Part shown: positions 1 to 64,000 of the stretch, piece by piece
How positions within the stretch are numbered: the first letter of the stretch is position 1
Layout: each line of letters begins with the position of its first letter
DNA from: a virus
Strand: one strand, 5' to 3'
Virus record (IMG/VR): IMGVR_UViG_3300021373_003070
DNA: 64,000 nucleotides
Program-made: the position numbers and the translations under genes
The notes under the pieces: generated by a model
Told to the model about the DNA's origin: nothing
What the model saw: only the letters and a program-made list of their open reading frames with translations
The model's database searches: none

Positions 1-5
1 TGAGT

Positions 6-245
6 ATGACACTAACATTAAGTGAACCCGAAGATTTTACAGGCGGTGAGTTCATGATCGAGGATCACTTTCGTGGCGGTCCGAATGAGTATTGGCATCG
101 AATCAAAAATGTAACAGCATTGCATGCGCTGCCTCGAGGCAGTATTATTGCATTCCCATCATATGCTTGGCATCAGGTCAAACCTGTAAAGTCAGGTGAA
201 CGTAAATCACTAGTCGGTTGGTTCTTAGGTCCGGAGTGGAAATGA
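6..245 (+). CDS. 2OG-Fe(II) oxygenase (PKHD/prolyl-hydroxylase-like), C-terminal part; probably begins before the window
   Basis: LSEPEDFTGGEF...IIAFPSYAWHQVKPVKSGERKSLVGW contains the distal His and 2OG-binding Arg of the fold. Confidence 0.85.
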   Translation: MTLTLSEPEDFTGGEFMIEDHFRGGPNEYWHRIKNVTALHALPRGSIIAFPSYAWHQVKPVKSGERKSLVGWFLGPEWK

Positions 246-466
246 GTTGGTTAGAAAAAATACGTAACAGAGTAGTTGGTGAGTTGGAACGTCCTGTCGA
301 AGACAATCCACTCGACAAAGCAATCGTTGAGAACGGTGATCATCCCGAAGTCAACAAGGTGTATCAGGCCAGATGGGTCTGGTATCACACTATCCTCGCA
401 GTGGAGATCTTCTTCACTAACATCCTACTTATAGGCATTTTTGTCCTGCTTGCAGTCAAGTTGTGA
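242..466 (+). CDS. small hypothetical membrane protein
   Basis: ATG overlaps the upstream TGA (ATGA); C-terminal hydrophobic helix ILAVEIFFTNILLIGIFVLLAV. Confidence 0.7.
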   Translation: MSWLEKIRNRVVGELERPVEDNPLDKAIVENGDHPEVNKVYQARWVWYHTILAVEIFFTNILLIGIFVLLAVKL

Positions 467-543
467 GTTATACGAAAAAGTTATAAGCATATTACAAAAT
501 AATCTAAAAAAAGTTTAAAAAAGTCGCAATAAAAGTCTAACAA

Positions 544-592
544 AATCAATAAGTTACAGCTCTTTAAAAAGTCTTTATAAATCAAAGACTTA
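544..592 (+). promoter_or_regulatory. two IHF-consensus-like sites (WATCAANNNNTTR) at 544-556 and 580-592
   Basis: AATCAATAAGTTA and AATCAAAGACTTA in an AT-rich intergenic region just upstream of a promoter. Confidence 0.5.
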
Positions 593-595
593 GAG

Positions 596-625
596 TTGTA
601 CATTCTCGTGCCTGCTTGATATAAT
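596..625 (+). promoter_or_regulatory. early sigma70-type promoter P1
   Basis: TTGTAC-N18-TATAAT; same architecture recurs at 1169 and 3285. Confidence 0.75.
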
Positions 626-657
626 TCTTCTTGTCAAATGGGAAAAGAGAGAAAAAG

Positions 658-918
658 ATGATCAACTACCTTACTAAAAAAGCTTACTCTGGCAAGAATG
701 CAGCTATCTTGGCTGAGTACGAATCAGCTGGTTTCCTGACTTATATGCAAGCGAAGTCAATTGGACGTGCATGCACCAAGGGTGAAGGTATCCAGTTGAT
801 GCGTGTTGTTACCAAGAAGATCAAAGACGAGATCACTGGCGAAGTAAAGTTTAAGAAAGTTCCAAAGCGTTTTTGGGTTTTCCCTATCGAATCAACTGTA
901 GAAATGGAGGTAGCGTAA
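658..918 (+). CDS. ArdC N-terminal-like (DUF1738) ssDNA-binding / anti-restriction-like protein
   Basis: N..TKKAYSGKN..IL...FLTYMQA..IG....KGE...FWVF pattern matches ArdC-N; first gene after P1. Confidence 0.6.
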   Translation: MINYLTKKAYSGKNAAILAEYESAGFLTYMQAKSIGRACTKGEGIQLMRVVTKKIKDEITGEVKFKKVPKRFWVFPIESTVEMEVA

Positions 919-1133
919 TGTTAGTTAGATTGCCTGAGTATGATGGTCAGCGTTGTGATTACACTGGCATGCCTATGGGCATGGCTGTTGGTGCTTTCGC
1001 ACGCGGTGCGACTGGTCGTGTATGTCTTGTCTTGGCATTCGATGCCGATGAGGCACCTAACAAGAACTGGGTCACCCTCAAAGAGGTCGCTGAGTGGGCC
1101 GAGTCTGTTCCCGGCGGTTACCTAGACTTCTAG
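918..1133 (+). CDS. hypothetical protein
   Basis: GGAGG SD; TAATG overlap with previous stop. Confidence 0.65.
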   Translation: MLVRLPEYDGQRCDYTGMPMGMAVGAFARGATGRVCLVLAFDADEAPNKNWVTLKEVAEWAESVPGGYLDF

Positions 1134-1168
1134 GTAATAAGCTTATAACAAAAAAGTCTAAGAAAAAC

Positions 1169-1198
1169 CTGTACAATGTACTCAAGTTGCTGTAGAAT
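1169..1198 (+). promoter_or_regulatory. early sigma70-type promoter P2
   Basis: CTGTAC-N18-TAGAAT followed by GTCAAATGG as in P1. Confidence 0.7.
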
Positions 1199-1223
1199 AG
1201 ACACGTCAAATGGAGAAAAGCTC

Positions 1224-1376
1224 ATGTCAGTAATGAAAGATTATGCAAAAAAGCCAGTTCGCACACGCGACATCGTCAGCATCAAAGATATCATCGCAGG
1301 TGGCATCGCTACCATCATGATGGGTGCAGTACTTGGTTTACTTATCGGCTACGGCCTTCTTTACACAGGAGTATAA
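1224..1376 (+). CDS. small hypothetical membrane protein
   Basis: GGAG SD; C-terminal TM helix IIAGGIATIMMGAVLGLLIGYGLLY. Confidence 0.6.
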   Translation: MSVMKDYAKKPVRTRDIVSIKDIIAGGIATIMMGAVLGLLIGYGLLYTGV

Positions 1377-1378
1377 GC

Positions 1379-1663
1379 ATGAATTTCACTAGTCTTCAAG
1401 GTCACATCCCAGCAACGTTCGAGCAGTTGGTCGAAGTATTCGGCGAGCCTACGTACATGGATCCAAGCGAAGATGGTAAGGTCAACACTGAGTGGGAACT
1501 CACTGGTTTTGATCTCTTCGGCGAGCCAATGCCTGTCACCATCTACGATTGGAAAGAGTATGATGGTGGCGAGCGTTCACGCAGTGGTCAAAAATATGAG
1601 TGGCACATCGGTGGCACTAATCGATTTGCAGTTAATTACGTAATGGAGAAGTTGAATGGTTGA
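1379..1663 (+). CDS. conserved phage hypothetical protein
   Basis: AGGAG SD; TSLQG..TF.QLVEVFGEP..DGKV..EW..TIYDWK..WHIGG pattern familiar from phage early proteins. Confidence 0.75.
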   Translation: MNFTSLQGHIPATFEQLVEVFGEPTYMDPSEDGKVNTEWELTGFDLFGEPMPVTIYDWKEYDGGERSRSGQKYEWHIGGTNRFAVNYVMEKLNG

Positions 1664-1958
1664 TATGCCTAACCTCGAGTCGAAGCTCAAGGCTCACGAC
1701 TGGTTCTATCACATGTCTGACGATCATCGTGCATACACACGTGGTCGTACTCAAAGCGCCGAGATCAACAATCTAATGGAGATTGCTCGAGTTGCTGGTG
1801 ATGGTGCTGCTGCGGCTGAGTTGTATAATCAGTACAACCCAAATGCACAAGAGTCAGCATTCAGATTTGCTGACAAAGTCTGTCACATGTACCTCGACGT
1901 AGATGGTACATATTCAGTTAGTTGGTTAACGAGGGAAGATTATGAAGCGCAGAACTAA
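1656..1958 (+). CDS. phage hypothetical protein
   Basis: LKAHDWFYHMSDDHRAY motif; overlaps neighbours in operon fashion. Confidence 0.7.
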   Translation: MVDMPNLESKLKAHDWFYHMSDDHRAYTRGRTQSAEINNLMEIARVAGDGAAAAELYNQYNPNAQESAFRFADKVCHMYLDVDGTYSVSWLTREDYEAQN

Positions 1959-2301
1959 AGAAAAGTTAGAGACTATGGAAGATTCCTTCGCACCAGATTT
2001 CAAGCAAGAATCTATGATCATGCAGCTACGCAAGGTAGTTGACTCAATCGGTAATCCGAAGCCTCTTCACTGGGTTCGTACCGACAATGGTCGTAACATC
2101 TGGGTAGCTCACAAGCATGCAGTCAAGATTGTAGACCTCTACGATCGCCTGACATCACGTGAAGCCAAGTCATCGTACGTCGACAATCGTATCGATCCTG
2201 TTGTCAATGCTCAGATGACACGAGCAAAGCGTCAGCTCACTGATGCACTGCAAACCACCGAAGGTCTGCAAAATCTCATCAAAGAGTTGCGCAATCAATG
2301 A
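1942..2301 (+). CDS. hypothetical protein
   Basis: GAGG SD, operon-style overlaps. Confidence 0.7.
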   Translation: MKRRTKEKLETMEDSFAPDFKQESMIMQLRKVVDSIGNPKPLHWVRTDNGRNIWVAHKHAVKIVDLYDRLTSREAKSSYVDNRIDPVVNAQMTRAKRQLTDALQTTEGLQNLIKELRNQ

Positions 2302-3059
2302 TTCTATTCGGGTCGTATGACCTTGATATCATCGAGGAGTGTAATCTGCACTGCGCAGGTTGCACCTCTCTCGACTATCTTGGTTATGATAGACCGGGCA
2401 AGGTAACGATCTCATCGATGACCGTTGCCATGTTGGAAGAGTTATTGTTAAAGATAGGCAGACATGTTACGAAGATCGAAGAGTTGTCTCTTGTTGGTGG
2501 TGAACCGACATTGCATCCACGATTCGAGGATATCATCGACACACTGCGTGAATCTGGCCTCGTAGGTAAGATAAATGTAGTGACGAATGGTACCAACTTC
2601 ACACCTGAGATCATTGAGATACTGAAGAAGGTAGATTGTGTACAGATCTCAGATTACATGCGAGCTGCAGACGGCGATACGATATTCGAAACAATCGACG
2701 ATATGCCATTCGACTATAATATATGGCATCGCAGTGAGTTTCATCGTATAGGCGAGTGTGAACCAATGTCACCACAGGAGAATTGGAATGCATGCTTTAT
2801 GAAAGACTACTGTCGTGTGATTACGATGGATGGCCTAGCCAGATGTAGAGTATGCTCCAACGAACAAATTCACATTGCACCATGGCATGACGAGGCTGCA
2901 CTGACTGAGACGATTAGCCGACATGAGGCATATGATCGTTGCGGTACATGCGGTACACCAGCATCAGCAGAGCACTATGAATGGAGCTCACTGAAGCCAG
3001 AAATCGATGCGAAGAACTATAAACGTGGTATTGAACTGATAAAGGCAGTAACATTATGA
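2298..3059 (+). CDS. radical SAM protein with Cys-rich C-terminal (twitch/SPASM-like) extension
   Basis: CNLHCAGC (CxxxCxxC), GGEPTLHP, VTNG; C-terminal C..C...CRVC...CGTC. Confidence 0.9.
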   Translation: MILFGSYDLDIIEECNLHCAGCTSLDYLGYDRPGKVTISSMTVAMLEELLLKIGRHVTKIEELSLVGGEPTLHPRFEDIIDTLRESGLVGKINVVTNGTNFTPEIIEILKKVDCVQISDYMRAADGDTIFETIDDMPFDYNIWHRSEFHRIGECEPMSPQENWNACFMKDYCRVITMDGLARCRVCSNEQIHIAPWHDEAALTETISRHEAYDRCGTCGTPASAEHYEWSSLKPEIDAKNYKRGIELIKAVTL

Positions 3060-3268
3060 AGATTTTGAAAGAGATTACAGAGTGGGACAAATGCGAGTAC
3101 AATGTACCGAACCACACGTATGCCATCAATGATGGTGGCAAGATGGTTGCCTATCGTAAGACAGGTACCAAGGACTGGATGCGGTTTGCAAAGCCTCGAT
3201 TCTTTGATCGATCGCGCCGTAAGTTCATTACACTGGCTAAAGATGTCGGTGACGAATATTTTTCGTAA
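3056..3268 (+). CDS. phage hypothetical protein
   Basis: ATG overlaps upstream stop; EITEW..PNHTY..F.K...FDRSRRKF pattern. Confidence 0.7.
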   Translation: MKILKEITEWDKCEYNVPNHTYAINDGGKMVAYRKTGTKDWMRFAKPRFFDRSRRKFITLAKDVGDEYFS

Positions 3269-3284
3269 AAATGTTAATATTAAC

Positions 3285-3314
3285 ATGTACAAGCAAATCA
3301 TTTCTTAGTAGAAT
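3285..3314 (+). promoter_or_regulatory. early sigma70-type promoter P3
   Basis: ATGTAC-N18-TAGAAT followed by CTTGTAAATTGGAAAA (cf. P1 CTTGTCAAATGGGAAAA). Confidence 0.7.
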
Positions 3315-3361
3315 AGAGCTTGTAAATTGGAAAACACACATCACATACAGGAAGATATATT

Positions 3362-4369
3362 ATGTCGCATGAAGTAGAAATGATCAACGGTCAAGCACAA
3401 ATGGCATTCGTAGGCGAAACACCATGGCACGGCCTAGGCGTACGAGTCGAAGGTGACCTCACTCCACAAGAAATTCAGAAAGCTGCCGGTCTCGACTGGT
3501 CAGTATCAAAAGAACCTATCTTTGCTGCAATGGAAGGCGAGGACCTCATCGAGGTACCCGGTAAGAAAGCATTGATTCGTTCATCAGACAACAGTGTCCT
3601 CGATGTAGTTGGCGATCAGTGGATTCCAGTACAGAACGACGACGCGTTTAACTTTTTTGACGATTATGTCAAAACTGGTGGCATGGAAATGCACACAGCA
3701 GGTTCGCTCAAGGATGGTCGTATCGTATGGGCATTGGCGAAGGTCAACGAGACTTTCACATTGTTTGGCGGTAAGGACCAAGTTGAGTCTTATCTACTCC
3801 TCTCTAATCCTCATAACTATGGTCGCGGTGTTGACGTTCGCTTCACACCCACCCGTGTGGTGTGCAATAACACCCTATCAATGGCCTTGTCAGGCAAGGC
3901 ATCTCTTGGAATCTCTTTGAATCACCGGCAAGAATTTAATGCCGAGAAAGTACGCGAAGCTCTCGCGCAAGCATCTGAGCAGATGAATCAATATGCTCAA
4001 GCTGCTGAGTTCCTCGGTTCAAAGAGATTCAATCAAGATAAGTTGACTGAGTACTTCTCACGTGTCTTCCCGAAGACGACTGGCAAGGACAAGGGTATCA
4101 ACTTCGAAGAGCTGATGGCTAACATCAAGTCAGGTAAGAACATTCTATCACGGAATGCAACGACTGCTCTTGAGGTCATTGACACACAGCCCGGTGCAAA
4201 TCTCGGTGCTGGTACATGGTGGTCTGCATACAATGCTGTCACCTACATGACAAACCACACGCTTGGCAACAATGCTGATACACGATTGCAGTCAGCTTGG
4301 TTCGGTCATAACAAAAACACCAACATCGAGGCTCTCGGTCTCGCAGTTGAATACGCAGAGGCTGCTTAA
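3362..4369 (+). CDS. DUF932 family phage/plasmid protein (TIGR03299-like)
   Basis: ETPWHGLG..AGLDWSV..PVQN..F.FF..TAGSL..G..VWALA..YLLLSNPH..TPTRVVCNNTL..H..GTWWSAYNAVT. Confidence 0.9.
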   Translation: MSHEVEMINGQAQMAFVGETPWHGLGVRVEGDLTPQEIQKAAGLDWSVSKEPIFAAMEGEDLIEVPGKKALIRSSDNSVLDVVGDQWIPVQNDDAFNFFDDYVKTGGMEMHTAGSLKDGRIVWALAKVNETFTLFGGKDQVESYLLLSNPHNYGRGVDVRFTPTRVVCNNTLSMALSGKASLGISLNHRQEFNAEKVREALAQASEQMNQYAQAAEFLGSKRFNQDKLTEYFSRVFPKTTGKDKGINFEELMANIKSGKNILSRNATTALEVIDTQPGANLGAGTWWSAYNAVTYMTNHTLGNNADTRLQSAWFGHNKNTNIEALGLAVEYAEAA

Positions 4370-4376
4370 GCAGCCT

Positions 4377-4384
4377 TATAAATA
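4377..4384 (+). promoter_or_regulatory. T4-type late promoter
   Basis: TATAAATA in intergenic position. Confidence 0.75.
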
Positions 4385-4412
4385 TAGTTACACTAACACA
4401 CAGGAGACTATA

Positions 4413-4670
4413 ATGGAATACCTCGTAGCAGGTCTTATTATTGTCGGCGTTCTATATTACGCCTTTAGCAGCAGAACCAACCTACCTGACCTCACTGAGA
4501 CTGACGCACCAGTCGAGAAACCAGAGCCAGCACCAGAACCAGCTGCTCCTGATTTGGCTTCGATGACGAAGGTTCAGATCGACGAACTAGCATTGAGTCA
4601 AGGCATCAAGCTAGACCGACGTCGCACCAAAGCACGGATGATCGAACAATATATCGAATTGACTCGATAA
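4413..4670 (+). CDS. small membrane-anchored protein with Pro-rich linker and C-terminal helix-extension-helix (Rho-N/HeH-like) motif
   Basis: AGGAG SD; N-terminal TM; PEPAPEPAAP; LASMTKVQIDELA..GIKLDRRRTKARMI. Confidence 0.65.
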   Translation: MEYLVAGLIIVGVLYYAFSSRTNLPDLTETDAPVEKPEPAPEPAAPDLASMTKVQIDELALSQGIKLDRRRTKARMIEQYIELTR

Positions 4671-4903
4671 TGCAATCTATTGATGATTCGCAGGGTATCA
4701 AAGAAGTCCTGCAAGAAATCGAGAAACTGACTCGTGATGGCTCTGATTATTTAGATGCCATCCTTCACTATTGTGAGAAGCATGATATTGAAATCGAGTC
4801 GATTGCTCGATACATTAAGAAAAACGTGGTCCTCAAGGCTCGACTACAGGAAGAGGCTGAGGAATTAAATTATTTGCAAAAAACATCAAGGCTACCGATT
4901 TGA
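4670..4903 (+). CDS. gp33: late promoter transcription co-activator gp33
   Basis: YLDAILHYCEKHDIEIES..LKARLQEEAEELNYL..LPI; 33-59-32 synteny. Confidence 0.85.
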   Translation: MQSIDDSQGIKEVLQEIEKLTRDGSDYLDAILHYCEKHDIEIESIARYIKKNVVLKARLQEEAEELNYLQKTSRLPI

Positions 4904-5481
4904 TTTATATGGATGCATACGATGCTTACAAAAAGTTTCTTGCCATCAAATTACATTTCTCAAATCCGAAATACGATTACTTCAAATACCGTGGTCAGGT
5001 AAGAGTAACACGTGATTCGTTCGAGACTCGTAATGACAAGTACCACTTTCATAAGCTAAGCAAGAAACAAGATTTAGAATTATTCCTCGCATGTAATATA
5101 CGAGAGAATGGAGACATGTGGGTAGGTAAGTTGTTTGATGATGAATGTGTCAAACATTTTGTCAACACACAGAAAAAGCTCCAATCACTCGAGTACATGT
5201 TTAAGAATGATATGTCTCAGTTTGATTCACTCAATGAGGCATTCGTCGTCAGTAATGGTGACTATCCTAAAATACTCAACATGTACAATCGCGGGGAGAT
5301 TATGACCGAAACAATGGTCATACTGAATGCTACATGTCGTGTGTTTGATTATTGGGATACCACAATCTCTGACACAATTATATGGCCGAAGACTCGACAA
5401 CGACTCTTAAAATATACGGGCTTCATGAATTTTGACGTAGACAAATACAATGATTTGTTAAAGGATTTATATGATACATAA
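4900..5481 (+). CDS. gp59: helicase loader gp59 (start could be ATG 4909)
   Basis: AYKKFLAIKLHF..YDYFKYRG..FETRNDKYHFHKL; synteny. Confidence 0.9.
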   Translation: MIYMDAYDAYKKFLAIKLHFSNPKYDYFKYRGQVRVTRDSFETRNDKYHFHKLSKKQDLELFLACNIRENGDMWVGKLFDDECVKHFVNTQKKLQSLEYMFKNDMSQFDSLNEAFVVSNGDYPKILNMYNRGEIMTETMVILNATCRVFDYWDTTISDTIIWPKTRQRLLKYTGFMNFDVDKYNDLLKDLYDT

Positions 5482-6004
5482 ACAAGTGCCTTTCGTTGTC
5501 TTCAATACTCGTGTAAGAGATGAGTCACTTGGAGGCGACAATCCATATCGATGGCAAGATATGACCACAGACGATTACTTCGCAGGCAAGCGAGTGATCG
5601 TATTCAGTTTACCCGGTGCATTCACACCAACCTGTTCAACCTACCAGTTACCTGACTTCGAGGCAATGTTTCCACGATTTCAAGAACTCGGTATCGATGC
5701 AATCTACTGTATCAGTGTCAACGACACATTCGTGATGAATGCATGGGCAAGAGATCAAGGCTTAGAAAACGTACAAGTCATACCTGATGGCTCAGGTGAG
5801 TTCACTCGTATGATGGGTATGCTTGTCAAGAAAGACAATCTAGGTTTTGGTATGCGATCATGGCGTTATGCAATGCTCGTAGACAATGGCGATATCGAAA
5901 CGACGTGGGTAGAACCGGGTCGTGAAGATAATGCCGTCGGCGATCCCTATGGTATGACTTCACCTCAAAATATATTGGAGACGATCGTAGAACCATGGGA
6001 GTAA
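5471..6004 (+). CDS. peroxiredoxin (Prx5/redoxin type)
   Basis: VFSLPGAFTPTCS, SVNDTFVMNAW, PDGSGEFT, GFGMRSWRYAM. Confidence 0.92.
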   Translation: MIHKQVPFVVFNTRVRDESLGGDNPYRWQDMTTDDYFAGKRVIVFSLPGAFTPTCSTYQLPDFEAMFPRFQELGIDAIYCISVNDTFVMNAWARDQGLENVQVIPDGSGEFTRMMGMLVKKDNLGFGMRSWRYAMLVDNGDIETTWVEPGREDNAVGDPYGMTSPQNILETIVEPWE

Positions 6005-6033
6005 TTATTGACACACAAAAAAGGAACACACAC

Positions 6034-6303
6034 ATGTCCACAACAACACCTTACGAATTAAGATTTAAAGTTCTCGAAATGGCACGTGATCTATGCATGG
6101 ATGAATTCAATATGAAGTCACATGCTTTTCATGATCTACAAAGTCGACTTGAAGAAAAGCTTGATGGTCCGATTGGTGAGAACACAGCTCTCGTTATACG
6201 AGATATGATCGATGATTTGGTTGAGGCTACACCCTCGATGCCAAAGACTGAACAGATCAACGCCAAAGCGAAGGAACTCTACGAATTTGTATCCACGAAG
6301 TGA
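6034..6303 (+). CDS. conserved T4-like phage hypothetical protein
   Basis: AGGA SD; TPYELRFKVLEMARD...P..EQI..KAKELYEFVS. Confidence 0.75.
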   Translation: MSTTTPYELRFKVLEMARDLCMDEFNMKSHAFHDLQSRLEEKLDGPIGENTALVIRDMIDDLVEATPSMPKTEQINAKAKELYEFVSTK

Positions 6304-6405
6304 TATAAATACCTGTACAGCAGGCTCGTCTTGCTGTACAATAAACTGTTACATAATGAATACTGTGAATAAACTGCTCATACACTGCAATACAAGGAAA
6401 TACAT
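6304..6405 (+). promoter_or_regulatory. gene 32 leader: late promoter, hairpin and A-rich repeat tract (putative autogenous operator)
   Basis: TATAAATA 6304-6311; stem TGTACAGCAGG/CTTGCTGTACA 6314-6340; repeated AATAAACTG/AATACTG-like units before the SD. Confidence 0.6.
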
Positions 6406-7320
6406 ATGAACGATTTTGCATCCCTCAAATCCTCACGTAAGTCGCAATTCGATAAGCTCTCAGCAGCAGCCGAGAAAGTCAGCGGCAATCAACAACAGAA
6501 CAATGGACCAGATGAACGATTCTGGAAGCCAACAGTCGATAAGGCTGGCAATGGTTCTGCTATCATTCGATTCCTACCTGCACCAGCCGGTGAAGACGTA
6601 CCATTCGTCCGATACTGGGATCACGGCTTTCAAGGGCCCGGTGGTTGGTACATCGAGAAGTCATTAACATCCATCGGTCTCGATGATCCTGTTGGTGAGT
6701 TCAACTCAAAGCTTTGGAACTCTGGTCTTGAATCAGACAAAGAGATTGCTCGTAAGCAGAAGCGTCGTCTTCACTACGTCAGCAATATTCTTGTCGTCTC
6801 TGATCCAGCCGCACCTCACAATGAAGGTAAGGTGTTCCTCTATGAGTATGGTAAGAAGATCTTTGATAAGATCAATGACCTCATGCATCCTGCATTCGAA
6901 GACGAAGATGCTGTAAATCCATTCGACTTCTGGGAAGGTGCTAACTTCCGTCTACGCATTCGCAAGGTGGAAGGCTATCGAAACTACGACAAGTCAGCAT
7001 TCGATTCTCCGACTGCTGTGTCAAATGATGATTCAGAACTCGAAGCGATTTGGAAACGTCAGTATGGTCTTGCCGAACAGGTAGATCCTAAGCAATTCAA
7101 GTCATACGAAGAACTTCAACAGAAGTTGAATCGTGTACTTGGTGGACAGGCTCCTCAAGGTATGGCCGAGGATGTACCATCAGCCGCGCCACAATCGGCG
7201 CCAGCATGGGAACCTCCTGTTGACGACGTAGTTGCAGATGCTCCGGCTGTTGCTCCGGCTCCAACATTTGAAGATGATGATGACTCGCTAGACTTCTTTA
7301 AGAAACTCGCAGCGGAATAG
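6406..7320 (+). CDS. gp32: single-stranded DNA-binding protein gp32
   Basis: DERFWKPTVDKAGNGSAIIRFLP..HGFQGPGGWYIEKSLT..NPFDFWEGANF; acidic tail DDDDSLDFFKKLA. Confidence 0.97.
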   Translation: MNDFASLKSSRKSQFDKLSAAAEKVSGNQQQNNGPDERFWKPTVDKAGNGSAIIRFLPAPAGEDVPFVRYWDHGFQGPGGWYIEKSLTSIGLDDPVGEFNSKLWNSGLESDKEIARKQKRRLHYVSNILVVSDPAAPHNEGKVFLYEYGKKIFDKINDLMHPAFEDEDAVNPFDFWEGANFRLRIRKVEGYRNYDKSAFDSPTAVSNDDSELEAIWKRQYGLAEQVDPKQFKSYEELQQKLNRVLGGQAPQGMAEDVPSAAPQSAPAWEPPVDDVVADAPAVAPAPTFEDDDDSLDFFKKLAAE

Positions 7321-7323
7321 AGG

Positions 7324-7346
7324 AAAGGGGCTTCGGCCCCTTTTTT
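7324..7346. terminator. intrinsic terminator with UUCG loop, between convergent genes (probably bidirectional)
   Basis: AAAGGGGC-TTCG-GCCCCTTTTTT. Confidence 0.9.
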
Positions 7347-10300
7347 ATGACTGTGGTTGACTCGCCAAGAATGAATCCGCAGCACGGAACTGAGGCAATG
7401 GATTACCAACACTCGCTTTCGTTGTATTACCAGCGGGTGAATGAGTCTGCTGTGTTGGTTGCATATTGACTGGCACGACCATGGGTATGATCTGCTGTAC
7501 GGCCTCCTCATTCACATCACCCTTTAGCATGGGTAATGTACTCTCAACAGCACGCGCAATCAACTCCTCACCATCCTCTTTGATATTGGTAATGAAGGTA
7601 GATGCTCCTTCCTGTATGGTCTGAAGCATCTCTGTAATACCAGCCTCTTCGGCAGATTCGGTCACACGCTCAATCGTATTCGTAAAGAACGTCGAGATCG
7701 CAGAAGGACCAGCCTCAGTATCAACAATTGCTTGCCTCTCTTCTCTCTCTTCCTTCAGTAAGATCTCGTACTCATCATTATTCTCACGTCCAGTATTCAC
7801 CAAGTCCGCAATCCAATCACGATTCTTTTTGGTCTGTTCCAATTGTTTCAGTAAGGCCGCCAACAACTCCTCGGTCATGACTGCATTTAAATTGCCACCT
7901 CCGGCGTCAGTAAAGTCCACCACCTCACCGAGTGGAACCTCCTTGGCTCTCTCTAATTGCGCAATATTATAGTCGATATCAGGTAGAAAAGCCGCAAAAT
8001 TATTCGTTAAATCATTATTCAACTTCTGCATACCAGTGCCAATCAAATCCATGATCGGCTCCATCTTCTCTATCTGCTCGCCTTGTGTCATATCCTCATT
8101 GATAAAGGATTCAATACCATCCTGTGCCATCTCAGTCAGAGCAGGCAGTCCAGTCTTCAATGCCTCCTGATACTGCATATCAATATTATAGTTCTTCACA
8201 TGCTCCTGTACGACATCCACACCTTTTCCGATAACATCAGAGAGCAGTGCCATGCCTGTAGAGAAGTCCGGAAGGGTGAAGAGAGGCTCTGAAACACTCG
8301 ATTCCTCGTCAGAATTAATCAAATTAAAATCGGGGTCGTAATCGTTAGATTCCGTAGAGAGTTTTTCCTCAGAGGCAGGCTTAGGTGCTCCGTCCTGCGC
8401 CTCTTTCTTCTCCATCAGCTCAAACTCTCTCAGTATCCGCGTAGAATAGCCACGATCAACCGTTCTATCCTTACGCGCCTGAATCAGATCATCACGGGTC
8501 ATCATCTCGTAGCTGCCGTCTTTCAGCATCACATTAATTCGTGGCTCGTCAGATGTGGCCGTCTCAACGAGTGTTGGTTGCTCGAAGAGTGTGTCGAGAT
8601 AGGGGAATGGATCGGGATTACCCATGCGGATCATAGTGTCGCGGGCAAATTGAATCCTCGAGATCTCTTCTGGTGTGAAGTCATCTCGCATTGTGCCATC
8701 AGGGTTATTCACAATGACACCGCCGACCTTCTGCTGTTCTATCCTACCTTGATTAGGATCAGAGATAGCTGATCCTCTCTTTGGTGTCTGCTCAACCTGT
8801 CCGACCTTGAATCCGTTAACTGTTTTCTGTACTGGCTCTTTCTTCTTCTCAGCCATGGCATTGATAACGTTATTCGTAATGACCTGAAAGATTGAGTCAA
8901 CACCTTTTGTACCGAGGACACGACCTAATGCCACTGCCAATGGATCGCCGTACTCTTCGTTGTATTCTTTGTCGAGACGAGAGTATGTGTCCATGTCTGA
9001 TACATTATCTCTGAACCATGCTGCAATCTCTGCTGGTTTCTCTGCGAGGTCAAACATGCCTTCGCCAAGGAGATCGCCTAATGCTTCAATGTCCGATGAT
9101 CCTTCGTACTTCTCTTTGATTGCTTCCGGACTATCCATTGTTCCGAGGTCAATCTCTTTACCTGCTAGCTTCTTTCTCGCTGCCTCTGAGACTGACTCTT
9201 CGAAGAAGTTGTCGTAGATGGCGGTACCTAATGCTCCTGAGATGGCTGCCGTTCCTGCCACTGCGGCCACTGCACCAGCTGCTAATACGACTGGAGCTGC
9301 AACGGCGGCAACGGTGGCACCACCGGCCACACCTAATGCTGCTGCTACTGAACCCGCAATACCGGTACCGGCTGCGATGAGAGCAGTTGTGGCTCCAGTA
9401 TCGGCAATATTATTGACCAGACCTTGTGCACCATCCTCAACTGTCAGTTCTGTGAGTATGTCTGAGGCAAACTCGAGAGCTTCGCCTGTCTCCTCTTCTG
9501 GTTCTTCTTCATTCATCTCCTCGCCGGCTTGCGCCATTGAAGAACCGACGGTAATGGCCAGACCACTCGCGATCATACCGCCGAGGACTGCAAGGAAACC
9601 TTTTGCTGCCGTCTTCGCGTTGGCTATACCTCTCTCGAGTAGAACACCGGCTGTTGAGGTTGCCTTCTCTTCCACATCCTCTTCATCACGTCGTCTCTCA
9701 TTACCACGACGAGTTCGACCATTCTCGAGGATCGCACGTCGTAGTTCATCTCGTATCGTTCCGAGATTCTCATTGGTTGTATCGAGCTGACCTTGTAGGC
9801 CAATCACGTCAAATTTGAGTGCAGCCATCATGGCAAATAGCTGACCGATCTGAGGAATGGCGGCGCGGAAGGCTGTATCGGCTGACAATTGTAGTTCGGT
9901 CTCGCCATCCTCGGTAATGACAGAGGTGTCAATCGCGACGTTGTCTAGCAATGTGAGGTTGGCAATCTCGTAGTCACCACTCGATGGCAACATGTCTTGC
10001 ATGGCTGGAAGTGATGGCAGAGCGAGGGCAAGAGCCGATCCAACACTACTGAGGTCAATGGTGGGGTCGTCTTGTGGTGTAGGTCCATTATTACCAGCTG
10101 CTCGATTGGCTGCCTCACGTGCTGCTTCCTGAGCATTACGATTCTGTTCGGCTTCATCGCTTGCACCAAACAATGCACTGATTGCCGCCGTACCTAGACT
10201 ACCAAGAATACCAGCAACAAAGTTCTGTTTAAAGTTGCGTATCTTCGCGACCGCTGCTTTCTTACCAGCCTCAGCCATTCGGCCAGGTTTGGACTTGATG

Positions 10301-10350
10301 CGTTTGACCAGCTCATCGAGTTTCTTGACTGCGTATTTTTTTATACCCAT
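7345..10350 (-). CDS. putative tape measure / baseplate hub protein (gp29 position)
   Basis: 1001 aa, helical, Ala/Glu-rich with hydrophobic Ala/Gly stretches; directly downstream of gp26/gp51. Confidence 0.65.
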   Translation of the reverse strand: MGIKKYAVKKLDELVKRIKSKPGRMAEAGKKAAVAKIRNFKQNFVAGILGSLGTAAISALFGASDEAEQNRNAQEAAREAANRAAGNNGPTPQDDPTIDLSSVGSALALALPSLPAMQDMLPSSGDYEIANLTLLDNVAIDTSVITEDGETELQLSADTAFRAAIPQIGQLFAMMAALKFDVIGLQGQLDTTNENLGTIRDELRRAILENGRTRRGNERRRDEEDVEEKATSTAGVLLERGIANAKTAAKGFLAVLGGMIASGLAITVGSSMAQAGEEMNEEEPEEETGEALEFASDILTELTVEDGAQGLVNNIADTGATTALIAAGTGIAGSVAAALGVAGGATVAAVAAPVVLAAGAVAAVAGTAAISGALGTAIYDNFFEESVSEAARKKLAGKEIDLGTMDSPEAIKEKYEGSSDIEALGDLLGEGMFDLAEKPAEIAAWFRDNVSDMDTYSRLDKEYNEEYGDPLAVALGRVLGTKGVDSIFQVITNNVINAMAEKKKEPVQKTVNGFKVGQVEQTPKRGSAISDPNQGRIEQQKVGGVIVNNPDGTMRDDFTPEEISRIQFARDTMIRMGNPDPFPYLDTLFEQPTLVETATSDEPRINVMLKDGSYEMMTRDDLIQARKDRTVDRGYSTRILREFELMEKKEAQDGAPKPASEEKLSTESNDYDPDFNLINSDEESSVSEPLFTLPDFSTGMALLSDVIGKGVDVVQEHVKNYNIDMQYQEALKTGLPALTEMAQDGIESFINEDMTQGEQIEKMEPIMDLIGTGMQKLNNDLTNNFAAFLPDIDYNIAQLERAKEVPLGEVVDFTDAGGGNLNAVMTEELLAALLKQLEQTKKNRDWIADLVNTGRENNDEYEILLKEEREERQAIVDTEAGPSAISTFFTNTIERVTESAEEAGITEMLQTIQEGASTFITNIKEDGEELIARAVESTLPMLKGDVNEEAVQQIIPMVVPVNMQPTQQTHSPAGNTTKASVGNPLPQFRAADSFLASQPQS

Positions 10351-10559
10351 TAGAGTAGTGCCTCTACACTTTGTGCGTTCTGTCCCATCTTCGACTTATC
10401 TTTCTGTTCCTTTACCTTCGCTGCAAGCATATCGATATACAACTCCCTTTCGAAAGGAATCATGTTTTCTACTTCGGTAAGGCTGAATTTGTGATACTGA
10501 GTTATGTCGAAATTAATCTTATAATGAGCGTAGAGGTTAATATAACTCAGCCCAGCATA
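10350..10559 (-). CDS. gp51: gp51-like baseplate hub assembly frame (absent from the ORF track; no N-terminal start codon; probably reached by -1 frameshift from gp26)
   Basis: Manual translation YAGLSYINLYAHYKINFDITQYHKFSLTEVENMIPFERELYIDMLAAKVKEQ...EALL*; stop overlaps the ATG of the next gene. Confidence 0.8.
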   Translation of the reverse strand, partial: YAGLSYINLYAHYKINFDITQYHKFSLTEVENMIPFERELYIDMLAAKVKEQKDKSKMGQNAQSVEALL

Positions 10560-11257
10560 AAAAAATCGTTTAGACTCCTGAACACAACCTTCTTTTTCTT
10601 ACCGTTACTATTCTCATATTCTACAACATGTTCAATACGTGGACTCGTCTGAAAGAAAGCCGCGATGTTATTATAGGCTTCCAATGGTAGCGAGTCTAAA
10701 AACGCTGCCTTGTCCTCTTCCGAATTGGCCGACCATTCATATGTGTCATCGTTGTCGAATACACACTCGATACAGTGCATGATGGTTTGATATATGATGT
10801 CGGTGAGGTTCGTCAGATCTTTTAATGAGTCTGCGATCGTTGGCGTTGGTGCATTCAGGATAACACCAAACTCATCGTCGATCATGATCTTATTGGTGTG
10901 GTTGTCGGGGAACGTGACTTCCACCTCGTCCAGATCACATTCGAGGGCATACTCAATACCATCTTCGCTATCTTCAACTGTGAACTTAACCACATTATTG
11001 ACACTGACAGCGCGCAGCTTGATAAAGAGATATTCGAGATCGTAGATTGGAACATCGTTGACGTTGAAGCCTTCGGTCAGTACACAGTTCTGTACGACCT
11101 GCTTAATGGCTGCATAAACATCGGCATGTTCTTTGGATTCTTTGGCGACCAGCAACACTTTCTCTTCTTTGACAAGAAAAGGTCGTATAATGAGGTCGTT
11201 CTTTGTTGAGGGTTGTACAACCGAGAATGTCGGTGTTTGTACTTGTGGTAGTGCCAT
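10547..11257 (-). CDS. gp26: baseplate hub subunit gp26
   Basis: MALPQVQTPTF..IRPFLVKEEKVLL..DLEYLFIKLRAVSV..FF.TSP.IEH..LNDFF. Confidence 0.9.
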   Translation of the reverse strand: MALPQVQTPTFSVVQPSTKNDLIIRPFLVKEEKVLLVAKESKEHADVYAAIKQVVQNCVLTEGFNVNDVPIYDLEYLFIKLRAVSVNNVVKFTVEDSEDGIEYALECDLDEVEVTFPDNHTNKIMIDDEFGVILNAPTPTIADSLKDLTNLTDIIYQTIMHCIECVFDNDDTYEWSANSEEDKAAFLDSLPLEAYNNIAAFFQTSPRIEHVVEYENSNGKKKKVVFRSLNDFFMLG

Positions 11258-11273
11258 GATTTACTCCAGTATA

Positions 11274-11810
11274 TTATAGTACTTCAAATCGCGTGAAACG
11301 ATAGCTTACAGATAGGCGGGCATACTCGTCGGTTCGATTCCAGTTGAGTTCGATAGGTTCGACGACAATTGGAAATGCCTCGAAGAGTTTAATTGTTTTA
11401 ACATTTTCGCCTTGACGATTGTAGACGTTGATGTCCATGTCGACTGCATAGCCGTCGGGTCCGAACATGTACTTGGCTCCAAAGTTCTGAAAGCCAATAC
11501 GATCGGTGATGAGGTTTGTCCACTCTGCAAGAAGCGTATAGGTCAACGCATTCTGATCAATGAGATGGGACATGGTGATTTCTTGTGGCAGGTAACGATA
11601 GGGTATATTGTACATGTTGCCTGAACCAAAAGGTGCAAAGTTGTCCACTGACATAAAGGCAACACCGGGCATCGTACATGACTCGGTTCGTATACGTAGT
11701 TCCTCTCCACCATTGACAGGAGCAGGTGGTTGTATAATTACCTCAAATGAATGTAGCGGCAGAGTACTGGTTGCCGAGGTTGCTTTCCATTCGTTGAGTT
11801 TAAGTGCCAT
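11274..11810 (-). CDS. gp54: baseplate tail-tube initiator (gp54-like, tube-protein fold)
   Basis: ESCTMPG..IPY..KLFEAFPIVVEPIELNW..LSVSYRF; position between gp2 and gp26. Confidence 0.7.
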   Translation of the reverse strand: MALKLNEWKATSATSTLPLHSFEVIIQPPAPVNGGEELRIRTESCTMPGVAFMSVDNFAPFGSGNMYNIPYRYLPQEITMSHLIDQNALTYTLLAEWTNLITDRIGFQNFGAKYMFGPDGYAVDMDINVYNRQGENVKTIKLFEAFPIVVEPIELNWNRTDEYARLSVSYRFTRFEVL

Positions 11811-11816
11811 GTGATT

Positions 11817-12416
11817 TTAACCCTGAATAATGTCTTTGCTATCTTTCCAGATACGTGATGTACGACCTTTCTTAAAGCGTTGTGTTGGTAACATAAGAGC
11901 GATATCCCATTCTTCATATGGTATCCAGAGAAATCGCGATCTACATTGATTCGTAAGATAACGCTTTACGGTCGGCTGAAAGTATTTATATCGAGCAACC
12001 GAGTTCAGCATCTGATACGAGACTTTTAGCTTCTTTGATTCCCGTAGTGTGTCATCCATCTCGATCGCATATAGTCGATCCATCAGTCGAGCACGATAGG
12101 TCGGTGGCAAATAGTGTAGGTTCATACCAAGGAATCCGTCGGTATACTTCTCAAGCACAAAGATCAGTGGAAAGGTATCGTAGTAGGGAAGCTTGTCTTT
12201 ATGCTTTGGATCGTACTGAAACATATACATACGGCCGACGTCAGCGGCAGTCATCTTCGTGGTGGTTCTCTCACGATTGTTCAGCTGCTTCGAGGGATTG
12301 ACCGTTTTGATATCCATTGCCGCATCACGATACCAGTCACGTGCATCTTCGGTACCTGATTTGAGACCGGCTGCCTTGCCTTTATTTGCAATCTGCTGAA
12401 AGATATATGTCGCCAT
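11817..12416 (-). CDS. gp2: DNA end protector gp2
   Basis: GRMYMFQYDPKHKDKLPYYDTFPLIF..GFLGMNLHYLPP..R..KRYL..LPTQRF. Confidence 0.93.
   Translation of the reverse strand: MATYIFQQIANKGKAAGLKSGTEDARDWYRDAAMDIKTVNPSKQLNNRERTTTKMTAADVGRMYMFQYDPKHKDKLPYYDTFPLIFVLEKYTDGFLGMNLHYLPPTYRARLMDRLYAIEMDDTLRESKKLKVSYQMLNSVARYKYFQPTVKRYLTNQCRSRFLWIPYEEWDIALMLPTQRFKKGRTSRIWKDSKDIIQG
11983..11990 (-). promoter_or_regulatory. candidate late promoter for gp54/gp26 operon (inside gene 2)
   Basis: TATAAATA on minus strand. Confidence 0.45.
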
Positions 12417-12859
12417 TAAAATTTAAGTCCTAATTCTTTCTCTGTAATAATAATAAATTCCCAACCACGATCGGCACAATAGTTACGTGCCTCTTTCCAT
12501 TTAGCGCTGTTGACACCCCACGTCTTCACCTCGTATAAATAACGTTTGGAAAGATTTTTTTGCGGAGTTGGTGCTACAGTCTCTTTGAATGGTTTAATTT
12601 CAACTACGACCGTATCTTGCTTTCCTTCGCGATTAATCTTCTTCACCCAAAAATCCGGAAAATAGCGATGCACGCGACCATCGATTGGTGAACGATAGGG
12701 TATGACTAATTCTTCACTTGCCCATAGTTGTACGTCAGGATGATCGTCGAGATATTTCATGAAGTATAATTCCCATCGACTTCTATAAATAATATTATGA
12801 GAGTCGCCTTTATACTTACTCGGATTTCGAGGTTTGAAAACACCCTTATAAGTCTTCAT
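12416..12859 (-). CDS. gp4: head completion nuclease gp4 (true start MKTYKG)
   Basis: YKG.FKPRNPSKYKGD..IIYRSRWE..WASEE..IPY..HRYFPDF..EIKP..N.AKW..A. Confidence 0.93.
   Translation of the reverse strand: MKTYKGVFKPRNPSKYKGDSHNIIYRSRWELYFMKYLDDHPDVQLWASEELVIPYRSPIDGRVHRYFPDFWVKKINREGKQDTVVVEIKPFKETVAPTPQKNLSKRYLYEVKTWGVNSAKWKEARNYCADRGWEFIIITEKELGLKF
12784..12791 (+). promoter_or_regulatory. late promoter for gp48 baseplate operon (inside gene 4, antisense)
   Basis: TATAAATA ~100 nt upstream of gp48 ATG. Confidence 0.6.
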
Positions 12860-12864
12860 ATGAC

Positions 12865-12872
12865 TATTTATA
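12865..12872 (-). promoter_or_regulatory. late promoter for gene 4 (leaderless geometry)
   Basis: TATAAATA-N5-ATG on minus strand. Confidence 0.75.
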
Positions 12873-12884
12873 GGAACCAGCCAC

Positions 12885-14147
12885 ATGGCCATAGATACAA
12901 AACTTAAAAACATCGGTGCTGCAGCCGCACAGCTTTCCAACGATCTCTCCTTTATAGAGAAGCAACAGCTGAATAATATTAAGAACGTTGGATCGGTCAC
13001 AGCCACGGCCGGTAAGTTGAACTCGGATGTGAGCTCAGCCATTAGTCGATTGACCTCAGCTCAGAAATCGGCAATGGACCTTGGCGCCGATCTGTCATCG
13101 AAGCTCGAAGGAAAGGGTGTGTTCGGAAAGAATACCACCAAACTTGTCTCATCGGCGATCTCCTCTTCGGTGAAGGATAAGATTCCACTCTCGCAGCAGT
13201 TTCCTCAGCTACCCGTTGATCTGTCTAATTACGAGAATCGATTACCATCCAGTCAGTTTAAGACGGCAGCCGAGAAGATTAAGAATACAAAAGAGGATAT
13301 CCTTGGTCGTTCGGATTTACGATTCGGTGGTATTACATATCCACCAGATCTGACAGCATTTGGTACTGGAGCCGCGGCATATGTCAAGCTACAGTTCTTT
13401 AAGTATACTCGATCCAATGCATTCAGTGCTGGCTCCATTGAAGACAAGGAATATGTTGAGTTACCGCTACCCGATAATCTGTCCACCTCATTCAATATCA
13501 AGTATCAGGAACGAGACACCGGCATCATGGGAGATCTGATGAACTCCGCCGCAGTCCAGTCTGGTATTACTGCCGCCGAGCAGACACAAGGCGGTGCCAT
13601 TACGAAGATGGCTGCAGCCATGTCGGCAATGGGTGGATCGATAACCAATCTCTCAGGTGGAGATGCAATGAAGGCAGCAGGTGAGACATTACAACGAGCA
13701 GGCTTTGCCGGTCTTGAATCGGCATCGGACGTTGCAGGTGGACTGGCCGGTCAGATCGTTGGCTCGATACCCAATCCACATCCAACCGTCTTCTTTAAAG
13801 GTATGGAACTACGACAGTTTCAGTGGAATTGGAAGTTCGTACCACGATCACAGGAAGAGGCGATCGCATTGGAAAAGGCATTGGCGATGATGAAGCAATT
13901 CATTCTGCCATCCAAGGGAGCCAATGGCGATAATACCTTCTTACAGTATCCCTACATGGTGCAACCACAGATCAAGGGTACGTATCCTAATATTTATGGT
14001 AAGTTTAAGAAAGCCCTCGTCTCCGGATTCACCATTAACTTCATGGGCGAAGGCACCTCCGCGTTCTACGTCGACGGATCACCAGTCTCAGTCATGTGTG
14101 CGATGAACTTTCAAGAAGTCGAAAACTATACCAGCGAGGACGTATAA
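12885..14147 (+). CDS. gp48: baseplate tail-tube cap gp48
   Basis: YP.D..LPLP..L...Y..NPH..FKGMELRQF.W.W.F.PRS.EEA..YP..DGSPV...F.E. Confidence 0.85.
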   Translation: MAIDTKLKNIGAAAAQLSNDLSFIEKQQLNNIKNVGSVTATAGKLNSDVSSAISRLTSAQKSAMDLGADLSSKLEGKGVFGKNTTKLVSSAISSSVKDKIPLSQQFPQLPVDLSNYENRLPSSQFKTAAEKIKNTKEDILGRSDLRFGGITYPPDLTAFGTGAAAYVKLQFFKYTRSNAFSAGSIEDKEYVELPLPDNLSTSFNIKYQERDTGIMGDLMNSAAVQSGITAAEQTQGGAITKMAAAMSAMGGSITNLSGGDAMKAAGETLQRAGFAGLESASDVAGGLAGQIVGSIPNPHPTVFFKGMELRQFQWNWKFVPRSQEEAIALEKALAMMKQFILPSKGANGDNTFLQYPYMVQPQIKGTYPNIYGKFKKALVSGFTINFMGEGTSAFYVDGSPVSVMCAMNFQEVENYTSEDV

Positions 14148-15019
14148 TGGCCAAGCATCATCAATACTTTCGAAAGTTTCCTCTCACCACATATAGAGGC
14201 ACACCCTGTACACAGATCCTTCGACGTGTAGGATTCAAACGAGAATTACAGAACTACTTCAACTCGTTCTATCAACACACTCTCGAAGACGGCCAAAAGA
14301 TCGAGGACATCTCACACGATCTCTATGGAGACGTCGATCTAGACTGGGTGGTGTATCATGCCAACGACATTATAGATCCCTACTACGACGTGCCTCTCGA
14401 TACTCTTAGCTTCGATACCTTTATTAAACAGAAGTATGGCTCAAGGGCAGCAGCAGAAGATCGAGTCTATGCCTATCGTAACAACTGGAGAGCGGATGCC
14501 ACTATTCTCTCAGTATCCGACTACGAAGCATTAGACGGAATAAAGAAGAGATTCTATGAACCCACGCTCGGAAACTTCGGTGTAACGCTCGGTTATAGCA
14601 GAAAAGAGGACGATGATCTGATCTCAACTAATCGAATTATAAGCATAGGCTTAATCGATGATTCTGAGACAGTGTTTTCCGTAGGGGACGTCATCTATAC
14701 ATCCTCAGGCACGGCAGCAGAGGCAACAGTGGTGGCAGTGGACGATGATACTCTGATTCTACAGCACATCGTAGGAGACTGGGAGCGAGGCAGCAACTTC
14801 AGCGTACGTAACAAGGACTCATCCATCACGAGGACAGTCGACGCTGAGACATACACACTCATTACTAACGTGATCGATCCTCTTCTGCAGATCTATTATA
14901 CTCAATACTCCACGTATCAGTTCGAAGCCGATGTGAACGAACGTAAGCGAGACATCTATATGCCCAACGAGAATCAGGTGTCTTCACTCAATAAACAACT
15001 CGATGATCTTATGAAATGA
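14147..15019 (+). CDS. gp53: baseplate wedge protein gp53 (with insertion)
   Basis: YFRKFP..Y..E.IS..LYG..LDWVVY..NDIIDPYYD.P...KYGS..NE.KR.I. Confidence 0.85.
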   Translation: MAKHHQYFRKFPLTTYRGTPCTQILRRVGFKRELQNYFNSFYQHTLEDGQKIEDISHDLYGDVDLDWVVYHANDIIDPYYDVPLDTLSFDTFIKQKYGSRAAAEDRVYAYRNNWRADATILSVSDYEALDGIKKRFYEPTLGNFGVTLGYSRKEDDDLISTNRIISIGLIDDSETVFSVGDVIYTSSGTAAEATVVAVDDDTLILQHIVGDWERGSNFSVRNKDSSITRTVDAETYTLITNVIDPLLQIYYTQYSTYQFEADVNERKRDIYMPNENQVSSLNKQLDDLMK

Positions 15020-16290
15020 CAGAACATGATGTAGGCACAACTCTCTTTCCTAACAAGGAGATTATGTTATACAGCTACGATAAATCCAAGAAGCTGAACA
15101 TATATCCTCAGGTCAAAGCGATTAATATCTTTGAATCATTAGAGAACTTCTCGATGGTCGCGGAGTTCTTTGTTGCCGATGGTATTGACTTGATGAATAA
15201 CTTTCCATTAGGCGGAGAAGAGGTGATTGAGCTGACGTTTCAGACACCAGAGAGACGCAGCGTCACCTATACCTTTTTGGTTGAGAGCATACAGGGTTTT
15301 CAGACGAACGAGATGGGTAATCTGAACTCTTATAAGTTACAGTGTGTGACGAAGGATTATCTGAAGAACGCTAGCACTGTCTTTACTCGCCGCTATCGAG
15401 ACATGAAGTATCACGAAGCGATCGCCGAATGTATTATGACCGATCTAGGTGGTGAAGTTCCGATGGCCACACTCGAAGATACGAAAGGTATGTTTGATTA
15501 TGTGGTGAATGGTAAGAGACCTTTTCAGGTGGTCGACCTCATTAAAGAACGAGCAGTCTCGAATGAACAGAATAAGAGCAGCACGTTTATGTTTTATCAG
15601 GATGTCGACGGCTATCACTTTACCACCATTGAGAAGTTAATCAAAGATCGCAAGCCCGGCGCGACTCAGAAAAAGTTCTTCTATGATGTCGCTAACAAAG
15701 CATCTCCCTATGACAAGGTGATTAACGTACGAAACATCTTGGCATTTAATCGTACTGAGTCCGGATCGAGTATCAATAAAGTATTCTCTGGCGCAGTACG
15801 TAATCAGTTTCGCGAATTCGATATCATGAAAGGCAGTTATTTTCTGATTGGCGAATATGTCAACTCAGCTGATCATACACAGTTCGAAGCAACCGATGAC
15901 AGTAATGACTTCAACTCCCCTGCCTATAATGGTGATGTCGAGGCATTGCCGTCCATTACTCGTATGGTAGTCAAAGATGGTCTACGACCTGAAATGGAAC
16001 ACAACAAGGCACTACACTATCAACGTGCATTCACAGAACGCATGAAGCAGTCAGGTGTGACGCTTAAATCATACGGCGATACAGATATTCGTGTTGGTGA
16101 TATTATCGAGCTGGACATTCCAGAGATCACCGGTACAACAGATGCTCCACCGACTGCCGGCATTTTCGCAAAGAATTACATTATTACGAGCATTAATCAT
16201 ACTCTCGAACAGAGATCCAACGGCGCATTCGAACATTTTATTATTATGCAGTGTGCTAAACCAAATCAATTCGGAAAGTCTTTAGGTTAA
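15016..16290 (+). CDS. baseplate hub protein (gp27-like)
   Basis: IFESL..P..GEE.I.L.F.T..P..FMFYQ..GYHF.TIE.L..GD....GDII.L..Y.IT.I.H; position between gp53 and gp5. Confidence 0.75.
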   Translation: MTEHDVGTTLFPNKEIMLYSYDKSKKLNIYPQVKAINIFESLENFSMVAEFFVADGIDLMNNFPLGGEEVIELTFQTPERRSVTYTFLVESIQGFQTNEMGNLNSYKLQCVTKDYLKNASTVFTRRYRDMKYHEAIAECIMTDLGGEVPMATLEDTKGMFDYVVNGKRPFQVVDLIKERAVSNEQNKSSTFMFYQDVDGYHFTTIEKLIKDRKPGATQKKFFYDVANKASPYDKVINVRNILAFNRTESGSSINKVFSGAVRNQFREFDIMKGSYFLIGEYVNSADHTQFEATDDSNDFNSPAYNGDVEALPSITRMVVKDGLRPEMEHNKALHYQRAFTERMKQSGVTLKSYGDTDIRVGDIIELDIPEITGTTDAPPTAGIFAKNYIITSINHTLEQRSNGAFEHFIIMQCAKPNQFGKSLG

Positions 16291-16292
16291 CT

Positions 16293-17795
16293 ATGTCATA
16301 TTATTCATTAGGTGAAAGCTTTAAGTGGTTCATAGCGAGAGTTGTGGACAATAAAGATCCTGACTTTTTAGGTCGTGCCAAGATACGCGTGATTCATGAT
16401 CAGACCGGCGAGCTCGGTAAGAAGAAGAAGACATTCGGCCTGAAAGACGAAGACTTATTGTGGGCGTATCCAATCTCAGCCATTCAGTCGGCTTCTCTTT
16501 CTCATAAGAAGGTCATTGAACTCGAAGACTATCCTGTACCAGATTGGATCGACGCCGTCGGTTTGTCTCCAACAGGTATCGCGATTGGCACATATGTCTT
16601 CGGCTTTTACCTCGATGGAGCAGAGCAGAACATACCACTCATCTTCGGTACCTATCATAAACTCTCAATGTTTCCAGAACCACCAACAGATCCACAGACT
16701 GGCGAGATGTTGCAGACAGAGACACCAGAGGAGTTTAAGTTATATAACGACGTTGCTGCATTGGCCAAAGGATTCATCTATGATCCGGAAGCAGAAGAGT
16801 CGAGGCCGGGTCAAACACTGCCAAAAGAACCCTATGCGGTCAGTTCGTTGTGGAAGGACGATCCAAAGAGTCAAGCTCCAATTGACGAGTTTGTGACCGC
16901 CTATAATGCAGAGTATCCTTATAATACAACATATACGACCAAAGCAGGTCATGCCCTCGAGCTGGATGACACCATTGGTGCAGAGAGACTTCATATATGG
17001 CATAAGTCGGGTACGTACGAAGAGATCTCCTCTGGCAATAATCCACAAATCGATGATGATGACAGCAAAGAGTGGCCAGCAGATGGTCCTGTCGGCTATA
17101 GCTATGTGACTGCTGGTGGTATTACAGAGGACGAGTATGACGGCCGTCGTAGTCAAAAGACAATGGATTCGTCGTTCGAGGTGGTGGTCAAGGACAAGAA
17201 CGAACTCTACCTACGAGATCATAATGGCGAGGTGGCCAATACTCAGACCATGCGTGTCGGCAATACACAGCTGTTTACGATCGGCCATCAGGCAGTCACC
17301 GGCAATCGTATTAATGACAACGGCGAGACACCCTATTCGAGCGGTGGTCTTGATGTCTACAACTCATACTTCGATGTGGCCAATAACACGACTCAGACGA
17401 GCGGCAACAACTTCTCATTACAAGTTGGCTTTGGTCCGGATACAGAGTATCGCTTTACAGAAGAAGACGTGACCAATGCCTTCTTTAATATCGCGAATAA
17501 TAGCTTTACAGACATTGGCAATAATGACATCGTCAATATCGGCAATAATCAGATCATCACCATTGCCAATAATCAAACAGTCACCATCGGATCGAATTGT
17601 ACCATTATAGTACAGGACAGTGCCTCCATTACAGTGACCAATACCACCGACATCTACTCTGGCGGTAAGATGACGATTGGTAGCGGTGCAGAGGTTGAGA
17701 TCAATGCACCGGTTGTCGATATTAATGGTAGCAGCTCAATTACCATTACTGGTGGAACGGTCGACGTCGATGGTTCAAGGATTGACCTCAACTAA
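16293..17795 (+). CDS. gp5: baseplate central spike gp5 (OB-fold plus beta-helix, no lysozyme domain seen)
   Basis: WFIARVVDNKDP..LGR.KIR..WA..VFGFYLDG..Q.P..G; YPYN..T.AGH.LE.DDT.G.ER.H.H.SGT; C-terminal IGNN repeats, ends RIDLN. Confidence 0.9.
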   Translation: MSYYSLGESFKWFIARVVDNKDPDFLGRAKIRVIHDQTGELGKKKKTFGLKDEDLLWAYPISAIQSASLSHKKVIELEDYPVPDWIDAVGLSPTGIAIGTYVFGFYLDGAEQNIPLIFGTYHKLSMFPEPPTDPQTGEMLQTETPEEFKLYNDVAALAKGFIYDPEAEESRPGQTLPKEPYAVSSLWKDDPKSQAPIDEFVTAYNAEYPYNTTYTTKAGHALELDDTIGAERLHIWHKSGTYEEISSGNNPQIDDDDSKEWPADGPVGYSYVTAGGITEDEYDGRRSQKTMDSSFEVVVKDKNELYLRDHNGEVANTQTMRVGNTQLFTIGHQAVTGNRINDNGETPYSSGGLDVYNSYFDVANNTTQTSGNNFSLQVGFGPDTEYRFTEEDVTNAFFNIANNSFTDIGNNDIVNIGNNQIITIANNQTVTIGSNCTIIVQDSASITVTNTTDIYSGGKMTIGSGAEVEINAPVVDINGSSSITITGGTVDVDGSRIDLN

Positions 17796-18103
17796 TGCCG
17801 GCTGCAGCGAGAAAAGACGATACGGCCAATCATGTTCCAGCAGCAGGTTGGTCGGTTCATAAAATTACAGAGGGCTCTGGTAATGTCTTTACGAATAATA
17901 AACCAGCAGCCAGACTCGGCGATAAGTTAACGGATCATGCCGACAGTAGCTCGACTCACTTTCCAGATACTCCGGTACCAGAGATATCGAAGGGATCGAG
18001 CACCGTCTTTATTAATGGTAAGAAGGCAGCACGAGTGGATGACGATATTAATTGTTCGTCAAAAATATTAGCAGGATCAAGTAACGTTTTCATCGGCGGA
18101 TAA
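17795..18103 (+). CDS. PAAR spike-tip protein (gp5.4-like)
   Basis: MPAAARKDD..GS.NVF.N.KPAARLGD..H..GSSTVFING..AARV.D..C..GSSNVFIG. Confidence 0.92.
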   Translation: MPAAARKDDTANHVPAAGWSVHKITEGSGNVFTNNKPAARLGDKLTDHADSSSTHFPDTPVPEISKGSSTVFINGKKAARVDDDINCSSKILAGSSNVFIGG

Positions 18104-18130
18104 ATAAGAAAAATAGATGGGTAATCTCTC

Positions 18131-18565
18131 ATGAGTGCACGTATAGTACGCAATAACGAAACGTATAAACAGTCCAGTCGAGTCGATGAATTCTACTCGG
18201 ACTTTAATCATACATTTCGAGCACATCCTAATACAGGACAGATTGGCAGAAAAACAAACGTTGATGCTGTCAAGCTTGCTCTACGTAATCTTATTCTGAC
18301 CAATAAATATGAAAGACTACGCAATCCAACGTTTGGTGGTAATATACGTCGATATCTTTTCGAACCTATAGAACCACGTATCGAAGACGAAATAAAACAG
18401 CATATCGAATTTATGATCGACAACTTCGAACGGCGAGTCAAGCCAATCGATATTAATGTACGAGCCAGCGAAGAAGATCAAGCTGTCTATGTCAATATTA
18501 AGTTTTATGTCGTTCAAAACAAAGATCCACAAGAAGTAGACCTCATCCTCTACAGAATAAGGTAA
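18131..18565 (+). CDS. gp25: baseplate wedge / sheath initiator gp25
   Basis: YSD...HP.T..NVDAVK..LRNLILT..ER..P.FG..I..LFEP..I...E.RV. Confidence 0.92.
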   Translation: MSARIVRNNETYKQSSRVDEFYSDFNHTFRAHPNTGQIGRKTNVDAVKLALRNLILTNKYERLRNPTFGGNIRRYLFEPIEPRIEDEIKQHIEFMIDNFERRVKPIDINVRASEEDQAVYVNIKFYVVQNKDPQEVDLILYRIR

Positions 18566-18569
18566 TCAA

Positions 18570-20366
18570 ATGGCAGCGAGTAACGATCTCACAACTCTCG
18601 ATTTTACGTCAGTCAAAGAGAATCTAAAGACTTACTTAAAATCACAAACACTCTTTCAGGACTATGATTTTGAGGCGTCTAATATTAATGTTTTATTGGA
18701 CATATTGGCCTATAACACGAATCTCAATGCCTTTTATCTGAATATGATCAGTAACGAAATGTTTCTTGATACAGCGTTACAGAGAGATTCAATTATCTCC
18801 CATGCGAAAGAGCTGAACTATTTGCCTCGTTCATTTAGATCGGCGGTGGCACAGATTAATATTAGTCTGCAGGATAATAGTACTAACGCGACTATTTTGA
18901 TACCACGTGGTACTACCTTTACAGGTACCTCAGGCAATAAGAACTTTACGTTTAGTCTGCCCGAGAACGTACAGGCCATCTCCACCGGAACCAATCAGTT
19001 CACGGCGCTTAACGTTGATATTTACGAAGGCGACTATACTGCCGACTCCTATGTTTCTAATGACCTCAATCAACCTCGTTATATTATTACCAATAAGACA
19101 GTGGATACAAACAGTATTCGCGTCACGGTCATTGAGGACAACGGTGAAACAACAATCAGCTATAATCTCAAAGACAGCCTGTTCAATATTGACTCCACCG
19201 ATCCAGTCTACTTCCTGCAGGCGGCAGAGAACGATTCATACGAGATTCTCTTCGGGGATGGCGTTATTGGCCGACCACCGAAGAATAACAGTATTGTGCT
19301 GATCGAATATCGTAAGTGTAACGGAGAACTTCCAAATGGCATCGGCACATTCACAGCCGATGATACAGTCGGATCAGCCATTGTGACCGGCATTAAAACG
19401 ATTTCCAAAGCGTCCGGAGGTGCTATACCGGAGAGTATCAGTTCAATTAAGTTTAATGCGCCTCGATCATTTACGACACAAGAACGAGTTGTGACAGCAG
19501 GCGACTATAGTACATTGCTGAAGGCTAACTTCTCAGAGATCAACGATGTATTGGCATATGGTGGTGAAGAGTTTGATCCACCTCAGTTTGGTCGTGTTGT
19601 GATCGCGGTCGATTTAAAGAACACAGACGAATTACCGGCAGCCTTTGTTAATAAGTACGAAGAGTTTATTCGACCTCGTACACCATTAGCCATCTCACCA
19701 GTTTTTGTGAAGCCTGAATATACCTATATTACAGTCAAAACAAATGTCAAGTACAATATTAATCAGACCTCATTGAATATCGATGACATTCGATCACTGG
19801 TTCTTTCAGAGATTCAAAGCTTTAACGCTGAGAACCTGAATGGATTTGACAAGACATTACGATATAGTCAGCTCGTAGCAGCGATCGATAATGCACAGGA
19901 TGCAATTGTGAGTAACGATACAACTGTGCTGGCAACCAAGTTCCTGTCATATGACACAGCACGACAAAACTATACGCTCGATTTTGGTTTAGCCCTCGTC
20001 GATAACTTTGGTGCGAAGAGTAACGTTTACTCTGAGGATATTCCAAGCGCAGTAAAGAGTACATCGTTCGAATTTGAAGGTGTAGAATGTTTCCTCGAAG
20101 ACGACGGTGCTGGTAGTATTAATATTGTAAAATATGATATCTCACAGTTTGATTCACGTCAACACGTTAAAGTTGCCACCGTCGGATCGGTAAATTATAA
20201 CACCGGTGTGATTATTCTGACTGACTTCGCAGTCTCTCAAATATATGGTGGCTTCTTAAAGATCTCTGTTGTACCACAGGACAGAGACATTGTTGGTCAG
20301 AAACGATCTATTCTACGTGTACTCGATTCTGATATTCGTATCGGAGTATCTCAGGTTAGGAACTAA
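18570..20366 (+). CDS. gp6: baseplate wedge gp6
   Basis: LDF..K.NLK.YL..F.DYDFE.S..LLD.LAYNT..NE.FLDTA.QR.S..SHAKEL.Y.P.S..FGDGVIG..Q.R.VT..DY. Confidence 0.95.
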   Translation: MAASNDLTTLDFTSVKENLKTYLKSQTLFQDYDFEASNINVLLDILAYNTNLNAFYLNMISNEMFLDTALQRDSIISHAKELNYLPRSFRSAVAQINISLQDNSTNATILIPRGTTFTGTSGNKNFTFSLPENVQAISTGTNQFTALNVDIYEGDYTADSYVSNDLNQPRYIITNKTVDTNSIRVTVIEDNGETTISYNLKDSLFNIDSTDPVYFLQAAENDSYEILFGDGVIGRPPKNNSIVLIEYRKCNGELPNGIGTFTADDTVGSAIVTGIKTISKASGGAIPESISSIKFNAPRSFTTQERVVTAGDYSTLLKANFSEINDVLAYGGEEFDPPQFGRVVIAVDLKNTDELPAAFVNKYEEFIRPRTPLAISPVFVKPEYTYITVKTNVKYNINQTSLNIDDIRSLVLSEIQSFNAENLNGFDKTLRYSQLVAAIDNAQDAIVSNDTTVLATKFLSYDTARQNYTLDFGLALVDNFGAKSNVYSEDIPSAVKSTSFEFEGVECFLEDDGAGSINIVKYDISQFDSRQHVKVATVGSVNYNTGVIILTDFAVSQIYGGFLKISVVPQDRDIVGQKRSILRVLDSDIRIGVSQVRN

Positions 20367-23236
20367 TGTCGACAAATATTGAAAAATCTGTAAGCAATCT
20401 CGTAGAGGCTCAATTCCCAGAATTTTATCGGGAAGAGGGTCAAATGTTTATTGCTTTCGTGAAGGCATACTACGAATGGATGGAATCCAGTGGTCAGCCT
20501 TTATATTGGGGTCGGCGTCTAGGCGAGTTACGAGACATTGATACAACCATCGATGACTTCGTACTACGATTTAAAAATAAGTTTCTGTCAAATATTCAGT
20601 TCAACACTGAAACAAATAAGAAACTCTTTATTAAGAATGCCCTCGATTTCTATCGAGCCAAAGGTACACCACGAGCCGTTGATCTCTTCTTCAAACTTGT
20701 CTATGGTCTAGAGGCGAGAGTCTATAATCCCGGCGAAGATCTGTTTAAGTTATCGGATAACACATGGCAGAACGAACGTTATCTTGAGGTGATTCCTGCC
20801 GAGACCAATCTGCAATTTGTAGGACAGACTGTCTTCGGATCTTACTCGGGTGCAACGGCTTTCTGTGAAAGATTAGTAAGAGTAAAGAAAGGTTCTAACT
20901 TCATTGAGGTTCTGTATCTTGCTGGATTAAACGGAGACTTTCAGACATTCGAGAACGTTGAAACAAAGAACCTCGAGAATAATGTCACAACACGAATCAA
21001 TGGCTCTCTGACTTCATTCGAAATTCTGACATCAACAGACGGATTCAGTGTTGGTGAACAGGTATATGTTTCAGATGGTACAGGTAAGAAAGCAAGGGCG
21101 TTCGTAAAACAAACGACCGACTATGTTGGTGTTGTAGAATTTAAATTGCTTGAAGGAGGTTGGGGTTATACTCCACAGGCAGAGATTATTGGATCAGAGC
21201 GATCCTTTACGTTCGATAATATTACATTCGAGAATACAGAATGGTTTTATCATACAAATCCAGAAAGACAGTTCTGTCATATTCAACAGGACTTGGCTCT
21301 CGTTGATATCGATGACAGCAATACTGAAATCACTAACCTCGTTTATGCATTATCACCCGGCAACACAACAATCTATGCATATACGAACAATGATCCTGTC
21401 ACAAATCCAACGCCTATCTTCGAAGCATTACTTGTTGATACTAACGATATCAATGACAATATTACAATTAACTATACAGATGCAAACTATCGTGACGCAA
21501 ATGGCGATATCATATTAGATGCAGTCAACGGTATTGAATTATTCGGCAATACCATTACGACATTTTATACTGGTTCTAATAATGGCTATGGTGCAGACGG
21601 TATCGAAATACCTGTTGAAACCAGTGATCCAACTGCGATTACAGATATTAGTGCACAGGCAAACATTATTGCATGGTCAGATACCATGACAATTGCATAC
21701 ACCGACTCTGGTCAGAACATGGCCAAAGGCGATGTGATATATCAGGAAGAACCAATTGCAAAGCAGCGTTACTTCTATGGAACAGTTGCAAATACTTTTG
21801 TCACGATCGCCGATGGTGTACAGACAACTTATGCAAATATAGAAAGACAAGTAGGTTTTCCACGTACAAATAAATCGTTATTCAGAACAACAGACGACAC
21901 AGAATTTACAATTACCAATTTATCGAATGTAGAAGTTGGTTGTATTGGTTTTGGATCAAGTCCAGATCTACAAGCACAACAATATTTTACAGGCTTCGGT
22001 AATGTCTACGGCTCAAATACAGGCTTTCACTCAAGCTCACACGACAGCGCATCTTATACTGACGCAGCAATATTTCAGATCGATACGTTTGAGGAAATAC
22101 AGTCGCTAACACCATGGGCAAGTAGCGAACTACTCTCGACTGAGTTAGATCAAGTGATCACTGGCTCTAGCTCACACGCCAATCTCACAACAGCAATCGA
22201 TTATGTCAACGAGAATGGTCCAACATCGGTAGATTTTGCGACAACAACTTTGAATGATGCACTCTCAGTATCGAGTAATGCAGTATCGATTGGATCTATT
22301 AAGGCTATTGTTGTTACGAGTCAGGGTAGAGAATATGCGCGCGATCCATTCTTCGTTGTTTATGAACCTGATATGTATCACTTCGAAAGATATGATTTCT
22401 ATATTAAGTATAAACTCGAGAACGAATTAAAATCTTTCCGTATTGGTGAGAACATTATTACATTGAACGGTAATCCTGAATCAACAGCACGAATTAAAAC
22501 TCACAATCCACAAACAGGCGAGATCACAGCAGTTAGAATTCATGTATCGGCACGTTTAGATCCACCTGATGACCACATATATCTTAATGATGACTTTAGA
22601 ATTGGTGACAGAATTACCGGTGTGACATCTGATGTATCGGCTGATATTGAAGTTGTAGATGAATTGAGAATGCAATCAAGAACAGGTTTAAATGCAGATA
22701 TTGAATCTACAGCATTTAGTGGTGTAGGCTTTGCAACAGATATTGAAGTATTAGATTCGGGCTTCGGATATTTTGGTAAAAGATTTGTAACTGGTACATT
22801 GACTGAAGGCGAAACACTCAATCTAATATCACAAGAGCAAGACGAAAGAACAATTCAGGCGCTTGGCTTCCTCGGTAAACAAGGTATTGCGCCGGGCATC
22901 CATCCTAATAGAAAGTCGTTTTTGAGTGAAGATAAAGTATTAGCAGATAATGATTTTTATCAGGAATATTCATATCAAGTTTTAACAGCTTTGCCGTTCG
23001 ATAAATACAAGCAAGTACTCGTTGATGTATTGCACGTTGCCGGAACAAAGCCGTTCGGCGGATATGTTGGCACATCTGAAGTGTCACTTGATATACAAGC
23101 TAATACATCAATCAGCGAATTTACTATTAAGTCGTATCCAGTATTTGTTAACGAAAATACATTCTACAATCATACAGCTGAACCAGTAAATACTTTCTAT
23201 AATCAATCAACTTTCTACGCGGCGACAGCGACATAA
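20366..23236 (+). CDS. gp7: baseplate wedge gp7-like
   Basis: QFPEF.REE..F..F.KAYYEW..FY.AKGT..FKL.YG; C-terminal DN.FYQEYSY..HVAG.K.FG; position between gp6 and gp8. Confidence 0.75.
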   Translation: MSTNIEKSVSNLVEAQFPEFYREEGQMFIAFVKAYYEWMESSGQPLYWGRRLGELRDIDTTIDDFVLRFKNKFLSNIQFNTETNKKLFIKNALDFYRAKGTPRAVDLFFKLVYGLEARVYNPGEDLFKLSDNTWQNERYLEVIPAETNLQFVGQTVFGSYSGATAFCERLVRVKKGSNFIEVLYLAGLNGDFQTFENVETKNLENNVTTRINGSLTSFEILTSTDGFSVGEQVYVSDGTGKKARAFVKQTTDYVGVVEFKLLEGGWGYTPQAEIIGSERSFTFDNITFENTEWFYHTNPERQFCHIQQDLALVDIDDSNTEITNLVYALSPGNTTIYAYTNNDPVTNPTPIFEALLVDTNDINDNITINYTDANYRDANGDIILDAVNGIELFGNTITTFYTGSNNGYGADGIEIPVETSDPTAITDISAQANIIAWSDTMTIAYTDSGQNMAKGDVIYQEEPIAKQRYFYGTVANTFVTIADGVQTTYANIERQVGFPRTNKSLFRTTDDTEFTITNLSNVEVGCIGFGSSPDLQAQQYFTGFGNVYGSNTGFHSSSHDSASYTDAAIFQIDTFEEIQSLTPWASSELLSTELDQVITGSSSHANLTTAIDYVNENGPTSVDFATTTLNDALSVSSNAVSIGSIKAIVVTSQGREYARDPFFVVYEPDMYHFERYDFYIKYKLENELKSFRIGENIITLNGNPESTARIKTHNPQTGEITAVRIHVSARLDPPDDHIYLNDDFRIGDRITGVTSDVSADIEVVDELRMQSRTGLNADIESTAFSGVGFATDIEVLDSGFGYFGKRFVTGTLTEGETLNLISQEQDERTIQALGFLGKQGIAPGIHPNRKSFLSEDKVLADNDFYQEYSYQVLTALPFDKYKQVLVDVLHVAGTKPFGGYVGTSEVSLDIQANTSISEFTIKSYPVFVNENTFYNHTAEPVNTFYNQSTFYAATAT

Positions 23237-23260
23237 ATAGATAATTGACAGGTAAAATCC

Positions 23261-25450
23261 ATGGCTAAAACGTTAGTTCCAACAGAATTCAAAACACATA
23301 TTATTGAGCAGCTTATCGAATCAATCGATGAGCAAGCCAACACTGTGTATTATGCTTTCGTCGGAGATCATATTTCTGAAGGTTCAACTGTAGACGAAAT
23401 TACTCAGCCAGTTCAAAACTATAACACCACACAGGTTGATAGCTTTCGAAATATGATATTCGGAAAGAGACTTAATTCAGGTGACATTAAGTTTATGGTT
23501 AATCGATATGACTGGGAAGCAAATACAGTTTTCGAAATGTATGATGATCGAACCGTAGATTTATTTGACAAAAACTTCTTTACTGTGGTTGATGAAAACG
23601 CTTTTAAACATGTATATAAGTGTTTATATAATGCAGACGGTGCACCAAGTACAGCAAAGCCATTGTTTAAAGATGCAAAATATGATGCTGATTTATTTGT
23701 TGAAGGTGATGGATATTACGAAACAAATGACGGTTATCAATGGAAATACATGTATAGTATTGATTCAAAAACTTTTGATAAGTTTGCTACACAAAAATAT
23801 ATTCCAGTCGTTGCGAATACCGCAGTAGAATCAAATGCAAAACCTGGCAGCATCGATGTAATCAGAGTTGCTACAGAAGGTAAAAATTACAATAATAGTT
23901 TCTCTGGTCAATTCCTTGCAGAAGATTTAAATCGTATTACACCAACGATTGCAGCTGGAGCAATTCCACCTCTGGCTGATCCACAGCTATGGTATAGAAT
24001 ACGAGAAGCTTCACAGGTCACTAATTTTTATGCTAATACAGTTATGTCTTTGACATCTGGAACTGGCTCAGGCGAATTTCAGAGAGTCGTTCAGTCACGA
24101 TATGTAACAGGTGTGGGTACTGTTGTAAAGTTGGATCAACAATTTGAAGTTATTCCAGACGATACAACAACATTTAGAATTGATCCAGAAGTAAGAATTA
24201 CAGGTAATGGTAACGAATCAGAAATTGCGAGAGCTCGAGCTATTATCGATCCGGCATCATCTAACAGTGTACTTAAAATTGATATGTTAGAAACTGGTCG
24301 TGATTACGTATATGCGACGGCAGAAGTTTTAGCTGGCGCACCAGCAGACGAGAATCTTGAACAAAATGGTGTTCTCATTGAAACAATATCTGCATCGATT
24401 GTACCTATTATATCTCCACAAGGTGGACACGGTGCAAATACTGCGATTGAACTTGGAGCTAAGCGCGCAGGAATGGCTGTGCTGTTTGAACGTGATGAGC
24501 AAGGTTTGGTTCCAGCTGAGAATTCTTTTGGCCAATTTGGTATTCTACGAGATCCAAAATTTGCTAACACGCAGATTTATTACGAGAATGTAAGTGGTCA
24601 GTTTGTAGAAGGCGAAGAGATCGATCAAATTGTATTCACAGAATTACAAGGCTCGTTCGTTGCAAATACTGGTGTCTTAAGTAAATTCGTCGCACGTGAT
24701 GATTCACTCACAGATCATTACGATACATTCTTTGATGTAGGTGATAAAATCTATATTAAGGATGAACAAACTAGTCAAGTATTTTATACTGAAGTTGCAG
24801 TTGGATCTAATACATCTGCAATTGCACTCAAAGATGAAATATCGTTTTTAGAAGCTGGTTCAGATTTCGAAGTACAGGTATATAAAGCTAAAACAATTGC
24901 ATCAGGTGTAATATCAAATGTAAATCCACCACTGGCCTCAACGCCGGCTGCAGCAATACTTGTAAACGAAGCAGATCCGAACTTTGTTATTAACGAAATA
25001 ATTTATGGTAGATCATCAAAAACAATTGCAACTGTAACTGGTATCGATATAAATAATAGAATAAATGATATTAATGCCACATTTAATTTCTCTGACTTCA
25101 ATCAAATGATGAAGATTCAGGGAACGACATCAGATATGTTTCAAGCTGATGAAGGTGTGACACAAATATCAACACTAGAAAACGCCAATCCGGCAAAAGC
25201 TAGAATTCAATCGTATACAAGCAACCAATTGAATCTAACTCGTGTCGAAGGTGACTTCCAGTCAGGTGGTAATGCTATCACTGGCGATTCTAGTGACGGT
25301 GTCTTCGAAAGCGTTCCCGGTGATACACTAGATATCACCTACGGAGATTTAGATCCAAACTATGGTGCCATCATATATCTGCAAAATGATATTCCAGTGA
25401 CACGGGAAGGCAATCAAACGGAAGAAGTAAGAGTAATCTTGGAGTTTTAA
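23261..25450 (+). CDS. gp8: baseplate wedge gp8
   Basis: RYDW..Y.D..VYKCL.N..ST..P..DGY.WKYMY.I..PQGGHG..ELGA..ends Q.EEVRVILEF. Confidence 0.85.
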   Translation: MAKTLVPTEFKTHIIEQLIESIDEQANTVYYAFVGDHISEGSTVDEITQPVQNYNTTQVDSFRNMIFGKRLNSGDIKFMVNRYDWEANTVFEMYDDRTVDLFDKNFFTVVDENAFKHVYKCLYNADGAPSTAKPLFKDAKYDADLFVEGDGYYETNDGYQWKYMYSIDSKTFDKFATQKYIPVVANTAVESNAKPGSIDVIRVATEGKNYNNSFSGQFLAEDLNRITPTIAAGAIPPLADPQLWYRIREASQVTNFYANTVMSLTSGTGSGEFQRVVQSRYVTGVGTVVKLDQQFEVIPDDTTTFRIDPEVRITGNGNESEIARARAIIDPASSNSVLKIDMLETGRDYVYATAEVLAGAPADENLEQNGVLIETISASIVPIISPQGGHGANTAIELGAKRAGMAVLFERDEQGLVPAENSFGQFGILRDPKFANTQIYYENVSGQFVEGEEIDQIVFTELQGSFVANTGVLSKFVARDDSLTDHYDTFFDVGDKIYIKDEQTSQVFYTEVAVGSNTSAIALKDEISFLEAGSDFEVQVYKAKTIASGVISNVNPPLASTPAAAILVNEADPNFVINEIIYGRSSKTIATVTGIDINNRINDINATFNFSDFNQMMKIQGTTSDMFQADEGVTQISTLENANPAKARIQSYTSNQLNLTRVEGDFQSGGNAITGDSSDGVFESVPGDTLDITYGDLDPNYGAIIYLQNDIPVTREGNQTEEVRVILEF

Positions 25451-25453
25451 TCA

Positions 25454-28400
25454 ATGCCCTTATCTACAAACTTATCAGTAGCGCCTTATTTTGACGATTA
25501 CGACGTCAATAGCGAATACTATAGAATACTTTTCAAGCCAGCTACCGCGGTTCAAGTACGTGAAATGAACCAAATGCAGGCTATTCTGCAAAATCAAATC
25601 GAACAGTTCGGCGATCATATCATCAGATCTGGTAGCATTCTCTCTGGATGCCAATTTGATTTCAATTATTCTATGCCATATGTTAAAATCCTTGATAAAG
25701 CTACACAAGGAGCTGCAGTCGACGTATTACGCTACACTGGTTATTTTGCTGAGGGCGCAACTAACGGTGTTAAAGCTAAAATTACTCACACGATTGCAGG
25801 TTTTGAAGGTTCAGATCCAGATCTCAACACACTTTATCTAAATTATATCTCAGGCGGCACCAACGGAGACGTAGATAGCTTTGTTGAGAACGAAGTATTG
25901 CGCATTTATTCAGGCGACGATCGCTTGCATGACATTATTGTTAACGATCCATCGTCCGGATTCTCAAACTCAGACACTGTTATCATATTATCAGCTATTG
26001 AAGTAGCAAATGCGACTAATAGCGAAGGCGGTTTTAGCTCACCATTTATCGATGGTGAAACTCTTGTTGATAATGTCGTTTCTCCGACTGTTCGAGTGCA
26101 AATTTATGACACTCCAGAAGATATAGACGAAGATAATAGCGTATTATTGCGCATCAAACCTCTTGATAGCGATATGGCACCATCTCCAAACGCCACATAT
26201 TGGGAAAATCTCGAAGAAGCAGGTACTTTGATCGGTTTGACGAGCGGTAATGAAGCTACATTGACGAGATTTCGCGGTGAAGGCGCGACAGGTAAGATTA
26301 CAACGTCACGAACCGGTTCAATTGCTTCAGCAGACATCTCAACAGGCGGTATCGAATACGATATTTTGCCATTTGTTGGCATTTATTCAACAACGGCGAC
26401 CACTTTACAAGTTGGTCAGCTTGATTTACAGGCTCAGGACTATGTAACGCAGGTTCGAGTTGGTACTGGCGCACAATTTACCGATCCGATTGGATATGGA
26501 TTCGGTGTTAAGGTTAGTGAAGGTCAAATTTATCAAAAAGGTCACTTCATGGCGTCGGATGCACAATTTATTGTTGCTTCCAAGTATTCAAATACGCCTT
26601 CCGATCTTTCTGTAGGTTTTTCAACAACAGAATCAATCACAAATGTCTTTACTGACTCAACATTGTACGATAATGCGCGCGGTTTCTCAAATGAAGGTGC
26701 GCCGGGCGCTAACAGGCTAAAATTGACTCCAACGTTAGTCTCTAGAACGACTACCGAAGAAGAAAGTGACCCAGCATATTTGCCTTTAGTTAAGTTTTCC
26801 GAAGGTCGTCCATATTCATTGAACGAAATGACTCAATATGCTCAATTAGGCGAAATGATTGCTCAGAGAACGTATGAAGAGTCAGGAAACTATACACTTG
26901 ATCCATTCAAGATTGTAACAAGATCGGCAAATGACTTTACAGACAGCGATGAGTCATTTACGTACGTCATTGACCCGGGTCATGCCTATGTAAATGGTTA
27001 CAGAGTCAAAACAGTACAAAACTTTGCTAAAACCGTAGCAAAAGGTACTGAAACAAAGTCAGAAACCGCGGTTGGTCAGGATTTAGACTACGGAAACTAT
27101 ATTATAGTCAATAATTTAGTTGGTGCGCTTAATTTTAAAAATGCTGACTCGATAGAATTACGAGATACAGCCGGTACATTCCTTGATGCCGAAACTCCAG
27201 CTCCTTCGCAGGAAGGATCACTAGTCGGTACCGCAAGAGTGCGTTCGGTTACTTACGAGCAAGGAATTCAAGGCACAATAGAAGGTCAATATAGACTATA
27301 TCTGTTTGATATTAGTATGAATGCTGGTAAGAACTTCAAGCGTGATGTTCGATCCATTTATGCAGTCGAAGGTTCATTGGAAGCAGCTGCCGATCTTGTG
27401 TTGTCTTCAGGTAACGAATTTGTATTAAGAACATTACGCTCAGAAGCAAATCAACTTGATGAGAATGGCGACATTGTACCTCTTACATATACGCAGTTAG
27501 CCGAAGTAAAATCTCCACTTAATCAGTCATTGCTTATCTCAACAAGTAAGCCTGTTGTATATAGTGGATCTGGTTTATCAAATATAGAATACACATATCG
27601 AACTGCTTCTGACGATCTTTTAATTGGTGCTACTGGTCAAATCTCTGTAAGCGCTCAAGGTACGGCAACATTCCCATACATTGACACATTAACTACAGTT
27701 CAGCGAAGTGAAGTCATTATCATACCTACTGATTCTGATGTTAGAGATACGGTAGCATTTGGTACTTCAGCTCTAACAGTTGATAGCGCCGGAGCTGATT
27801 CCGAGGGCAATATCAAACTTACAGCTTCATCCGGCATCTTTGGTGGTTTAGAAGTTGGTGATTGGTTCCAAGGTGCAGCCGGTAAGAAAGCACAGATTCA
27901 AGCAATTGTTGGTGCTGACGCAGTTAAAGTAAAAGTGCGAACAAATGTTGCCGATTATCCCGGCCAATCAAGCGAAGCACTATATAGAGTACATCCTGTA
28001 AATGTACCTGTATCACGATTTACTGCAACATGTCCATCACCATATACATCTCTTGTCATTGACTTAGGTTTATCTGGTGTAAATGGCGGTCAGATTTCAA
28101 ATGGTGCTACTGTAGTTTATTTGCAAAAATACAGTAACGTTGCTGAAGTATCAATGACACCGCGACGTAGCAGATTCGTTAGATTAACGACAGCGGGTGC
28201 ATTCAAAGGTAATACACCAAGAAGTCTTGGTATTCCCGGCATCTTTAGACTACGCAAAGTATATAATGGTACAACTACAAGTGATGCTGATATTACGAGT
28301 GAATTTTATGTAGATTCTGGTCAAACTGCAAACTATTGGGGTCTTGGTAAACTCTTCCGAACAGATGATGCGTCTACTACATTGGCCGGTACAATTCTTG

Positions 28401-31400
28401 TTGAGGTTGATTACTTCAATCCAACGGCTCGTGGTGGTCTAAAGACAATTGACTCATATCCTATCGATGACGAAAAGACGCTGTCCGAATTAACATCAAA
28501 TGGTACTGTTGTACACAACATCGAAGTTCCAATCATTAGCGTTGGTTCAGGCGAAATATATGATCTACGAGAATCTTTAGACTTTAGACCATTTGTTGAT
28601 CAAACTGCGGCAGATATCACCGATCCTACTGACGCTGGCATTACAACCGATCCAAGTGACGTAGTTGCCTTTACAGGTGCAACAGGATTGCAATTCCCAC
28701 GACCTGAAGGTGATGTGATATTCGATATTACATATAATTTACCACGGCAAGATGAAATTTATGTCGATGTCGATGGTGATTTTACAATTACAAGTGGTAC
28801 GACTAAAGTAGCTAATGATCCAAACTCAATCATGCTTTACCGAGCTGACGTACCAGCATATCCAAGTTTCCCTCAGGTTCAATCAACACAGCTAAAAGAG
28901 ATTGCTGATGTTGGTGTAATAAATGGTAGAGAAACAAACTCAATTCGCGAGAACAAGTATCTAGTCAAAGTAAATGCAGTTGCTAGCCAAAATGAAGGCT
29001 ACACAATGCAAGAAATTTCTAGCCTTGAGCGTCGTATTGAAGCATTGGAAAACGTTCAAAATATCAGTGATCTAGAAGAGTCAGTGAAGAACCGCAAGAT
29101 GCCGAGTTCAATTGATTCATCATTGGAAAGATATAAGTTTGGTTTCTTTGTTGATAATTTCGAAGACTTTAATCTATCGAATCTATCTTCGCCAGAGTAC
29201 GATGCATCTATTTACGAATATGTACTACAGCCATCAAAAAGCACCAGTACATTACGATATAAGTTAGATAAAAATTCTCAGATCTATGCAAATGGCGGAC
29301 AGGCTAAGTTCCCATATAAGCGTAAGACGATTGTGAATCAAGCGTATGCCACTTATGGTCCATATGTTCCTGAGCCTCAGTTGCCTAAAATTAGATATCG
29401 CGATAAATTTACAAATAACAGAAATATGAAGAGCATTGGTGATTCTACTGCTCCATATTCACAATTGCAAAATGTATGGGAAGAAGCAACAGTAGTTGCA
29501 CCAACATTTAGCGATAATAAGCAAAGACTAATATTTGTTAGATTTTTTGTACCAACTGGTAAAGTTGGCTTTGAAATTATTCAATCAAAGACACCGCCAA
29601 CAGCTGGATTTGAGAGTGGTACTGTATTGTGGAGCTCAGCTTCATCGACGCCTACTGATATCACTCCAAACAAATATGGCGAGTTGTATCGAAAAAATTA
29701 TCCTGTAAAAAATAGTAAGAATATTGTATACAGCAGAGATATTAACCCATGGGCGCTTCCAAAGGCTTCAGCAGGTCAGCTGACATTTACAACTGATTCT
29801 GGTTCTATTACATATAACACCTTTACTGGTGCATATCAGGCAACTGCTGCATATAATCACACACAAGGCACATATATCACCGTTAGAGCATTAAAGGGTG
29901 ATGCAGTATTTAATTTCCAAATTACATATCCGGCTATTACAAGTGCCGATCCGATATTTGATACTGGAGCCAACGAAGTAAATGTTCGACCACCAGCTAA
30001 GCCTCGTGGTACATTCTTATATAAGAAGTGTAGTGGTACAGACTTGATCGTTTATCGAGCAGACGGCAATTATGGATCAACAAAAGATACCGTAAGAAAC
30101 TCAAAAGAGTGTGGTTATGTTGAACCAATTATTAAATTACCGCCAATATTGCCACCACCAGTAATTGGATCTCCCGGCGGTCCTCCGGCTCCACAGCCAG
30201 ACCCACCACAACCAGAGCCAGAACCACCACAACCACCAGTTACGCCGGCGTGTCCTGCATCTGGTACAGTGGCTAAGACTGTTTGTAGTAAAACTCCAGA
30301 TAAAACTTTGACGACGTATGTTTACACTGGTAAGCGTTCTTCAACTACTGGTAAGTGTGATATTAGAGTTTCTGAGTCCGATGTTAATAACGTCGAAGTA
30401 TGCAGATATTCTCCACCGCCACCAGTAAAACCACCGGTTTGTGTAATTTTACCGCCACCAGTAATTATTCGTCCACCACCTGTTGTGTGCGGACCAATGG
30501 ATCCACCAGATAACGATGATGGGTGCGTAATTATACCAGAACCAACGCCACCAAAAGATCCTGTTGTAGTGCACCCACCAGTGCGACCACCGGTAATTGT
30601 TATACCTGAGCCACCTGTATTACCTCCACCGAAACCACCGGTGTTGCCGCCACCGCCTGCTAATATTACAATTAGTGATGCGGTTATTAGAGAAGGTGAA
30701 ACAGGTGAAGTTGAAGTTTACTTGAGTAGAAAGAATCGTTCAGATACTACGGTTAATTATTCTATGGGTGGTGGCACAGCTACTGCCGGCAATGATTATG
30801 TCGCCGAATCTGGAACTCTAAGAATTCCAAAAGGCCAGCAAACTGGAAAAATTTCAGTGCAAGCTTTGGCCGATGGAGTTTCAAACGAAGGTACACAAAC
30901 ATTCAACGTTACGATAAGTAGTGCTTCGCAAGGTACTATTACAGATTCAGTTGGTGTTGTTTCAATCACTGATACAACTAGTACACCAATTGTATCGATA
31001 CCAAAATCTCGTGCGATCAACGAAGGAGGCGGTACACTAAACGTACCAATTACTCTTTCGGGCATTTCTGCTAGTAACGTTACTATTAACTATCAAACAA
31101 CAAGTGGTGGTGCTACATCTGGCAGCGACTTTACGCCGACGTCAGGTACAGCAACTATTACTGCCGGTCAGCTTACTACTAATATTTCTATACCAATTAC
31201 TGATGATACAATAGATGAGAGTGCTGAAACGTTTAGACTAAATCTAACTGGAGCAACTAATGCTACCGTTGGTTCAAGTTCTTGCTTAATAACAATTCAA
31301 GATAACGATCCAACTCCAGCGCCAGTACCTCCACCGAAACCACCAGTCAAGCCACCGGTACCGCAGCCACCAGTGTTGCCGCCACCTGCGCCATCCGAGC

Positions 31401-32071
31401 CTATCATTAGGACTGAGCCAGTTGAGGCTGACGTATGGGTAAGGCCGAATGATACGATACACGCAGGTCAATCTCCGGATAAGCGACTGGATTTCATTAA
31501 GATAACTCCGCCGCCTATCGTTCCAACAGTGCCCGTAACTCCAGCAGCTGCACCACCAGTAAGCACTCCAAACAACTTTACTGGCGCTGGCTCTGGTTGT
31601 TTCCAAGCTGGAACAAAAATTATGTTGCACGACTATAGCTACAAGAATGTAGAAGATATTGAAGTCGGCGATATAGTGATGGGTGCAGAAGGTGTACATA
31701 ATACTGTTGATGAAGTATATGATATTGCTGAAGATCTTCGACCTATGGCTAATGTCAATGGATTGCATCTTACAGATTATCACCCAATACTTACTACAGA
31801 AGGTTGGAAAGCAGTTAACCCTGTAACATCAAATGAGCATCACCCAGATCTAAATGTTGGTCAATTAGAAATAGGTGATGAAATTGTTTCTATCACAGGT
31901 CCTGAAAGTTTAGTTGCTTCTGAGATTGTGGTAAATATTGATAAGTATAATTCTACTGATAAAGTTTACAACTTCAAAGTAGACAATGACAATACTTACA
32001 CAGCAAACAATTTAGTAGTACACAACAAGTTGTTTACATTTAATCGACTCCGCTTAGGACGTTCAACGTAA
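25454..32071 (+). CDS. VrlC/DUF4815-type large virion protein, N-terminal half, with Pro/Cys-rich linker, two Calx-beta domains and a C-terminal Hint domain
   Basis: NLSVAPYFDDY..YRILFKP..VQ.RE.NQ.Q.ILQNQ; APGANRLK; RTYEESGNY; DFRP; RYKFGFFVDNF; two Calx-beta-like repeats (ATAGNDY, ATSGSDF). Confidence 0.85.
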   Translation: MPLSTNLSVAPYFDDYDVNSEYYRILFKPATAVQVREMNQMQAILQNQIEQFGDHIIRSGSILSGCQFDFNYSMPYVKILDKATQGAAVDVLRYTGYFAEGATNGVKAKITHTIAGFEGSDPDLNTLYLNYISGGTNGDVDSFVENEVLRIYSGDDRLHDIIVNDPSSGFSNSDTVIILSAIEVANATNSEGGFSSPFIDGETLVDNVVSPTVRVQIYDTPEDIDEDNSVLLRIKPLDSDMAPSPNATYWENLEEAGTLIGLTSGNEATLTRFRGEGATGKITTSRTGSIASADISTGGIEYDILPFVGIYSTTATTLQVGQLDLQAQDYVTQVRVGTGAQFTDPIGYGFGVKVSEGQIYQKGHFMASDAQFIVASKYSNTPSDLSVGFSTTESITNVFTDSTLYDNARGFSNEGAPGANRLKLTPTLVSRTTTEEESDPAYLPLVKFSEGRPYSLNEMTQYAQLGEMIAQRTYEESGNYTLDPFKIVTRSANDFTDSDESFTYVIDPGHAYVNGYRVKTVQNFAKTVAKGTETKSETAVGQDLDYGNYIIVNNLVGALNFKNADSIELRDTAGTFLDAETPAPSQEGSLVGTARVRSVTYEQGIQGTIEGQYRLYLFDISMNAGKNFKRDVRSIYAVEGSLEAAADLVLSSGNEFVLRTLRSEANQLDENGDIVPLTYTQLAEVKSPLNQSLLISTSKPVVYSGSGLSNIEYTYRTASDDLLIGATGQISVSAQGTATFPYIDTLTTVQRSEVIIIPTDSDVRDTVAFGTSALTVDSAGADSEGNIKLTASSGIFGGLEVGDWFQGAAGKKAQIQAIVGADAVKVKVRTNVADYPGQSSEALYRVHPVNVPVSRFTATCPSPYTSLVIDLGLSGVNGGQISNGATVVYLQKYSNVAEVSMTPRRSRFVRLTTAGAFKGNTPRSLGIPGIFRLRKVYNGTTTSDADITSEFYVDSGQTANYWGLGKLFRTDDASTTLAGTILVEVDYFNPTARGGLKTIDSYPIDDEKTLSELTSNGTVVHNIEVPIISVGSGEIYDLRESLDFRPFVDQTAADITDPTDAGITTDPSDVVAFTGATGLQFPRPEGDVIFDITYNLPRQDEIYVDVDGDFTITSGTTKVANDPNSIMLYRADVPAYPSFPQVQSTQLKEIADVGVINGRETNSIRENKYLVKVNAVASQNEGYTMQEISSLERRIEALENVQNISDLEESVKNRKMPSSIDSSLERYKFGFFVDNFEDFNLSNLSSPEYDASIYEYVLQPSKSTSTLRYKLDKNSQIYANGGQAKFPYKRKTIVNQAYATYGPYVPEPQLPKIRYRDKFTNNRNMKSIGDSTAPYSQLQNVWEEATVVAPTFSDNKQRLIFVRFFVPTGKVGFEIIQSKTPPTAGFESGTVLWSSASSTPTDITPNKYGELYRKNYPVKNSKNIVYSRDINPWALPKASAGQLTFTTDSGSITYNTFTGAYQATAAYNHTQGTYITVRALKGDAVFNFQITYPAITSADPIFDTGANEVNVRPPAKPRGTFLYKKCSGTDLIVYRADGNYGSTKDTVRNSKECGYVEPIIKLPPILPPPVIGSPGGPPAPQPDPPQPEPEPPQPPVTPACPASGTVAKTVCSKTPDKTLTTYVYTGKRSSTTGKCDIRVSESDVNNVEVCRYSPPPPVKPPVCVILPPPVIIRPPPVVCGPMDPPDNDDGCVIIPEPTPPKDPVVVHPPVRPPVIVIPEPPVLPPPKPPVLPPPPANITISDAVIREGETGEVEVYLSRKNRSDTTVNYSMGGGTATAGNDYVAESGTLRIPKGQQTGKISVQALADGVSNEGTQTFNVTISSASQGTITDSVGVVSITDTTSTPIVSIPKSRAINEGGGTLNVPITLSGISASNVTINYQTTSGGATSGSDFTPTSGTATITAGQLTTNISIPITDDTIDESAETFRLNLTGATNATVGSSSCLITIQDNDPTPAPVPPPKPPVKPPVPQPPVLPPPAPSEPIIRTEPVEADVWVRPNDTIHAGQSPDKRLDFIKITPPPIVPTVPVTPAAAPPVSTPNNFTGAGSGCFQAGTKIMLHDYSYKNVEDIEVGDIVMGAEGVHNTVDEVYDIAEDLRPMANVNGLHLTDYHPILTTEGWKAVNPVTSNEHHPDLNVGQLEIGDEIVSITGPESLVASEIVVNIDKYNSTDKVYNFKVDNDNTYTANNLVVHNKLFTFNRLRLGRST
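31598..32026 (+). other. Hint (intein-like) autoprocessing domain within CDS 25454-32071
   Basis: CFQAGTKI..KNVEDIEVGD.V..T..HP..VYNFKVD..TY.AN..VHN; followed by Lys and a 13-aa tail; no endonuclease. Confidence 0.88.
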
Positions 32072-32086
32072 TTTAGAGAAATAGAT

Positions 32087-34876
32087 ATGGCCCGTAAACG
32101 CTTACGAAATAATATGGCAAGATTGAAGAGGAAGGATGATAACTTCTTCGCTCTTCCGGAAGCTGTTAGACTGCCAATGCGTCCACGACAAATGGCTATT
32201 AAAGCCCGTGGATGCAAGCCTAATACACGATACAAGGTATGCTTGGATAATTTTCCCGGCCGTGATTTTGAAGACATTCAACACACAGCCAGACCAATAG
32301 GGGAATCCATAAAAAACAATCCAAGGCCGTTTGGTAATCGTGTATATGAGTATCTAAAGTCAGATGAAAAAGGCGAGATTGTTTTCTCCTGTTTGCCTTT
32401 CGGTTCAGACGCAATCGATATACCAGCTAACCCACAAACTAAAAGGCCAACTCGTACTTGTTGGTCACAGTTTAAGTTGCGAACAAAAGAAAACGACGTA
32501 GGTAGAGACAGAGTCTGTTTGATTGAAGCTGGACAAATTACAAATCCGTATACAACAGACAAAATTAAACAAGTAAAGTTTGATTACGAATCATCAACGG
32601 TAGCTGATCAAGGTGTTAATAAAGGTACAAATGCTTTACCGCCCGGTGTATTGATACCGTGTTTCTTTCCACCTATTCGTAAGAAGAAAATCAAATCGCC
32701 ACAAGAAGTATCTGGTACATTTTATCAAACATTCTATATCAATTCCAAGTCAGTTGGCGGAGCAAAGCATGTAGATATTACAGACGTAATTTTATATCTG
32801 CGTCGTAAGCCTAATAAAAGATCCAATAAATCTGGTACAGAATTGCCCGGTATTACAGTATCACTTATGGAAACAAATGCAGATGGAAGTCCACGCGTTG
32901 GTTCAGTTTTCCAAGAAGGTGTATCAACCGTTGAATGGCGCGATGTCGATGCATCTCCACTCGCTACAACTGGTACTCGATTTGATTTTCAATCACCAGT
33001 TACAGTTGAAACAAATAAGTCTTATGCTATTGCTGTTGTTCCGGAAAGCGAAGAGTATGTATTCTGGTTTAGTCAAAAGGGTGATCTATTACTTGTAAAC
33101 GGTGATAAGACTGAAAGACGATCTTCAGGTTCTTCTAAGCGTCATCAAGGTGATTACTATCCAGCGAGAACATCTACAACGCCCGGTTCTGGCGTAACTC
33201 GTCGAGAAAAGAAATGGCAGCCAGATCAAGACTTAGATCTCAAATTTAAAGTTAACGTTGCAGAGTATTCCGTAGGCGATACTAGTATACAAATGATTAA
33301 TGGCGATTACGAATTTGTACAATTAACAGCGGCGGCTGACACAGAATGGATGCCCGGCGAAGTTGTATACAAAGAAAATACGCCATTAACAGGTACAGCT
33401 ACAATTGTTGCTGGTAGAAAGTACATTGACAATGGTAATACTGGAGATTATTCTACGCTGCTTGATGGTGATGTTCTTATTGTAGAGAGTTCTGTAGATG
33501 ATACACAGGTTCAAGTATTTACAGTTGATGCGACGTCATTTACACCTACCACACGCCGTGTTTATGTCAACGAGTATGCTGAAACAAGCATGTCTGGTAC
33601 TGTACGAAATACAGTCGTTGGCCAGATTGATCACTTCGATCTTGATTTTAAATTTTTAAGATTGGAACACTCATCTGTATCAATTGATCAATACCTCGCA
33701 GATAATACAATGCGATTTGCGCCCGGTGATACTATTCGAGGTGTAGAATCTCGAGATTCTGGTGTAATTGATTACTTGGACGTATTGGATGTAAGTGTAT
33801 TTAGACCATCATTTGTCGGTGAGATGCCTGATGATTTTAAGATTACTACTTCACACCAATTCTCAGAGTTGGATTCAGGAAGTATCGAATCAGGTACTGG
33901 TAACTTCTCTCTAGATACGACATCACCATTAATGTATCTAAATGGTCCTAACAAACTCGATTATGCTGGCTTAGTAATGTCAAAATCTCTTGAAGTATTA
34001 GACGCTACTGATATGCATAATCCGTCTACTGATACGAAGTCTTCAGTATTAAAAATGAACTTCTCATACACAGGTGCAAATACAAAGGTATTCGAAGCTC
34101 CTTCATTGGATATTGGTCAGTTTCAGGTTGTTGCTCATAGATTTAAAATAAACAATGATTCTACTAATGAGCACACTAATAATGGTAACGCATTGACCAA
34201 GCATATTTCTAAGAAGTTAGATTTTAATGGACAAGAAGCTGAAGACGTACGAGTTATATTAAGCGCATTTAAGCCTCGACAAACTGATGTCGAAGTATAT
34301 GCAAAGATATTAAACTCTAGTGATTCTGCTGAGTTTGATGATAAATACTGGACAAAGCTAGAACAAATTAGTAACTTAAATGGATTTAGTGCGGCCGGTT
34401 CGCTTAACGATTACAGAGAATATGAGTACTCATTCCCTGCATCACCACCTACATTAGACACTGCTGCCGGTGAATTTACGACAACTTTAGATAGTGCCGT
34501 GATCACAGGTTCATCTTCGTCTAACGTAGCTGCATTCTCGGTTGGTCAAACTATTAAGTTATATAGTCCATTGTTCCCGACTAATTATAGTGTTTATTCT
34601 ATTCAAAATATCGATATCGGTAATGATCAAATTACTGTTAATGAAACGGTCAGTAATAATAGTATTGTTGGTACAGGTTTCAAGATCGATACTTTAGAAA
34701 CTGAGCAAACAGCTTTCCATAATCCACAGAATGACGGCATTGTTCGATACTTTGGTGCAAATGGCGAGTCATATGATAACTATAACACTGTTGCCATTAA
34801 GATTGTTTTATTGGCAGAAAACAGAAAACTTACGCCAAGAGTTGATGATTTTAGATTGATTGGAGTTACAGCCTAA
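32087..34876 (+). CDS. VrlC/DUF4815-type virion protein, C-terminal half
   Basis: GCKPNTR; QTF.I..T.V.LY..K..P..F.F.SPV..YA; DLKF.V..A; HISK..AED.RV..EYEY..AIKIVL..PRV.D.R.I. Confidence 0.8.
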   Translation: MARKRLRNNMARLKRKDDNFFALPEAVRLPMRPRQMAIKARGCKPNTRYKVCLDNFPGRDFEDIQHTARPIGESIKNNPRPFGNRVYEYLKSDEKGEIVFSCLPFGSDAIDIPANPQTKRPTRTCWSQFKLRTKENDVGRDRVCLIEAGQITNPYTTDKIKQVKFDYESSTVADQGVNKGTNALPPGVLIPCFFPPIRKKKIKSPQEVSGTFYQTFYINSKSVGGAKHVDITDVILYLRRKPNKRSNKSGTELPGITVSLMETNADGSPRVGSVFQEGVSTVEWRDVDASPLATTGTRFDFQSPVTVETNKSYAIAVVPESEEYVFWFSQKGDLLLVNGDKTERRSSGSSKRHQGDYYPARTSTTPGSGVTRREKKWQPDQDLDLKFKVNVAEYSVGDTSIQMINGDYEFVQLTAAADTEWMPGEVVYKENTPLTGTATIVAGRKYIDNGNTGDYSTLLDGDVLIVESSVDDTQVQVFTVDATSFTPTTRRVYVNEYAETSMSGTVRNTVVGQIDHFDLDFKFLRLEHSSVSIDQYLADNTMRFAPGDTIRGVESRDSGVIDYLDVLDVSVFRPSFVGEMPDDFKITTSHQFSELDSGSIESGTGNFSLDTTSPLMYLNGPNKLDYAGLVMSKSLEVLDATDMHNPSTDTKSSVLKMNFSYTGANTKVFEAPSLDIGQFQVVAHRFKINNDSTNEHTNNGNALTKHISKKLDFNGQEAEDVRVILSAFKPRQTDVEVYAKILNSSDSAEFDDKYWTKLEQISNLNGFSAAGSLNDYREYEYSFPASPPTLDTAAGEFTTTLDSAVITGSSSSNVAAFSVGQTIKLYSPLFPTNYSVYSIQNIDIGNDQITVNETVSNNSIVGTGFKIDTLETEQTAFHNPQNDGIVRYFGANGESYDNYNTVAIKIVLLAENRKLTPRVDDFRLIGVTA

Positions 34877-35067
34877 TGAATGATGGATTGACTAAGGTTG
34901 ATCAAAATACTTATATAAATAATTCAAGTACAGATTATCAAAAATTTAAGCAAGAACGCGAAAAACTAAAACAAGCAAGAGACATGTCGAATAGGATCAC
35001 TCAATTAGAAACACAGGTGACCAAGATTATGACCCTCATAGAAGAACTTAATGCTAGGATCAAATAA
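34876..35067 (+). CDS. small coiled-coil protein typical after VrlC-like genes
   Basis: IN....Y..FK..R...RI..LE..V..I..L; TAATG overlaps on both sides. Confidence 0.75.
   Translation: MNDGLTKVDQNTYINNSSTDYQKFKQEREKLKQARDMSNRITQLETQVTKIMTLIEELNARIK
34914..34921 (+). promoter_or_regulatory. late promoter
   Basis: TATAAATA upstream of the 1962-aa fibre gene. Confidence 0.6.
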
Positions 35068-38000
35068 TGGCGCTACTTTCAGGTTTCGATGAATTAAATT
35101 CAGCAAATGCAACATTTAGTGATTGGTTAACAAAAACCAATGAGCTAATCTTGCTTATGCGAGGTGCAAATACAGCGCCAAGTATTACCTCAGTCATGAC
35201 GGCTAACTCGCTTCCCGGCGGTTCAATGACATTTGGAAATGCTACACTATTTGGCCAATTTACTGCTAATACGATGGTCGTATTGAACGATGGTGAAAAT
35301 GATGGATCAGACGATAATGTTTTCGCCAATGGTAACTTTGGTGGATTAAGAGGTGGTGTATGGAATAATGCTTCTAATACAATCACTGCTGATACATTAT
35401 ACATCGTTTCCAATACCACGTACACAGATGAATCAGTTGAGGTCTATGTCGATTCTACTTATGGTCTTATTGTTGAGCAAAATATTGAAGCGCGGCATGA
35501 TGTCTTATTTGTAGGTAACGGTGGTTCTAACACAAATCCAAAGATGCATTGGGAAGATGCAGACAATATTCTTAGTTTCAATAACAACGTAAGAGCTGTC
35601 TTTGGTAAGAACGCAGGCTCAGAAGTTGTAGGCGGTACAGGACAAGCAGAATTCTTATTTGTTGATGCAGATAATCGAATGTATGTCAACACGGAGAATA
35701 TGAACATCCGTGCAAATACTGACGTCAACTTTATCACAGACAACTTTGAGCTGAAGTCAGATATAGGCTCAGAACTTTATATCTCAGCTGACGTTGCAGA
35801 TAACAGCACAGTCAAGCTATACTATGAAGGTAACGAAAGACTCGCCACGAACACACATGGTATTGTAGTCACAGGCGATGCCATTGTACAAGACGATCTT
35901 GTTATGTTTGATGGTGGCCGAATCATGATGGGTAACACATATCCATATGACGGCACACAGGATATTGCATCATATAACTTTCAAATTTATACAGACGGCA
36001 CTGACGGTATTATTGTATCTGGTGACAAAGATCTCAATATCTTTGTTCATGAAGGATTCAATCTTACAAATGAACCCGGCACGATAAACTTCATCACAGC
36101 TAATAACGATGGCTCAAGCGAAGTTGTTCTTTATAATAACGGTACTGCTCGCCTCGAAACAACCGGTGCACAGGCTGGTGAAGTTCCGGGTGTAGAAATC
36201 TTTGGTGAAGCGAATACGACTACATTGCGTGTACGTCAAGATGCAAACTTTGACAACGATACTTTAAACTCGAACAGTGTTCATTGGGATGCAACAAACG
36301 AAGTATGGAATTACCGTGATTCAGTTAAAGCCACATTCGGTGATAGCGATGACTGGGAGATGTTCTATACTGCTGCAGGTCGTGCATACTCTAATACAGA
36401 TAATCAAGATATTCGAGCCAGAACTGATCTAAATGTTATTTCCAACATTGTGGAAATGAAATCAGAGACAGGCGGCGAATTGTATATCTCAGCAGATGTT
36501 GCTGACAATAGCACTGTCAAACTTTACTACGAAGGTAACGTAAGACTATCTACAAATACACATGGTATTGAAGTTGATGGCGATGTTGTAGTAAAAGATA
36601 ATACTGTCATCTTCGACAATAACAAGCTGTTGATGGGTGGCACATATCCATATACCGGCGGCGAAGCAATCGCCGATTATAATTTCCAAATTTACACTGA
36701 CGGAACCGATGGTATTATTGTTTCTGGTGATAAAGATCTAAACATCTTTGTACACGAAGGATTCAATCTTACTAACGAGCCCGGCACTGTTAGCTTTATT
36801 ACTGCTAATAATGACGGATCAAGTGAAGTTGTACTATACAATAATGGTACAGCAAGATTAGAAACGACTGGTTCACAAGTCGGTGAAGTGCCCGGCGTAG
36901 AGATTCATGGTGAAGCCAACACTGATACACTACGTGTTGAAGGCGATGTTCGCTTCGATGGTTCTACAGACGGTATAACAACAACACTCAATGCTAACAA
37001 CATCGAATGGACATCATTGTCAAATACAATGAACTTCGATGATAACACATATCTTGAGTTTGGTACATCTGGCGACTTCAAGATTCACCATGATGGATCT
37101 CACACATATATGCAAGACACTGCCGGCGTCGGTAATGTCTACTTAGATACAAATACCTTCATTGTTAGAAATGCAGCTGGCAACGAAAATCTAATTCGTG
37201 CGATTCAAGATGATGGCGTAACTCTTTACTTTAATAATAGTCAGCGATTAGATACTACAAACCTTGGTGTTGACATTGAAGGCGAAGCAAACACCGATAC
37301 ATTGCGTGTTCAAGCCAACGCAACGTTTGAGTCAGATGCAATTAGTCCAAACGAAGCTGCGTTAGAGTGGAATTCGGCATCGCGAGTACTTGATTGGAAT
37401 GATAATGCTCGAGCAAGATTTGGTAATGGTGTAGATCTACAGATCTGGCATAGTAGCGCAGATAATAGTTCATATATTGCAGAATCTGGTGCTGGTAATC
37501 TGAACATATCAGGTACTAACATCAACATCGAAGCTCAAGACGGTAGCAATTATATTACAGCAGTCGACGATGGTAGCGTTAGTATTTTCTTTGCCGGCGA
37601 CGGCGTCAGCGATAACGGTAATATTGCACGACTGACTACAACAGACATCGGTGTTGATATTGAAGGTGAGGCCAATACTGATACACTTCGAGTACAAGGC
37701 GACGTTGCAATTGAAGATGGTACTGGTACTGTAGAAGTTACATGGGATGCATCCAATAGCAGAATGAATTTTGTGGACGAAGCAAGATTACGTTTTGGTG
37801 ATAGTGCAGACCTACAAATATGGCACAGCGGTACAGCATCATGGATAGCAGATTCAGGAACAGGCAACCTATTCATCGAAGGTACAAACTTAGTACTAAG
37901 AGCTACCGATGATACACGTTATCTTGTAGGTACCGATGGAACTGGCGTAGAAATTTATTCACCTGACGATAGTGTTGCATTAACTGCAAATAACAATCAG

Positions 38001-40955
38001 ATTCACATCACCGATCTCGCTAATACAAATACATTGCGAGTACGTGGTACGTCATTGTTTGAGAATGATATCAGTATCGAAGGTTCTGATAGTAACGAAG
38101 CGCTAGATTGGGATAAGTCAGCGAATACATTAAACTTTAATGATGATAACTATGCTACATTCGGTACAAGTAGCGATCTACAGCTTTATCACGATGGCAC
38201 AAACTCGTTTATCAAAGAACAAGGTACTGGTCAACTAAACATTGATGGTAGTGTTGTAGCGATTCGTGATGTCAGCGATGGTACAACGATTGCCAAATTT
38301 ACCGATGGTGCTGGTGCTGATATTTCTTACAACGGCACAGTACGAATGTCAACAGATGACGGCGGTATTACTGTTACAGGTAATACAGTTGCTGATGGTT
38401 TTGTTGCAGGTGATAATGAGAAGTTACAACTCGGTAATGCTCAAGATTTAGAGCTGTATCATGACGCTTCTGATTCACGAATTGATAATAAAACCGGTAA
38501 TCTTGTAATTAGAAACGCTTCCAATGATGCTGACGTAATTATTCAAACAGATGATGGTTCAGGTTCCCAAGCAGTATATTTCCAAGCAGATGGTAGTACA
38601 GGATCAGTTAAACTTTTCCATTATGGTGCAACGAAATTAACAACAACTAGTATTGGTGTTGATCTTGAAGGCCAAGCAAACACAGATACACTACGAGTGC
38701 AATCTACCTCTGACTTCGAAGGTAGTATTAACATTCAAGGTTCTAATGATACTGATACTCTCACTTGGACCAAGTCATCCAATACTCTTAACTTCGACGA
38801 CAATAACTTTGCTACATTCGGCAATGATTCTGATCTTTCTATCTACCACGATGGAGATCATTCATTCATCTCCGATACCGGTACAGGCGCATTACGAGTA
38901 CTTTCAAACGACATTATCTTTAAAGATTCGGCGAATACTGAAACAATGGCGCGCTTTGTACAAAATGGTGCTGTTACACTCTACTTTGATAATTCACAGA
39001 AATTTATTACTACCAATACAGGTGCTACACTTACTGGCACATTAATTGCCGATGGTGTTACTGTTGGTGACAATGAGATTATTCAACTTGGTACAACCAT
39101 GCAGTTGTACAATGACGGCTCAACATCTTATATTAACGAAACTGGTAGCGGATCATTAACTGTACAAGCAAATAATCTTATTTTAGAAGATACAGGTGGC
39201 GATGATTTCGTTACAGGTGTAGCAGGTGGTACTGTTAGACTCTATTATGCTGGTGCATATAAGTTAGAAACAGATCTCGCAGGTGTAAATGTAAATGGTT
39301 CATTGGATGTATCATCGGCTCTAACAGTTGGTGGTGTTACTAGTCTCGAAAACGATATTGATATTCAAGGTTCTACGGGCGCAGACACTCTTACGTGGGA
39401 TAAGTCAGCCAACACATTAAACTTTGACGATAACAACTTTGCGACATTTGGTACCGGCGCTGACATGTCTTTGTATCACAATGGTACAAATTCATTTATT
39501 GAAAACACTACTGGTGAGTTGTTTGTAAAAGCAGATGGTCTCACATTACGAAGTACAACGAACGAAGATTATCTAACCGCTGATTTAGACGGTGGCGTTA
39601 CACTGTACTTCAATAATTCGGAGAAACTTGCAACCACTAATACAGGCGCAACACTTACAGGTACATTGATTGCCGACGGTGTTACAGTTGGTGATGACGA
39701 AATCATTCAGCTTGGTACAACCATGCAGCTGTACAATGATGGTGCTAACTCATACATTACCGAATCTGGTTCAGGCAATTTTAACTTACAGGCAAACAGT
39801 GTTGCATTAGAAAATACTGATGGTGGTAACTACTTCACCGGTGTAGCCAATGGCGCTGCTATCATGTATCATGCCGGCACAGCGCGTGTATCAACTACAT
39901 CATCTGGTGCAAGTATCACTGGAGCTCTTGGCGTAACGACAAATCTGACAGTAACAGGTTCAACATCACTCAATGGTACAGTCGATCTTGGTAATGCCGC
40001 TAGCGACAATATTGACTTCAATGGTCGCGTAAGAACTAGTATTGTACCAAACGCGAACAATACGCGTGATCTTGGTTCGTCCACCCTCGTATGGAATGAC
40101 ATCTATAGTGGCGGCGCATTTAGTGGAAATAATGGTACATTTACCGGCGACCTTACAGTTTCAGGCAATACGGCAATTACCGGTAACACTTCAGCATCAC
40201 ACTTTATTGGCAACGGTTCACAGCTTACTGATCTAAATGGCACCGCAATTACTACCGGCACTGTTGACGCTGCTAGAATTGATGCTGAGCTTACATCGAA
40301 TACGAGTGGTACAGCTGCTACTGCTACACAGCCGGCTGTTACCGACTCATCCACTGATACTGACTTTAGAGTAACCTTTGCATCTAATACCGGCCAATTC
40401 CGTGATTTGTATGCTGATTCTACATTCTTATATAATCCAGCTGACAATGCATTATATGTCGACAACTTAATTGTCAATACGGAGATTACTCTACCAGATA
40501 ATATTACAGCGCAAACAGTATCCGCTGTAGATTTCAGTGTATCCAATACGGCCACAATATTAAATCTTGAAGTGACCTCGCTTGAAGCGAACGGCGTGGC
40601 ATTTACCGGTACGGGTGGTGATGTTACAACAACAGCATCTACGATGATCGATAGCTTCCCAATTGAACAAACACGTGGATATAAGTATTTTGTACACGGT
40701 GAAGTCACTAACGACGATACAAAAGGATACGCTGTTGAAATCAACGTTATTACTACTGACACTGGCGCCGATACAAAGATTTTCTACACTCGATATGGTG
40801 AAGTTGAAAATGGTATGGGCACGGTAGAAGTTGTTCCAGAGCTAGCAAGTAATAACACGCACATTGATTTGATGGCGACATGTCCTGCAGCTACAGCTTC
40901 TGCAATTCACAGATTTAACGTACTTAAGATAGAAACTAGGGATAATGGTGTATAA
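35067..40955 (+). CDS. long tail-fibre-like protein with repeated modules
   Basis: N-terminal TFSDWLTKTNEL attachment motif; many F.DN..ATFG..DL.IYHDG..S.I / KL.TT..G repeats; internal duplications. Confidence 0.8.
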   Translation: MALLSGFDELNSANATFSDWLTKTNELILLMRGANTAPSITSVMTANSLPGGSMTFGNATLFGQFTANTMVVLNDGENDGSDDNVFANGNFGGLRGGVWNNASNTITADTLYIVSNTTYTDESVEVYVDSTYGLIVEQNIEARHDVLFVGNGGSNTNPKMHWEDADNILSFNNNVRAVFGKNAGSEVVGGTGQAEFLFVDADNRMYVNTENMNIRANTDVNFITDNFELKSDIGSELYISADVADNSTVKLYYEGNERLATNTHGIVVTGDAIVQDDLVMFDGGRIMMGNTYPYDGTQDIASYNFQIYTDGTDGIIVSGDKDLNIFVHEGFNLTNEPGTINFITANNDGSSEVVLYNNGTARLETTGAQAGEVPGVEIFGEANTTTLRVRQDANFDNDTLNSNSVHWDATNEVWNYRDSVKATFGDSDDWEMFYTAAGRAYSNTDNQDIRARTDLNVISNIVEMKSETGGELYISADVADNSTVKLYYEGNVRLSTNTHGIEVDGDVVVKDNTVIFDNNKLLMGGTYPYTGGEAIADYNFQIYTDGTDGIIVSGDKDLNIFVHEGFNLTNEPGTVSFITANNDGSSEVVLYNNGTARLETTGSQVGEVPGVEIHGEANTDTLRVEGDVRFDGSTDGITTTLNANNIEWTSLSNTMNFDDNTYLEFGTSGDFKIHHDGSHTYMQDTAGVGNVYLDTNTFIVRNAAGNENLIRAIQDDGVTLYFNNSQRLDTTNLGVDIEGEANTDTLRVQANATFESDAISPNEAALEWNSASRVLDWNDNARARFGNGVDLQIWHSSADNSSYIAESGAGNLNISGTNINIEAQDGSNYITAVDDGSVSIFFAGDGVSDNGNIARLTTTDIGVDIEGEANTDTLRVQGDVAIEDGTGTVEVTWDASNSRMNFVDEARLRFGDSADLQIWHSGTASWIADSGTGNLFIEGTNLVLRATDDTRYLVGTDGTGVEIYSPDDSVALTANNNQIHITDLANTNTLRVRGTSLFENDISIEGSDSNEALDWDKSANTLNFNDDNYATFGTSSDLQLYHDGTNSFIKEQGTGQLNIDGSVVAIRDVSDGTTIAKFTDGAGADISYNGTVRMSTDDGGITVTGNTVADGFVAGDNEKLQLGNAQDLELYHDASDSRIDNKTGNLVIRNASNDADVIIQTDDGSGSQAVYFQADGSTGSVKLFHYGATKLTTTSIGVDLEGQANTDTLRVQSTSDFEGSINIQGSNDTDTLTWTKSSNTLNFDDNNFATFGNDSDLSIYHDGDHSFISDTGTGALRVLSNDIIFKDSANTETMARFVQNGAVTLYFDNSQKFITTNTGATLTGTLIADGVTVGDNEIIQLGTTMQLYNDGSTSYINETGSGSLTVQANNLILEDTGGDDFVTGVAGGTVRLYYAGAYKLETDLAGVNVNGSLDVSSALTVGGVTSLENDIDIQGSTGADTLTWDKSANTLNFDDNNFATFGTGADMSLYHNGTNSFIENTTGELFVKADGLTLRSTTNEDYLTADLDGGVTLYFNNSEKLATTNTGATLTGTLIADGVTVGDDEIIQLGTTMQLYNDGANSYITESGSGNFNLQANSVALENTDGGNYFTGVANGAAIMYHAGTARVSTTSSGASITGALGVTTNLTVTGSTSLNGTVDLGNAASDNIDFNGRVRTSIVPNANNTRDLGSSTLVWNDIYSGGAFSGNNGTFTGDLTVSGNTAITGNTSASHFIGNGSQLTDLNGTAITTGTVDAARIDAELTSNTSGTAATATQPAVTDSSTDTDFRVTFASNTGQFRDLYADSTFLYNPADNALYVDNLIVNTEITLPDNITAQTVSAVDFSVSNTATILNLEVTSLEANGVAFTGTGGDVTTTASTMIDSFPIEQTRGYKYFVHGEVTNDDTKGYAVEINVITTDTGADTKIFYTRYGEVENGMGTVEVVPELASNNTHIDLMATCPAATASAIHRFNVLKIETRDNGV

Positions 40956-41362
40956 TGGCAAACGCAATATACGATAAATACAAAGAAGAAATATTGACGA
41001 CTGCAACAAATACTAACTTGTTGACAGAAACGGTGAAAGTGTCTCTTGTAAATTCAGATATCACATTATTTGATAGTACTGACGAATTCTATAGCGACTT
41101 AAATTCTACTGGTGGTATTCTTTCAACTGTAACTCTTGCGAATAAAACACTCGTAGATGGTGTTTTAAATGCAGACGATCTTGTTTTTTCAAGCGTTACA
41201 GGTGCAGAGTCTGAAGCACTATTGATATGGATAGATACCGGAGTCACAACTACATCGCGGCTGGTTTGTTGGTTAGACACCAATATCACTGGTTTTCCTA
41301 TTACGCCTGACGGTTCTAATATAGATATTACATGGAGCAGTTCAGGTATTTTTAAACTATAA
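40955..41362 (+). CDS. putative virion structural protein
   Basis: MANAIY.K.KE..L..KV.LV..G...ADD..F..V.G..L....D..G.P.TP.G..I...W..GIFKL pattern of phage structural proteins. Confidence 0.65.
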   Translation: MANAIYDKYKEEILTTATNTNLLTETVKVSLVNSDITLFDSTDEFYSDLNSTGGILSTVTLANKTLVDGVLNADDLVFSSVTGAESEALLIWIDTGVTTTSRLVCWLDTNITGFPITPDGSNIDITWSSSGIFKL

Positions 41363-41372
41363 GAGAAGATAG

Positions 41373-42527
41373 ATGGCAACTTCACAGAAATTTGATGCGT
41401 TAGATGGATTAGAAGTCACAGGTCAAATGACCGTGGGGGCAAATCTTGCCGTTGATTCAGATACTCTTTTTGTAGATAGTGTCAATGATCGTGTTGGCAT
41501 CAACGATTCAACACCATCATATCCGCTTGATGTAAATGGCAATGCACAAGTTACAGGTGGCATATACGTTGGCACTAATATTACTCACATCGGCGACGCC
41601 GATACCACGATCGGATTTACGACAAATCAAATTGATATTACTGCTGGTAACGTAAATGTTGCTCGAGCCAATACTACTGTGCTATCAATTCAAGCCGGCT
41701 CAGGTATTGCAGTTAGAGATGTAACCGGCGGAGCCGCTGCTTCAGAGTTTCAATCTAATTCTAGTAAACCAAACGGCTCAATTGGGGCTAACTTCGTATA
41801 TACACATGTTGTAGAAGCCGCTGGTGAGAAAGCATCCGGTGGAAGTGCAATCGTATTAGGTCAAATTGACTATACTGGTTCGGGTACTTGGTCAAATACA
41901 AGCTCAGACAATATTAAATTTGTTCTAGGTGGTGCCGATAATTATAATTTTTCGACGACCAACGCCAATTTTTACAACAATAATCTAATCAATGTTACTG
42001 ATATCACTGTAGCAAATAGTATTAGTCATGTCGGCGATAATAATACTTATTTCCAATTTAATTCTAATGATTCGGCCCGTATTGTTACTAACGGATCCCA
42101 GAGATTTGTAGCAAATAATAGTGGTGTATTCGTATCAGGCGCTTTAGATGTATCGACAGATATTACGGCTCGACGGCTTACTGTCGAAGATTATTTTATT
42201 GAAACTACTTCAACCGCTCCGGGCGGTACCGCTGTTACAATTGATTGTAACGTAGGATCAGTTGTTGAATTTACTCCATCAGGAGCATATTCAGTAGACT
42301 TTACCAACTTACCGACAAATGGAACATCAGCATTCACATTGGTTATAAATAATAATGGAACTGCTAGAGAAGCAACATGGCCGGGCTCTGGAGAAGATGA
42401 TGCAATATATTGGGCTGAAAGCGTTGAGCCACCAGCATCAGCAGGTTACGACATATATAATTTTATTGTGATTAATGGCAAAATTTATGGTTCGCTTTCA
42501 ATCCGCAATGCTGGTTGGGCACAATAA
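41373..42527 (+). CDS. short fibre protein with C-terminal docking/adaptor-type domain
   Basis: VDSDTLFVDS.NDRVGIN..P...LDVNG and H.GD..T..F fibre repeats; C-terminal WP..WAESVEPP..DIY domain. Confidence 0.7.
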   Translation: MATSQKFDALDGLEVTGQMTVGANLAVDSDTLFVDSVNDRVGINDSTPSYPLDVNGNAQVTGGIYVGTNITHIGDADTTIGFTTNQIDITAGNVNVARANTTVLSIQAGSGIAVRDVTGGAAASEFQSNSSKPNGSIGANFVYTHVVEAAGEKASGGSAIVLGQIDYTGSGTWSNTSSDNIKFVLGGADNYNFSTTNANFYNNNLINVTDITVANSISHVGDNNTYFQFNSNDSARIVTNGSQRFVANNSGVFVSGALDVSTDITARRLTVEDYFIETTSTAPGGTAVTIDCNVGSVVEFTPSGAYSVDFTNLPTNGTSAFTLVINNNGTAREATWPGSGEDDAIYWAESVEPPASAGYDIYNFIVINGKIYGSLSIRNAGWAQ

Positions 42528-42544
42528 TATAAAGGAAATGTAGT

Positions 42545-45466
42545 ATGCCAGTAGGTGGCGGTAAGGGTTTTATTGATAAAACCTGGGCACAAACATTTGA
42601 TGAAACACGATTCAAAGATGCTGCGTCAGGTACAACTGATGCAACTCCTATTTCTGTGCCTTATGGAAAGCAAGTAATTGAAATTACTGCAAGGGGTGGA
42701 GCCGCTAGCGCGCCAATACTAGATCCTGCATATTCAATTACAAAGAACGCTTATACAACGTCAAACATTACTTCGTATCCTTCGCGTACTTTCTTTAAGG
42801 ATGTATATACAACTCAGATCAATACCTCGTATCCAACAAGAACATTCTTTAAAGATTCATATACGTTATCTACAATATATCCAGCTAGGAATACTTTTGA
42901 GAATGCTTATACTACTGTAGCATATACGCAGTATCCATCGCGTGTGCAAAAGAATGCATATAATACTGTACAATTCACTGCATATCCTGCTGACGTTGCG
43001 AAGAATGCCTATACCACTCAGGTAAACACTGCTTATCCTGCTGACGTTCAAAAGAATGCTTATTCTACTGTAGCATATACACAATATCCAACCAGATTTA
43101 ATAAAGCCGCTTATAATACCGTACAGTATACGCAATATCCAATTAGATACGCTAAGTCAGCTTATACTACTGTAGCATATACGCAGTATCCACAGCGAAA
43201 CCAAAAAAATGCTTATACGACTGTAGCATATACGCAGTATCCTGCTCGTACTCAGAAAGCCGCATATAATACACAGGTCAATACGGCTTATGGTGCCGAC
43301 GTTCAAAAGAATGCTTATACGACTGTAGCATACACGCAATATCCTATTCGATATTCTAAGGCCGCATATACTACATCGACCATCACTAACTATCCTGCTC
43401 GTACATCAAAAGCAGCATATTCTACAGTAACTAATACTGCATACGGCGCTGACGTGGAAAAGAATGCATATTCTACGGTAACTAATACTGCATACGGCGC
43501 TGACGTGGAAAAGAATGCATATAATACTGTGCAGTATACACAATATCCAGCTGATGTAGCAAAGAATGCATATAACACCGTAGCATATACACAATATCCT
43601 GCACGATTTACTAAGGCTGCATACAATACATCGTCCACCACTAACTATCCCGCGCGGTTTAACAAGGCTGCATACAATACATCAGTCACCACTAATTATC
43701 CTGCACGGTTTAATAAAGCCGCGTATAACACATCAGCTACCACTAACTATCCTGCACGGTTTAATAAAGCTGCGTATAACACATCAGCCATTACTAACTA
43801 TCCTGCTGATGTTCAAAAGAATGCTTATTCTACTGTAACATATTTGTTCTACAACTCTGAAGTTCAGAAATTTTCATATTCGACATCTGTCGTAACGTCA
43901 TATCCAGCTCGTACTCAAAAAGCTGCTTACTCTTTCCAGCAATATCAACTAAGTTCGAGTAACCAAACTTATGTTCTGACAGGATTTGTTTCAGGACCAA
44001 CGCGTTGGCAAAAATCAGCATATAATGCGACTGTCACCACACAGTATCCAGCAAGATTTAATAAAGGTAGTTATAATTTAGCAGTAAATACAGATTATCC
44101 TGCACGGTTTAATAAGGCTGCATATTCTACAGTAACCAATACCGCATATGGTGCTGATGTAGCAAAGAATGCTTATTCTACAGTAGTCAATACTGCTTAT
44201 CCAGCAGCCGTAGCAAAGAATGCTTATTCTACTGTACAAACAACAGCATATGGTGCTGATGTAGCAAAGAATGCTTATTCTACAGTAGTCAATACCGCAT
44301 ATACTGCCGACCAAGAGAAAGCAGCTTATACTACTCAGGTAAACACTGCTTATCCTGCTCGATTTAATAAAAGTGCGTATACAACTCAGGTTAATACGGC
44401 TTATCCTGCACGGTTTAATAAAGCCGCGTATAACACATCAGCTACCACTAACTATCCTGCACGGTTTAATAAAGCTGCGTATAACACATCACAAACAACT
44501 AACTACCCAGAACGGTTCCAAAAAGCTGCTTATTCTACTGTACAAAATACGCAATATCCAGCTGATGTACAAAAGAATGCTTATACTACTCAGGTTAATA
44601 CTTCATATCCTATTCGATATAGTAAAGCTGCTTATAATACTGTACAATATACACAGTATCCACAGAGATTTGCAAAAGGAGCATACACCACTCAGGTAAA
44701 CACTGCTTATCCGCAGCGATTCCAAAAGTCAGCGTATACAACTCAGGTCAATACTTCATATCCTCAGCGTGTGCAGAAAAATGCATACACAACTCAGGTT
44801 AATACTGCATACGGTGCTGATGTACAAAAGAATGCCTATACTACACAGGTCAATACCTCATACCCAACAAGATTTAATAAAGCTGCTTATTCTACTGTAG
44901 CATACACACAATATCCAACCAGATTTAATAAAGCTGCTTATAATACACAGGTAAATACGGCATTTCCACAGAGATTTAATGCTGCATATACAACTCAGAT
45001 CAATACCTCGTATCCAACAAGATCATTCTTTAAAGATTCATATACATTATCTACGATATATCCTGCAAGAAATACTTTCGAGAATGCATATACAACAGTA
45101 GCATATACACAATATCCATCGCGTACATTCTTTGAGAATGCATATTCTACTATACAATATACACAATATCCATCTCGTATAACTAACTATCCGGATAGAG
45201 TTACAGCTGGTACTGCTGGAACCGATAGTGTTGTTTCATGGGTAACAGCAGACGGTTATTCTGTATCGTTTACTGCTGCCGGTGCACAACCAAATATCAC
45301 AAACTATGTAATTCGCACAGCTCAGACTTCAAACAGAAAGATATTTGATCCAACTAAAGTCGATGGTGTAGATGGAACACAACTTAATGTTTCCGTAGGT
45401 AACTCGCCAGCAGGTAACAATACAGCAGCTAATAGAGGGTTTATAAATATAAAGTACACTGGTTAA
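42545..45466 (+). CDS. 973-aa mirror-repeat protein: split Gly-containing globular domain with an ~800-aa inserted predicted beta-hairpin
   Basis: AAGGA SD; 47 units of consensus K(N/A)AY(N/S/T)Txxx(T)xYP(A/x)(R/D)xx, with unique N- and C-terminal flanks. Confidence 0.85.
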   Translation: MPVGGGKGFIDKTWAQTFDETRFKDAASGTTDATPISVPYGKQVIEITARGGAASAPILDPAYSITKNAYTTSNITSYPSRTFFKDVYTTQINTSYPTRTFFKDSYTLSTIYPARNTFENAYTTVAYTQYPSRVQKNAYNTVQFTAYPADVAKNAYTTQVNTAYPADVQKNAYSTVAYTQYPTRFNKAAYNTVQYTQYPIRYAKSAYTTVAYTQYPQRNQKNAYTTVAYTQYPARTQKAAYNTQVNTAYGADVQKNAYTTVAYTQYPIRYSKAAYTTSTITNYPARTSKAAYSTVTNTAYGADVEKNAYSTVTNTAYGADVEKNAYNTVQYTQYPADVAKNAYNTVAYTQYPARFTKAAYNTSSTTNYPARFNKAAYNTSVTTNYPARFNKAAYNTSATTNYPARFNKAAYNTSAITNYPADVQKNAYSTVTYLFYNSEVQKFSYSTSVVTSYPARTQKAAYSFQQYQLSSSNQTYVLTGFVSGPTRWQKSAYNATVTTQYPARFNKGSYNLAVNTDYPARFNKAAYSTVTNTAYGADVAKNAYSTVVNTAYPAAVAKNAYSTVQTTAYGADVAKNAYSTVVNTAYTADQEKAAYTTQVNTAYPARFNKSAYTTQVNTAYPARFNKAAYNTSATTNYPARFNKAAYNTSQTTNYPERFQKAAYSTVQNTQYPADVQKNAYTTQVNTSYPIRYSKAAYNTVQYTQYPQRFAKGAYTTQVNTAYPQRFQKSAYTTQVNTSYPQRVQKNAYTTQVNTAYGADVQKNAYTTQVNTSYPTRFNKAAYSTVAYTQYPTRFNKAAYNTQVNTAFPQRFNAAYTTQINTSYPTRSFFKDSYTLSTIYPARNTFENAYTTVAYTQYPSRTFFENAYSTIQYTQYPSRITNYPDRVTAGTAGTDSVVSWVTADGYSVSFTAAGAQPNITNYVIRTAQTSNRKIFDPTKVDGVDGTQLNVSVGNSPAGNNTAANRGFINIKYTG
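42743..45184 (+). repeat. tandem ~51-bp coding repeat array (23 units + central 31-codon unit + 23 units)
   Basis: Manual parsing of the translation; includes an exact 91-bp direct repeat at 43696-43786 and 44401-44491. Confidence 0.92.
45442..45449 (+). promoter_or_regulatory. late promoter for the oxygenase-like cassette
   Basis: TATAAATA 40 nt upstream of ATG 45489 (GAGG SD). Confidence 0.65.
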
Positions 45467-45488
45467 AACTTTATAATGAGGTTACATT

Positions 45489-46049
45489 ATGTTATTAGCT
45501 CCATCCACGGAACTTTCTCGTTTCGTAATTGTCGATAATCTTGTTGACACCGTAGATAAAATACGATTCTTTGAGAAGATTATCGGTTTTCAACCTAGAG
45601 ATCCAGAAAGCGAATTTGCATGTGATTTAGGATATCTAGAATCAGACATGAATACAAATAAAATTGTGTATGATCCCTTTCATTCTCTTATCTCTACAAT
45701 AAATTATGAAGCTTTTTTGTATGATATAGAATCTCTTGAAAAATTCATGTACGCTCGACTTACTTCAACTGCTCAAGATCATATCAAACCTCATCGTGAA
45801 ATACGATTATCTGGCTATAGAAAACAAGATCGTAAGATTACGATGCTTAGCTGTCTATCAAATAATAACGAATATGAAGGTGGCGAATTAAAAATTGATA
45901 TCGATGGAACTCTGCAACCGCAAATTATAAATTTAAAGGCCGGCCAAACGGTATTCTTTGATTCACATGTTACATGGGGAATAGAACCAGTGACGAGTGG
46001 CGAAGCAAGATTTCTATTGAACAATGCATGGGGTAAATCACAACTATGA
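45489..46049 (+). CDS. 2OG-Fe(II) oxygenase-fold protein (PKHD-like), metal ligands degenerate
   Basis: RKIT..LS...YEGGEL..G..VFF.S...PVTSG; HRE in place of HxD and W in place of distal His. Confidence 0.75.
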   Translation: MLLAPSTELSRFVIVDNLVDTVDKIRFFEKIIGFQPRDPESEFACDLGYLESDMNTNKIVYDPFHSLISTINYEAFLYDIESLEKFMYARLTSTAQDHIKPHREIRLSGYRKQDRKITMLSCLSNNNEYEGGELKIDIDGTLQPQIINLKAGQTVFFDSHVTWGIEPVTSGEARFLLNNAWGKSQL

Positions 46050-46756
46050 TTTTTAATAATGATCCCGGTCTAGAGTTTTATACATCAGAGCATTTATATG
46101 GCGCACTCATTGAACCATCTAGAATGCAAAAGCATGTGCCAGAATGGTTTAAGAAAATACCTGTTACAAAAAATATTCGTGATCAAGGTGGGTTCCCATT
46201 ATTTACGGCTAAAAAATGTTTACCTATGCTAGATGCTATGACTCTTGGTTGGGTGATTCCATTACAAAGTGATGTACATGTAATTACAAATGACGATTGT
46301 TCTATAATTCAGGCTGCAGGAAGAGAAGGCAATCAAATACAAGCCGTACAAGGCCACGCGTGGGATCAAATTGCATCTGAAAAATGGCCGGGCTTTAAAC
46401 AAGATCCGTTGAAGTTTATTAATCATTGGCGAATCAAAACTAAACCCGGCTGGTCATGTTTATTTCAAGCAATGCCAAATTCAGTGCAATCTGATTTTAC
46501 ATGTTTGAGTGGTGTTGTTGATACCGACACATATATGAATACTATTAATTTTCCAGCTGTTTGGAATACGCCAAATGCAGATATAACTTTAAAAGCAGGT
46601 ACGCCATTAGTGCAAGTTATTCCATTCAAAAGAAATAAGATGGATGCTAAAATCAGAACAGCTACAGATCGCGAAGAAAGAAAAAGAGATATACTTGAAA
46701 AGGCGCAAGGAACAAGAACGGGCGTATACACTCAAGAATTAAGAGAAGTTAGATAA
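46046..46756 (+). CDS. DUF6065-like (dUTPase-like fold) phage protein
   Basis: PEWFK..K.C.P.LD.MT.G..IP..D..KF.N.W.I.T..GWS.LF..GVVD.D..INFP..GTPL.QVIPFKR. Confidence 0.65.
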   Translation: MIFNNDPGLEFYTSEHLYGALIEPSRMQKHVPEWFKKIPVTKNIRDQGGFPLFTAKKCLPMLDAMTLGWVIPLQSDVHVITNDDCSIIQAAGREGNQIQAVQGHAWDQIASEKWPGFKQDPLKFINHWRIKTKPGWSCLFQAMPNSVQSDFTCLSGVVDTDTYMNTINFPAVWNTPNADITLKAGTPLVQVIPFKRNKMDAKIRTATDREERKRDILEKAQGTRTGVYTQELREVR

Positions 46757-47535
46757 TGTGGAAAAAGAATCATAATGAAGAGTTCGTCTTTAATGATATG
46801 TGGGGTTCTGTTTGGGGAACATGGCCGATTGTAGCAGCAAATAAATTTAAAGCGCCGTATGAAAGTTTTCAAAGAGAAAAATATGGGCGACCACATCTTG
46901 TAGATTGTCCCGGCATGTACGACTATAAAAATCAAGGCTGGTTAATGCTAGCTTGGTGTGAAATTGAAGTGCATTGTGATGGAAAAAATACCATGATGTA
47001 TTATGGCCATCGAGATAAAGGTGAATGGCCAACCCCTGTTAATCAAGAATGTCCATATAAGCTTGATCACAATAAACACATCGACGAGCAATGGATAAAA
47101 AGTGCATCTGGCATGTCAGAAAAAATAGCCCATGGTATCGCCGAGCATCGAGACAGCAATCCTACACCAATGCATATTAGTACGCCATGGGCAATAATTA
47201 ATAAAGGCTGTTCGCTAATGGTTCAGCCTCCTGTATATCATAGTAATATTTCAGAAGACTTTTATGTATATCCCGGCATAGTTGATTATGAGAATGGATT
47301 TTCTACAATGAATTTTATATTCTCATGTAAAAAAGAAGGTAAGTTTACAATTAAACCGGGTACTCCTATTTTACATATGATACCTATGATTAAAAGAGAT
47401 TGGAAGGCATACTATACACACGATAGTTTAGGTGAAACAAAATTCTATACTGGTGCGCTGTCTAATGCTAAACAATTTTATAGAAAAATGGTACATAGAA
47501 GAAACAGATTTACGATTGATCGGTGGGATAAATGA
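46756..47535 (+). CDS. DUF6065-like paralog
   Basis: CPGM.DY..G..W..TPW..G.S..PP..PGIVDY..NF..I.PGTP..H.IP..R. Confidence 0.6.
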   Translation: MWKKNHNEEFVFNDMWGSVWGTWPIVAANKFKAPYESFQREKYGRPHLVDCPGMYDYKNQGWLMLAWCEIEVHCDGKNTMMYYGHRDKGEWPTPVNQECPYKLDHNKHIDEQWIKSASGMSEKIAHGIAEHRDSNPTPMHISTPWAIINKGCSLMVQPPVYHSNISEDFYVYPGIVDYENGFSTMNFIFSCKKEGKFTIKPGTPILHMIPMIKRDWKAYYTHDSLGETKFYTGALSNAKQFYRKMVHRRNRFTIDRWDK

Positions 47536-48347
47536 TAAACACAGAAGCTCTAGAAGAAATTAAAATTGCTACAAGCTTTAATGATAGACCGTATCTAATT
47601 AAAAACTTTACTTCATTTCCTGACCAATTTTTAAATCATATGTATTTTTATGAATGTTTCGGTGAATGTAATTATTATGATTGTCATGTATTGCCTATTA
47701 TGGAATGGGGTGATACAGCGTCGTCACTAAAGATATCATTTAATGATCTTGCTTATAAAAATAAAAAGAAAGACATAGATGAGAATGGCGTGCAGAATTA
47801 TAAGTCGCGACAAAGAATGGAAGGGATGGGTAGGAAACGTCCATTAGATTATTTAAAAGATAAGAACACGCTTAGAATTTATAATTATGAAAAATATAAT
47901 AATCTATCGCGTGATATGAGTAATGCTTTATTAGACACCTTTACACTCGATGTAGATATCTTTGGGGTGTGGCCGGCGTTTGTAACACCAGAAAAAGGTG
48001 CTGCGCATGCGACTTTCATAAAAGAGAATGAAATATCTGGTCATCCTCGAGGTGAAAATTATAATTCATTTTACTTACAAACAGTAGGCACATCAGAGTT
48101 TGTCATATACAAAAATCGTGTCAGTGGTTTAGTTGATAAGAATCTACCATTTGACTGGACAAAAGAAAAACGAGTAATATTTTTTGATAATCTTGAAGTC
48201 GAAGAAACCATAGAAGTAAACCCAGGCGACTTACTATACATACCTGAAAGAAAAATGTTTTATGAAAAAGGTGTGGAAGAAAGAATGCATATTAATTTTC
48301 CTCTAATATACAAAGGACCTCAGTCGAGTTATAATCCAACATTATGA
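47532..48347 (+). CDS. JmjC/cupin-like protein, metal ligands degenerate
   Basis: RPYLIKN; F.LQ..G.S.F; V.PGDLLYIP..R....P; lacks HxD and distal His. Confidence 0.65.
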   Translation: MINTEALEEIKIATSFNDRPYLIKNFTSFPDQFLNHMYFYECFGECNYYDCHVLPIMEWGDTASSLKISFNDLAYKNKKKDIDENGVQNYKSRQRMEGMGRKRPLDYLKDKNTLRIYNYEKYNNLSRDMSNALLDTFTLDVDIFGVWPAFVTPEKGAAHATFIKENEISGHPRGENYNSFYLQTVGTSEFVIYKNRVSGLVDKNLPFDWTKEKRVIFFDNLEVEETIEVNPGDLLYIPERKMFYEKGVEERMHINFPLIYKGPQSSYNPTL

Positions 48348-48964
48348 TAGAAGTAGAAGACATTTTCATTGAAAGTATTTTTAAAGAAGTATATGACGAT
48401 ATAAATCATCAAGAAATACACGACTATATAAACTTTCTTATGAGTAGAGAAGAGAAAGGTGTAGTCATTTCTAATAAAGGTGGGTGGCAATATCATGTTC
48501 AACGCGATGAGTGTGAAGCTATAGATTATTTGAATGATAGACTGCATGCCACGGCCCATCAAATTTTATATGAGTATTATAGCTTTGATATGAAGAATAT
48601 GGTCAGCGCTGGTATATGGATTAATGTAAATAATTCCGGTGATTATAACGTAAATCATAATCACGCCGGCTCCGTGCTATCTAGTTGTTATTATTTACAG
48701 GCGCCTGAACCTTCAGCCCATATTGAATTTGAACCAAATGATCAATTGTCTAGAACAATATTGAGAAACGAACTCGAAAAAGGTGGATCTGAATTTTTAG
48801 GAGATGATAATCCTCGTATTAGAATGGGCGCGGGCAAAGCACCACAAGAACGGGAAGCATACTTTTTTACAGGACATCTGTCACATCGAGTTGATATAAA
48901 TAATTCAGTCGAGCCTAGAATTTCACTCGCGGCTAATTTCTGTTCGAGCGCAGCTCGCTCTTAG
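48344..48964 (+). CDS. putative 2OG-Fe(II) oxygenase (TIGR02466-like)
   Basis: SNKGGWQ; WINVN..GDYN..HNH..LSSCYY; L.H.V..N..PRISLA.N. Confidence 0.85.
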   Translation: MIEVEDIFIESIFKEVYDDINHQEIHDYINFLMSREEKGVVISNKGGWQYHVQRDECEAIDYLNDRLHATAHQILYEYYSFDMKNMVSAGIWINVNNSGDYNVNHNHAGSVLSSCYYLQAPEPSAHIEFEPNDQLSRTILRNELEKGGSEFLGDDNPRIRMGAGKAPQEREAYFFTGHLSHRVDINNSVEPRISLAANFCSSAARS

Positions 48965-48972
48965 TATAAATA
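48965..48972 (+). promoter_or_regulatory. late promoter
   Basis: TATAAATA immediately after stop, 25 nt before ATG 48997. Confidence 0.75.
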
Positions 48973-48996
48973 AAATTAAAATAATAGGGTACACCT

Positions 48997-49344
48997 ATGG
49001 CGCGCACTGAAGATCTAACCATAGATCAAAATACCGATTTTACTATCAAGCTGAACTTGCTTGATAGTAATGATGCAGCTTTAGATTTGACTACAAAATA
49101 CTTCGCAGCATCATTCAAAAAAAGATATAACGATACCGATTCTACTGATTTTACAGTCACCGTTATCGACGCTGCAGCTGGTTCTATACAACTGTCGTTA
49201 TCATCTGCTATTACATCAACATTAGATACTAGCTTACGTTATGTATATGATGTGTTAATGTATGACAATGGAGATGTTAATATAACAAAAGTACTAGATG
49301 GAAAAATATTCGTAAAACCTAGTGCGACTTCTGTAGGAGAGTAA
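48997..49344 (+). CDS. small Ig-like virion adaptor protein (BppU-N-like)
   Basis: L.IDQ..DF..DLT..A...K.Y..F..G.I.LSL....T..L..RYVYDV..G...V.P. Confidence 0.75.
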   Translation: MARTEDLTIDQNTDFTIKLNLLDSNDAALDLTTKYFAASFKKRYNDTDSTDFTVTVIDAAAGSIQLSLSSAITSTLDTSLRYVYDVLMYDNGDVNITKVLDGKIFVKPSATSVGE

Positions 49345-49345
49345 G

Positions 49346-51523
49346 ATGTCAACAATCAACCTACGCGTAGGCAATGATGCTCTTACATTTCAAGAGTTGG
49401 ATAACAACTTTACCAACCTCAATAACGATAAGTACGAATCAGGTGACAACCCAAGTTTTGTTGGTTTAACACTTACTAAAGAGGGTGATGGTTTAGCTAA
49501 AATCACTTCACCCGCTCCATCGGGTGGCAATGACACACAATTTATCCAATTTGACGAATCGACATCGAACCAAGGCTTTGTCTGGATAGCAGTGTCAGAT
49601 GATATGGATGTTGGATCATCAAATGATATTTTCTATGTTGGTGATAGCAATCTTACCGATTGGAGATTTAAAGTAGACGGCGCCGGTCAAGTTTATACAT
49701 CTACCGGAAATGCAGCAGGCGCAAACTTTGTAGCACAAAGAATCTTTGCAGATAACTACCATCCAAACGCCGATAGATGGACAACAGATCGAACGTTAAC
49801 AATTGGCGGCACCGGAAAAACAGTAAACGGTACCGCAAGCGTTTCTTGGTCGTTGGCTGAAATCGGGGTCGATGCTGCTGGTACTATTAATTACGTACAC
49901 CCTCAACCTACTCGTACTAATAATACCTCTACACAAACTGCGACTGCCGGTGGCACGTTTACAGCAATCGATTCTGTAAGTTCAAATGCAAATGGTCATA
50001 TTACAGCCGTAAATACTAAAACTGTTACACTGCCGGCAGATAATAATACCGATACTCTACAAAGCATTGCAAACGATACATCATCAAGTAGTAGATATGT
50101 TACTTTTGTCAATTCAGCGACTGGAGCCCAAACCGGTAAGAGTAGTGGATTACTTCGCTATAAACCAAATGAGGCAATTTTATCTGTAGGTAATACATCT
50201 GTTAGTGAAGTACAAACAAGCGAAGTGTCTTGTTTATCAAATCAACAATTAGTCTTAAATGCAGGTGAGTCTAGAGGTACTATTTCTTCAGCTGGTGTTG
50301 TACAAAACGCCGAAATCATTTATATGAATGCTGAAAACGGTGTGCAGATTAACTCATCATCAAACAATTGGGTTGACAGTGTAAATGGTAACTGGGCTGG
50401 TACAGTACAAACATTAACACTCAATGACTCAAATGGCAACTCATCGTTCCCCGGCAATATAGTAGCCGGAGGAACTGTTGGTGGTTCTAATCTCAGTGGT
50501 ACAAATACAGGTGACGAACCTAATGCATCTGCTACAGCTAGAGGTATTGTAGAATTAGCAACTGTAACCGAAGTTAATGCTGGAACAGATACAACCCGTG
50601 CGGTTACTCCTGCAGGTATTGCTGGATTTACTGGTTCAGCAAATGTTGTTACAGTAGGTACTATTTCATCTGGTACTTGGCAGGGCGGTATTATTAGTAC
50701 AGCTTACCTAGAAAACCAAAGTGGTACAAACACTGGTGATGAACCAGATGCAACAACATCCGTAAAAGGTATTATCGAAATAGCAGGCCCTTCTGAAGTT
50801 ACAGCAGGCACAGATACAACTCGTGCTATTACACCATCCAGTCTGACTTCTATCACTAAGCTTGGTACAATTGGAACTGGTACATGGCAAGGTAGTGTTA
50901 TTGCTTCTGCTTATTTGGATGCTGATACCGCACATCTTTCTGGTTCACAAACATTTACCGGTGCTAAGACATTTAATGCAAATACTACTGTTGTCGGTAT
51001 ATTAGATGTACGACACACAAATGTACAGATGCGTTTGACCGATACAACGTTTAGTAATAATTACTGGGAGCTTGATCACCAAAATGGGTTATTATCATTT
51101 AGATATAACGGCGGCACGGGTGCATTCACTTTGGCGCATGATACTAGTGATGCTACATTTGCTGCGAATGTTGATATTACTGGTACACTCACTGCAACAT
51201 CTAAGTCATTTGACATTGAACACCCAACAAAAGAAAATATGCGATTGCGCTATGGGTCTTTGGAAGGACCAGAAAATGGTGTCTATGTAAGAGGTAAATT
51301 GAGCAACACCAAAGTAATCGAGTTGCCAGACTATTGGACTGGTCTTGTCCATGAAGATACTATTACCGTGTCACTTACACCTATTGGTTCGAACGTCATT
51401 ATGTGGGTAGATAAAGTAGAAGATAATAAAGTTTACATCGAAGCTATTCCATCTATATTCGAATGCTACTATCACGTATTTGCAGAGCGTAAAGACATCG
51501 ATAAGCTCACGGTAGAGTACTAA
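49346..51523 (+). CDS. tail fibre protein with gp12-like repeats and C-terminal chaperone-like domain
   Basis: LT..ELDNNFT.L N-terminus; two A...GI.E.A..EV.AGTDTTRA.TP repeats; SKSFDIEHP..LRYGSLEGPE..VYVRG C-terminus. Confidence 0.8.
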   Translation: MSTINLRVGNDALTFQELDNNFTNLNNDKYESGDNPSFVGLTLTKEGDGLAKITSPAPSGGNDTQFIQFDESTSNQGFVWIAVSDDMDVGSSNDIFYVGDSNLTDWRFKVDGAGQVYTSTGNAAGANFVAQRIFADNYHPNADRWTTDRTLTIGGTGKTVNGTASVSWSLAEIGVDAAGTINYVHPQPTRTNNTSTQTATAGGTFTAIDSVSSNANGHITAVNTKTVTLPADNNTDTLQSIANDTSSSSRYVTFVNSATGAQTGKSSGLLRYKPNEAILSVGNTSVSEVQTSEVSCLSNQQLVLNAGESRGTISSAGVVQNAEIIYMNAENGVQINSSSNNWVDSVNGNWAGTVQTLTLNDSNGNSSFPGNIVAGGTVGGSNLSGTNTGDEPNASATARGIVELATVTEVNAGTDTTRAVTPAGIAGFTGSANVVTVGTISSGTWQGGIISTAYLENQSGTNTGDEPDATTSVKGIIEIAGPSEVTAGTDTTRAITPSSLTSITKLGTIGTGTWQGSVIASAYLDADTAHLSGSQTFTGAKTFNANTTVVGILDVRHTNVQMRLTDTTFSNNYWELDHQNGLLSFRYNGGTGAFTLAHDTSDATFAANVDITGTLTATSKSFDIEHPTKENMRLRYGSLEGPENGVYVRGKLSNTKVIELPDYWTGLVHEDTITVSLTPIGSNVIMWVDKVEDNKVYIEAIPSIFECYYHVFAERKDIDKLTVEY

Positions 51524-52137
51524 TGAGTACCGTATACGGTCCGAAAATACCGGATTTAGTTTATGCCTTCGATCCTCAGACAGGTAAACAAGTCGGTACA
51601 AAATCAAATGTTACGATTGGAAATTCTGTAGGCACTACTCAAAAATATTATGAATTTAATGGTACCTCGTCTATCATTCGTTTTCCATCTGTAACATTAA
51701 CAGAATGGACTGTAGCATATTGGTTTTACGATACATCAACAGGTACTAACTACAATATGACATTCGGTCAAAACGGTGGTACCAATAATCGTTTCTATCA
51801 CCGTGATGATACAACTTCATATAGATTACGAGTACATAATAATGCTAACGTAAGTGTTGGTGATTTAATAATGGCAAATCGACGAGGAGCTTGGACTTTT
51901 CTTGCTTACAGTATGAAGCCCGGCACAAGAAAAACATGGTTGCAAGGATCTCCAGTTGCTAACGTTGCTGAGACTGATAGCTCAGAATTCATATTCGATA
52001 GTATTGGCAATCCATATACAGGATCTAGTTTTTATTGGTTAGGATATATTGGACCAGCATATCTGTATTCACGGCAATTAGAAGATTCAGAAGTATCTGA
52101 TCTATATAATTTAAATGCATCGAGGTTTGGACAATAA
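51523..52137 (+). CDS. LamG/ConA-like lectin-fold virion protein
   Basis: YGPKI..L...D..F.G..WT...W..G.I....Y.R.L...EV...YN....RFG. Confidence 0.75.
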   Translation: MSTVYGPKIPDLVYAFDPQTGKQVGTKSNVTIGNSVGTTQKYYEFNGTSSIIRFPSVTLTEWTVAYWFYDTSTGTNYNMTFGQNGGTNNRFYHRDDTTSYRLRVHNNANVSVGDLIMANRRGAWTFLAYSMKPGTRKTWLQGSPVANVAETDSSEFIFDSIGNPYTGSSFYWLGYIGPAYLYSRQLEDSEVSDLYNLNASRFGQ

Positions 52138-53045
52138 TGGCGATACCAACAAAATGGCTACGCTGCTTATTAGATGCTCGTAATACGAACAGTTACCCGG
52201 GCACTGGCACTACGTGGACAGATCTATCTGGAAATGGTAATAACTTTACTCTGTCTAATACAACATATAATGCAGGTGGTTGGCTTAGCTTTAATGGCAC
52301 GACAAGCGGCGCAATAGGTAGCCCGACTACGCCAAATAATTTTACAGTCGATAATCATTCTACGACTGTGAGTATGTTAGTACGACCAACATCTAATCAA
52401 GGAAACACAAACAAAGCTTTAATCACGGATAACTTTGGACCAGAATTTGGTATCTGGTATAATGGTGCGACCTATACTGCTTATTGTTATTCATCAGCAT
52501 CATATACTAAAACTTTTAACGAGTGGGCTAACGTAACAATGGTAATACCATATGTTGCCAGACAGCCTGCAGATTTGGCCGTAACAGGTGGATCTCATAC
52601 GAGTGGTACAACGACATTATTACTCAATAACGCATCAGGTACATTTACATATGATGCATCTGGTCCGCTCAACGATAGAGTTACAGTCACAGGAAGTAAT
52701 CCATCAGGCTACAATGGAACTTATGCATTGACTGCTGCGAATACAACATCTATTTCATATGCACAAGGCAGTAATCCGGGTACATGGGTATCTGGTTCAC
52801 GGGCTAAAACAAAAGTCGGTAATACGAAAACAGAAATATATGTAGATGGAGAGTTTATCACATCGGGCACTGGTACTGTGGGTAATGGTGCTAATGACTG
52901 GCCTCTTACGATTGGTTACGATAATCAGAGTGGTACACCTACTGCATACTTTACTGGCGATATTGCATGGGTCGGTATCTGGCAAACTGCACTTAATCAA
53001 GTGGATATCAAAAATATTCACCTCGCACTGAAGGGTAGAATGTAA
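52137..53045 (+). CDS. LamG/ConA-like protein with inserted beta domain
   Basis: LDA.N.NSYPGTGTTW.DLSGNGN; insertion VTVTG..P.GYNGTY; F.GDI....I...AL. Confidence 0.75.
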   Translation: MAIPTKWLRCLLDARNTNSYPGTGTTWTDLSGNGNNFTLSNTTYNAGGWLSFNGTTSGAIGSPTTPNNFTVDNHSTTVSMLVRPTSNQGNTNKALITDNFGPEFGIWYNGATYTAYCYSSASYTKTFNEWANVTMVIPYVARQPADLAVTGGSHTSGTTTLLLNNASGTFTYDASGPLNDRVTVTGSNPSGYNGTYALTAANTTSISYAQGSNPGTWVSGSRAKTKVGNTKTEIYVDGEFITSGTGTVGNGANDWPLTIGYDNQSGTPTAYFTGDIAWVGIWQTALNQVDIKNIHLALKGRM

Positions 53046-54442
53046 TGGCTGGCAATGCTGTAGCTACAAAAAATTGTATTCTATTCATGGATATGTGGAA
53101 TGATAAGTCATTTCGTGGTGCACCTGCGACAAATATACAAGAACAATTAAACGCAGATAGAAATCCTACACAATCTGATGCATGGACAGATTATTCGAGT
53201 TCAGTATCAAGTCCCGGCAGATGGTCAGTAAATCATCAAGATGCAATTAAAGTTTATAATCGAGTCGGCTCAAACATTTCATCTAAGAATAATACCGGCG
53301 TTCAGAACTGGAAGCAGACGTATCATGGTCATTGGATATATGATGAAGAGTTAGGATATCCCGTACAGATCATGAGAGACATTGGAGATGGTTCATGGTT
53401 GTACGCCGGCGGTGGTTTAAACAGTGCCGTGAATACACCGACAAAATGTGGATTAGGACTCGGTGATCAATACGTGATATCATGGGATCAATGGACGACT
53501 AGTATAAGTAAGTCTGCGAACTGTGGTTTATATGGACAGAATACTACAGGAACACAGAACGCGTTTCACGATGGCCTATCAAATCAGGCAGGTGATACGG
53601 CTTACAATACAAAAGCATATACATGGGAACGATGCTGGGGTATCTTTACGATCAGTGCTAATCGTGGATTAGATGCGACTTGGTCGATGTATAATTATGG
53701 CATGTATCTAGGTCGTGGTATTTTAAAGGTCGCTAACTTTCAAATCGAAGTTGGCAATCATCCATCGAAATATGTGATACCAACTGGTGCTAAAACATAT
53801 AATGCAACAAGAACAACATCAGAATCAGTAGTCGATATTACACGTAAAAACGATCTGACTGTCAGCAATCTATCATTCGAGATTGATAATCGACGAGAAG
53901 CATTTGCATTTGATAACACATTAAATAGCAAAATAAACGGTGTCCAATCATCAGATGCTCAGATCACAGCCGGTGGAGCAATGAGTTTTGACGGATGGGT
54001 ACAAGTGAATTCATCACAAAATAACTCATTCCCTTATATTCTTCAGTATGGTGCATCATGTATTATCCATGTTAGTCAAACACCGGGCACTAATCCATAT
54101 TTAGCATTTAATGCATATACAGCAGCTGGATTAAAGCAACTTACTTTCTCATCATTTTTTAGTGGTGAGCAGGATACTAATTGGGTACATTTTGCATGCA
54201 CGTGGGATGGCACGAGTGGTCAAAAAATATATAAGAACGGTGTACAAGTAGCATCGACGACTCAAACTGCAACGACTACAACCGCAACAGGTTCAGGTGG
54301 TCTTGCGATTGGTGGTAATAATGTCGACAACAATCGAAATTTCAACGGCAAGATTGGAGCAATGAGAGCTTACAATCGAGTATTAACTGCAAAAGAAGTT
54401 TATCAAAATTACCAAGCATCTCGTGGACAATACGGAGTATAA
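53045..54442 (+). CDS. LamG/ConA-like protein with large inserted carbohydrate-binding-like domain
   Basis: W.H...TWDG...KIYKNG; F.G.I...R.YNR.L.A.EV.QNY.A.R..YG; central ..QIE.G..PS.Y domain. Confidence 0.75.
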   Translation: MAGNAVATKNCILFMDMWNDKSFRGAPATNIQEQLNADRNPTQSDAWTDYSSSVSSPGRWSVNHQDAIKVYNRVGSNISSKNNTGVQNWKQTYHGHWIYDEELGYPVQIMRDIGDGSWLYAGGGLNSAVNTPTKCGLGLGDQYVISWDQWTTSISKSANCGLYGQNTTGTQNAFHDGLSNQAGDTAYNTKAYTWERCWGIFTISANRGLDATWSMYNYGMYLGRGILKVANFQIEVGNHPSKYVIPTGAKTYNATRTTSESVVDITRKNDLTVSNLSFEIDNRREAFAFDNTLNSKINGVQSSDAQITAGGAMSFDGWVQVNSSQNNSFPYILQYGASCIIHVSQTPGTNPYLAFNAYTAAGLKQLTFSSFFSGEQDTNWVHFACTWDGTSGQKIYKNGVQVASTTQTATTTTATGSGGLAIGGNNVDNNRNFNGKIGAMRAYNRVLTAKEVYQNYQASRGQYGV

Positions 54443-54445
54443 ATA
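54438..54445 (+). promoter_or_regulatory. late promoter (leaderless geometry)
   Basis: TATAAATA-N5-ATG(54451), no SD. Confidence 0.7.
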
Positions 54446-54450
54446 AAAGC

Positions 54451-55089
54451 ATGGCTGATTCAGATAAAGACATTTTAATTACTCCACAAACTGGCACTTC
54501 TTCGGATCCATCGATACAGTTTAAGAGTGGTGCTACATCCGGTGACCCTATTACGTTGTCAGTAACAGACGATGGGACCACTTCTACTCTTGATTTTAGT
54601 GGCTCAGCTGGCCAGCTATTTTCAATAAGTAACGATTTATCTGGCACAGTTTTTAGTGCAGCAGATGGTTCAGGTATACCAGTTATTGAAGCAGATGCCG
54701 ATGGCACAGTTAGATTAGCACCGTTTGGTGGCGTTATTGAAACCGGCGGACCAACTCGAGAAAATCTAAACACAACATCTGGCACATCAGTATCGATAGA
54801 CTTAGATCAAGGTTCTATGTTTTGGCATACAGCAGGAGCAGGTACAACAACTGTTACATTTAGCAATGGACCAGCTTCTGATCAAACACAGACTATCATG
54901 TTTGTACATCAACAAGATGGTACGGGTAACAGAGCTATCTCATGGCCGGGCGGCGTTTCTTGGGCTGAGAATGTAGAACCACCAGAATCTACAGGCCCTA
55001 ATGATATTGACGTCTACACAATTCAAGTCATAAATAAAGGCGGTACTACATATTATATGATAACATTGGCGGTTAGAAACGCTAGCTAA
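54451..55089 (+). CDS. virion protein; C-terminal domain paralogous to 41373-42527
   Basis: MADSDKDILITP..L.F.GSAGQLFSI..GT.FS..D.SG.P..; WP..WAENVEPP..DVY. Confidence 0.7.
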   Translation: MADSDKDILITPQTGTSSDPSIQFKSGATSGDPITLSVTDDGTTSTLDFSGSAGQLFSISNDLSGTVFSAADGSGIPVIEADADGTVRLAPFGGVIETGGPTRENLNTTSGTSVSIDLDQGSMFWHTAGAGTTTVTFSNGPASDQTQTIMFVHQQDGTGNRAISWPGGVSWAENVEPPESTGPNDIDVYTIQVINKGGTTYYMITLAVRNAS

Positions 55090-55097
55090 TATAAATA
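55090..55097 (+). promoter_or_regulatory. late promoter
   Basis: TATAAATA right after stop. Confidence 0.7.
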
Positions 55098-55109
55098 AAT
55101 GGTGAATAA

Positions 55110-55283
55110 ATGACTAAGGTGAATGATCATCAAGTAGGCACGGGCTTATCTGGTGTTTTAGAAATTAAGAAGCCTGACGGCTCAGTCGAAAAATTAGTTT
55201 TAAACGGTAAGAGAATATCAACAGGAGATAAATCTCATGGCAACATTAAACCATCCAACAGCGGTTCGGAACGCGATCGCTGA
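55110..55283 (+). CDS. small hypothetical protein (57 aa, below ORF-track threshold)
   Basis: Manual translation MTKVNDHQVGTGLSGVLEIKKPDGSVEKLVLNGKRISTGD...; fills gap behind late promoter, overlaps next gene by 47 nt. Confidence 0.45.
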   Translation: MTKVNDHQVGTGLSGVLEIKKPDGSVEKLVLNGKRISTGDKSHGNIKPSNSGSERDR

Positions 55284-55632
55284 TACAGTAGTAGATCGTA
55301 TCGACGCCGGTGCCGGTGCTGGTAAATTGAAGTTTTACACATCAGATGGTGGATCTCTTCTGGCGACATTGACATTTAGCGATCCTGCATTTGGAAACGC
55401 TGGTGCTTCAGTTGCTGGCCGAGCAGACGCAGCTGCTATCACTTCTGACACAAACACATCAGCCGGTACTGTTACTTTCTTCGAAGTAACTGATTCGAAC
55501 GATGTTATTGTATTCGAAGGTGACGTAACATCCGATGACGTAGGTACTGGTTCTATCCAGCTTTCATCTACAACCCTCGGTACTGGCGATACTTTGTCAG
55601 TAAGCTCACTACAGTACACCGCTCCAGTATAA
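55237..55632 (+). CDS. putative virion structural protein
   Basis: AGGAG SD; RNA.AD..ID.G.G.G.L..Y..LA.L.F.DPAFG.A..I..D...AGT..F..G.V..I.L....G....SSL.YT. Confidence 0.75.
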   Translation: MATLNHPTAVRNAIADTVVDRIDAGAGAGKLKFYTSDGGSLLATLTFSDPAFGNAGASVAGRADAAAITSDTNTSAGTVTFFEVTDSNDVIVFEGDVTSDDVGTGSIQLSSTTLGTGDTLSVSSLQYTAPV

Positions 55633-55692
55633 ACTAGTGACTTTCCTGGGTAACTACTCTTTCAGTTACCCGAATGGTAAACTGAAAACTCG

Positions 55693-55717
55693 AATGGGCC
55701 TTCGTGGCCCATTTGTT
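55693..55717 (+). terminator. GC-rich hairpin with weak U-tract (leaky terminator or processing stem)
   Basis: AATGGGCC-TTCGT-GGCCCATT-TGTT. Confidence 0.55.
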
Positions 55718-55734
55718 GTGCGTAGAGGTTATCA

Positions 55735-58700
55735 ATGGCATTAGTACGCACAATCTACCATGTTGACGATTATGTAGCGGTTGGCTATGTAAGAAAAACC
55801 GAAGAGCTGGAAGGTGTAGCTGGTATTGGCGCATCTTCATTATCAGGCGTCGGTGAACGTAAAGCTCCAGCTACTGGCTCACTCGTATCAGCAAATTCTA
55901 GTCTATCAAATGCTGATGGTGAACGTGAAGTTAAAGTATTATCAGGTGTACCACAGGTCACCGTTTCTCTATCTGGTTCTGGTAAAACAAATAGAATTGC
56001 TGTAGGTTCTATTGTATCTGCAAACAGTTCAATCTCTAGTGTTGGCGAAAGAACTATCAGTGGTTCTGGTTCCGTCACAAAATCTAACAACTTTATTGCG
56101 AGCACCGGTGAAAGAACTGTAGTCGGTTCTGGTTCGATGCCACAGGAGACGAATCAAGTTGTTGGTGTCGGTGAACGCAGAGTTACTAAAGTTGGCGCTG
56201 GAAATCTAGTATCTGCAAACTCATCAATATCGAGTTCAGTAAAAAGATCAATTACAGGTACTGGATCTCTGCCACAGGAGACCAATCAGCTTGTTGGTGT
56301 TGGTGAAAGAGGTGCGTCAGGTGCAGGTTCATTACCACAGAAAACCAACACCTTGGCTGGTATCGGCGAACGAGCTTCGGTTGCTGTCGGTCAGCTACCA
56401 CAAAAAACCAATACGGTATCAGGCACTGGTCAACACGGTCTAGTAGGAAATGGATCAATTGTATCAGCCAATAACAGCATTGCTGGTGCCGGCGAAAGAA
56501 TAATAACCTCATCTAGTAATATTCAACAAGGCGATCACAGCCTATCAGGTTTAGGTGAGAAAAGCGCTTCCGGAAGTGGCAATCTACCACAAAAGACTAA
56601 CACACTGGCTGGTGTTGGTGAGCGTGTTATTACGGCCAGCGGCTCATTATCATTAGCAAATAGCAGCGCTACAAGTTCTGGTATAATAGAAAGAGTTGGT
56701 ACCGGTACACTTATTACAACGGCTGCACTTTCTTCCATAGCTGAAAGAACTATATCTGGTCCCGGCCATTTACCAACTCCTGAAGTAACACTTGCAGGTA
56801 TTGCTGAACGTACGATTACTGGCACGAGTTCTTTACCTCAAAAGACTAATACACTCTCAGGTATTGCAGAACGAGAAATCTCTGGTTCGGTTTCTCTTAC
56901 CACATCTGCTTCACTTTCTGGTTCCGGTGAGAGATTAATTACTGGCACAGGCGAGCTGCCGGTTGAAACAAATACTCTATCAGGTATTGGCTTACGAACT
57001 GTTATATCATCAGGTTCGGTGCTATCTGCAAATTCAGCTATTAGTTCTGTTAGCGAAAGAAGCATCACTGGTTCAGGTTCGCTGCCGCAAGAAACAAATG
57101 AATTAGCCGGTGTCGGTGAAAGAATAATCACAGGTACCTCATCCGTTGTAGCTGATAATTCGTCTATAACTGGCACATCGACACGCTTGATTGACAGCGA
57201 TTCAACACTTATTACCACTGCATCTACATCTGGTGTAGGTGAACGAGAAATTGTATCATCTTCGGGCAATTTAGAATCTGATGTTTCAAGTGTCTTCGGA
57301 CTGGCATTTGCAGGACCAGCTTCAACATTCTCTACACTTCAAGCAGCAAATAGCTCGATATCGAGCGTCGGTGAAAGAATCGTAACAGGTTCTGCGACGT
57401 TAAATACATTCGTCTCGATATTCAGCGAAGGTGAGAGATCTGTAACTGTAGTCGGATCACTAGATTCAGCTAATTCAAGCATATCGAGTGTAGGTGAAAG
57501 ATCTATAACTGTCGCTGGTAATCTTACTGCTACAGATGATTCTGCAGTCGGTACTGGTTTACGAACGATAGTCTCTACACCAACATTGACAACCGAAGCT
57601 AGTGTTTCTTCGACCGGTACGCGTACCATAGTTGGTTCTGCTACACTCACAACAACAGGATCAGTACAATCACCAGTACCGGCTGAGCGCGAAGTCAAGC
57701 TTATTTCCGGTGTGCCACAAGTTGAAGTATCGATAAGCGGTGAAGGTTTACGAACAGTTGTTACTGGCACAAATAATGTTGAATCTGAAACGTCTTCACT
57801 CTTAGGTAATGGACAAGCAGGAAAGACTGCATCTGGCAATGTTGTTTCTGCTAACTCATCAATCTCCGGTGATGGTATCAGAGAGATTGTCAGTGATCCT
57901 ATTTCACTGACAACTACAGGCTCTATATCAAGTAATGGTGTTCGAACTGTACCGGGTAGTGGATCACTGATCACAACCACATCAATCGATGGTATTGCTG
58001 AAAGAATAATTACGACAGGTACAAATACATTAGTATCTGCCAACTCATCAATTGCCGGTATCGCTGAAAGAGTCATTGAAGGTAGTGGCGCATTACCACA
58101 AAATAATAGCAGCCTGACTTCAACTGACGGCGAGAGAGAAATTACCGTCGTATCTGGCATATCACCAACAAGCGCTCAAGTTGATGGTGAAGGTATAAGA
58201 CAAACTGTTGGTACTGGTAGCGTTGTTGCAGCTGCCAACCTAGACGGCGTGGTCGAACGTATTATTACATCGACTGGTAACTTACCACAAAATAATTCAT
58301 CGCTTCTTGGTGATGGTGCACGCGGACCGCTAGGTACTGGTTCTATAGTATCAGGTAATTCATCCGTACAATCTCCTGTACCAGCTGAGCGTGAGGTCAA
58401 GGTTGTATCAGGTATATCACCAACCGCAGCAAATGTAGATGGTGCTGGTTTAAGAACTATTATAAGTGATACAAATACACTTGAAACCACATCGACATTA
58501 GATGGTGCTGTTGAACGCATAATCACCGGATTTGACTCGCTTCCACAACCTACTGCATCGCTAGCTGGTATCGGTGATAGAGATATTACTGGTACAGGCG
58601 TGCTGCCTCAAAATAATAGTAGTGTGTCTTCAACTGATGGTGAACGTGAAGTTACACTTGTATCAGGTATCTCGCCAACATCAGCTGAGTTTGCAGGTCA

Positions 58701-60087
58701 AGGTCTCAGAACTATTACTGGATCGGGTCAATTTACAGCAGTCGGAAACGAATTAACTGGCGATGCTATTCGCCAAATTGTCAGCGAATTTACAACATTA
58801 CCACAAAATAATAGTAGCATATCTGGAGTCGGTGAAGCTGAAAAGACAGCGGAGTCTGCAGATCTTATTGCAGGTATATCTCAAGCTTCAGGTTCTGGTA
58901 TACGCGAAGTTAAGTTCATATCGCTATCACAACCTGTAGCTACATTAGATGGTCAAGGCTTAAGATCAATATCTGGTTCAGGTTCAGTAATTGGTGAATC
59001 GTCGATTGATAATGATGCTGATCGAATTATTGTATCTGTAAGTGCAGATCTCGTACTTGATGCATCAGAAGTTTCTGGTTCGGGCGCGAAAGGACCGACA
59101 GCGATAGTATTTAATGTACAAGCTGCTCCATCTTCAGTCGTATCGCCAGCCGTTGGTGAGCGTGAAGTCAAATTAGTATCAGGTATATCTCCAACGTTTG
59201 CGTCAGTAAGTGGTGAAGGTGCTAAAAACTTCAACATATCAGCAACGTTTACTACCACGGCATCAGTATCTGGTTCAGGATTTAGATTTATTGCAGGTCC
59301 GGGCCATCTACCTGAACTCGAATCTACATTAAATGCTTCTGGCTTGCGTACTGTTATTGTTGATCCAATCGATATTACAATATCAAATTCATCTGTTGCT
59401 GGTACTGCACTTAGAGAAATCAGATCGACGTCAACAGAATTACCTCGAAACGATTCGGTTGTACAATCACCTGCTCCTGTTGAACGCGAAGTCAAGTTAA
59501 TCTCTGGTGTACCACAAATTGAGACATCGGTATCTGGTACCGCGAACAGAGGATTAACTGCAACCACTAACTTACCACAGAAAACAAACACATTATCAGG
59601 TTCTGGTGTAAGAACGATCGAGGTTACCACTAATCTTCAAGCTTCGAGCAGTCTTGCAGGTTCAGGTAGCAAAACGGTCAAGGTTATATCTGGTGCGCTT
59701 GTCTCTGGTAATAGTGCAATCTATCCAAATGGTATTGTCGAGAGAAAAGGTACAGGTTCGCTTGTATCCGGTATCAGTATCTTTAGATCTAAAGTCGCCC
59801 GTGATATCGTAGGTGAAGGCTTCTTAGTATCGAGCAATTCGACTTTACTTTCAGACGCAGATACTGGCACCAATGAATCTGTAGTATCAGGACCATCTAC
59901 TGTTGTTGGTGTTGGTTCTATATTAAAAGTAAATCAAGTCATTACAATCAAGAACGTCGATCAAGTCGAAACAATAAGTATTGTAATAGAAGATGGACCG
60001 GGCATCATAATTAAAGATGCCGAAGCAATAAAAACCGTTAATTCGACAATGGAATCAGAATTAATCATATCGTCGAAAGTAGCATAG
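55735..60087 (+). CDS. 1450-aa Ser/Gly/Thr-rich ~21-aa-repeat fibre-like protein
   Basis: GAGG SD; repeated GSLPQKTNTLAGVGERxITG-type units along nearly the whole length. Confidence 0.8.
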   Translation: MALVRTIYHVDDYVAVGYVRKTEELEGVAGIGASSLSGVGERKAPATGSLVSANSSLSNADGEREVKVLSGVPQVTVSLSGSGKTNRIAVGSIVSANSSISSVGERTISGSGSVTKSNNFIASTGERTVVGSGSMPQETNQVVGVGERRVTKVGAGNLVSANSSISSSVKRSITGTGSLPQETNQLVGVGERGASGAGSLPQKTNTLAGIGERASVAVGQLPQKTNTVSGTGQHGLVGNGSIVSANNSIAGAGERIITSSSNIQQGDHSLSGLGEKSASGSGNLPQKTNTLAGVGERVITASGSLSLANSSATSSGIIERVGTGTLITTAALSSIAERTISGPGHLPTPEVTLAGIAERTITGTSSLPQKTNTLSGIAEREISGSVSLTTSASLSGSGERLITGTGELPVETNTLSGIGLRTVISSGSVLSANSAISSVSERSITGSGSLPQETNELAGVGERIITGTSSVVADNSSITGTSTRLIDSDSTLITTASTSGVGEREIVSSSGNLESDVSSVFGLAFAGPASTFSTLQAANSSISSVGERIVTGSATLNTFVSIFSEGERSVTVVGSLDSANSSISSVGERSITVAGNLTATDDSAVGTGLRTIVSTPTLTTEASVSSTGTRTIVGSATLTTTGSVQSPVPAEREVKLISGVPQVEVSISGEGLRTVVTGTNNVESETSSLLGNGQAGKTASGNVVSANSSISGDGIREIVSDPISLTTTGSISSNGVRTVPGSGSLITTTSIDGIAERIITTGTNTLVSANSSIAGIAERVIEGSGALPQNNSSLTSTDGEREITVVSGISPTSAQVDGEGIRQTVGTGSVVAAANLDGVVERIITSTGNLPQNNSSLLGDGARGPLGTGSIVSGNSSVQSPVPAEREVKVVSGISPTAANVDGAGLRTIISDTNTLETTSTLDGAVERIITGFDSLPQPTASLAGIGDRDITGTGVLPQNNSSVSSTDGEREVTLVSGISPTSAEFAGQGLRTITGSGQFTAVGNELTGDAIRQIVSEFTTLPQNNSSISGVGEAEKTAESADLIAGISQASGSGIREVKFISLSQPVATLDGQGLRSISGSGSVIGESSIDNDADRIIVSVSADLVLDASEVSGSGAKGPTAIVFNVQAAPSSVVSPAVGEREVKLVSGISPTFASVSGEGAKNFNISATFTTTASVSGSGFRFIAGPGHLPELESTLNASGLRTVIVDPIDITISNSSVAGTALREIRSTSTELPRNDSVVQSPAPVEREVKLISGVPQIETSVSGTANRGLTATTNLPQKTNTLSGSGVRTIEVTTNLQASSSLAGSGSKTVKVISGALVSGNSAIYPNGIVERKGTGSLVSGISIFRSKVARDIVGEGFLVSSNSTLLSDADTGTNESVVSGPSTVVGVGSILKVNQVITIKNVDQVETISIVIEDGPGIIIKDAEAIKTVNSTMESELIISSKVA

Positions 60088-60123
60088 CATAAATAAAATA
60101 ATAAAACGTTACGAGGATATCCC

Positions 60124-60870
60124 ATGGCTGTACCAACATCTCGAGAAGAATTTAAGGAGTATTGTCTTCGTTCTCTCGGTAAGCCAGTAATCGAAATAAA
60201 TGTTGATGATCTGCAAGCTGAAGATAGAATAGATCAAGCTTTACGTTTTTATTATGATTACCATTTTGATGGAACAGATAAAACATATTACAAAATTGAG
60301 ATGAACGACACCATTCGCGAGCAAAAGTATTTTGACTTGCCTGATAACATCATTGGTGTTGTTCGAGCTTTTCCTATCGGTGATCCTAACACATCATCTG
60401 GCGACATCTTTAACATTCGATACCAGATCGCACTGAATGATCTGTATACGCTAACGAATGTGGCTTTAGTAGATTACTATATGACAATGGAACATCTTGC
60501 CCTTGTCTCTGAGTTGTTAGTAGGGCGTCCACAGATTAGATTCAATCGTCACAGGAATCGTGTACACTTCGATGAAACTACCGGCGATCTTCCACCTAAT
60601 GGAAATTTCATTGTTCTCGAAGCATATGAAGTCGTGAATCCGGATGCATTTACAGATGTGTGGGCAGATAGATGGCTACAATATTACACTTCGCAATTGA
60701 TTAAAAGACAATGGGGAACAAACCTTACTAAGTTTGAAGGTCTGCAACTTCCCGGCGGAGTAACATTTAATGGTAGACAGATATATGACGAAGCTCAAGC
60801 TGAGATTAGTAAATTAGAAGAAGAGATGGTTACTAATTACAGCTTACCGGTTATGGATATGATCGGATAG
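60124..60870 (+). CDS. gp13: neck protein gp13
   Basis: P.SREEFKEYCLR.LG.PVIEINVDD.Q..DRID.AL..DYHFDG..KRQWG.NL.KF.G.QLPGGVT.NG. Confidence 0.95.
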   Translation: MAVPTSREEFKEYCLRSLGKPVIEINVDDLQAEDRIDQALRFYYDYHFDGTDKTYYKIEMNDTIREQKYFDLPDNIIGVVRAFPIGDPNTSSGDIFNIRYQIALNDLYTLTNVALVDYYMTMEHLALVSELLVGRPQIRFNRHRNRVHFDETTGDLPPNGNFIVLEAYEVVNPDAFTDVWADRWLQYYTSQLIKRQWGTNLTKFEGLQLPGGVTFNGRQIYDEAQAEISKLEEEMVTNYSLPVMDMIG

Positions 60871-60918
60871 TTGTTGGCCACAATGGCATTATAAGACATA
60901 ACACAGGATTTGTACACA

Positions 60919-61650
60919 GTGGCAACGAATATATATTTCAATAATTTTACAAACACGGCTGAACAGAATCTTATAGAAGATCTGGTCATCGAGTCAATAC
61001 GCATATACGGTCATGATATATGGTATTGTCCACGTACTGTTGTGTCAAAAGATGATATACTTCATGAAGATACGCTGTCTCAATATAATGATTCGTATCA
61101 GGTAGAAATGTATATAAAGAATGTAGAAGGTTTTGAAGGAGAAGGAGATTTCCTTTCTAAATTCAATATTCAGATTCGAGACGAGATCACATTCACCATA
61201 GCAAGAAAAGTATATCAAGAAACGATTGGAGATGTAGAAAATAGTGAACGTCCTCTTGAAGGCGACCTCATATTCATGCCTCTTACTAACAAAGTCTATG
61301 TGATCAAGTTTGTAGAGCATGAGCCTGTCTTTTATCAGATGGGATCATTGCAGATGTATGATCTAAGATGTGAATTGTTCGAATATAGCAGCGAAGATCT
61401 AAACACCGGTGTACCGCAGATCGATAATCTCGAAGTCGAATATACATTGGCTGCGACTGAAGCCGATGGCTTGATGCGAGATGCAAATAATAATGTCATT
61501 ATAAATGAGGCAACTGGCAGACCAGAAGGTGTAGATAGCGATTGGAATCCGGATGATCCATTCTCAACAAACTCAGAATTTCAGTTGGATGCAGATTCAT
61601 TTGTGGACTTTACTGAAAGAGATCCATTCAGTGAACAAGGTAGATATTAA
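60919..61650 (+). CDS. gp14: neck protein gp14 (GTG start assumed; TTG 60910 alternative)
   Basis: EQNLIEDLVIESI.IYG..Y.PR..EMY..N.EGFEG.GDFLSKF..EGDLI..FVEHE..FYQ.G..CELFEYS..DF.E..PF. Confidence 0.95.
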   Translation: MATNIYFNNFTNTAEQNLIEDLVIESIRIYGHDIWYCPRTVVSKDDILHEDTLSQYNDSYQVEMYIKNVEGFEGEGDFLSKFNIQIRDEITFTIARKVYQETIGDVENSERPLEGDLIFMPLTNKVYVIKFVEHEPVFYQMGSLQMYDLRCELFEYSSEDLNTGVPQIDNLEVEYTLAATEADGLMRDANNNVIINEATGRPEGVDSDWNPDDPFSTNSEFQLDADSFVDFTERDPFSEQGRY

Positions 61651-62747
61651 TGTTCGGACGTACTTTTTATCACGACACACTTCGTAGATATGTCATTTTA
61701 TTTGGCACACTCTTCAATGATGTGTGGATCAATCGTGAAGATGAAGATGGAAATGTCAAACAGTCTATAAAGGTACCATTAGCTTATGGTCCTCGCGAAA
61801 AGTTTTTAGCAAGAATCGAGGGCATAGAAAGTCAACGCGATCCATTACAGCAACCATTTTCTGTTGTATTACCTCGAATGGGATTTGAGATAACAGGATT
61901 TAATTATGCACCAGAAAGAAAATTACCAACTCGTAAACATTTTGTTAAGACAGCAAACGCTACTGATTCAGACAAAAATGATTACATGTACAATCCTGTA
62001 CCGTATGATATCTCATTCAGTCTTTCTATCTTTGTTAAAAATACAACAGATGGTACAAGAATCATCGAGCAAATATTACCATACTTTACGCCAGAGTGGA
62101 CATCTACAGTTCAATTGATTGACGATCCGGATGTCACGCTCGATGTGCCTGTTGTTTTAACTGGATCATCACAAGATGACGTATATGAAGGATCATTCGA
62201 AGAGCGCCGTGCCCTTATATGGACACTTGATTTTACAATGAAAGGATTTTTCTTTGGTCCTGTATATAAGAAAGAAATCATCAAGCTGGCCAATACTCAA
62301 GTGTTTGATGCATCACTATATGAAGATGCAATCGATGCCGTAGAATTGCCACCAGAATCAGCTGTTGAACGATACATAAATACTGTAGGACTCGATAGCG
62401 AAGGCAATCCAGTTACTGAAAATCCAGTACAGGCAACTGCTATCGCAACAGTAAATGAAGGCACGGTTTCTGACATAACCATTATTAATTCTGGCGCTGG
62501 CTATTCGACCGCAACTGTTACAATTACCGAAGGCGGCGCTCCATTAATAAATGCTACGGCAACGGTAAATGTGGCAGAAAATGGCACCATTGCTAGCATC
62601 GAGATGGTTGAGGTAGGCACTAACTATACCCAAACGCCTGTCGTTACAATTTCGGCGCCAGATATTGTAAGTGTAGCTGCTAATACAATATCAGTAGATG
62701 ACAATTACGGTATAATATCGTTTACGCAGCGACAAGAATATGAGTAA
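61650..62747 (+). CDS. gp15: tail terminator / sheath stabilizer gp15 with C-terminal extension
   Basis: MFG..FYH..R..V..FGTLFN..VPLAYGP.EKFLAR..LPRMGFE..PVPY..QILPYF.P..RR..IWTL.F..K...GP. Confidence 0.95.
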   Translation: MFGRTFYHDTLRRYVILFGTLFNDVWINREDEDGNVKQSIKVPLAYGPREKFLARIEGIESQRDPLQQPFSVVLPRMGFEITGFNYAPERKLPTRKHFVKTANATDSDKNDYMYNPVPYDISFSLSIFVKNTTDGTRIIEQILPYFTPEWTSTVQLIDDPDVTLDVPVVLTGSSQDDVYEGSFEERRALIWTLDFTMKGFFFGPVYKKEIIKLANTQVFDASLYEDAIDAVELPPESAVERYINTVGLDSEGNPVTENPVQATAIATVNEGTVSDITIINSGAGYSTATVTITEGGAPLINATATVNVAENGTIASIEMVEVGTNYTQTPVVTISAPDIVSVAANTISVDDNYGIISFTQRQEYE

Positions 62748-63165
62748 AGATGACATGAAGCATGATATATTGAATGACGTTTTAAATATGAATGGTACTG
62801 AAATCGTCCAAAAAGAAGACGCGCCATTACCTACAACTTATAGACCAAGTTTAGAATCAGATAAAGAATTCGAAAACGATACCAAGTATATCAGGCAGAA
62901 TTTTTATGATCTTATAGAAAAAGGTCATAGCGCCATTGACGAATTATTGGCCGTCGCAGATCAATCACAACACCCTCGAGCATATGAAGTATTAGCAAAT
63001 ATGCTGAAGACAATGGGTGACATCAATAAAGATTTGCTTGAAATGCATGCTAAGAAGCAGAAGATTACAGGCGAAACTCCTACTGAAAACACCGTAAACA
63101 ACAACTTATATGTTGGAAGTACAAGCGATCTACTAAAATTGTTGAATAAAGACGACGATGAGTGA
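62740..63165 (+). CDS. gp16: terminase small subunit gp16
   Basis: D..Y.R.N...LI.KG..A...L..A..S.HPRAYEV..NNNLYVGST.DL.K.L. Confidence 0.93.
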   Translation: MSKDDMKHDILNDVLNMNGTEIVQKEDAPLPTTYRPSLESDKEFENDTKYIRQNFYDLIEKGHSAIDELLAVADQSQHPRAYEVLANMLKTMGDINKDLLEMHAKKQKITGETPTENTVNNNLYVGSTSDLLKLLNKDDDE

Positions 63166-64000
63166 TATTACAGATATCAAGGATTACCGAGCATATCTCG
63201 GTAATGCTAATCTAAAAAGAAAAGGCGTTGACATTGAATGGACCGAAGAAATGGTTCAAGAATTTGTCAAGTGTTCAAAAGATCCTATCTACTTCTCTCA
63301 ACAATATATTCAGATTGTACACGTTGATCATGGTCTTATTCCTATCAAGTTGTACAAATATCAAAAAGATATTATCAGGAAAACAACTAAAAATAGGAGA
63401 ACATGTGTTGTCACCTCACGTCAGGCGGGTAAGACTACTACTGCTGTATGCCTTATCCTCCACTATATACTCTTTAATGACCACAAGCTTGTTGCTCTTC
63501 TTGCTAATAAAGGAGACTCAGCAAGAGAAATTCTTGACAGAATCAAAACAGCATATGAAGCCTTACCAAAATGGCTACAGCAAGGTGTCATCGAATGGAA
63601 CAAAGGTTCAGTAGAATTTGAAAATGGATCGAAGATTATAGCGGCAGCCACATCATCATCGGCTATTCGTGGTAAGTCTGTATCCTTTCTATACATCGAT
63701 GAGACCGCGTTCGTTGAAGGATGGGATGAATTCTTCGCAGCGGTATATCCAACGATATCATCTGGTAAAACAACAAAAATTCTTCTCACATCAACACCTA
63801 ACGGTCTAAATCATTTTTACAAAACATGTGAAGGCGCAAAGTCTGGTAAAAATGGATATCAGTTTGTTCAGGTTATGTGGAATGATGTGCCCGGCAGAGA
63901 TGAAAAATGGAGACAAGAAACACTAGCATCGATGGATTTCGACTCAGAAAAGTTTGCACAGGAGATGGAGTGTGAATTCTTAGGGAGTAGTGGTACATTA
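63158..64000 (+). CDS. gp17: terminase large subunit gp17 (runs off window end; not in ORF track)
   Basis: Manual translation YLGNANLK..KC.KDP.YF..SRQAGKTT (Walker A)..LPKWLQQG..WNKGS..FLYIDETAF (Walker B)..STPNG.NHFY. Confidence 0.95.
   Translation, partial: MSDITDIKDYRAYLGNANLKRKGVDIEWTEEMVQEFVKCSKDPIYFSQQYIQIVHVDHGLIPIKLYKYQKDIIRKTTKNRRTCVVTSRQAGKTTTAVCLILHYILFNDHKLVALLANKGDSAREILDRIKTAYEALPKWLQQGVIEWNKGSVEFENGSKIIAAATSSSAIRGKSVSFLYIDETAFVEGWDEFFAAVYPTISSGKTTKILLTSTPNGLNHFYKTCEGAKSGKNGYQFVQVMWNDVPGRDEKWRQETLASMDFDSEKFAQEMECEFLGSSGTL

Follow-up and report, generated by a model that had tools for sequence, protein, structure and literature searches.

The question raised by this locus is whether the two halves of one long repeat protein pair with each other along their length and, if so, what kind of structure they would form. 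We analysed the window, i.e., the whole 64,000-nt stretch of viral DNA recorded as IMG/VR entry IMGVR_UViG_3300021373_003070, in which one ORF (42545..45466, stop codon included) was called as the complete gene of a 973-aa repeat protein, P0001. All features described here lie on the plus strand. Segmentation reproduced the layout given in a preliminary description of this DNA: an N flank of 66 aa (aa 1–66, 42545..42742), 23 repeat units that make up the N arm (units 1–23, aa 67–458, 392 aa, 42743..43918), a unique centre of 31 aa (aa 459–489, 43919..44011) and 23 further units that make up the C arm (units 25–47, aa 490–881, 392 aa, 44012..45187). The C flank (aa 882–973, 92 aa, 45188..45463) ends the protein.

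The N-arm units were mostly 17 aa long and followed the consensus K-x-A-Y-x-T-x-x-x-T-x-Y-P/G-x-R/D-x-x, with alternating A/T/V/Y residues and a Pro or Gly at position 13 (Y-P-A-R or Y-G-A-D). Tandem Repeats Finder gave a repeat period of 51 nt. Units 1, 2, and 3 were 18, 18, and 16 aa long, respectively. The centre, placed exactly midway between the equal arms, consists of an S-S-S-N-Q-T loop between two hydrophobic stretches and is the proposed turn and distal tip. The best-conserved motif of the family, G-K-G-F-x-D-K-T-W-A-x-T-F, was found in the N flank together with P-Y-G-K ... R-G-G strands, and the C flank carried the motif Y-P-D-R-V-T-A-G ... G-F-I-N-I-K-Y-T-G. The protein contains neither His nor Cys.

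Folding the array at its centre brought the C arm opposite the N arm in reverse unit order, and the variants that faced each other were complementary. Mid-unit types A/B or C/D were paired in 20 of the 23 mirror pairs (axis i + j = 48), with three rungs breaking the code. A recount returned the same numbers as had been proposed: V-x-[YF]-T faced Q-[VI]-N-T in 12 pairs and S-x-x-T-N faced V-x-[NT]-T in seven, while the LSTI unit 3 was again found opposite unit 45. The remaining fold axes yielded at most nine complementary mid pairs, and direct offsets a maximum of 14 of 41. The tails of the units obeyed a second rule at axis i + j = 47. All 13 acidic tails stood opposite an R-F/Y tail, and exactly one partner was aromatic in 20 of 20 pairs for i = 4–23. 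Arrays with shuffled unit order never equalled the observed complementarity, in agreement with the non-random matching claimed earlier: none of 200,000 shuffles, either of all units or within arms, attained 20 complementary mid pairs (shuffle maximum 15), and none of 200,000 attained 20 of 20 under the one-aromatic-tail rule (shuffle maximum 19). The Mantel test is class-free and thus independent of the unit classes, which were defined post hoc. It gave r = 0.75 for the mid regions at axis 48 only (0/5000 permutations) and r = 0.32 for the tails at axis 47 (p-value = 0.0008); at axes 51 and 52 the tails gave weaker signals.

The base-proximal ends of the arms followed a different pattern. They comprise units 1–3 of the N arm (42743..42898), which have TFF/NTF tails, and units 44–47 of the C arm (44978..45187), which partner units 1–4. 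Facing tails of units 2–4 and 44–46 were both aromatic (TFF/SFF/NTF), so these rungs pair like with like and not by complement. Units 2–4 (unit 4 at 42899–42949) were direct copies of units 44–46, at the DNA level as well. Both the tail lengths of units 1–3 (+1/+1/+1) and the mid that is two residues short were mirrored in units 46, 45, and 44.

A DNA palindrome behind the pattern was looked for and not found. The longest inverted repeat was 17 nt, and reverse-complement identity was 0.451 for mirror-partner units vs. 0.454 over all unit pairs. This lack of inverted homology rules out a palindrome as the explanation of the mirror pattern. At the level of single residues, length symmetry separated none of three registers (sum 945, 946, or 948), and the linkage of unit variants left no independent covariation.

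Relatives of the protein were retrieved by exhaustive HMMER search; a word-indexed homolog search with the full protein gave none. All of them came from uncultured phages and shared both the gene order and the mirror logic. At one axis of the 782-aa homolog L006, 17 of 18 pairs set a QNQ unit opposite an SV(I/V) unit, vs. 10 or fewer at other axes (p-value = 3.8e-4). The exception was one rung of S with S. The 18 rungs of this homolog set 15-aa units opposite 14-aa units. A second relative, L033, uses an unrelated 18/19-aa repeat alphabet in which 18-aa units lie opposite 19-aa units; its rungs were complementary in nine cases out of nine, which is weak evidence because the pattern has period 4. 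For every paired mid segment in L011, L005, L013, and P0002, start plus end was exactly constant. This constant sum persisted through mixed units of 16, 17, 18, and 19 aa, and it was kept at a matched pair of mids that were two residues longer. When the order of unit lengths was shuffled, p-values ranged from <0.0005 to 0.004 (L011, L005, L013). The symmetry was anchored at the base in five relatives, the first anchor pairing with the last.

Comparison of relatives showed that the arms change together, as had been expected of homologs, with two exceptions. Among diverged relatives, L005 differed from L013 (78% identity) by an additional 34 aa in each of the N and C arms, and L026 differed from L024 and L028 (73–74% identity) by an additional 32 aa at each of two mirrored positions. 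A single central block of 202 aa separated L013 from P0002, which has an ordinary unit at its centre of symmetry. Small indels between close relatives were confined to relative positions 0.48–0.50. The exceptions had unequal arms: L034 lacked 74 aa of the C arm while being otherwise 100% identical to L033, and L004 lacked 48 aa of the N arm present in L015, L016, and L017. These may be collapses of tandem repeats in short-read assembly, or they may be real and tolerated, in which case a strict zipper would be weakened. Across the alignment of relatives, conservation peaked at both termini and was lowest mid-gene. Alignment A3 contained invariant F, T, W, A, and G-G columns in the N flank, and the C flank was kept in 26 of 26 aligned relatives. 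Conserved ends and a variable middle fit an attachment domain made from both ends of the chain and a variable distal centre. One natural relative, L030, is only 179 aa long and consists of the flanks and about two repeat units.

Structure prediction differed between the arms and the flanks. In the full-length AlphaFold model (14-row alignment), the arms had a pLDDT of ~30 and lacked secondary structure, and the C flank had a pLDDT of 58–81. The L030 model (26-row alignment) was all beta with a pLDDT of 77 and a pTM of 0.60; its C flank reached 72–89, apart from one 10-residue block at 54. Neither model contained helices. An ESM Atlas model had a pLDDT of 0.47; the Atlas yielded no usable feature match, and its structure matches had TM ≤ 0.2. 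Alignments of the L030 model to single-domain jelly rolls span residues 14–178, and both flanks are therefore placed in one predicted domain. The N and C flanks are thus predicted to form one globular beta-sandwich base domain with a layout like that of an SMC head. The three-copy complex prediction of L030 scored 0.00, favouring neither a trimer nor a non-trimer.

The base-domain model aligned to jelly-roll beta-sandwich domains over about 85–115 residues. The best match was chain m of 8zdo, from the baseplate of mycobacteriophage Douge (Z 7.2, rmsd 3.3, 96 aligned residues), followed by nucleoplasmin cores (Z 6.5–6.9) and by TNF/C1q and Bdellovibrio fibre heads (Z 5–6), all of these Z values being below the level where the alignment tool warns of a mere common arrangement. 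Foldseek with the same model returned nothing at E ≤ 0.001 in PDB or BFVD, and the Atlas shape search returned nothing significant. The flanks had earlier been likened to Gly-rich fibre-tip domains, a likeness that the fold searches did not bear out, as they gave generic jelly-roll matches alone (Z ≤ 7.2). Unlike in known jelly rolls, an insertion of ~800 residues here splits the sandwich between its N-side and C-side strands.

The gene neighbourhood points to a role in the virion. Baseplate genes (gp5-, gp6-, gp7-, and gp8-like) lie on one side of the repeat gene and a gp15-like gene on the other, and giant fibre-like ORFs precede it. Immediately upstream are genes for a 135-aa protein (phrog_644) and a 384-aa protein with weak tail-fibre PHROG matches (40955..42527), identified by PHROG search and comparison of loci; they precede the repeat gene in every related locus whose DNA reaches that far. 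Shared genes were in identical order at every IMG/VR locus, as far as the sequence extends. Given this position, the 973-aa protein is probably part of the virion.

Taken with the mirror code, these observations favour a fold-back design for the protein, which would serve an uncultured T4-like myovirus of marine or estuarine origin as a virion fibre or stalk; we assign this reading a probability of about 75%. Judging by the covariation between the arms, the second half of the chain very probably folds back and pairs with the first, and the paired arms would be in physical contact. The combination of mirror statistics, relatives, paired indels, and the modelled flank domain gives good support to a stalk whose arms are folded back antiparallel and whose tip is encoded mid-gene.

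The proposed stalk would be organized as follows. At the base, aa 1–66 and aa 882–973 would join as one beta-sandwich, presumably attached to the baseplate or to an adjacent fibre protein. From there, 23 units would lead outward, the chain would turn at the 31-aa centre and 23 units would lead back, with unit i antiparallel to unit 48 − i and the distal tip encoded in the middle of the gene. Each rung would consist of two short strands, formed by the A-Y...Y 'mid' segments, and the linkers containing Pro or Gly ('tails') would connect the rungs and face one another, tail i against tail 47 − i. The make-up of a rung would be constant: a bulky or hydrophobic variant opposite a small or polar one (VxYT with QVNT, SxxTN with VxNT), and one R-aromatic linker opposite one acidic or non-aromatic linker. 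The arm that holds a given variant switches irregularly along the array. With such irregular placement, only the correct register would fit all rungs, so that slipping of the near-identical repeats would be prevented and one length fixed. The length of the stalk could then change only if the two arms gained or lost units in step. Both this rung geometry and the register-setting role of the code are suggested by the pattern of variants.

The preliminary description had proposed a long antiparallel hairpin in the form of a continuous ribbon, up to ~130 nm long if fully extended. Antiparallel arms, a domain built from the flanks and a distal centre were upheld by the statistics, homologs, indels, and AlphaFold models; the continuous ribbon was not. 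Paired units of two homologs are unequal in length (15/14 and 18/19 aa) and relatives have up to three prolines per unit, which makes a continuous ribbon with ~400 residues per arm unlikely. A better fit is a segmented ladder in which linkers connect short paired strands. Possible lengths of the stalk range from about 11 to about 130 nm, and monomer and trimer of hairpins are equally likely. We consider it a speculative and rather doubtful idea that the protein is a counterpart of a nucleic-acid hairpin, in which one or three chains zip into a two-stranded beta ladder of tens to ~100 nm, an aperiodic code sets the register, and only matched insertions are allowed. Such a zipped ladder might even unzip and re-zip on host contact, as a mechanical sensor or a deployable fibre.

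Mirror complementarity would be satisfied equally well by pairing in trans, and sequence alone separates neither arrangement from the other. Two or more chains would then run head to tail, with unit i of one opposite unit 48 − i of another and the N flank of one joining the C flank of the next, and would build a symmetric strut or lattice with no tip. Swapping of flank strands between domains is common in beta-sandwich oligomers, which counts for this possibility. We nevertheless regard it as improbable. The conserved termini and the hypervariable, indel-prone centre fit a polar object with an attachment end and a distal end, and in the AlphaFold model one chain supplies both flanks of the base domain. 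In addition, P0002, with its ordinary central unit, and the nearly armless L030 are sensible as short hairpins, but not as struts.

The repeat unit itself raised an alternative that we consider similarly improbable, namely a parallel homotrimeric shaft, such as a triple beta-spiral or a beta-helix, folded at a hinge in its middle so that its half-shafts lie side by side and are docked by the code, permanently or when stowed. The unit recalls triple beta-spiral repeats in its length (~15–17 aa), its alternation of small and hydrophobic residues and its conserved turn at position 13 (Pro or Gly). This is a resemblance only. Monomer prediction usually fails for fibres that are obligate trimers, and it did so here. 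The triple beta-spirals of viral attachment fibres (adenovirus fibre, reovirus sigma1) form parallel trimers in which each repeat touches the next, and such shafts need and show no mirror relation between the halves of the array, unlike the mirror-related arms of the 973-aa protein. Docking of rods would also not readily account for mids that are mirrored to the exact residue or for insertions compensated inside one rung, both of which suggest closer contact. Against a hinged shaft are, furthermore, the modelling of the N and C flanks as one domain and the lack of a match to any shaft-repeat family in Pfam or PHROG.

That the mirror pattern is structurally meaningless, a by-product of array growth (recombination, gene conversion) or of misassembly, is very improbable: units 2–4 and 44–46 are direct DNA copies, the assembly is of metagenome type with tandem repeats prone to collapse, and L030 and L034 resemble such events, but we know of no mutational process that sets complementary, non-identical units in reverse order on one coding strand, there is no inverted homology in the DNA, and the mirror logic recurs with different alphabets in independent samples and persists through 22–27% sequence divergence with matched indels.

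The proposed fold-back stalk can be compared with two known systems in which a chain runs out and returns. In the C-terminal needle of gp37, at the tip of the T4 long tail fibre, as summarized in the part of PMC9659904 that covers the work of Bartual et al. (2010), the chains run tipwards and return with antiparallel strands, and the receptor-binding head is located at the turn and not at the chain terminus. The 973-aa protein would likewise be a fibre element of a T4-type myovirus with an out-and-back chain and a distal head at the turn, in this case as suggested by covariation and not by a structure. The gp37 needle is short and obligately trimeric (six strands) and is held by iron-binding His motifs (His-x-His), and its fold-back takes up only the last ~200 residues of a parallel trimeric fibre. 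A His-x-His metal ladder is absent from our protein, which has no His and no Cys. It also differs from gp37 in its 392-aa arms of 23 discrete units, its unit-level complementarity code and its predicted base domain from both termini, and it has no sequence similarity to gp37 in Pfam, PHROG, and PDB sequence searches.

An analogy of architecture, though not of membership, exists with SMC, Rad50, and MukB. In these proteins the N and C segments form one head, long antiparallel arms pair within the chain, a domain encoded mid-gene sits at the turn, and the two halves of the arm must stay matched in length during evolution. Termini modelled in one head, arms proposed to pair, and a putative turn encoded mid-gene are the features in common. 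In SMC, Rad50, and MukB the arms form alpha-helical coiled coils that obey heptad logic, and an ABC ATPase makes up the head. In contrast, the units here are Tyr/Thr-rich with a Pro or Gly every 14–19 residues and no predicted helix, it is discrete repeat variants that would pair, and we found no match to an ATPase family and no homology.

Searches for known families were sparse in results. Pfam gave no match at E ≤ 0.01 for the 973-aa protein and none for three relatives. The sole PHROG match of the protein was a marginal one to phrog_6071 (E = 2e-5), which has no assigned function, and the three relatives likewise had marginal matches only. PDB sequence searches with the protein and the family profile returned no relative. 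When the region, the protein, and the flank-only relative were compared by blastn and tblastn with 50,697 deposited phage genomes, nothing matched. A literature search turned up no description of a fold-back repeat fibre, and we found no paper or solved structure with such a fibre design. As the family lacks a Pfam model and a relative of solved structure, and is absent from ~50,000 deposited phage genomes, a first structure would be informative whatever its outcome.

If the pairing is real, a long fibre can be made from one fold-back chain whose specificity resides in a combinatorial code of repeat variants. This would bear on how highly repetitive proteins escape out-of-register misfolding and would provide a natural template for programmable beta-sheet assemblies. 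The host-recognition end would be encoded mid-gene and not at the C terminus, which would change where to look for receptor-binding regions in marine T4-like phages, a group in which most fibre genes lack annotation. The fold-back design predicts that indels occur in mirrored pairs, and two such pairs were seen between diverged relatives.

Downstream of the repeat gene lies a five-gene cassette (45489..48964), defined by Pfam, PHROG, and comparison of loci, which follows the gene in the eight related loci with DNA extending far enough. Three of its ORFs had weak-to-moderate Pfam matches, to 2OG-Fe(II) oxygenase, DUF6065, and JmjC (below the Pfam cut-off). The other two had no Pfam match, and one of them shares its PHROG with the DUF6065 ORF. 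A downstream 115-aa ORF was considered as a paralog of the base domain and rejected (hhalign probability 0.04). We looked for psbA in the relatives, as a mark of cyanophages, and it was absent. Neither the rest of the window nor two nearly complete relatives contained a second copy of the gene or of its N-terminal motif; each of these two relatives carries one copy of the repeat gene. Finally, a motif resembling T4-type late promoters, TATAAATA, is located within the preceding gene, 195 nt upstream of the start codon (42344..42351). Motifs of this type may serve as late promoters, to judge by their likeness to those of T4. There were 14 of them in the window vs. 5.0 expected, a number attained in none of 100 shuffles, and 12 of the 14 were on the plus strand.

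The mirror-arm gene (42545–45466, + strand) encodes a protein of 973 residues, P0001. Independent segmentation of this protein yielded an N flank of 66 aa, an N arm of 392 aa (units 1–23, aa 67–458), a unique 31-aa centre (aa 459–489, nt 43919–44011), a C arm of 392 aa (units 25–47, aa 490–881) and a C flank of 92 aa, all on the + strand, reproducing the layout of flank, 23 units, centre, 23 units and flank reported in the preliminary description. The commonest unit length was 17 aa, with the pattern K-x-A-Y-x-T-x-x-x-T-x-Y-(P/G)-x-(R/D)-x-x. Each unit consists of a mid (the A-Y...Y core) and a tail (the Pro/Gly-containing linker to the next unit). Thr made up 16% of the whole protein, Ala 14.5%, Tyr 12% and Asn 9%; His and Cys were both absent.

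Complementarity between the arms was assessed by folding the array. With the unit classes of the preliminary description, mids were complementary in 20 of the 23 unit pairs at axis i + j = 48, where unit i faces unit 48 − i. The remaining fold axes gave no more than nine complementary mid pairs, and direct offsets no more than 14 of 41. In 200,000 shuffles, run both across the full set of units and inside the arms separately, the highest count was 15. As the unit classes had been drawn up post hoc from the same data, we added a class-free Mantel test, which asks if look-alike N-arm units have look-alike mirror partners. The correlation for mids was r = 0.75 at axis 48 and approximately zero at the twelve other axes tried; for tails, axis 47 gave 0.32 (p = 0.0008), and axes 51 and 52 showed weaker signals. 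At axis 47, where tail i faces tail 47 − i, all 13 acidic tails stood opposite an R-F/Y tail, and exactly one aromatic tail was present per rung in 20 of 20 pairs (i = 4–23), which 0 of 200,000 shuffles matched. The mid and tail rules proposed earlier are therefore real, with complementarity beyond that of every shuffled unit order. Simple antiparallel juxtaposition would produce exactly this combination, axis 48 for mids and axis 47 for tails. The three rungs nearest the base deviate: units 2–4 are direct copies of units 44–46, and in their tails (TFF, NTF, SFF) like faces like, with irregular lengths matched.

The mirror pattern is present at the protein level only. Inverted homology of the DNA was rejected as its source, the longest inverted repeat in the gene being only 17 nt. 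Reverse-complement similarity was 0.451 between an N-arm unit and its mirror partner and 0.454 between that unit and other C-arm units.

No relatives of the gene were found among 50,697 deposited phage genomes, and none of the protein in Pfam or PDB. Exhaustive HMMER comparison with 1.84 billion representative proteins gave 21 hits, some of which align to the repeats only, and profile and pattern searches yielded a further nine IMG/VR loci and 28 metagenome loci. The N and C flanks are common to all family members, with unit type and number varying in the arms; total length in the relatives ranged from 179 to 782 aa. Two relatives, L007 and L005, lie in nearly complete genome records (G001, 163.7 kb, 91% complete, and G002, 160.3 kb, 89% complete, respectively), each with a single copy of the family gene. 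The psbA gene was absent from both, and thus this phage group is probably not one of cyanophages, despite its oxygenase-rich, T4-like marine gene content.

The relatives follow the same mirror logic as P0001, in four ways. The 782-aa homolog L006, a protein that L007, L009, and L010 also encode, is built from units of 15 aa in the N arm and 14 aa in the C arm; its core types, QNQ and SV(I/V), were complementary in 17 of 18 pairs at one axis and in at most 10 at others (within-arm shuffle p = 3.8e-4). The alphabet of locus L033 is entirely different: one unit is Q-P-Y-rich and 18 aa long, the other (K-P-I-T...F-K-L-V) 19 aa long. The two arms (YYXXYYXXY versus XXYYXXYYX read backwards) were complementary at 9/9 rungs, which at a period of 4 is expected by chance about one time in four. 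Unit lengths are mixed (16, 17, 18, and 19 aa) in L011, L005, L013, and P0002, and in these proteins start + end was constant, to the residue, for 10/11, 8/9, 7/7, and 5/5 paired mids, respectively; the two misses were script parsing errors, and one matched pair of mids, each two residues longer, also fits the constant. Shuffling the order of unit lengths gave p-values from <0.0005 to 0.004 (L011, L005, L013). Symmetry begins at the base in five relatives, the first anchor lying opposite the last, and in the 16-aa linkers of L011, N-T-Y-Q stands opposite S-T-N-Q three times, with one aromatic per rung. Length differences are mirrored too. L005 and L013 (78% identity) differ by exactly two extra blocks, 34 aa per arm, and L026 differs from L024 and L028 (73–74% identity) by 32 aa per arm at mirrored positions. 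A single central 202-aa block, which is the distal part of the hairpin, separates L013 from P0002, and small indels between relatives (6–11 aa) fall at relative position 0.48–0.50, which is the tip.

The expectation that arm lengths change symmetrically in homologs held for these diverged relatives, but not for L034 and L004, whose arms are unequal. Compared with L033, L034 (1953–3740, + strand) is 74 aa short in its C arm, the rest of the two proteins being 100% identical. In L004 (7992–9662, + strand) the N arm is 48 aa shorter than in L015, L016, and L017, whose arms measured ~212 and ~210 aa by our count. Both deletions fall between tandem copies, making collapse during short-read assembly plausible. 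An 'armless' member, L030 (457–996, + strand; 179 aa), comprises the flanks and about two repeat units. Its sequence is that of L026 with the whole stretch that separates the first Q-P-A-Y-Y-V-Q-T-N-Y-P-A-R-Y copy from the last taken out; it is either a minimal form that occurs naturally or the product of a collapsed assembly.

The base domain was modelled with the help of L030. In the full-length AlphaFold prediction of P0001 (14-row alignment), the arms had no structure (pLDDT ~30) and the flanks were beta strands at moderate confidence; L030 (26-row alignment) was predicted as all beta (pLDDT 77, pTM 0.60). Structural alignments of the L030 model with single-domain jelly rolls cover residues 14–178, placing both flanks in one sandwich, as anticipated by the proposal that they build one domain. 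Its best structural match was a mycobacteriophage baseplate chain, at a Z of only 7.2; nucleoplasmin, TNF/C1q, and fibre-head domains scored 5–7, and Foldseek returned nothing significant. The model thus suggests a jelly-roll-like beta-sandwich of uncertain kinship.

A fold-back stalk is the simplest account of all these observations. The two flanks would form the attachment domain, each N-arm unit would lie antiparallel against a C-arm unit to make a rung, and the mid-gene part would become the distal tip: an ordinary unit in P0002, a 31-aa loop in P0001, a 54-aa four-Cys knob in L033 and larger Gly- and aromatic-rich inserts in the L026 group. Overall make-up is constant per rung, the arm with the bulky variant switching irregularly. 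We infer that the pairing code works like the sequence in a nucleic-acid duplex: because off-register axes match at most 9/23, a single register would satisfy it, so that near-identical repeats would be kept from slipping, stalk length would be fixed and both arms would change together in evolution. Candidate residue-level registers of P0001 have sums of 945–948. Judging from the sequences, we put the probability of a fold-back with pairing of the arms in cis at roughly 0.75, and antiparallel pairing of whatever kind appears more probable still.

The nearest described system is the gp37 needle of T4, built on a His-iron ladder, which folds back with the head at the turn, as proposed for P0001; unlike P0001, it is short and lacks a repeat code, and the two are unrelated in sequence. 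Architecturally, P0001 is most readily compared with the SMC/Rad50 plan, in which both termini contribute to the head, the arms run antiparallel and a hinge lies mid-gene; P0001 would have beta repeats where that plan has coiled coil. In the literature, we found no description of a repeat fibre with mirror-complementary arms. We would place P0001 among phage fibres with a fold-back element.

The gp37 needle is a trimer of hairpins (PMC9659904). For P0001, such a trimer is at least as likely as a monomer. Within the stalk, we favour short paired strands, the always equally long A-Y...Y mids, joined by linkers. Successive rungs could be collinear (up to ~130 nm), stacked across the axis (~20 nm) or arranged as two apposed solenoids (~10 nm), lengths that we estimated from the usual geometry of beta strands. 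A single continuous hydrogen-bonded ribbon seems disfavoured, since paired units are unequal in L006 (15 with 14 aa) and L033 (18 with 19 aa) and the L005 group has up to three prolines per unit. A lone two-stranded ribbon with both faces exposed seems unlikely to be stable at that extent. Of the long self-paired hairpin first proposed, the antiparallel fold-back is well supported by the mirror statistics and the relatives, whereas proof is lacking for a beta-hairpin that is monomeric and 130 nm long.

At the symmetry centre of L033 (54–2063, + strand), four Cys occur within the 54 aa of residues 301–354 (Q-C-Q-C ... S-C ... L-C); this segment may be a tip knob that is held by disulfides or binds metal.

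The window is a structural module of a T4-like myovirus, with gp5-, gp6-, gp7-, and gp8-like baseplate genes followed by giant fibre-like ORFs, the mirror-arm gene and, later, a gp15-like gene. The gp6-like protein is <40% identical to any deposited phage, its best matches being Caulobacter Cr30, Sinorhizobium phiM12 and relatives, and Pelagibacter HTVC008M. By eye, no obvious mirror relation was seen in two further giant repeat proteins of the window, the 1962-aa fibre-like ORF (35067–40955, + strand; modules of ~100–240 aa, strong PHROG tail-fibre matches) and the 1450-aa ORF (55735–60087, + strand; units of ~30 aa, G-E-R-x-I-T-G-x-G-S-L-P-Q-x-T-N-x-L). Gene order is conserved in the nine IMG/VR loci as far as their DNA reaches: a 929-aa gene, a giant fibre gene, 135-aa and 384-aa genes, the mirror-arm gene, then 2OG-oxygenase-like and related genes. 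The motif TATAAATA, the T4 late-promoter consensus, occurred 14 times in the window versus five expected, and 12 of these sites are on the + strand. The sites include 34914, 42344, 45442, 48965, 54438, and 55090; several of the 14 lie just upstream of gene starts, and one is situated 195 nt before the mirror-arm start codon. They fit transcription of the structural module from late promoters of the T4 type.

A five-gene cassette (45489–48964) starts 22 nt past the mirror-arm stop codon. Its Pfam matches were 2OG-Fe(II) oxygenase, DUF6065 and a sub-threshold JmjC; of two ORFs lacking a Pfam match, one shares a PHROG with the DUF6065 ORF. The cassette follows the mirror-arm gene in all eight loci reaching that far (L001–L003, L005–L009) and is partial in L004, at the locus end. 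Speculatively, this tight linkage suggests that the cassette enzymes introduce modifications into the repeat protein or its neighbours, for instance as hydroxylases of the invariant Pro, Asn, Arg or Lys in each unit.
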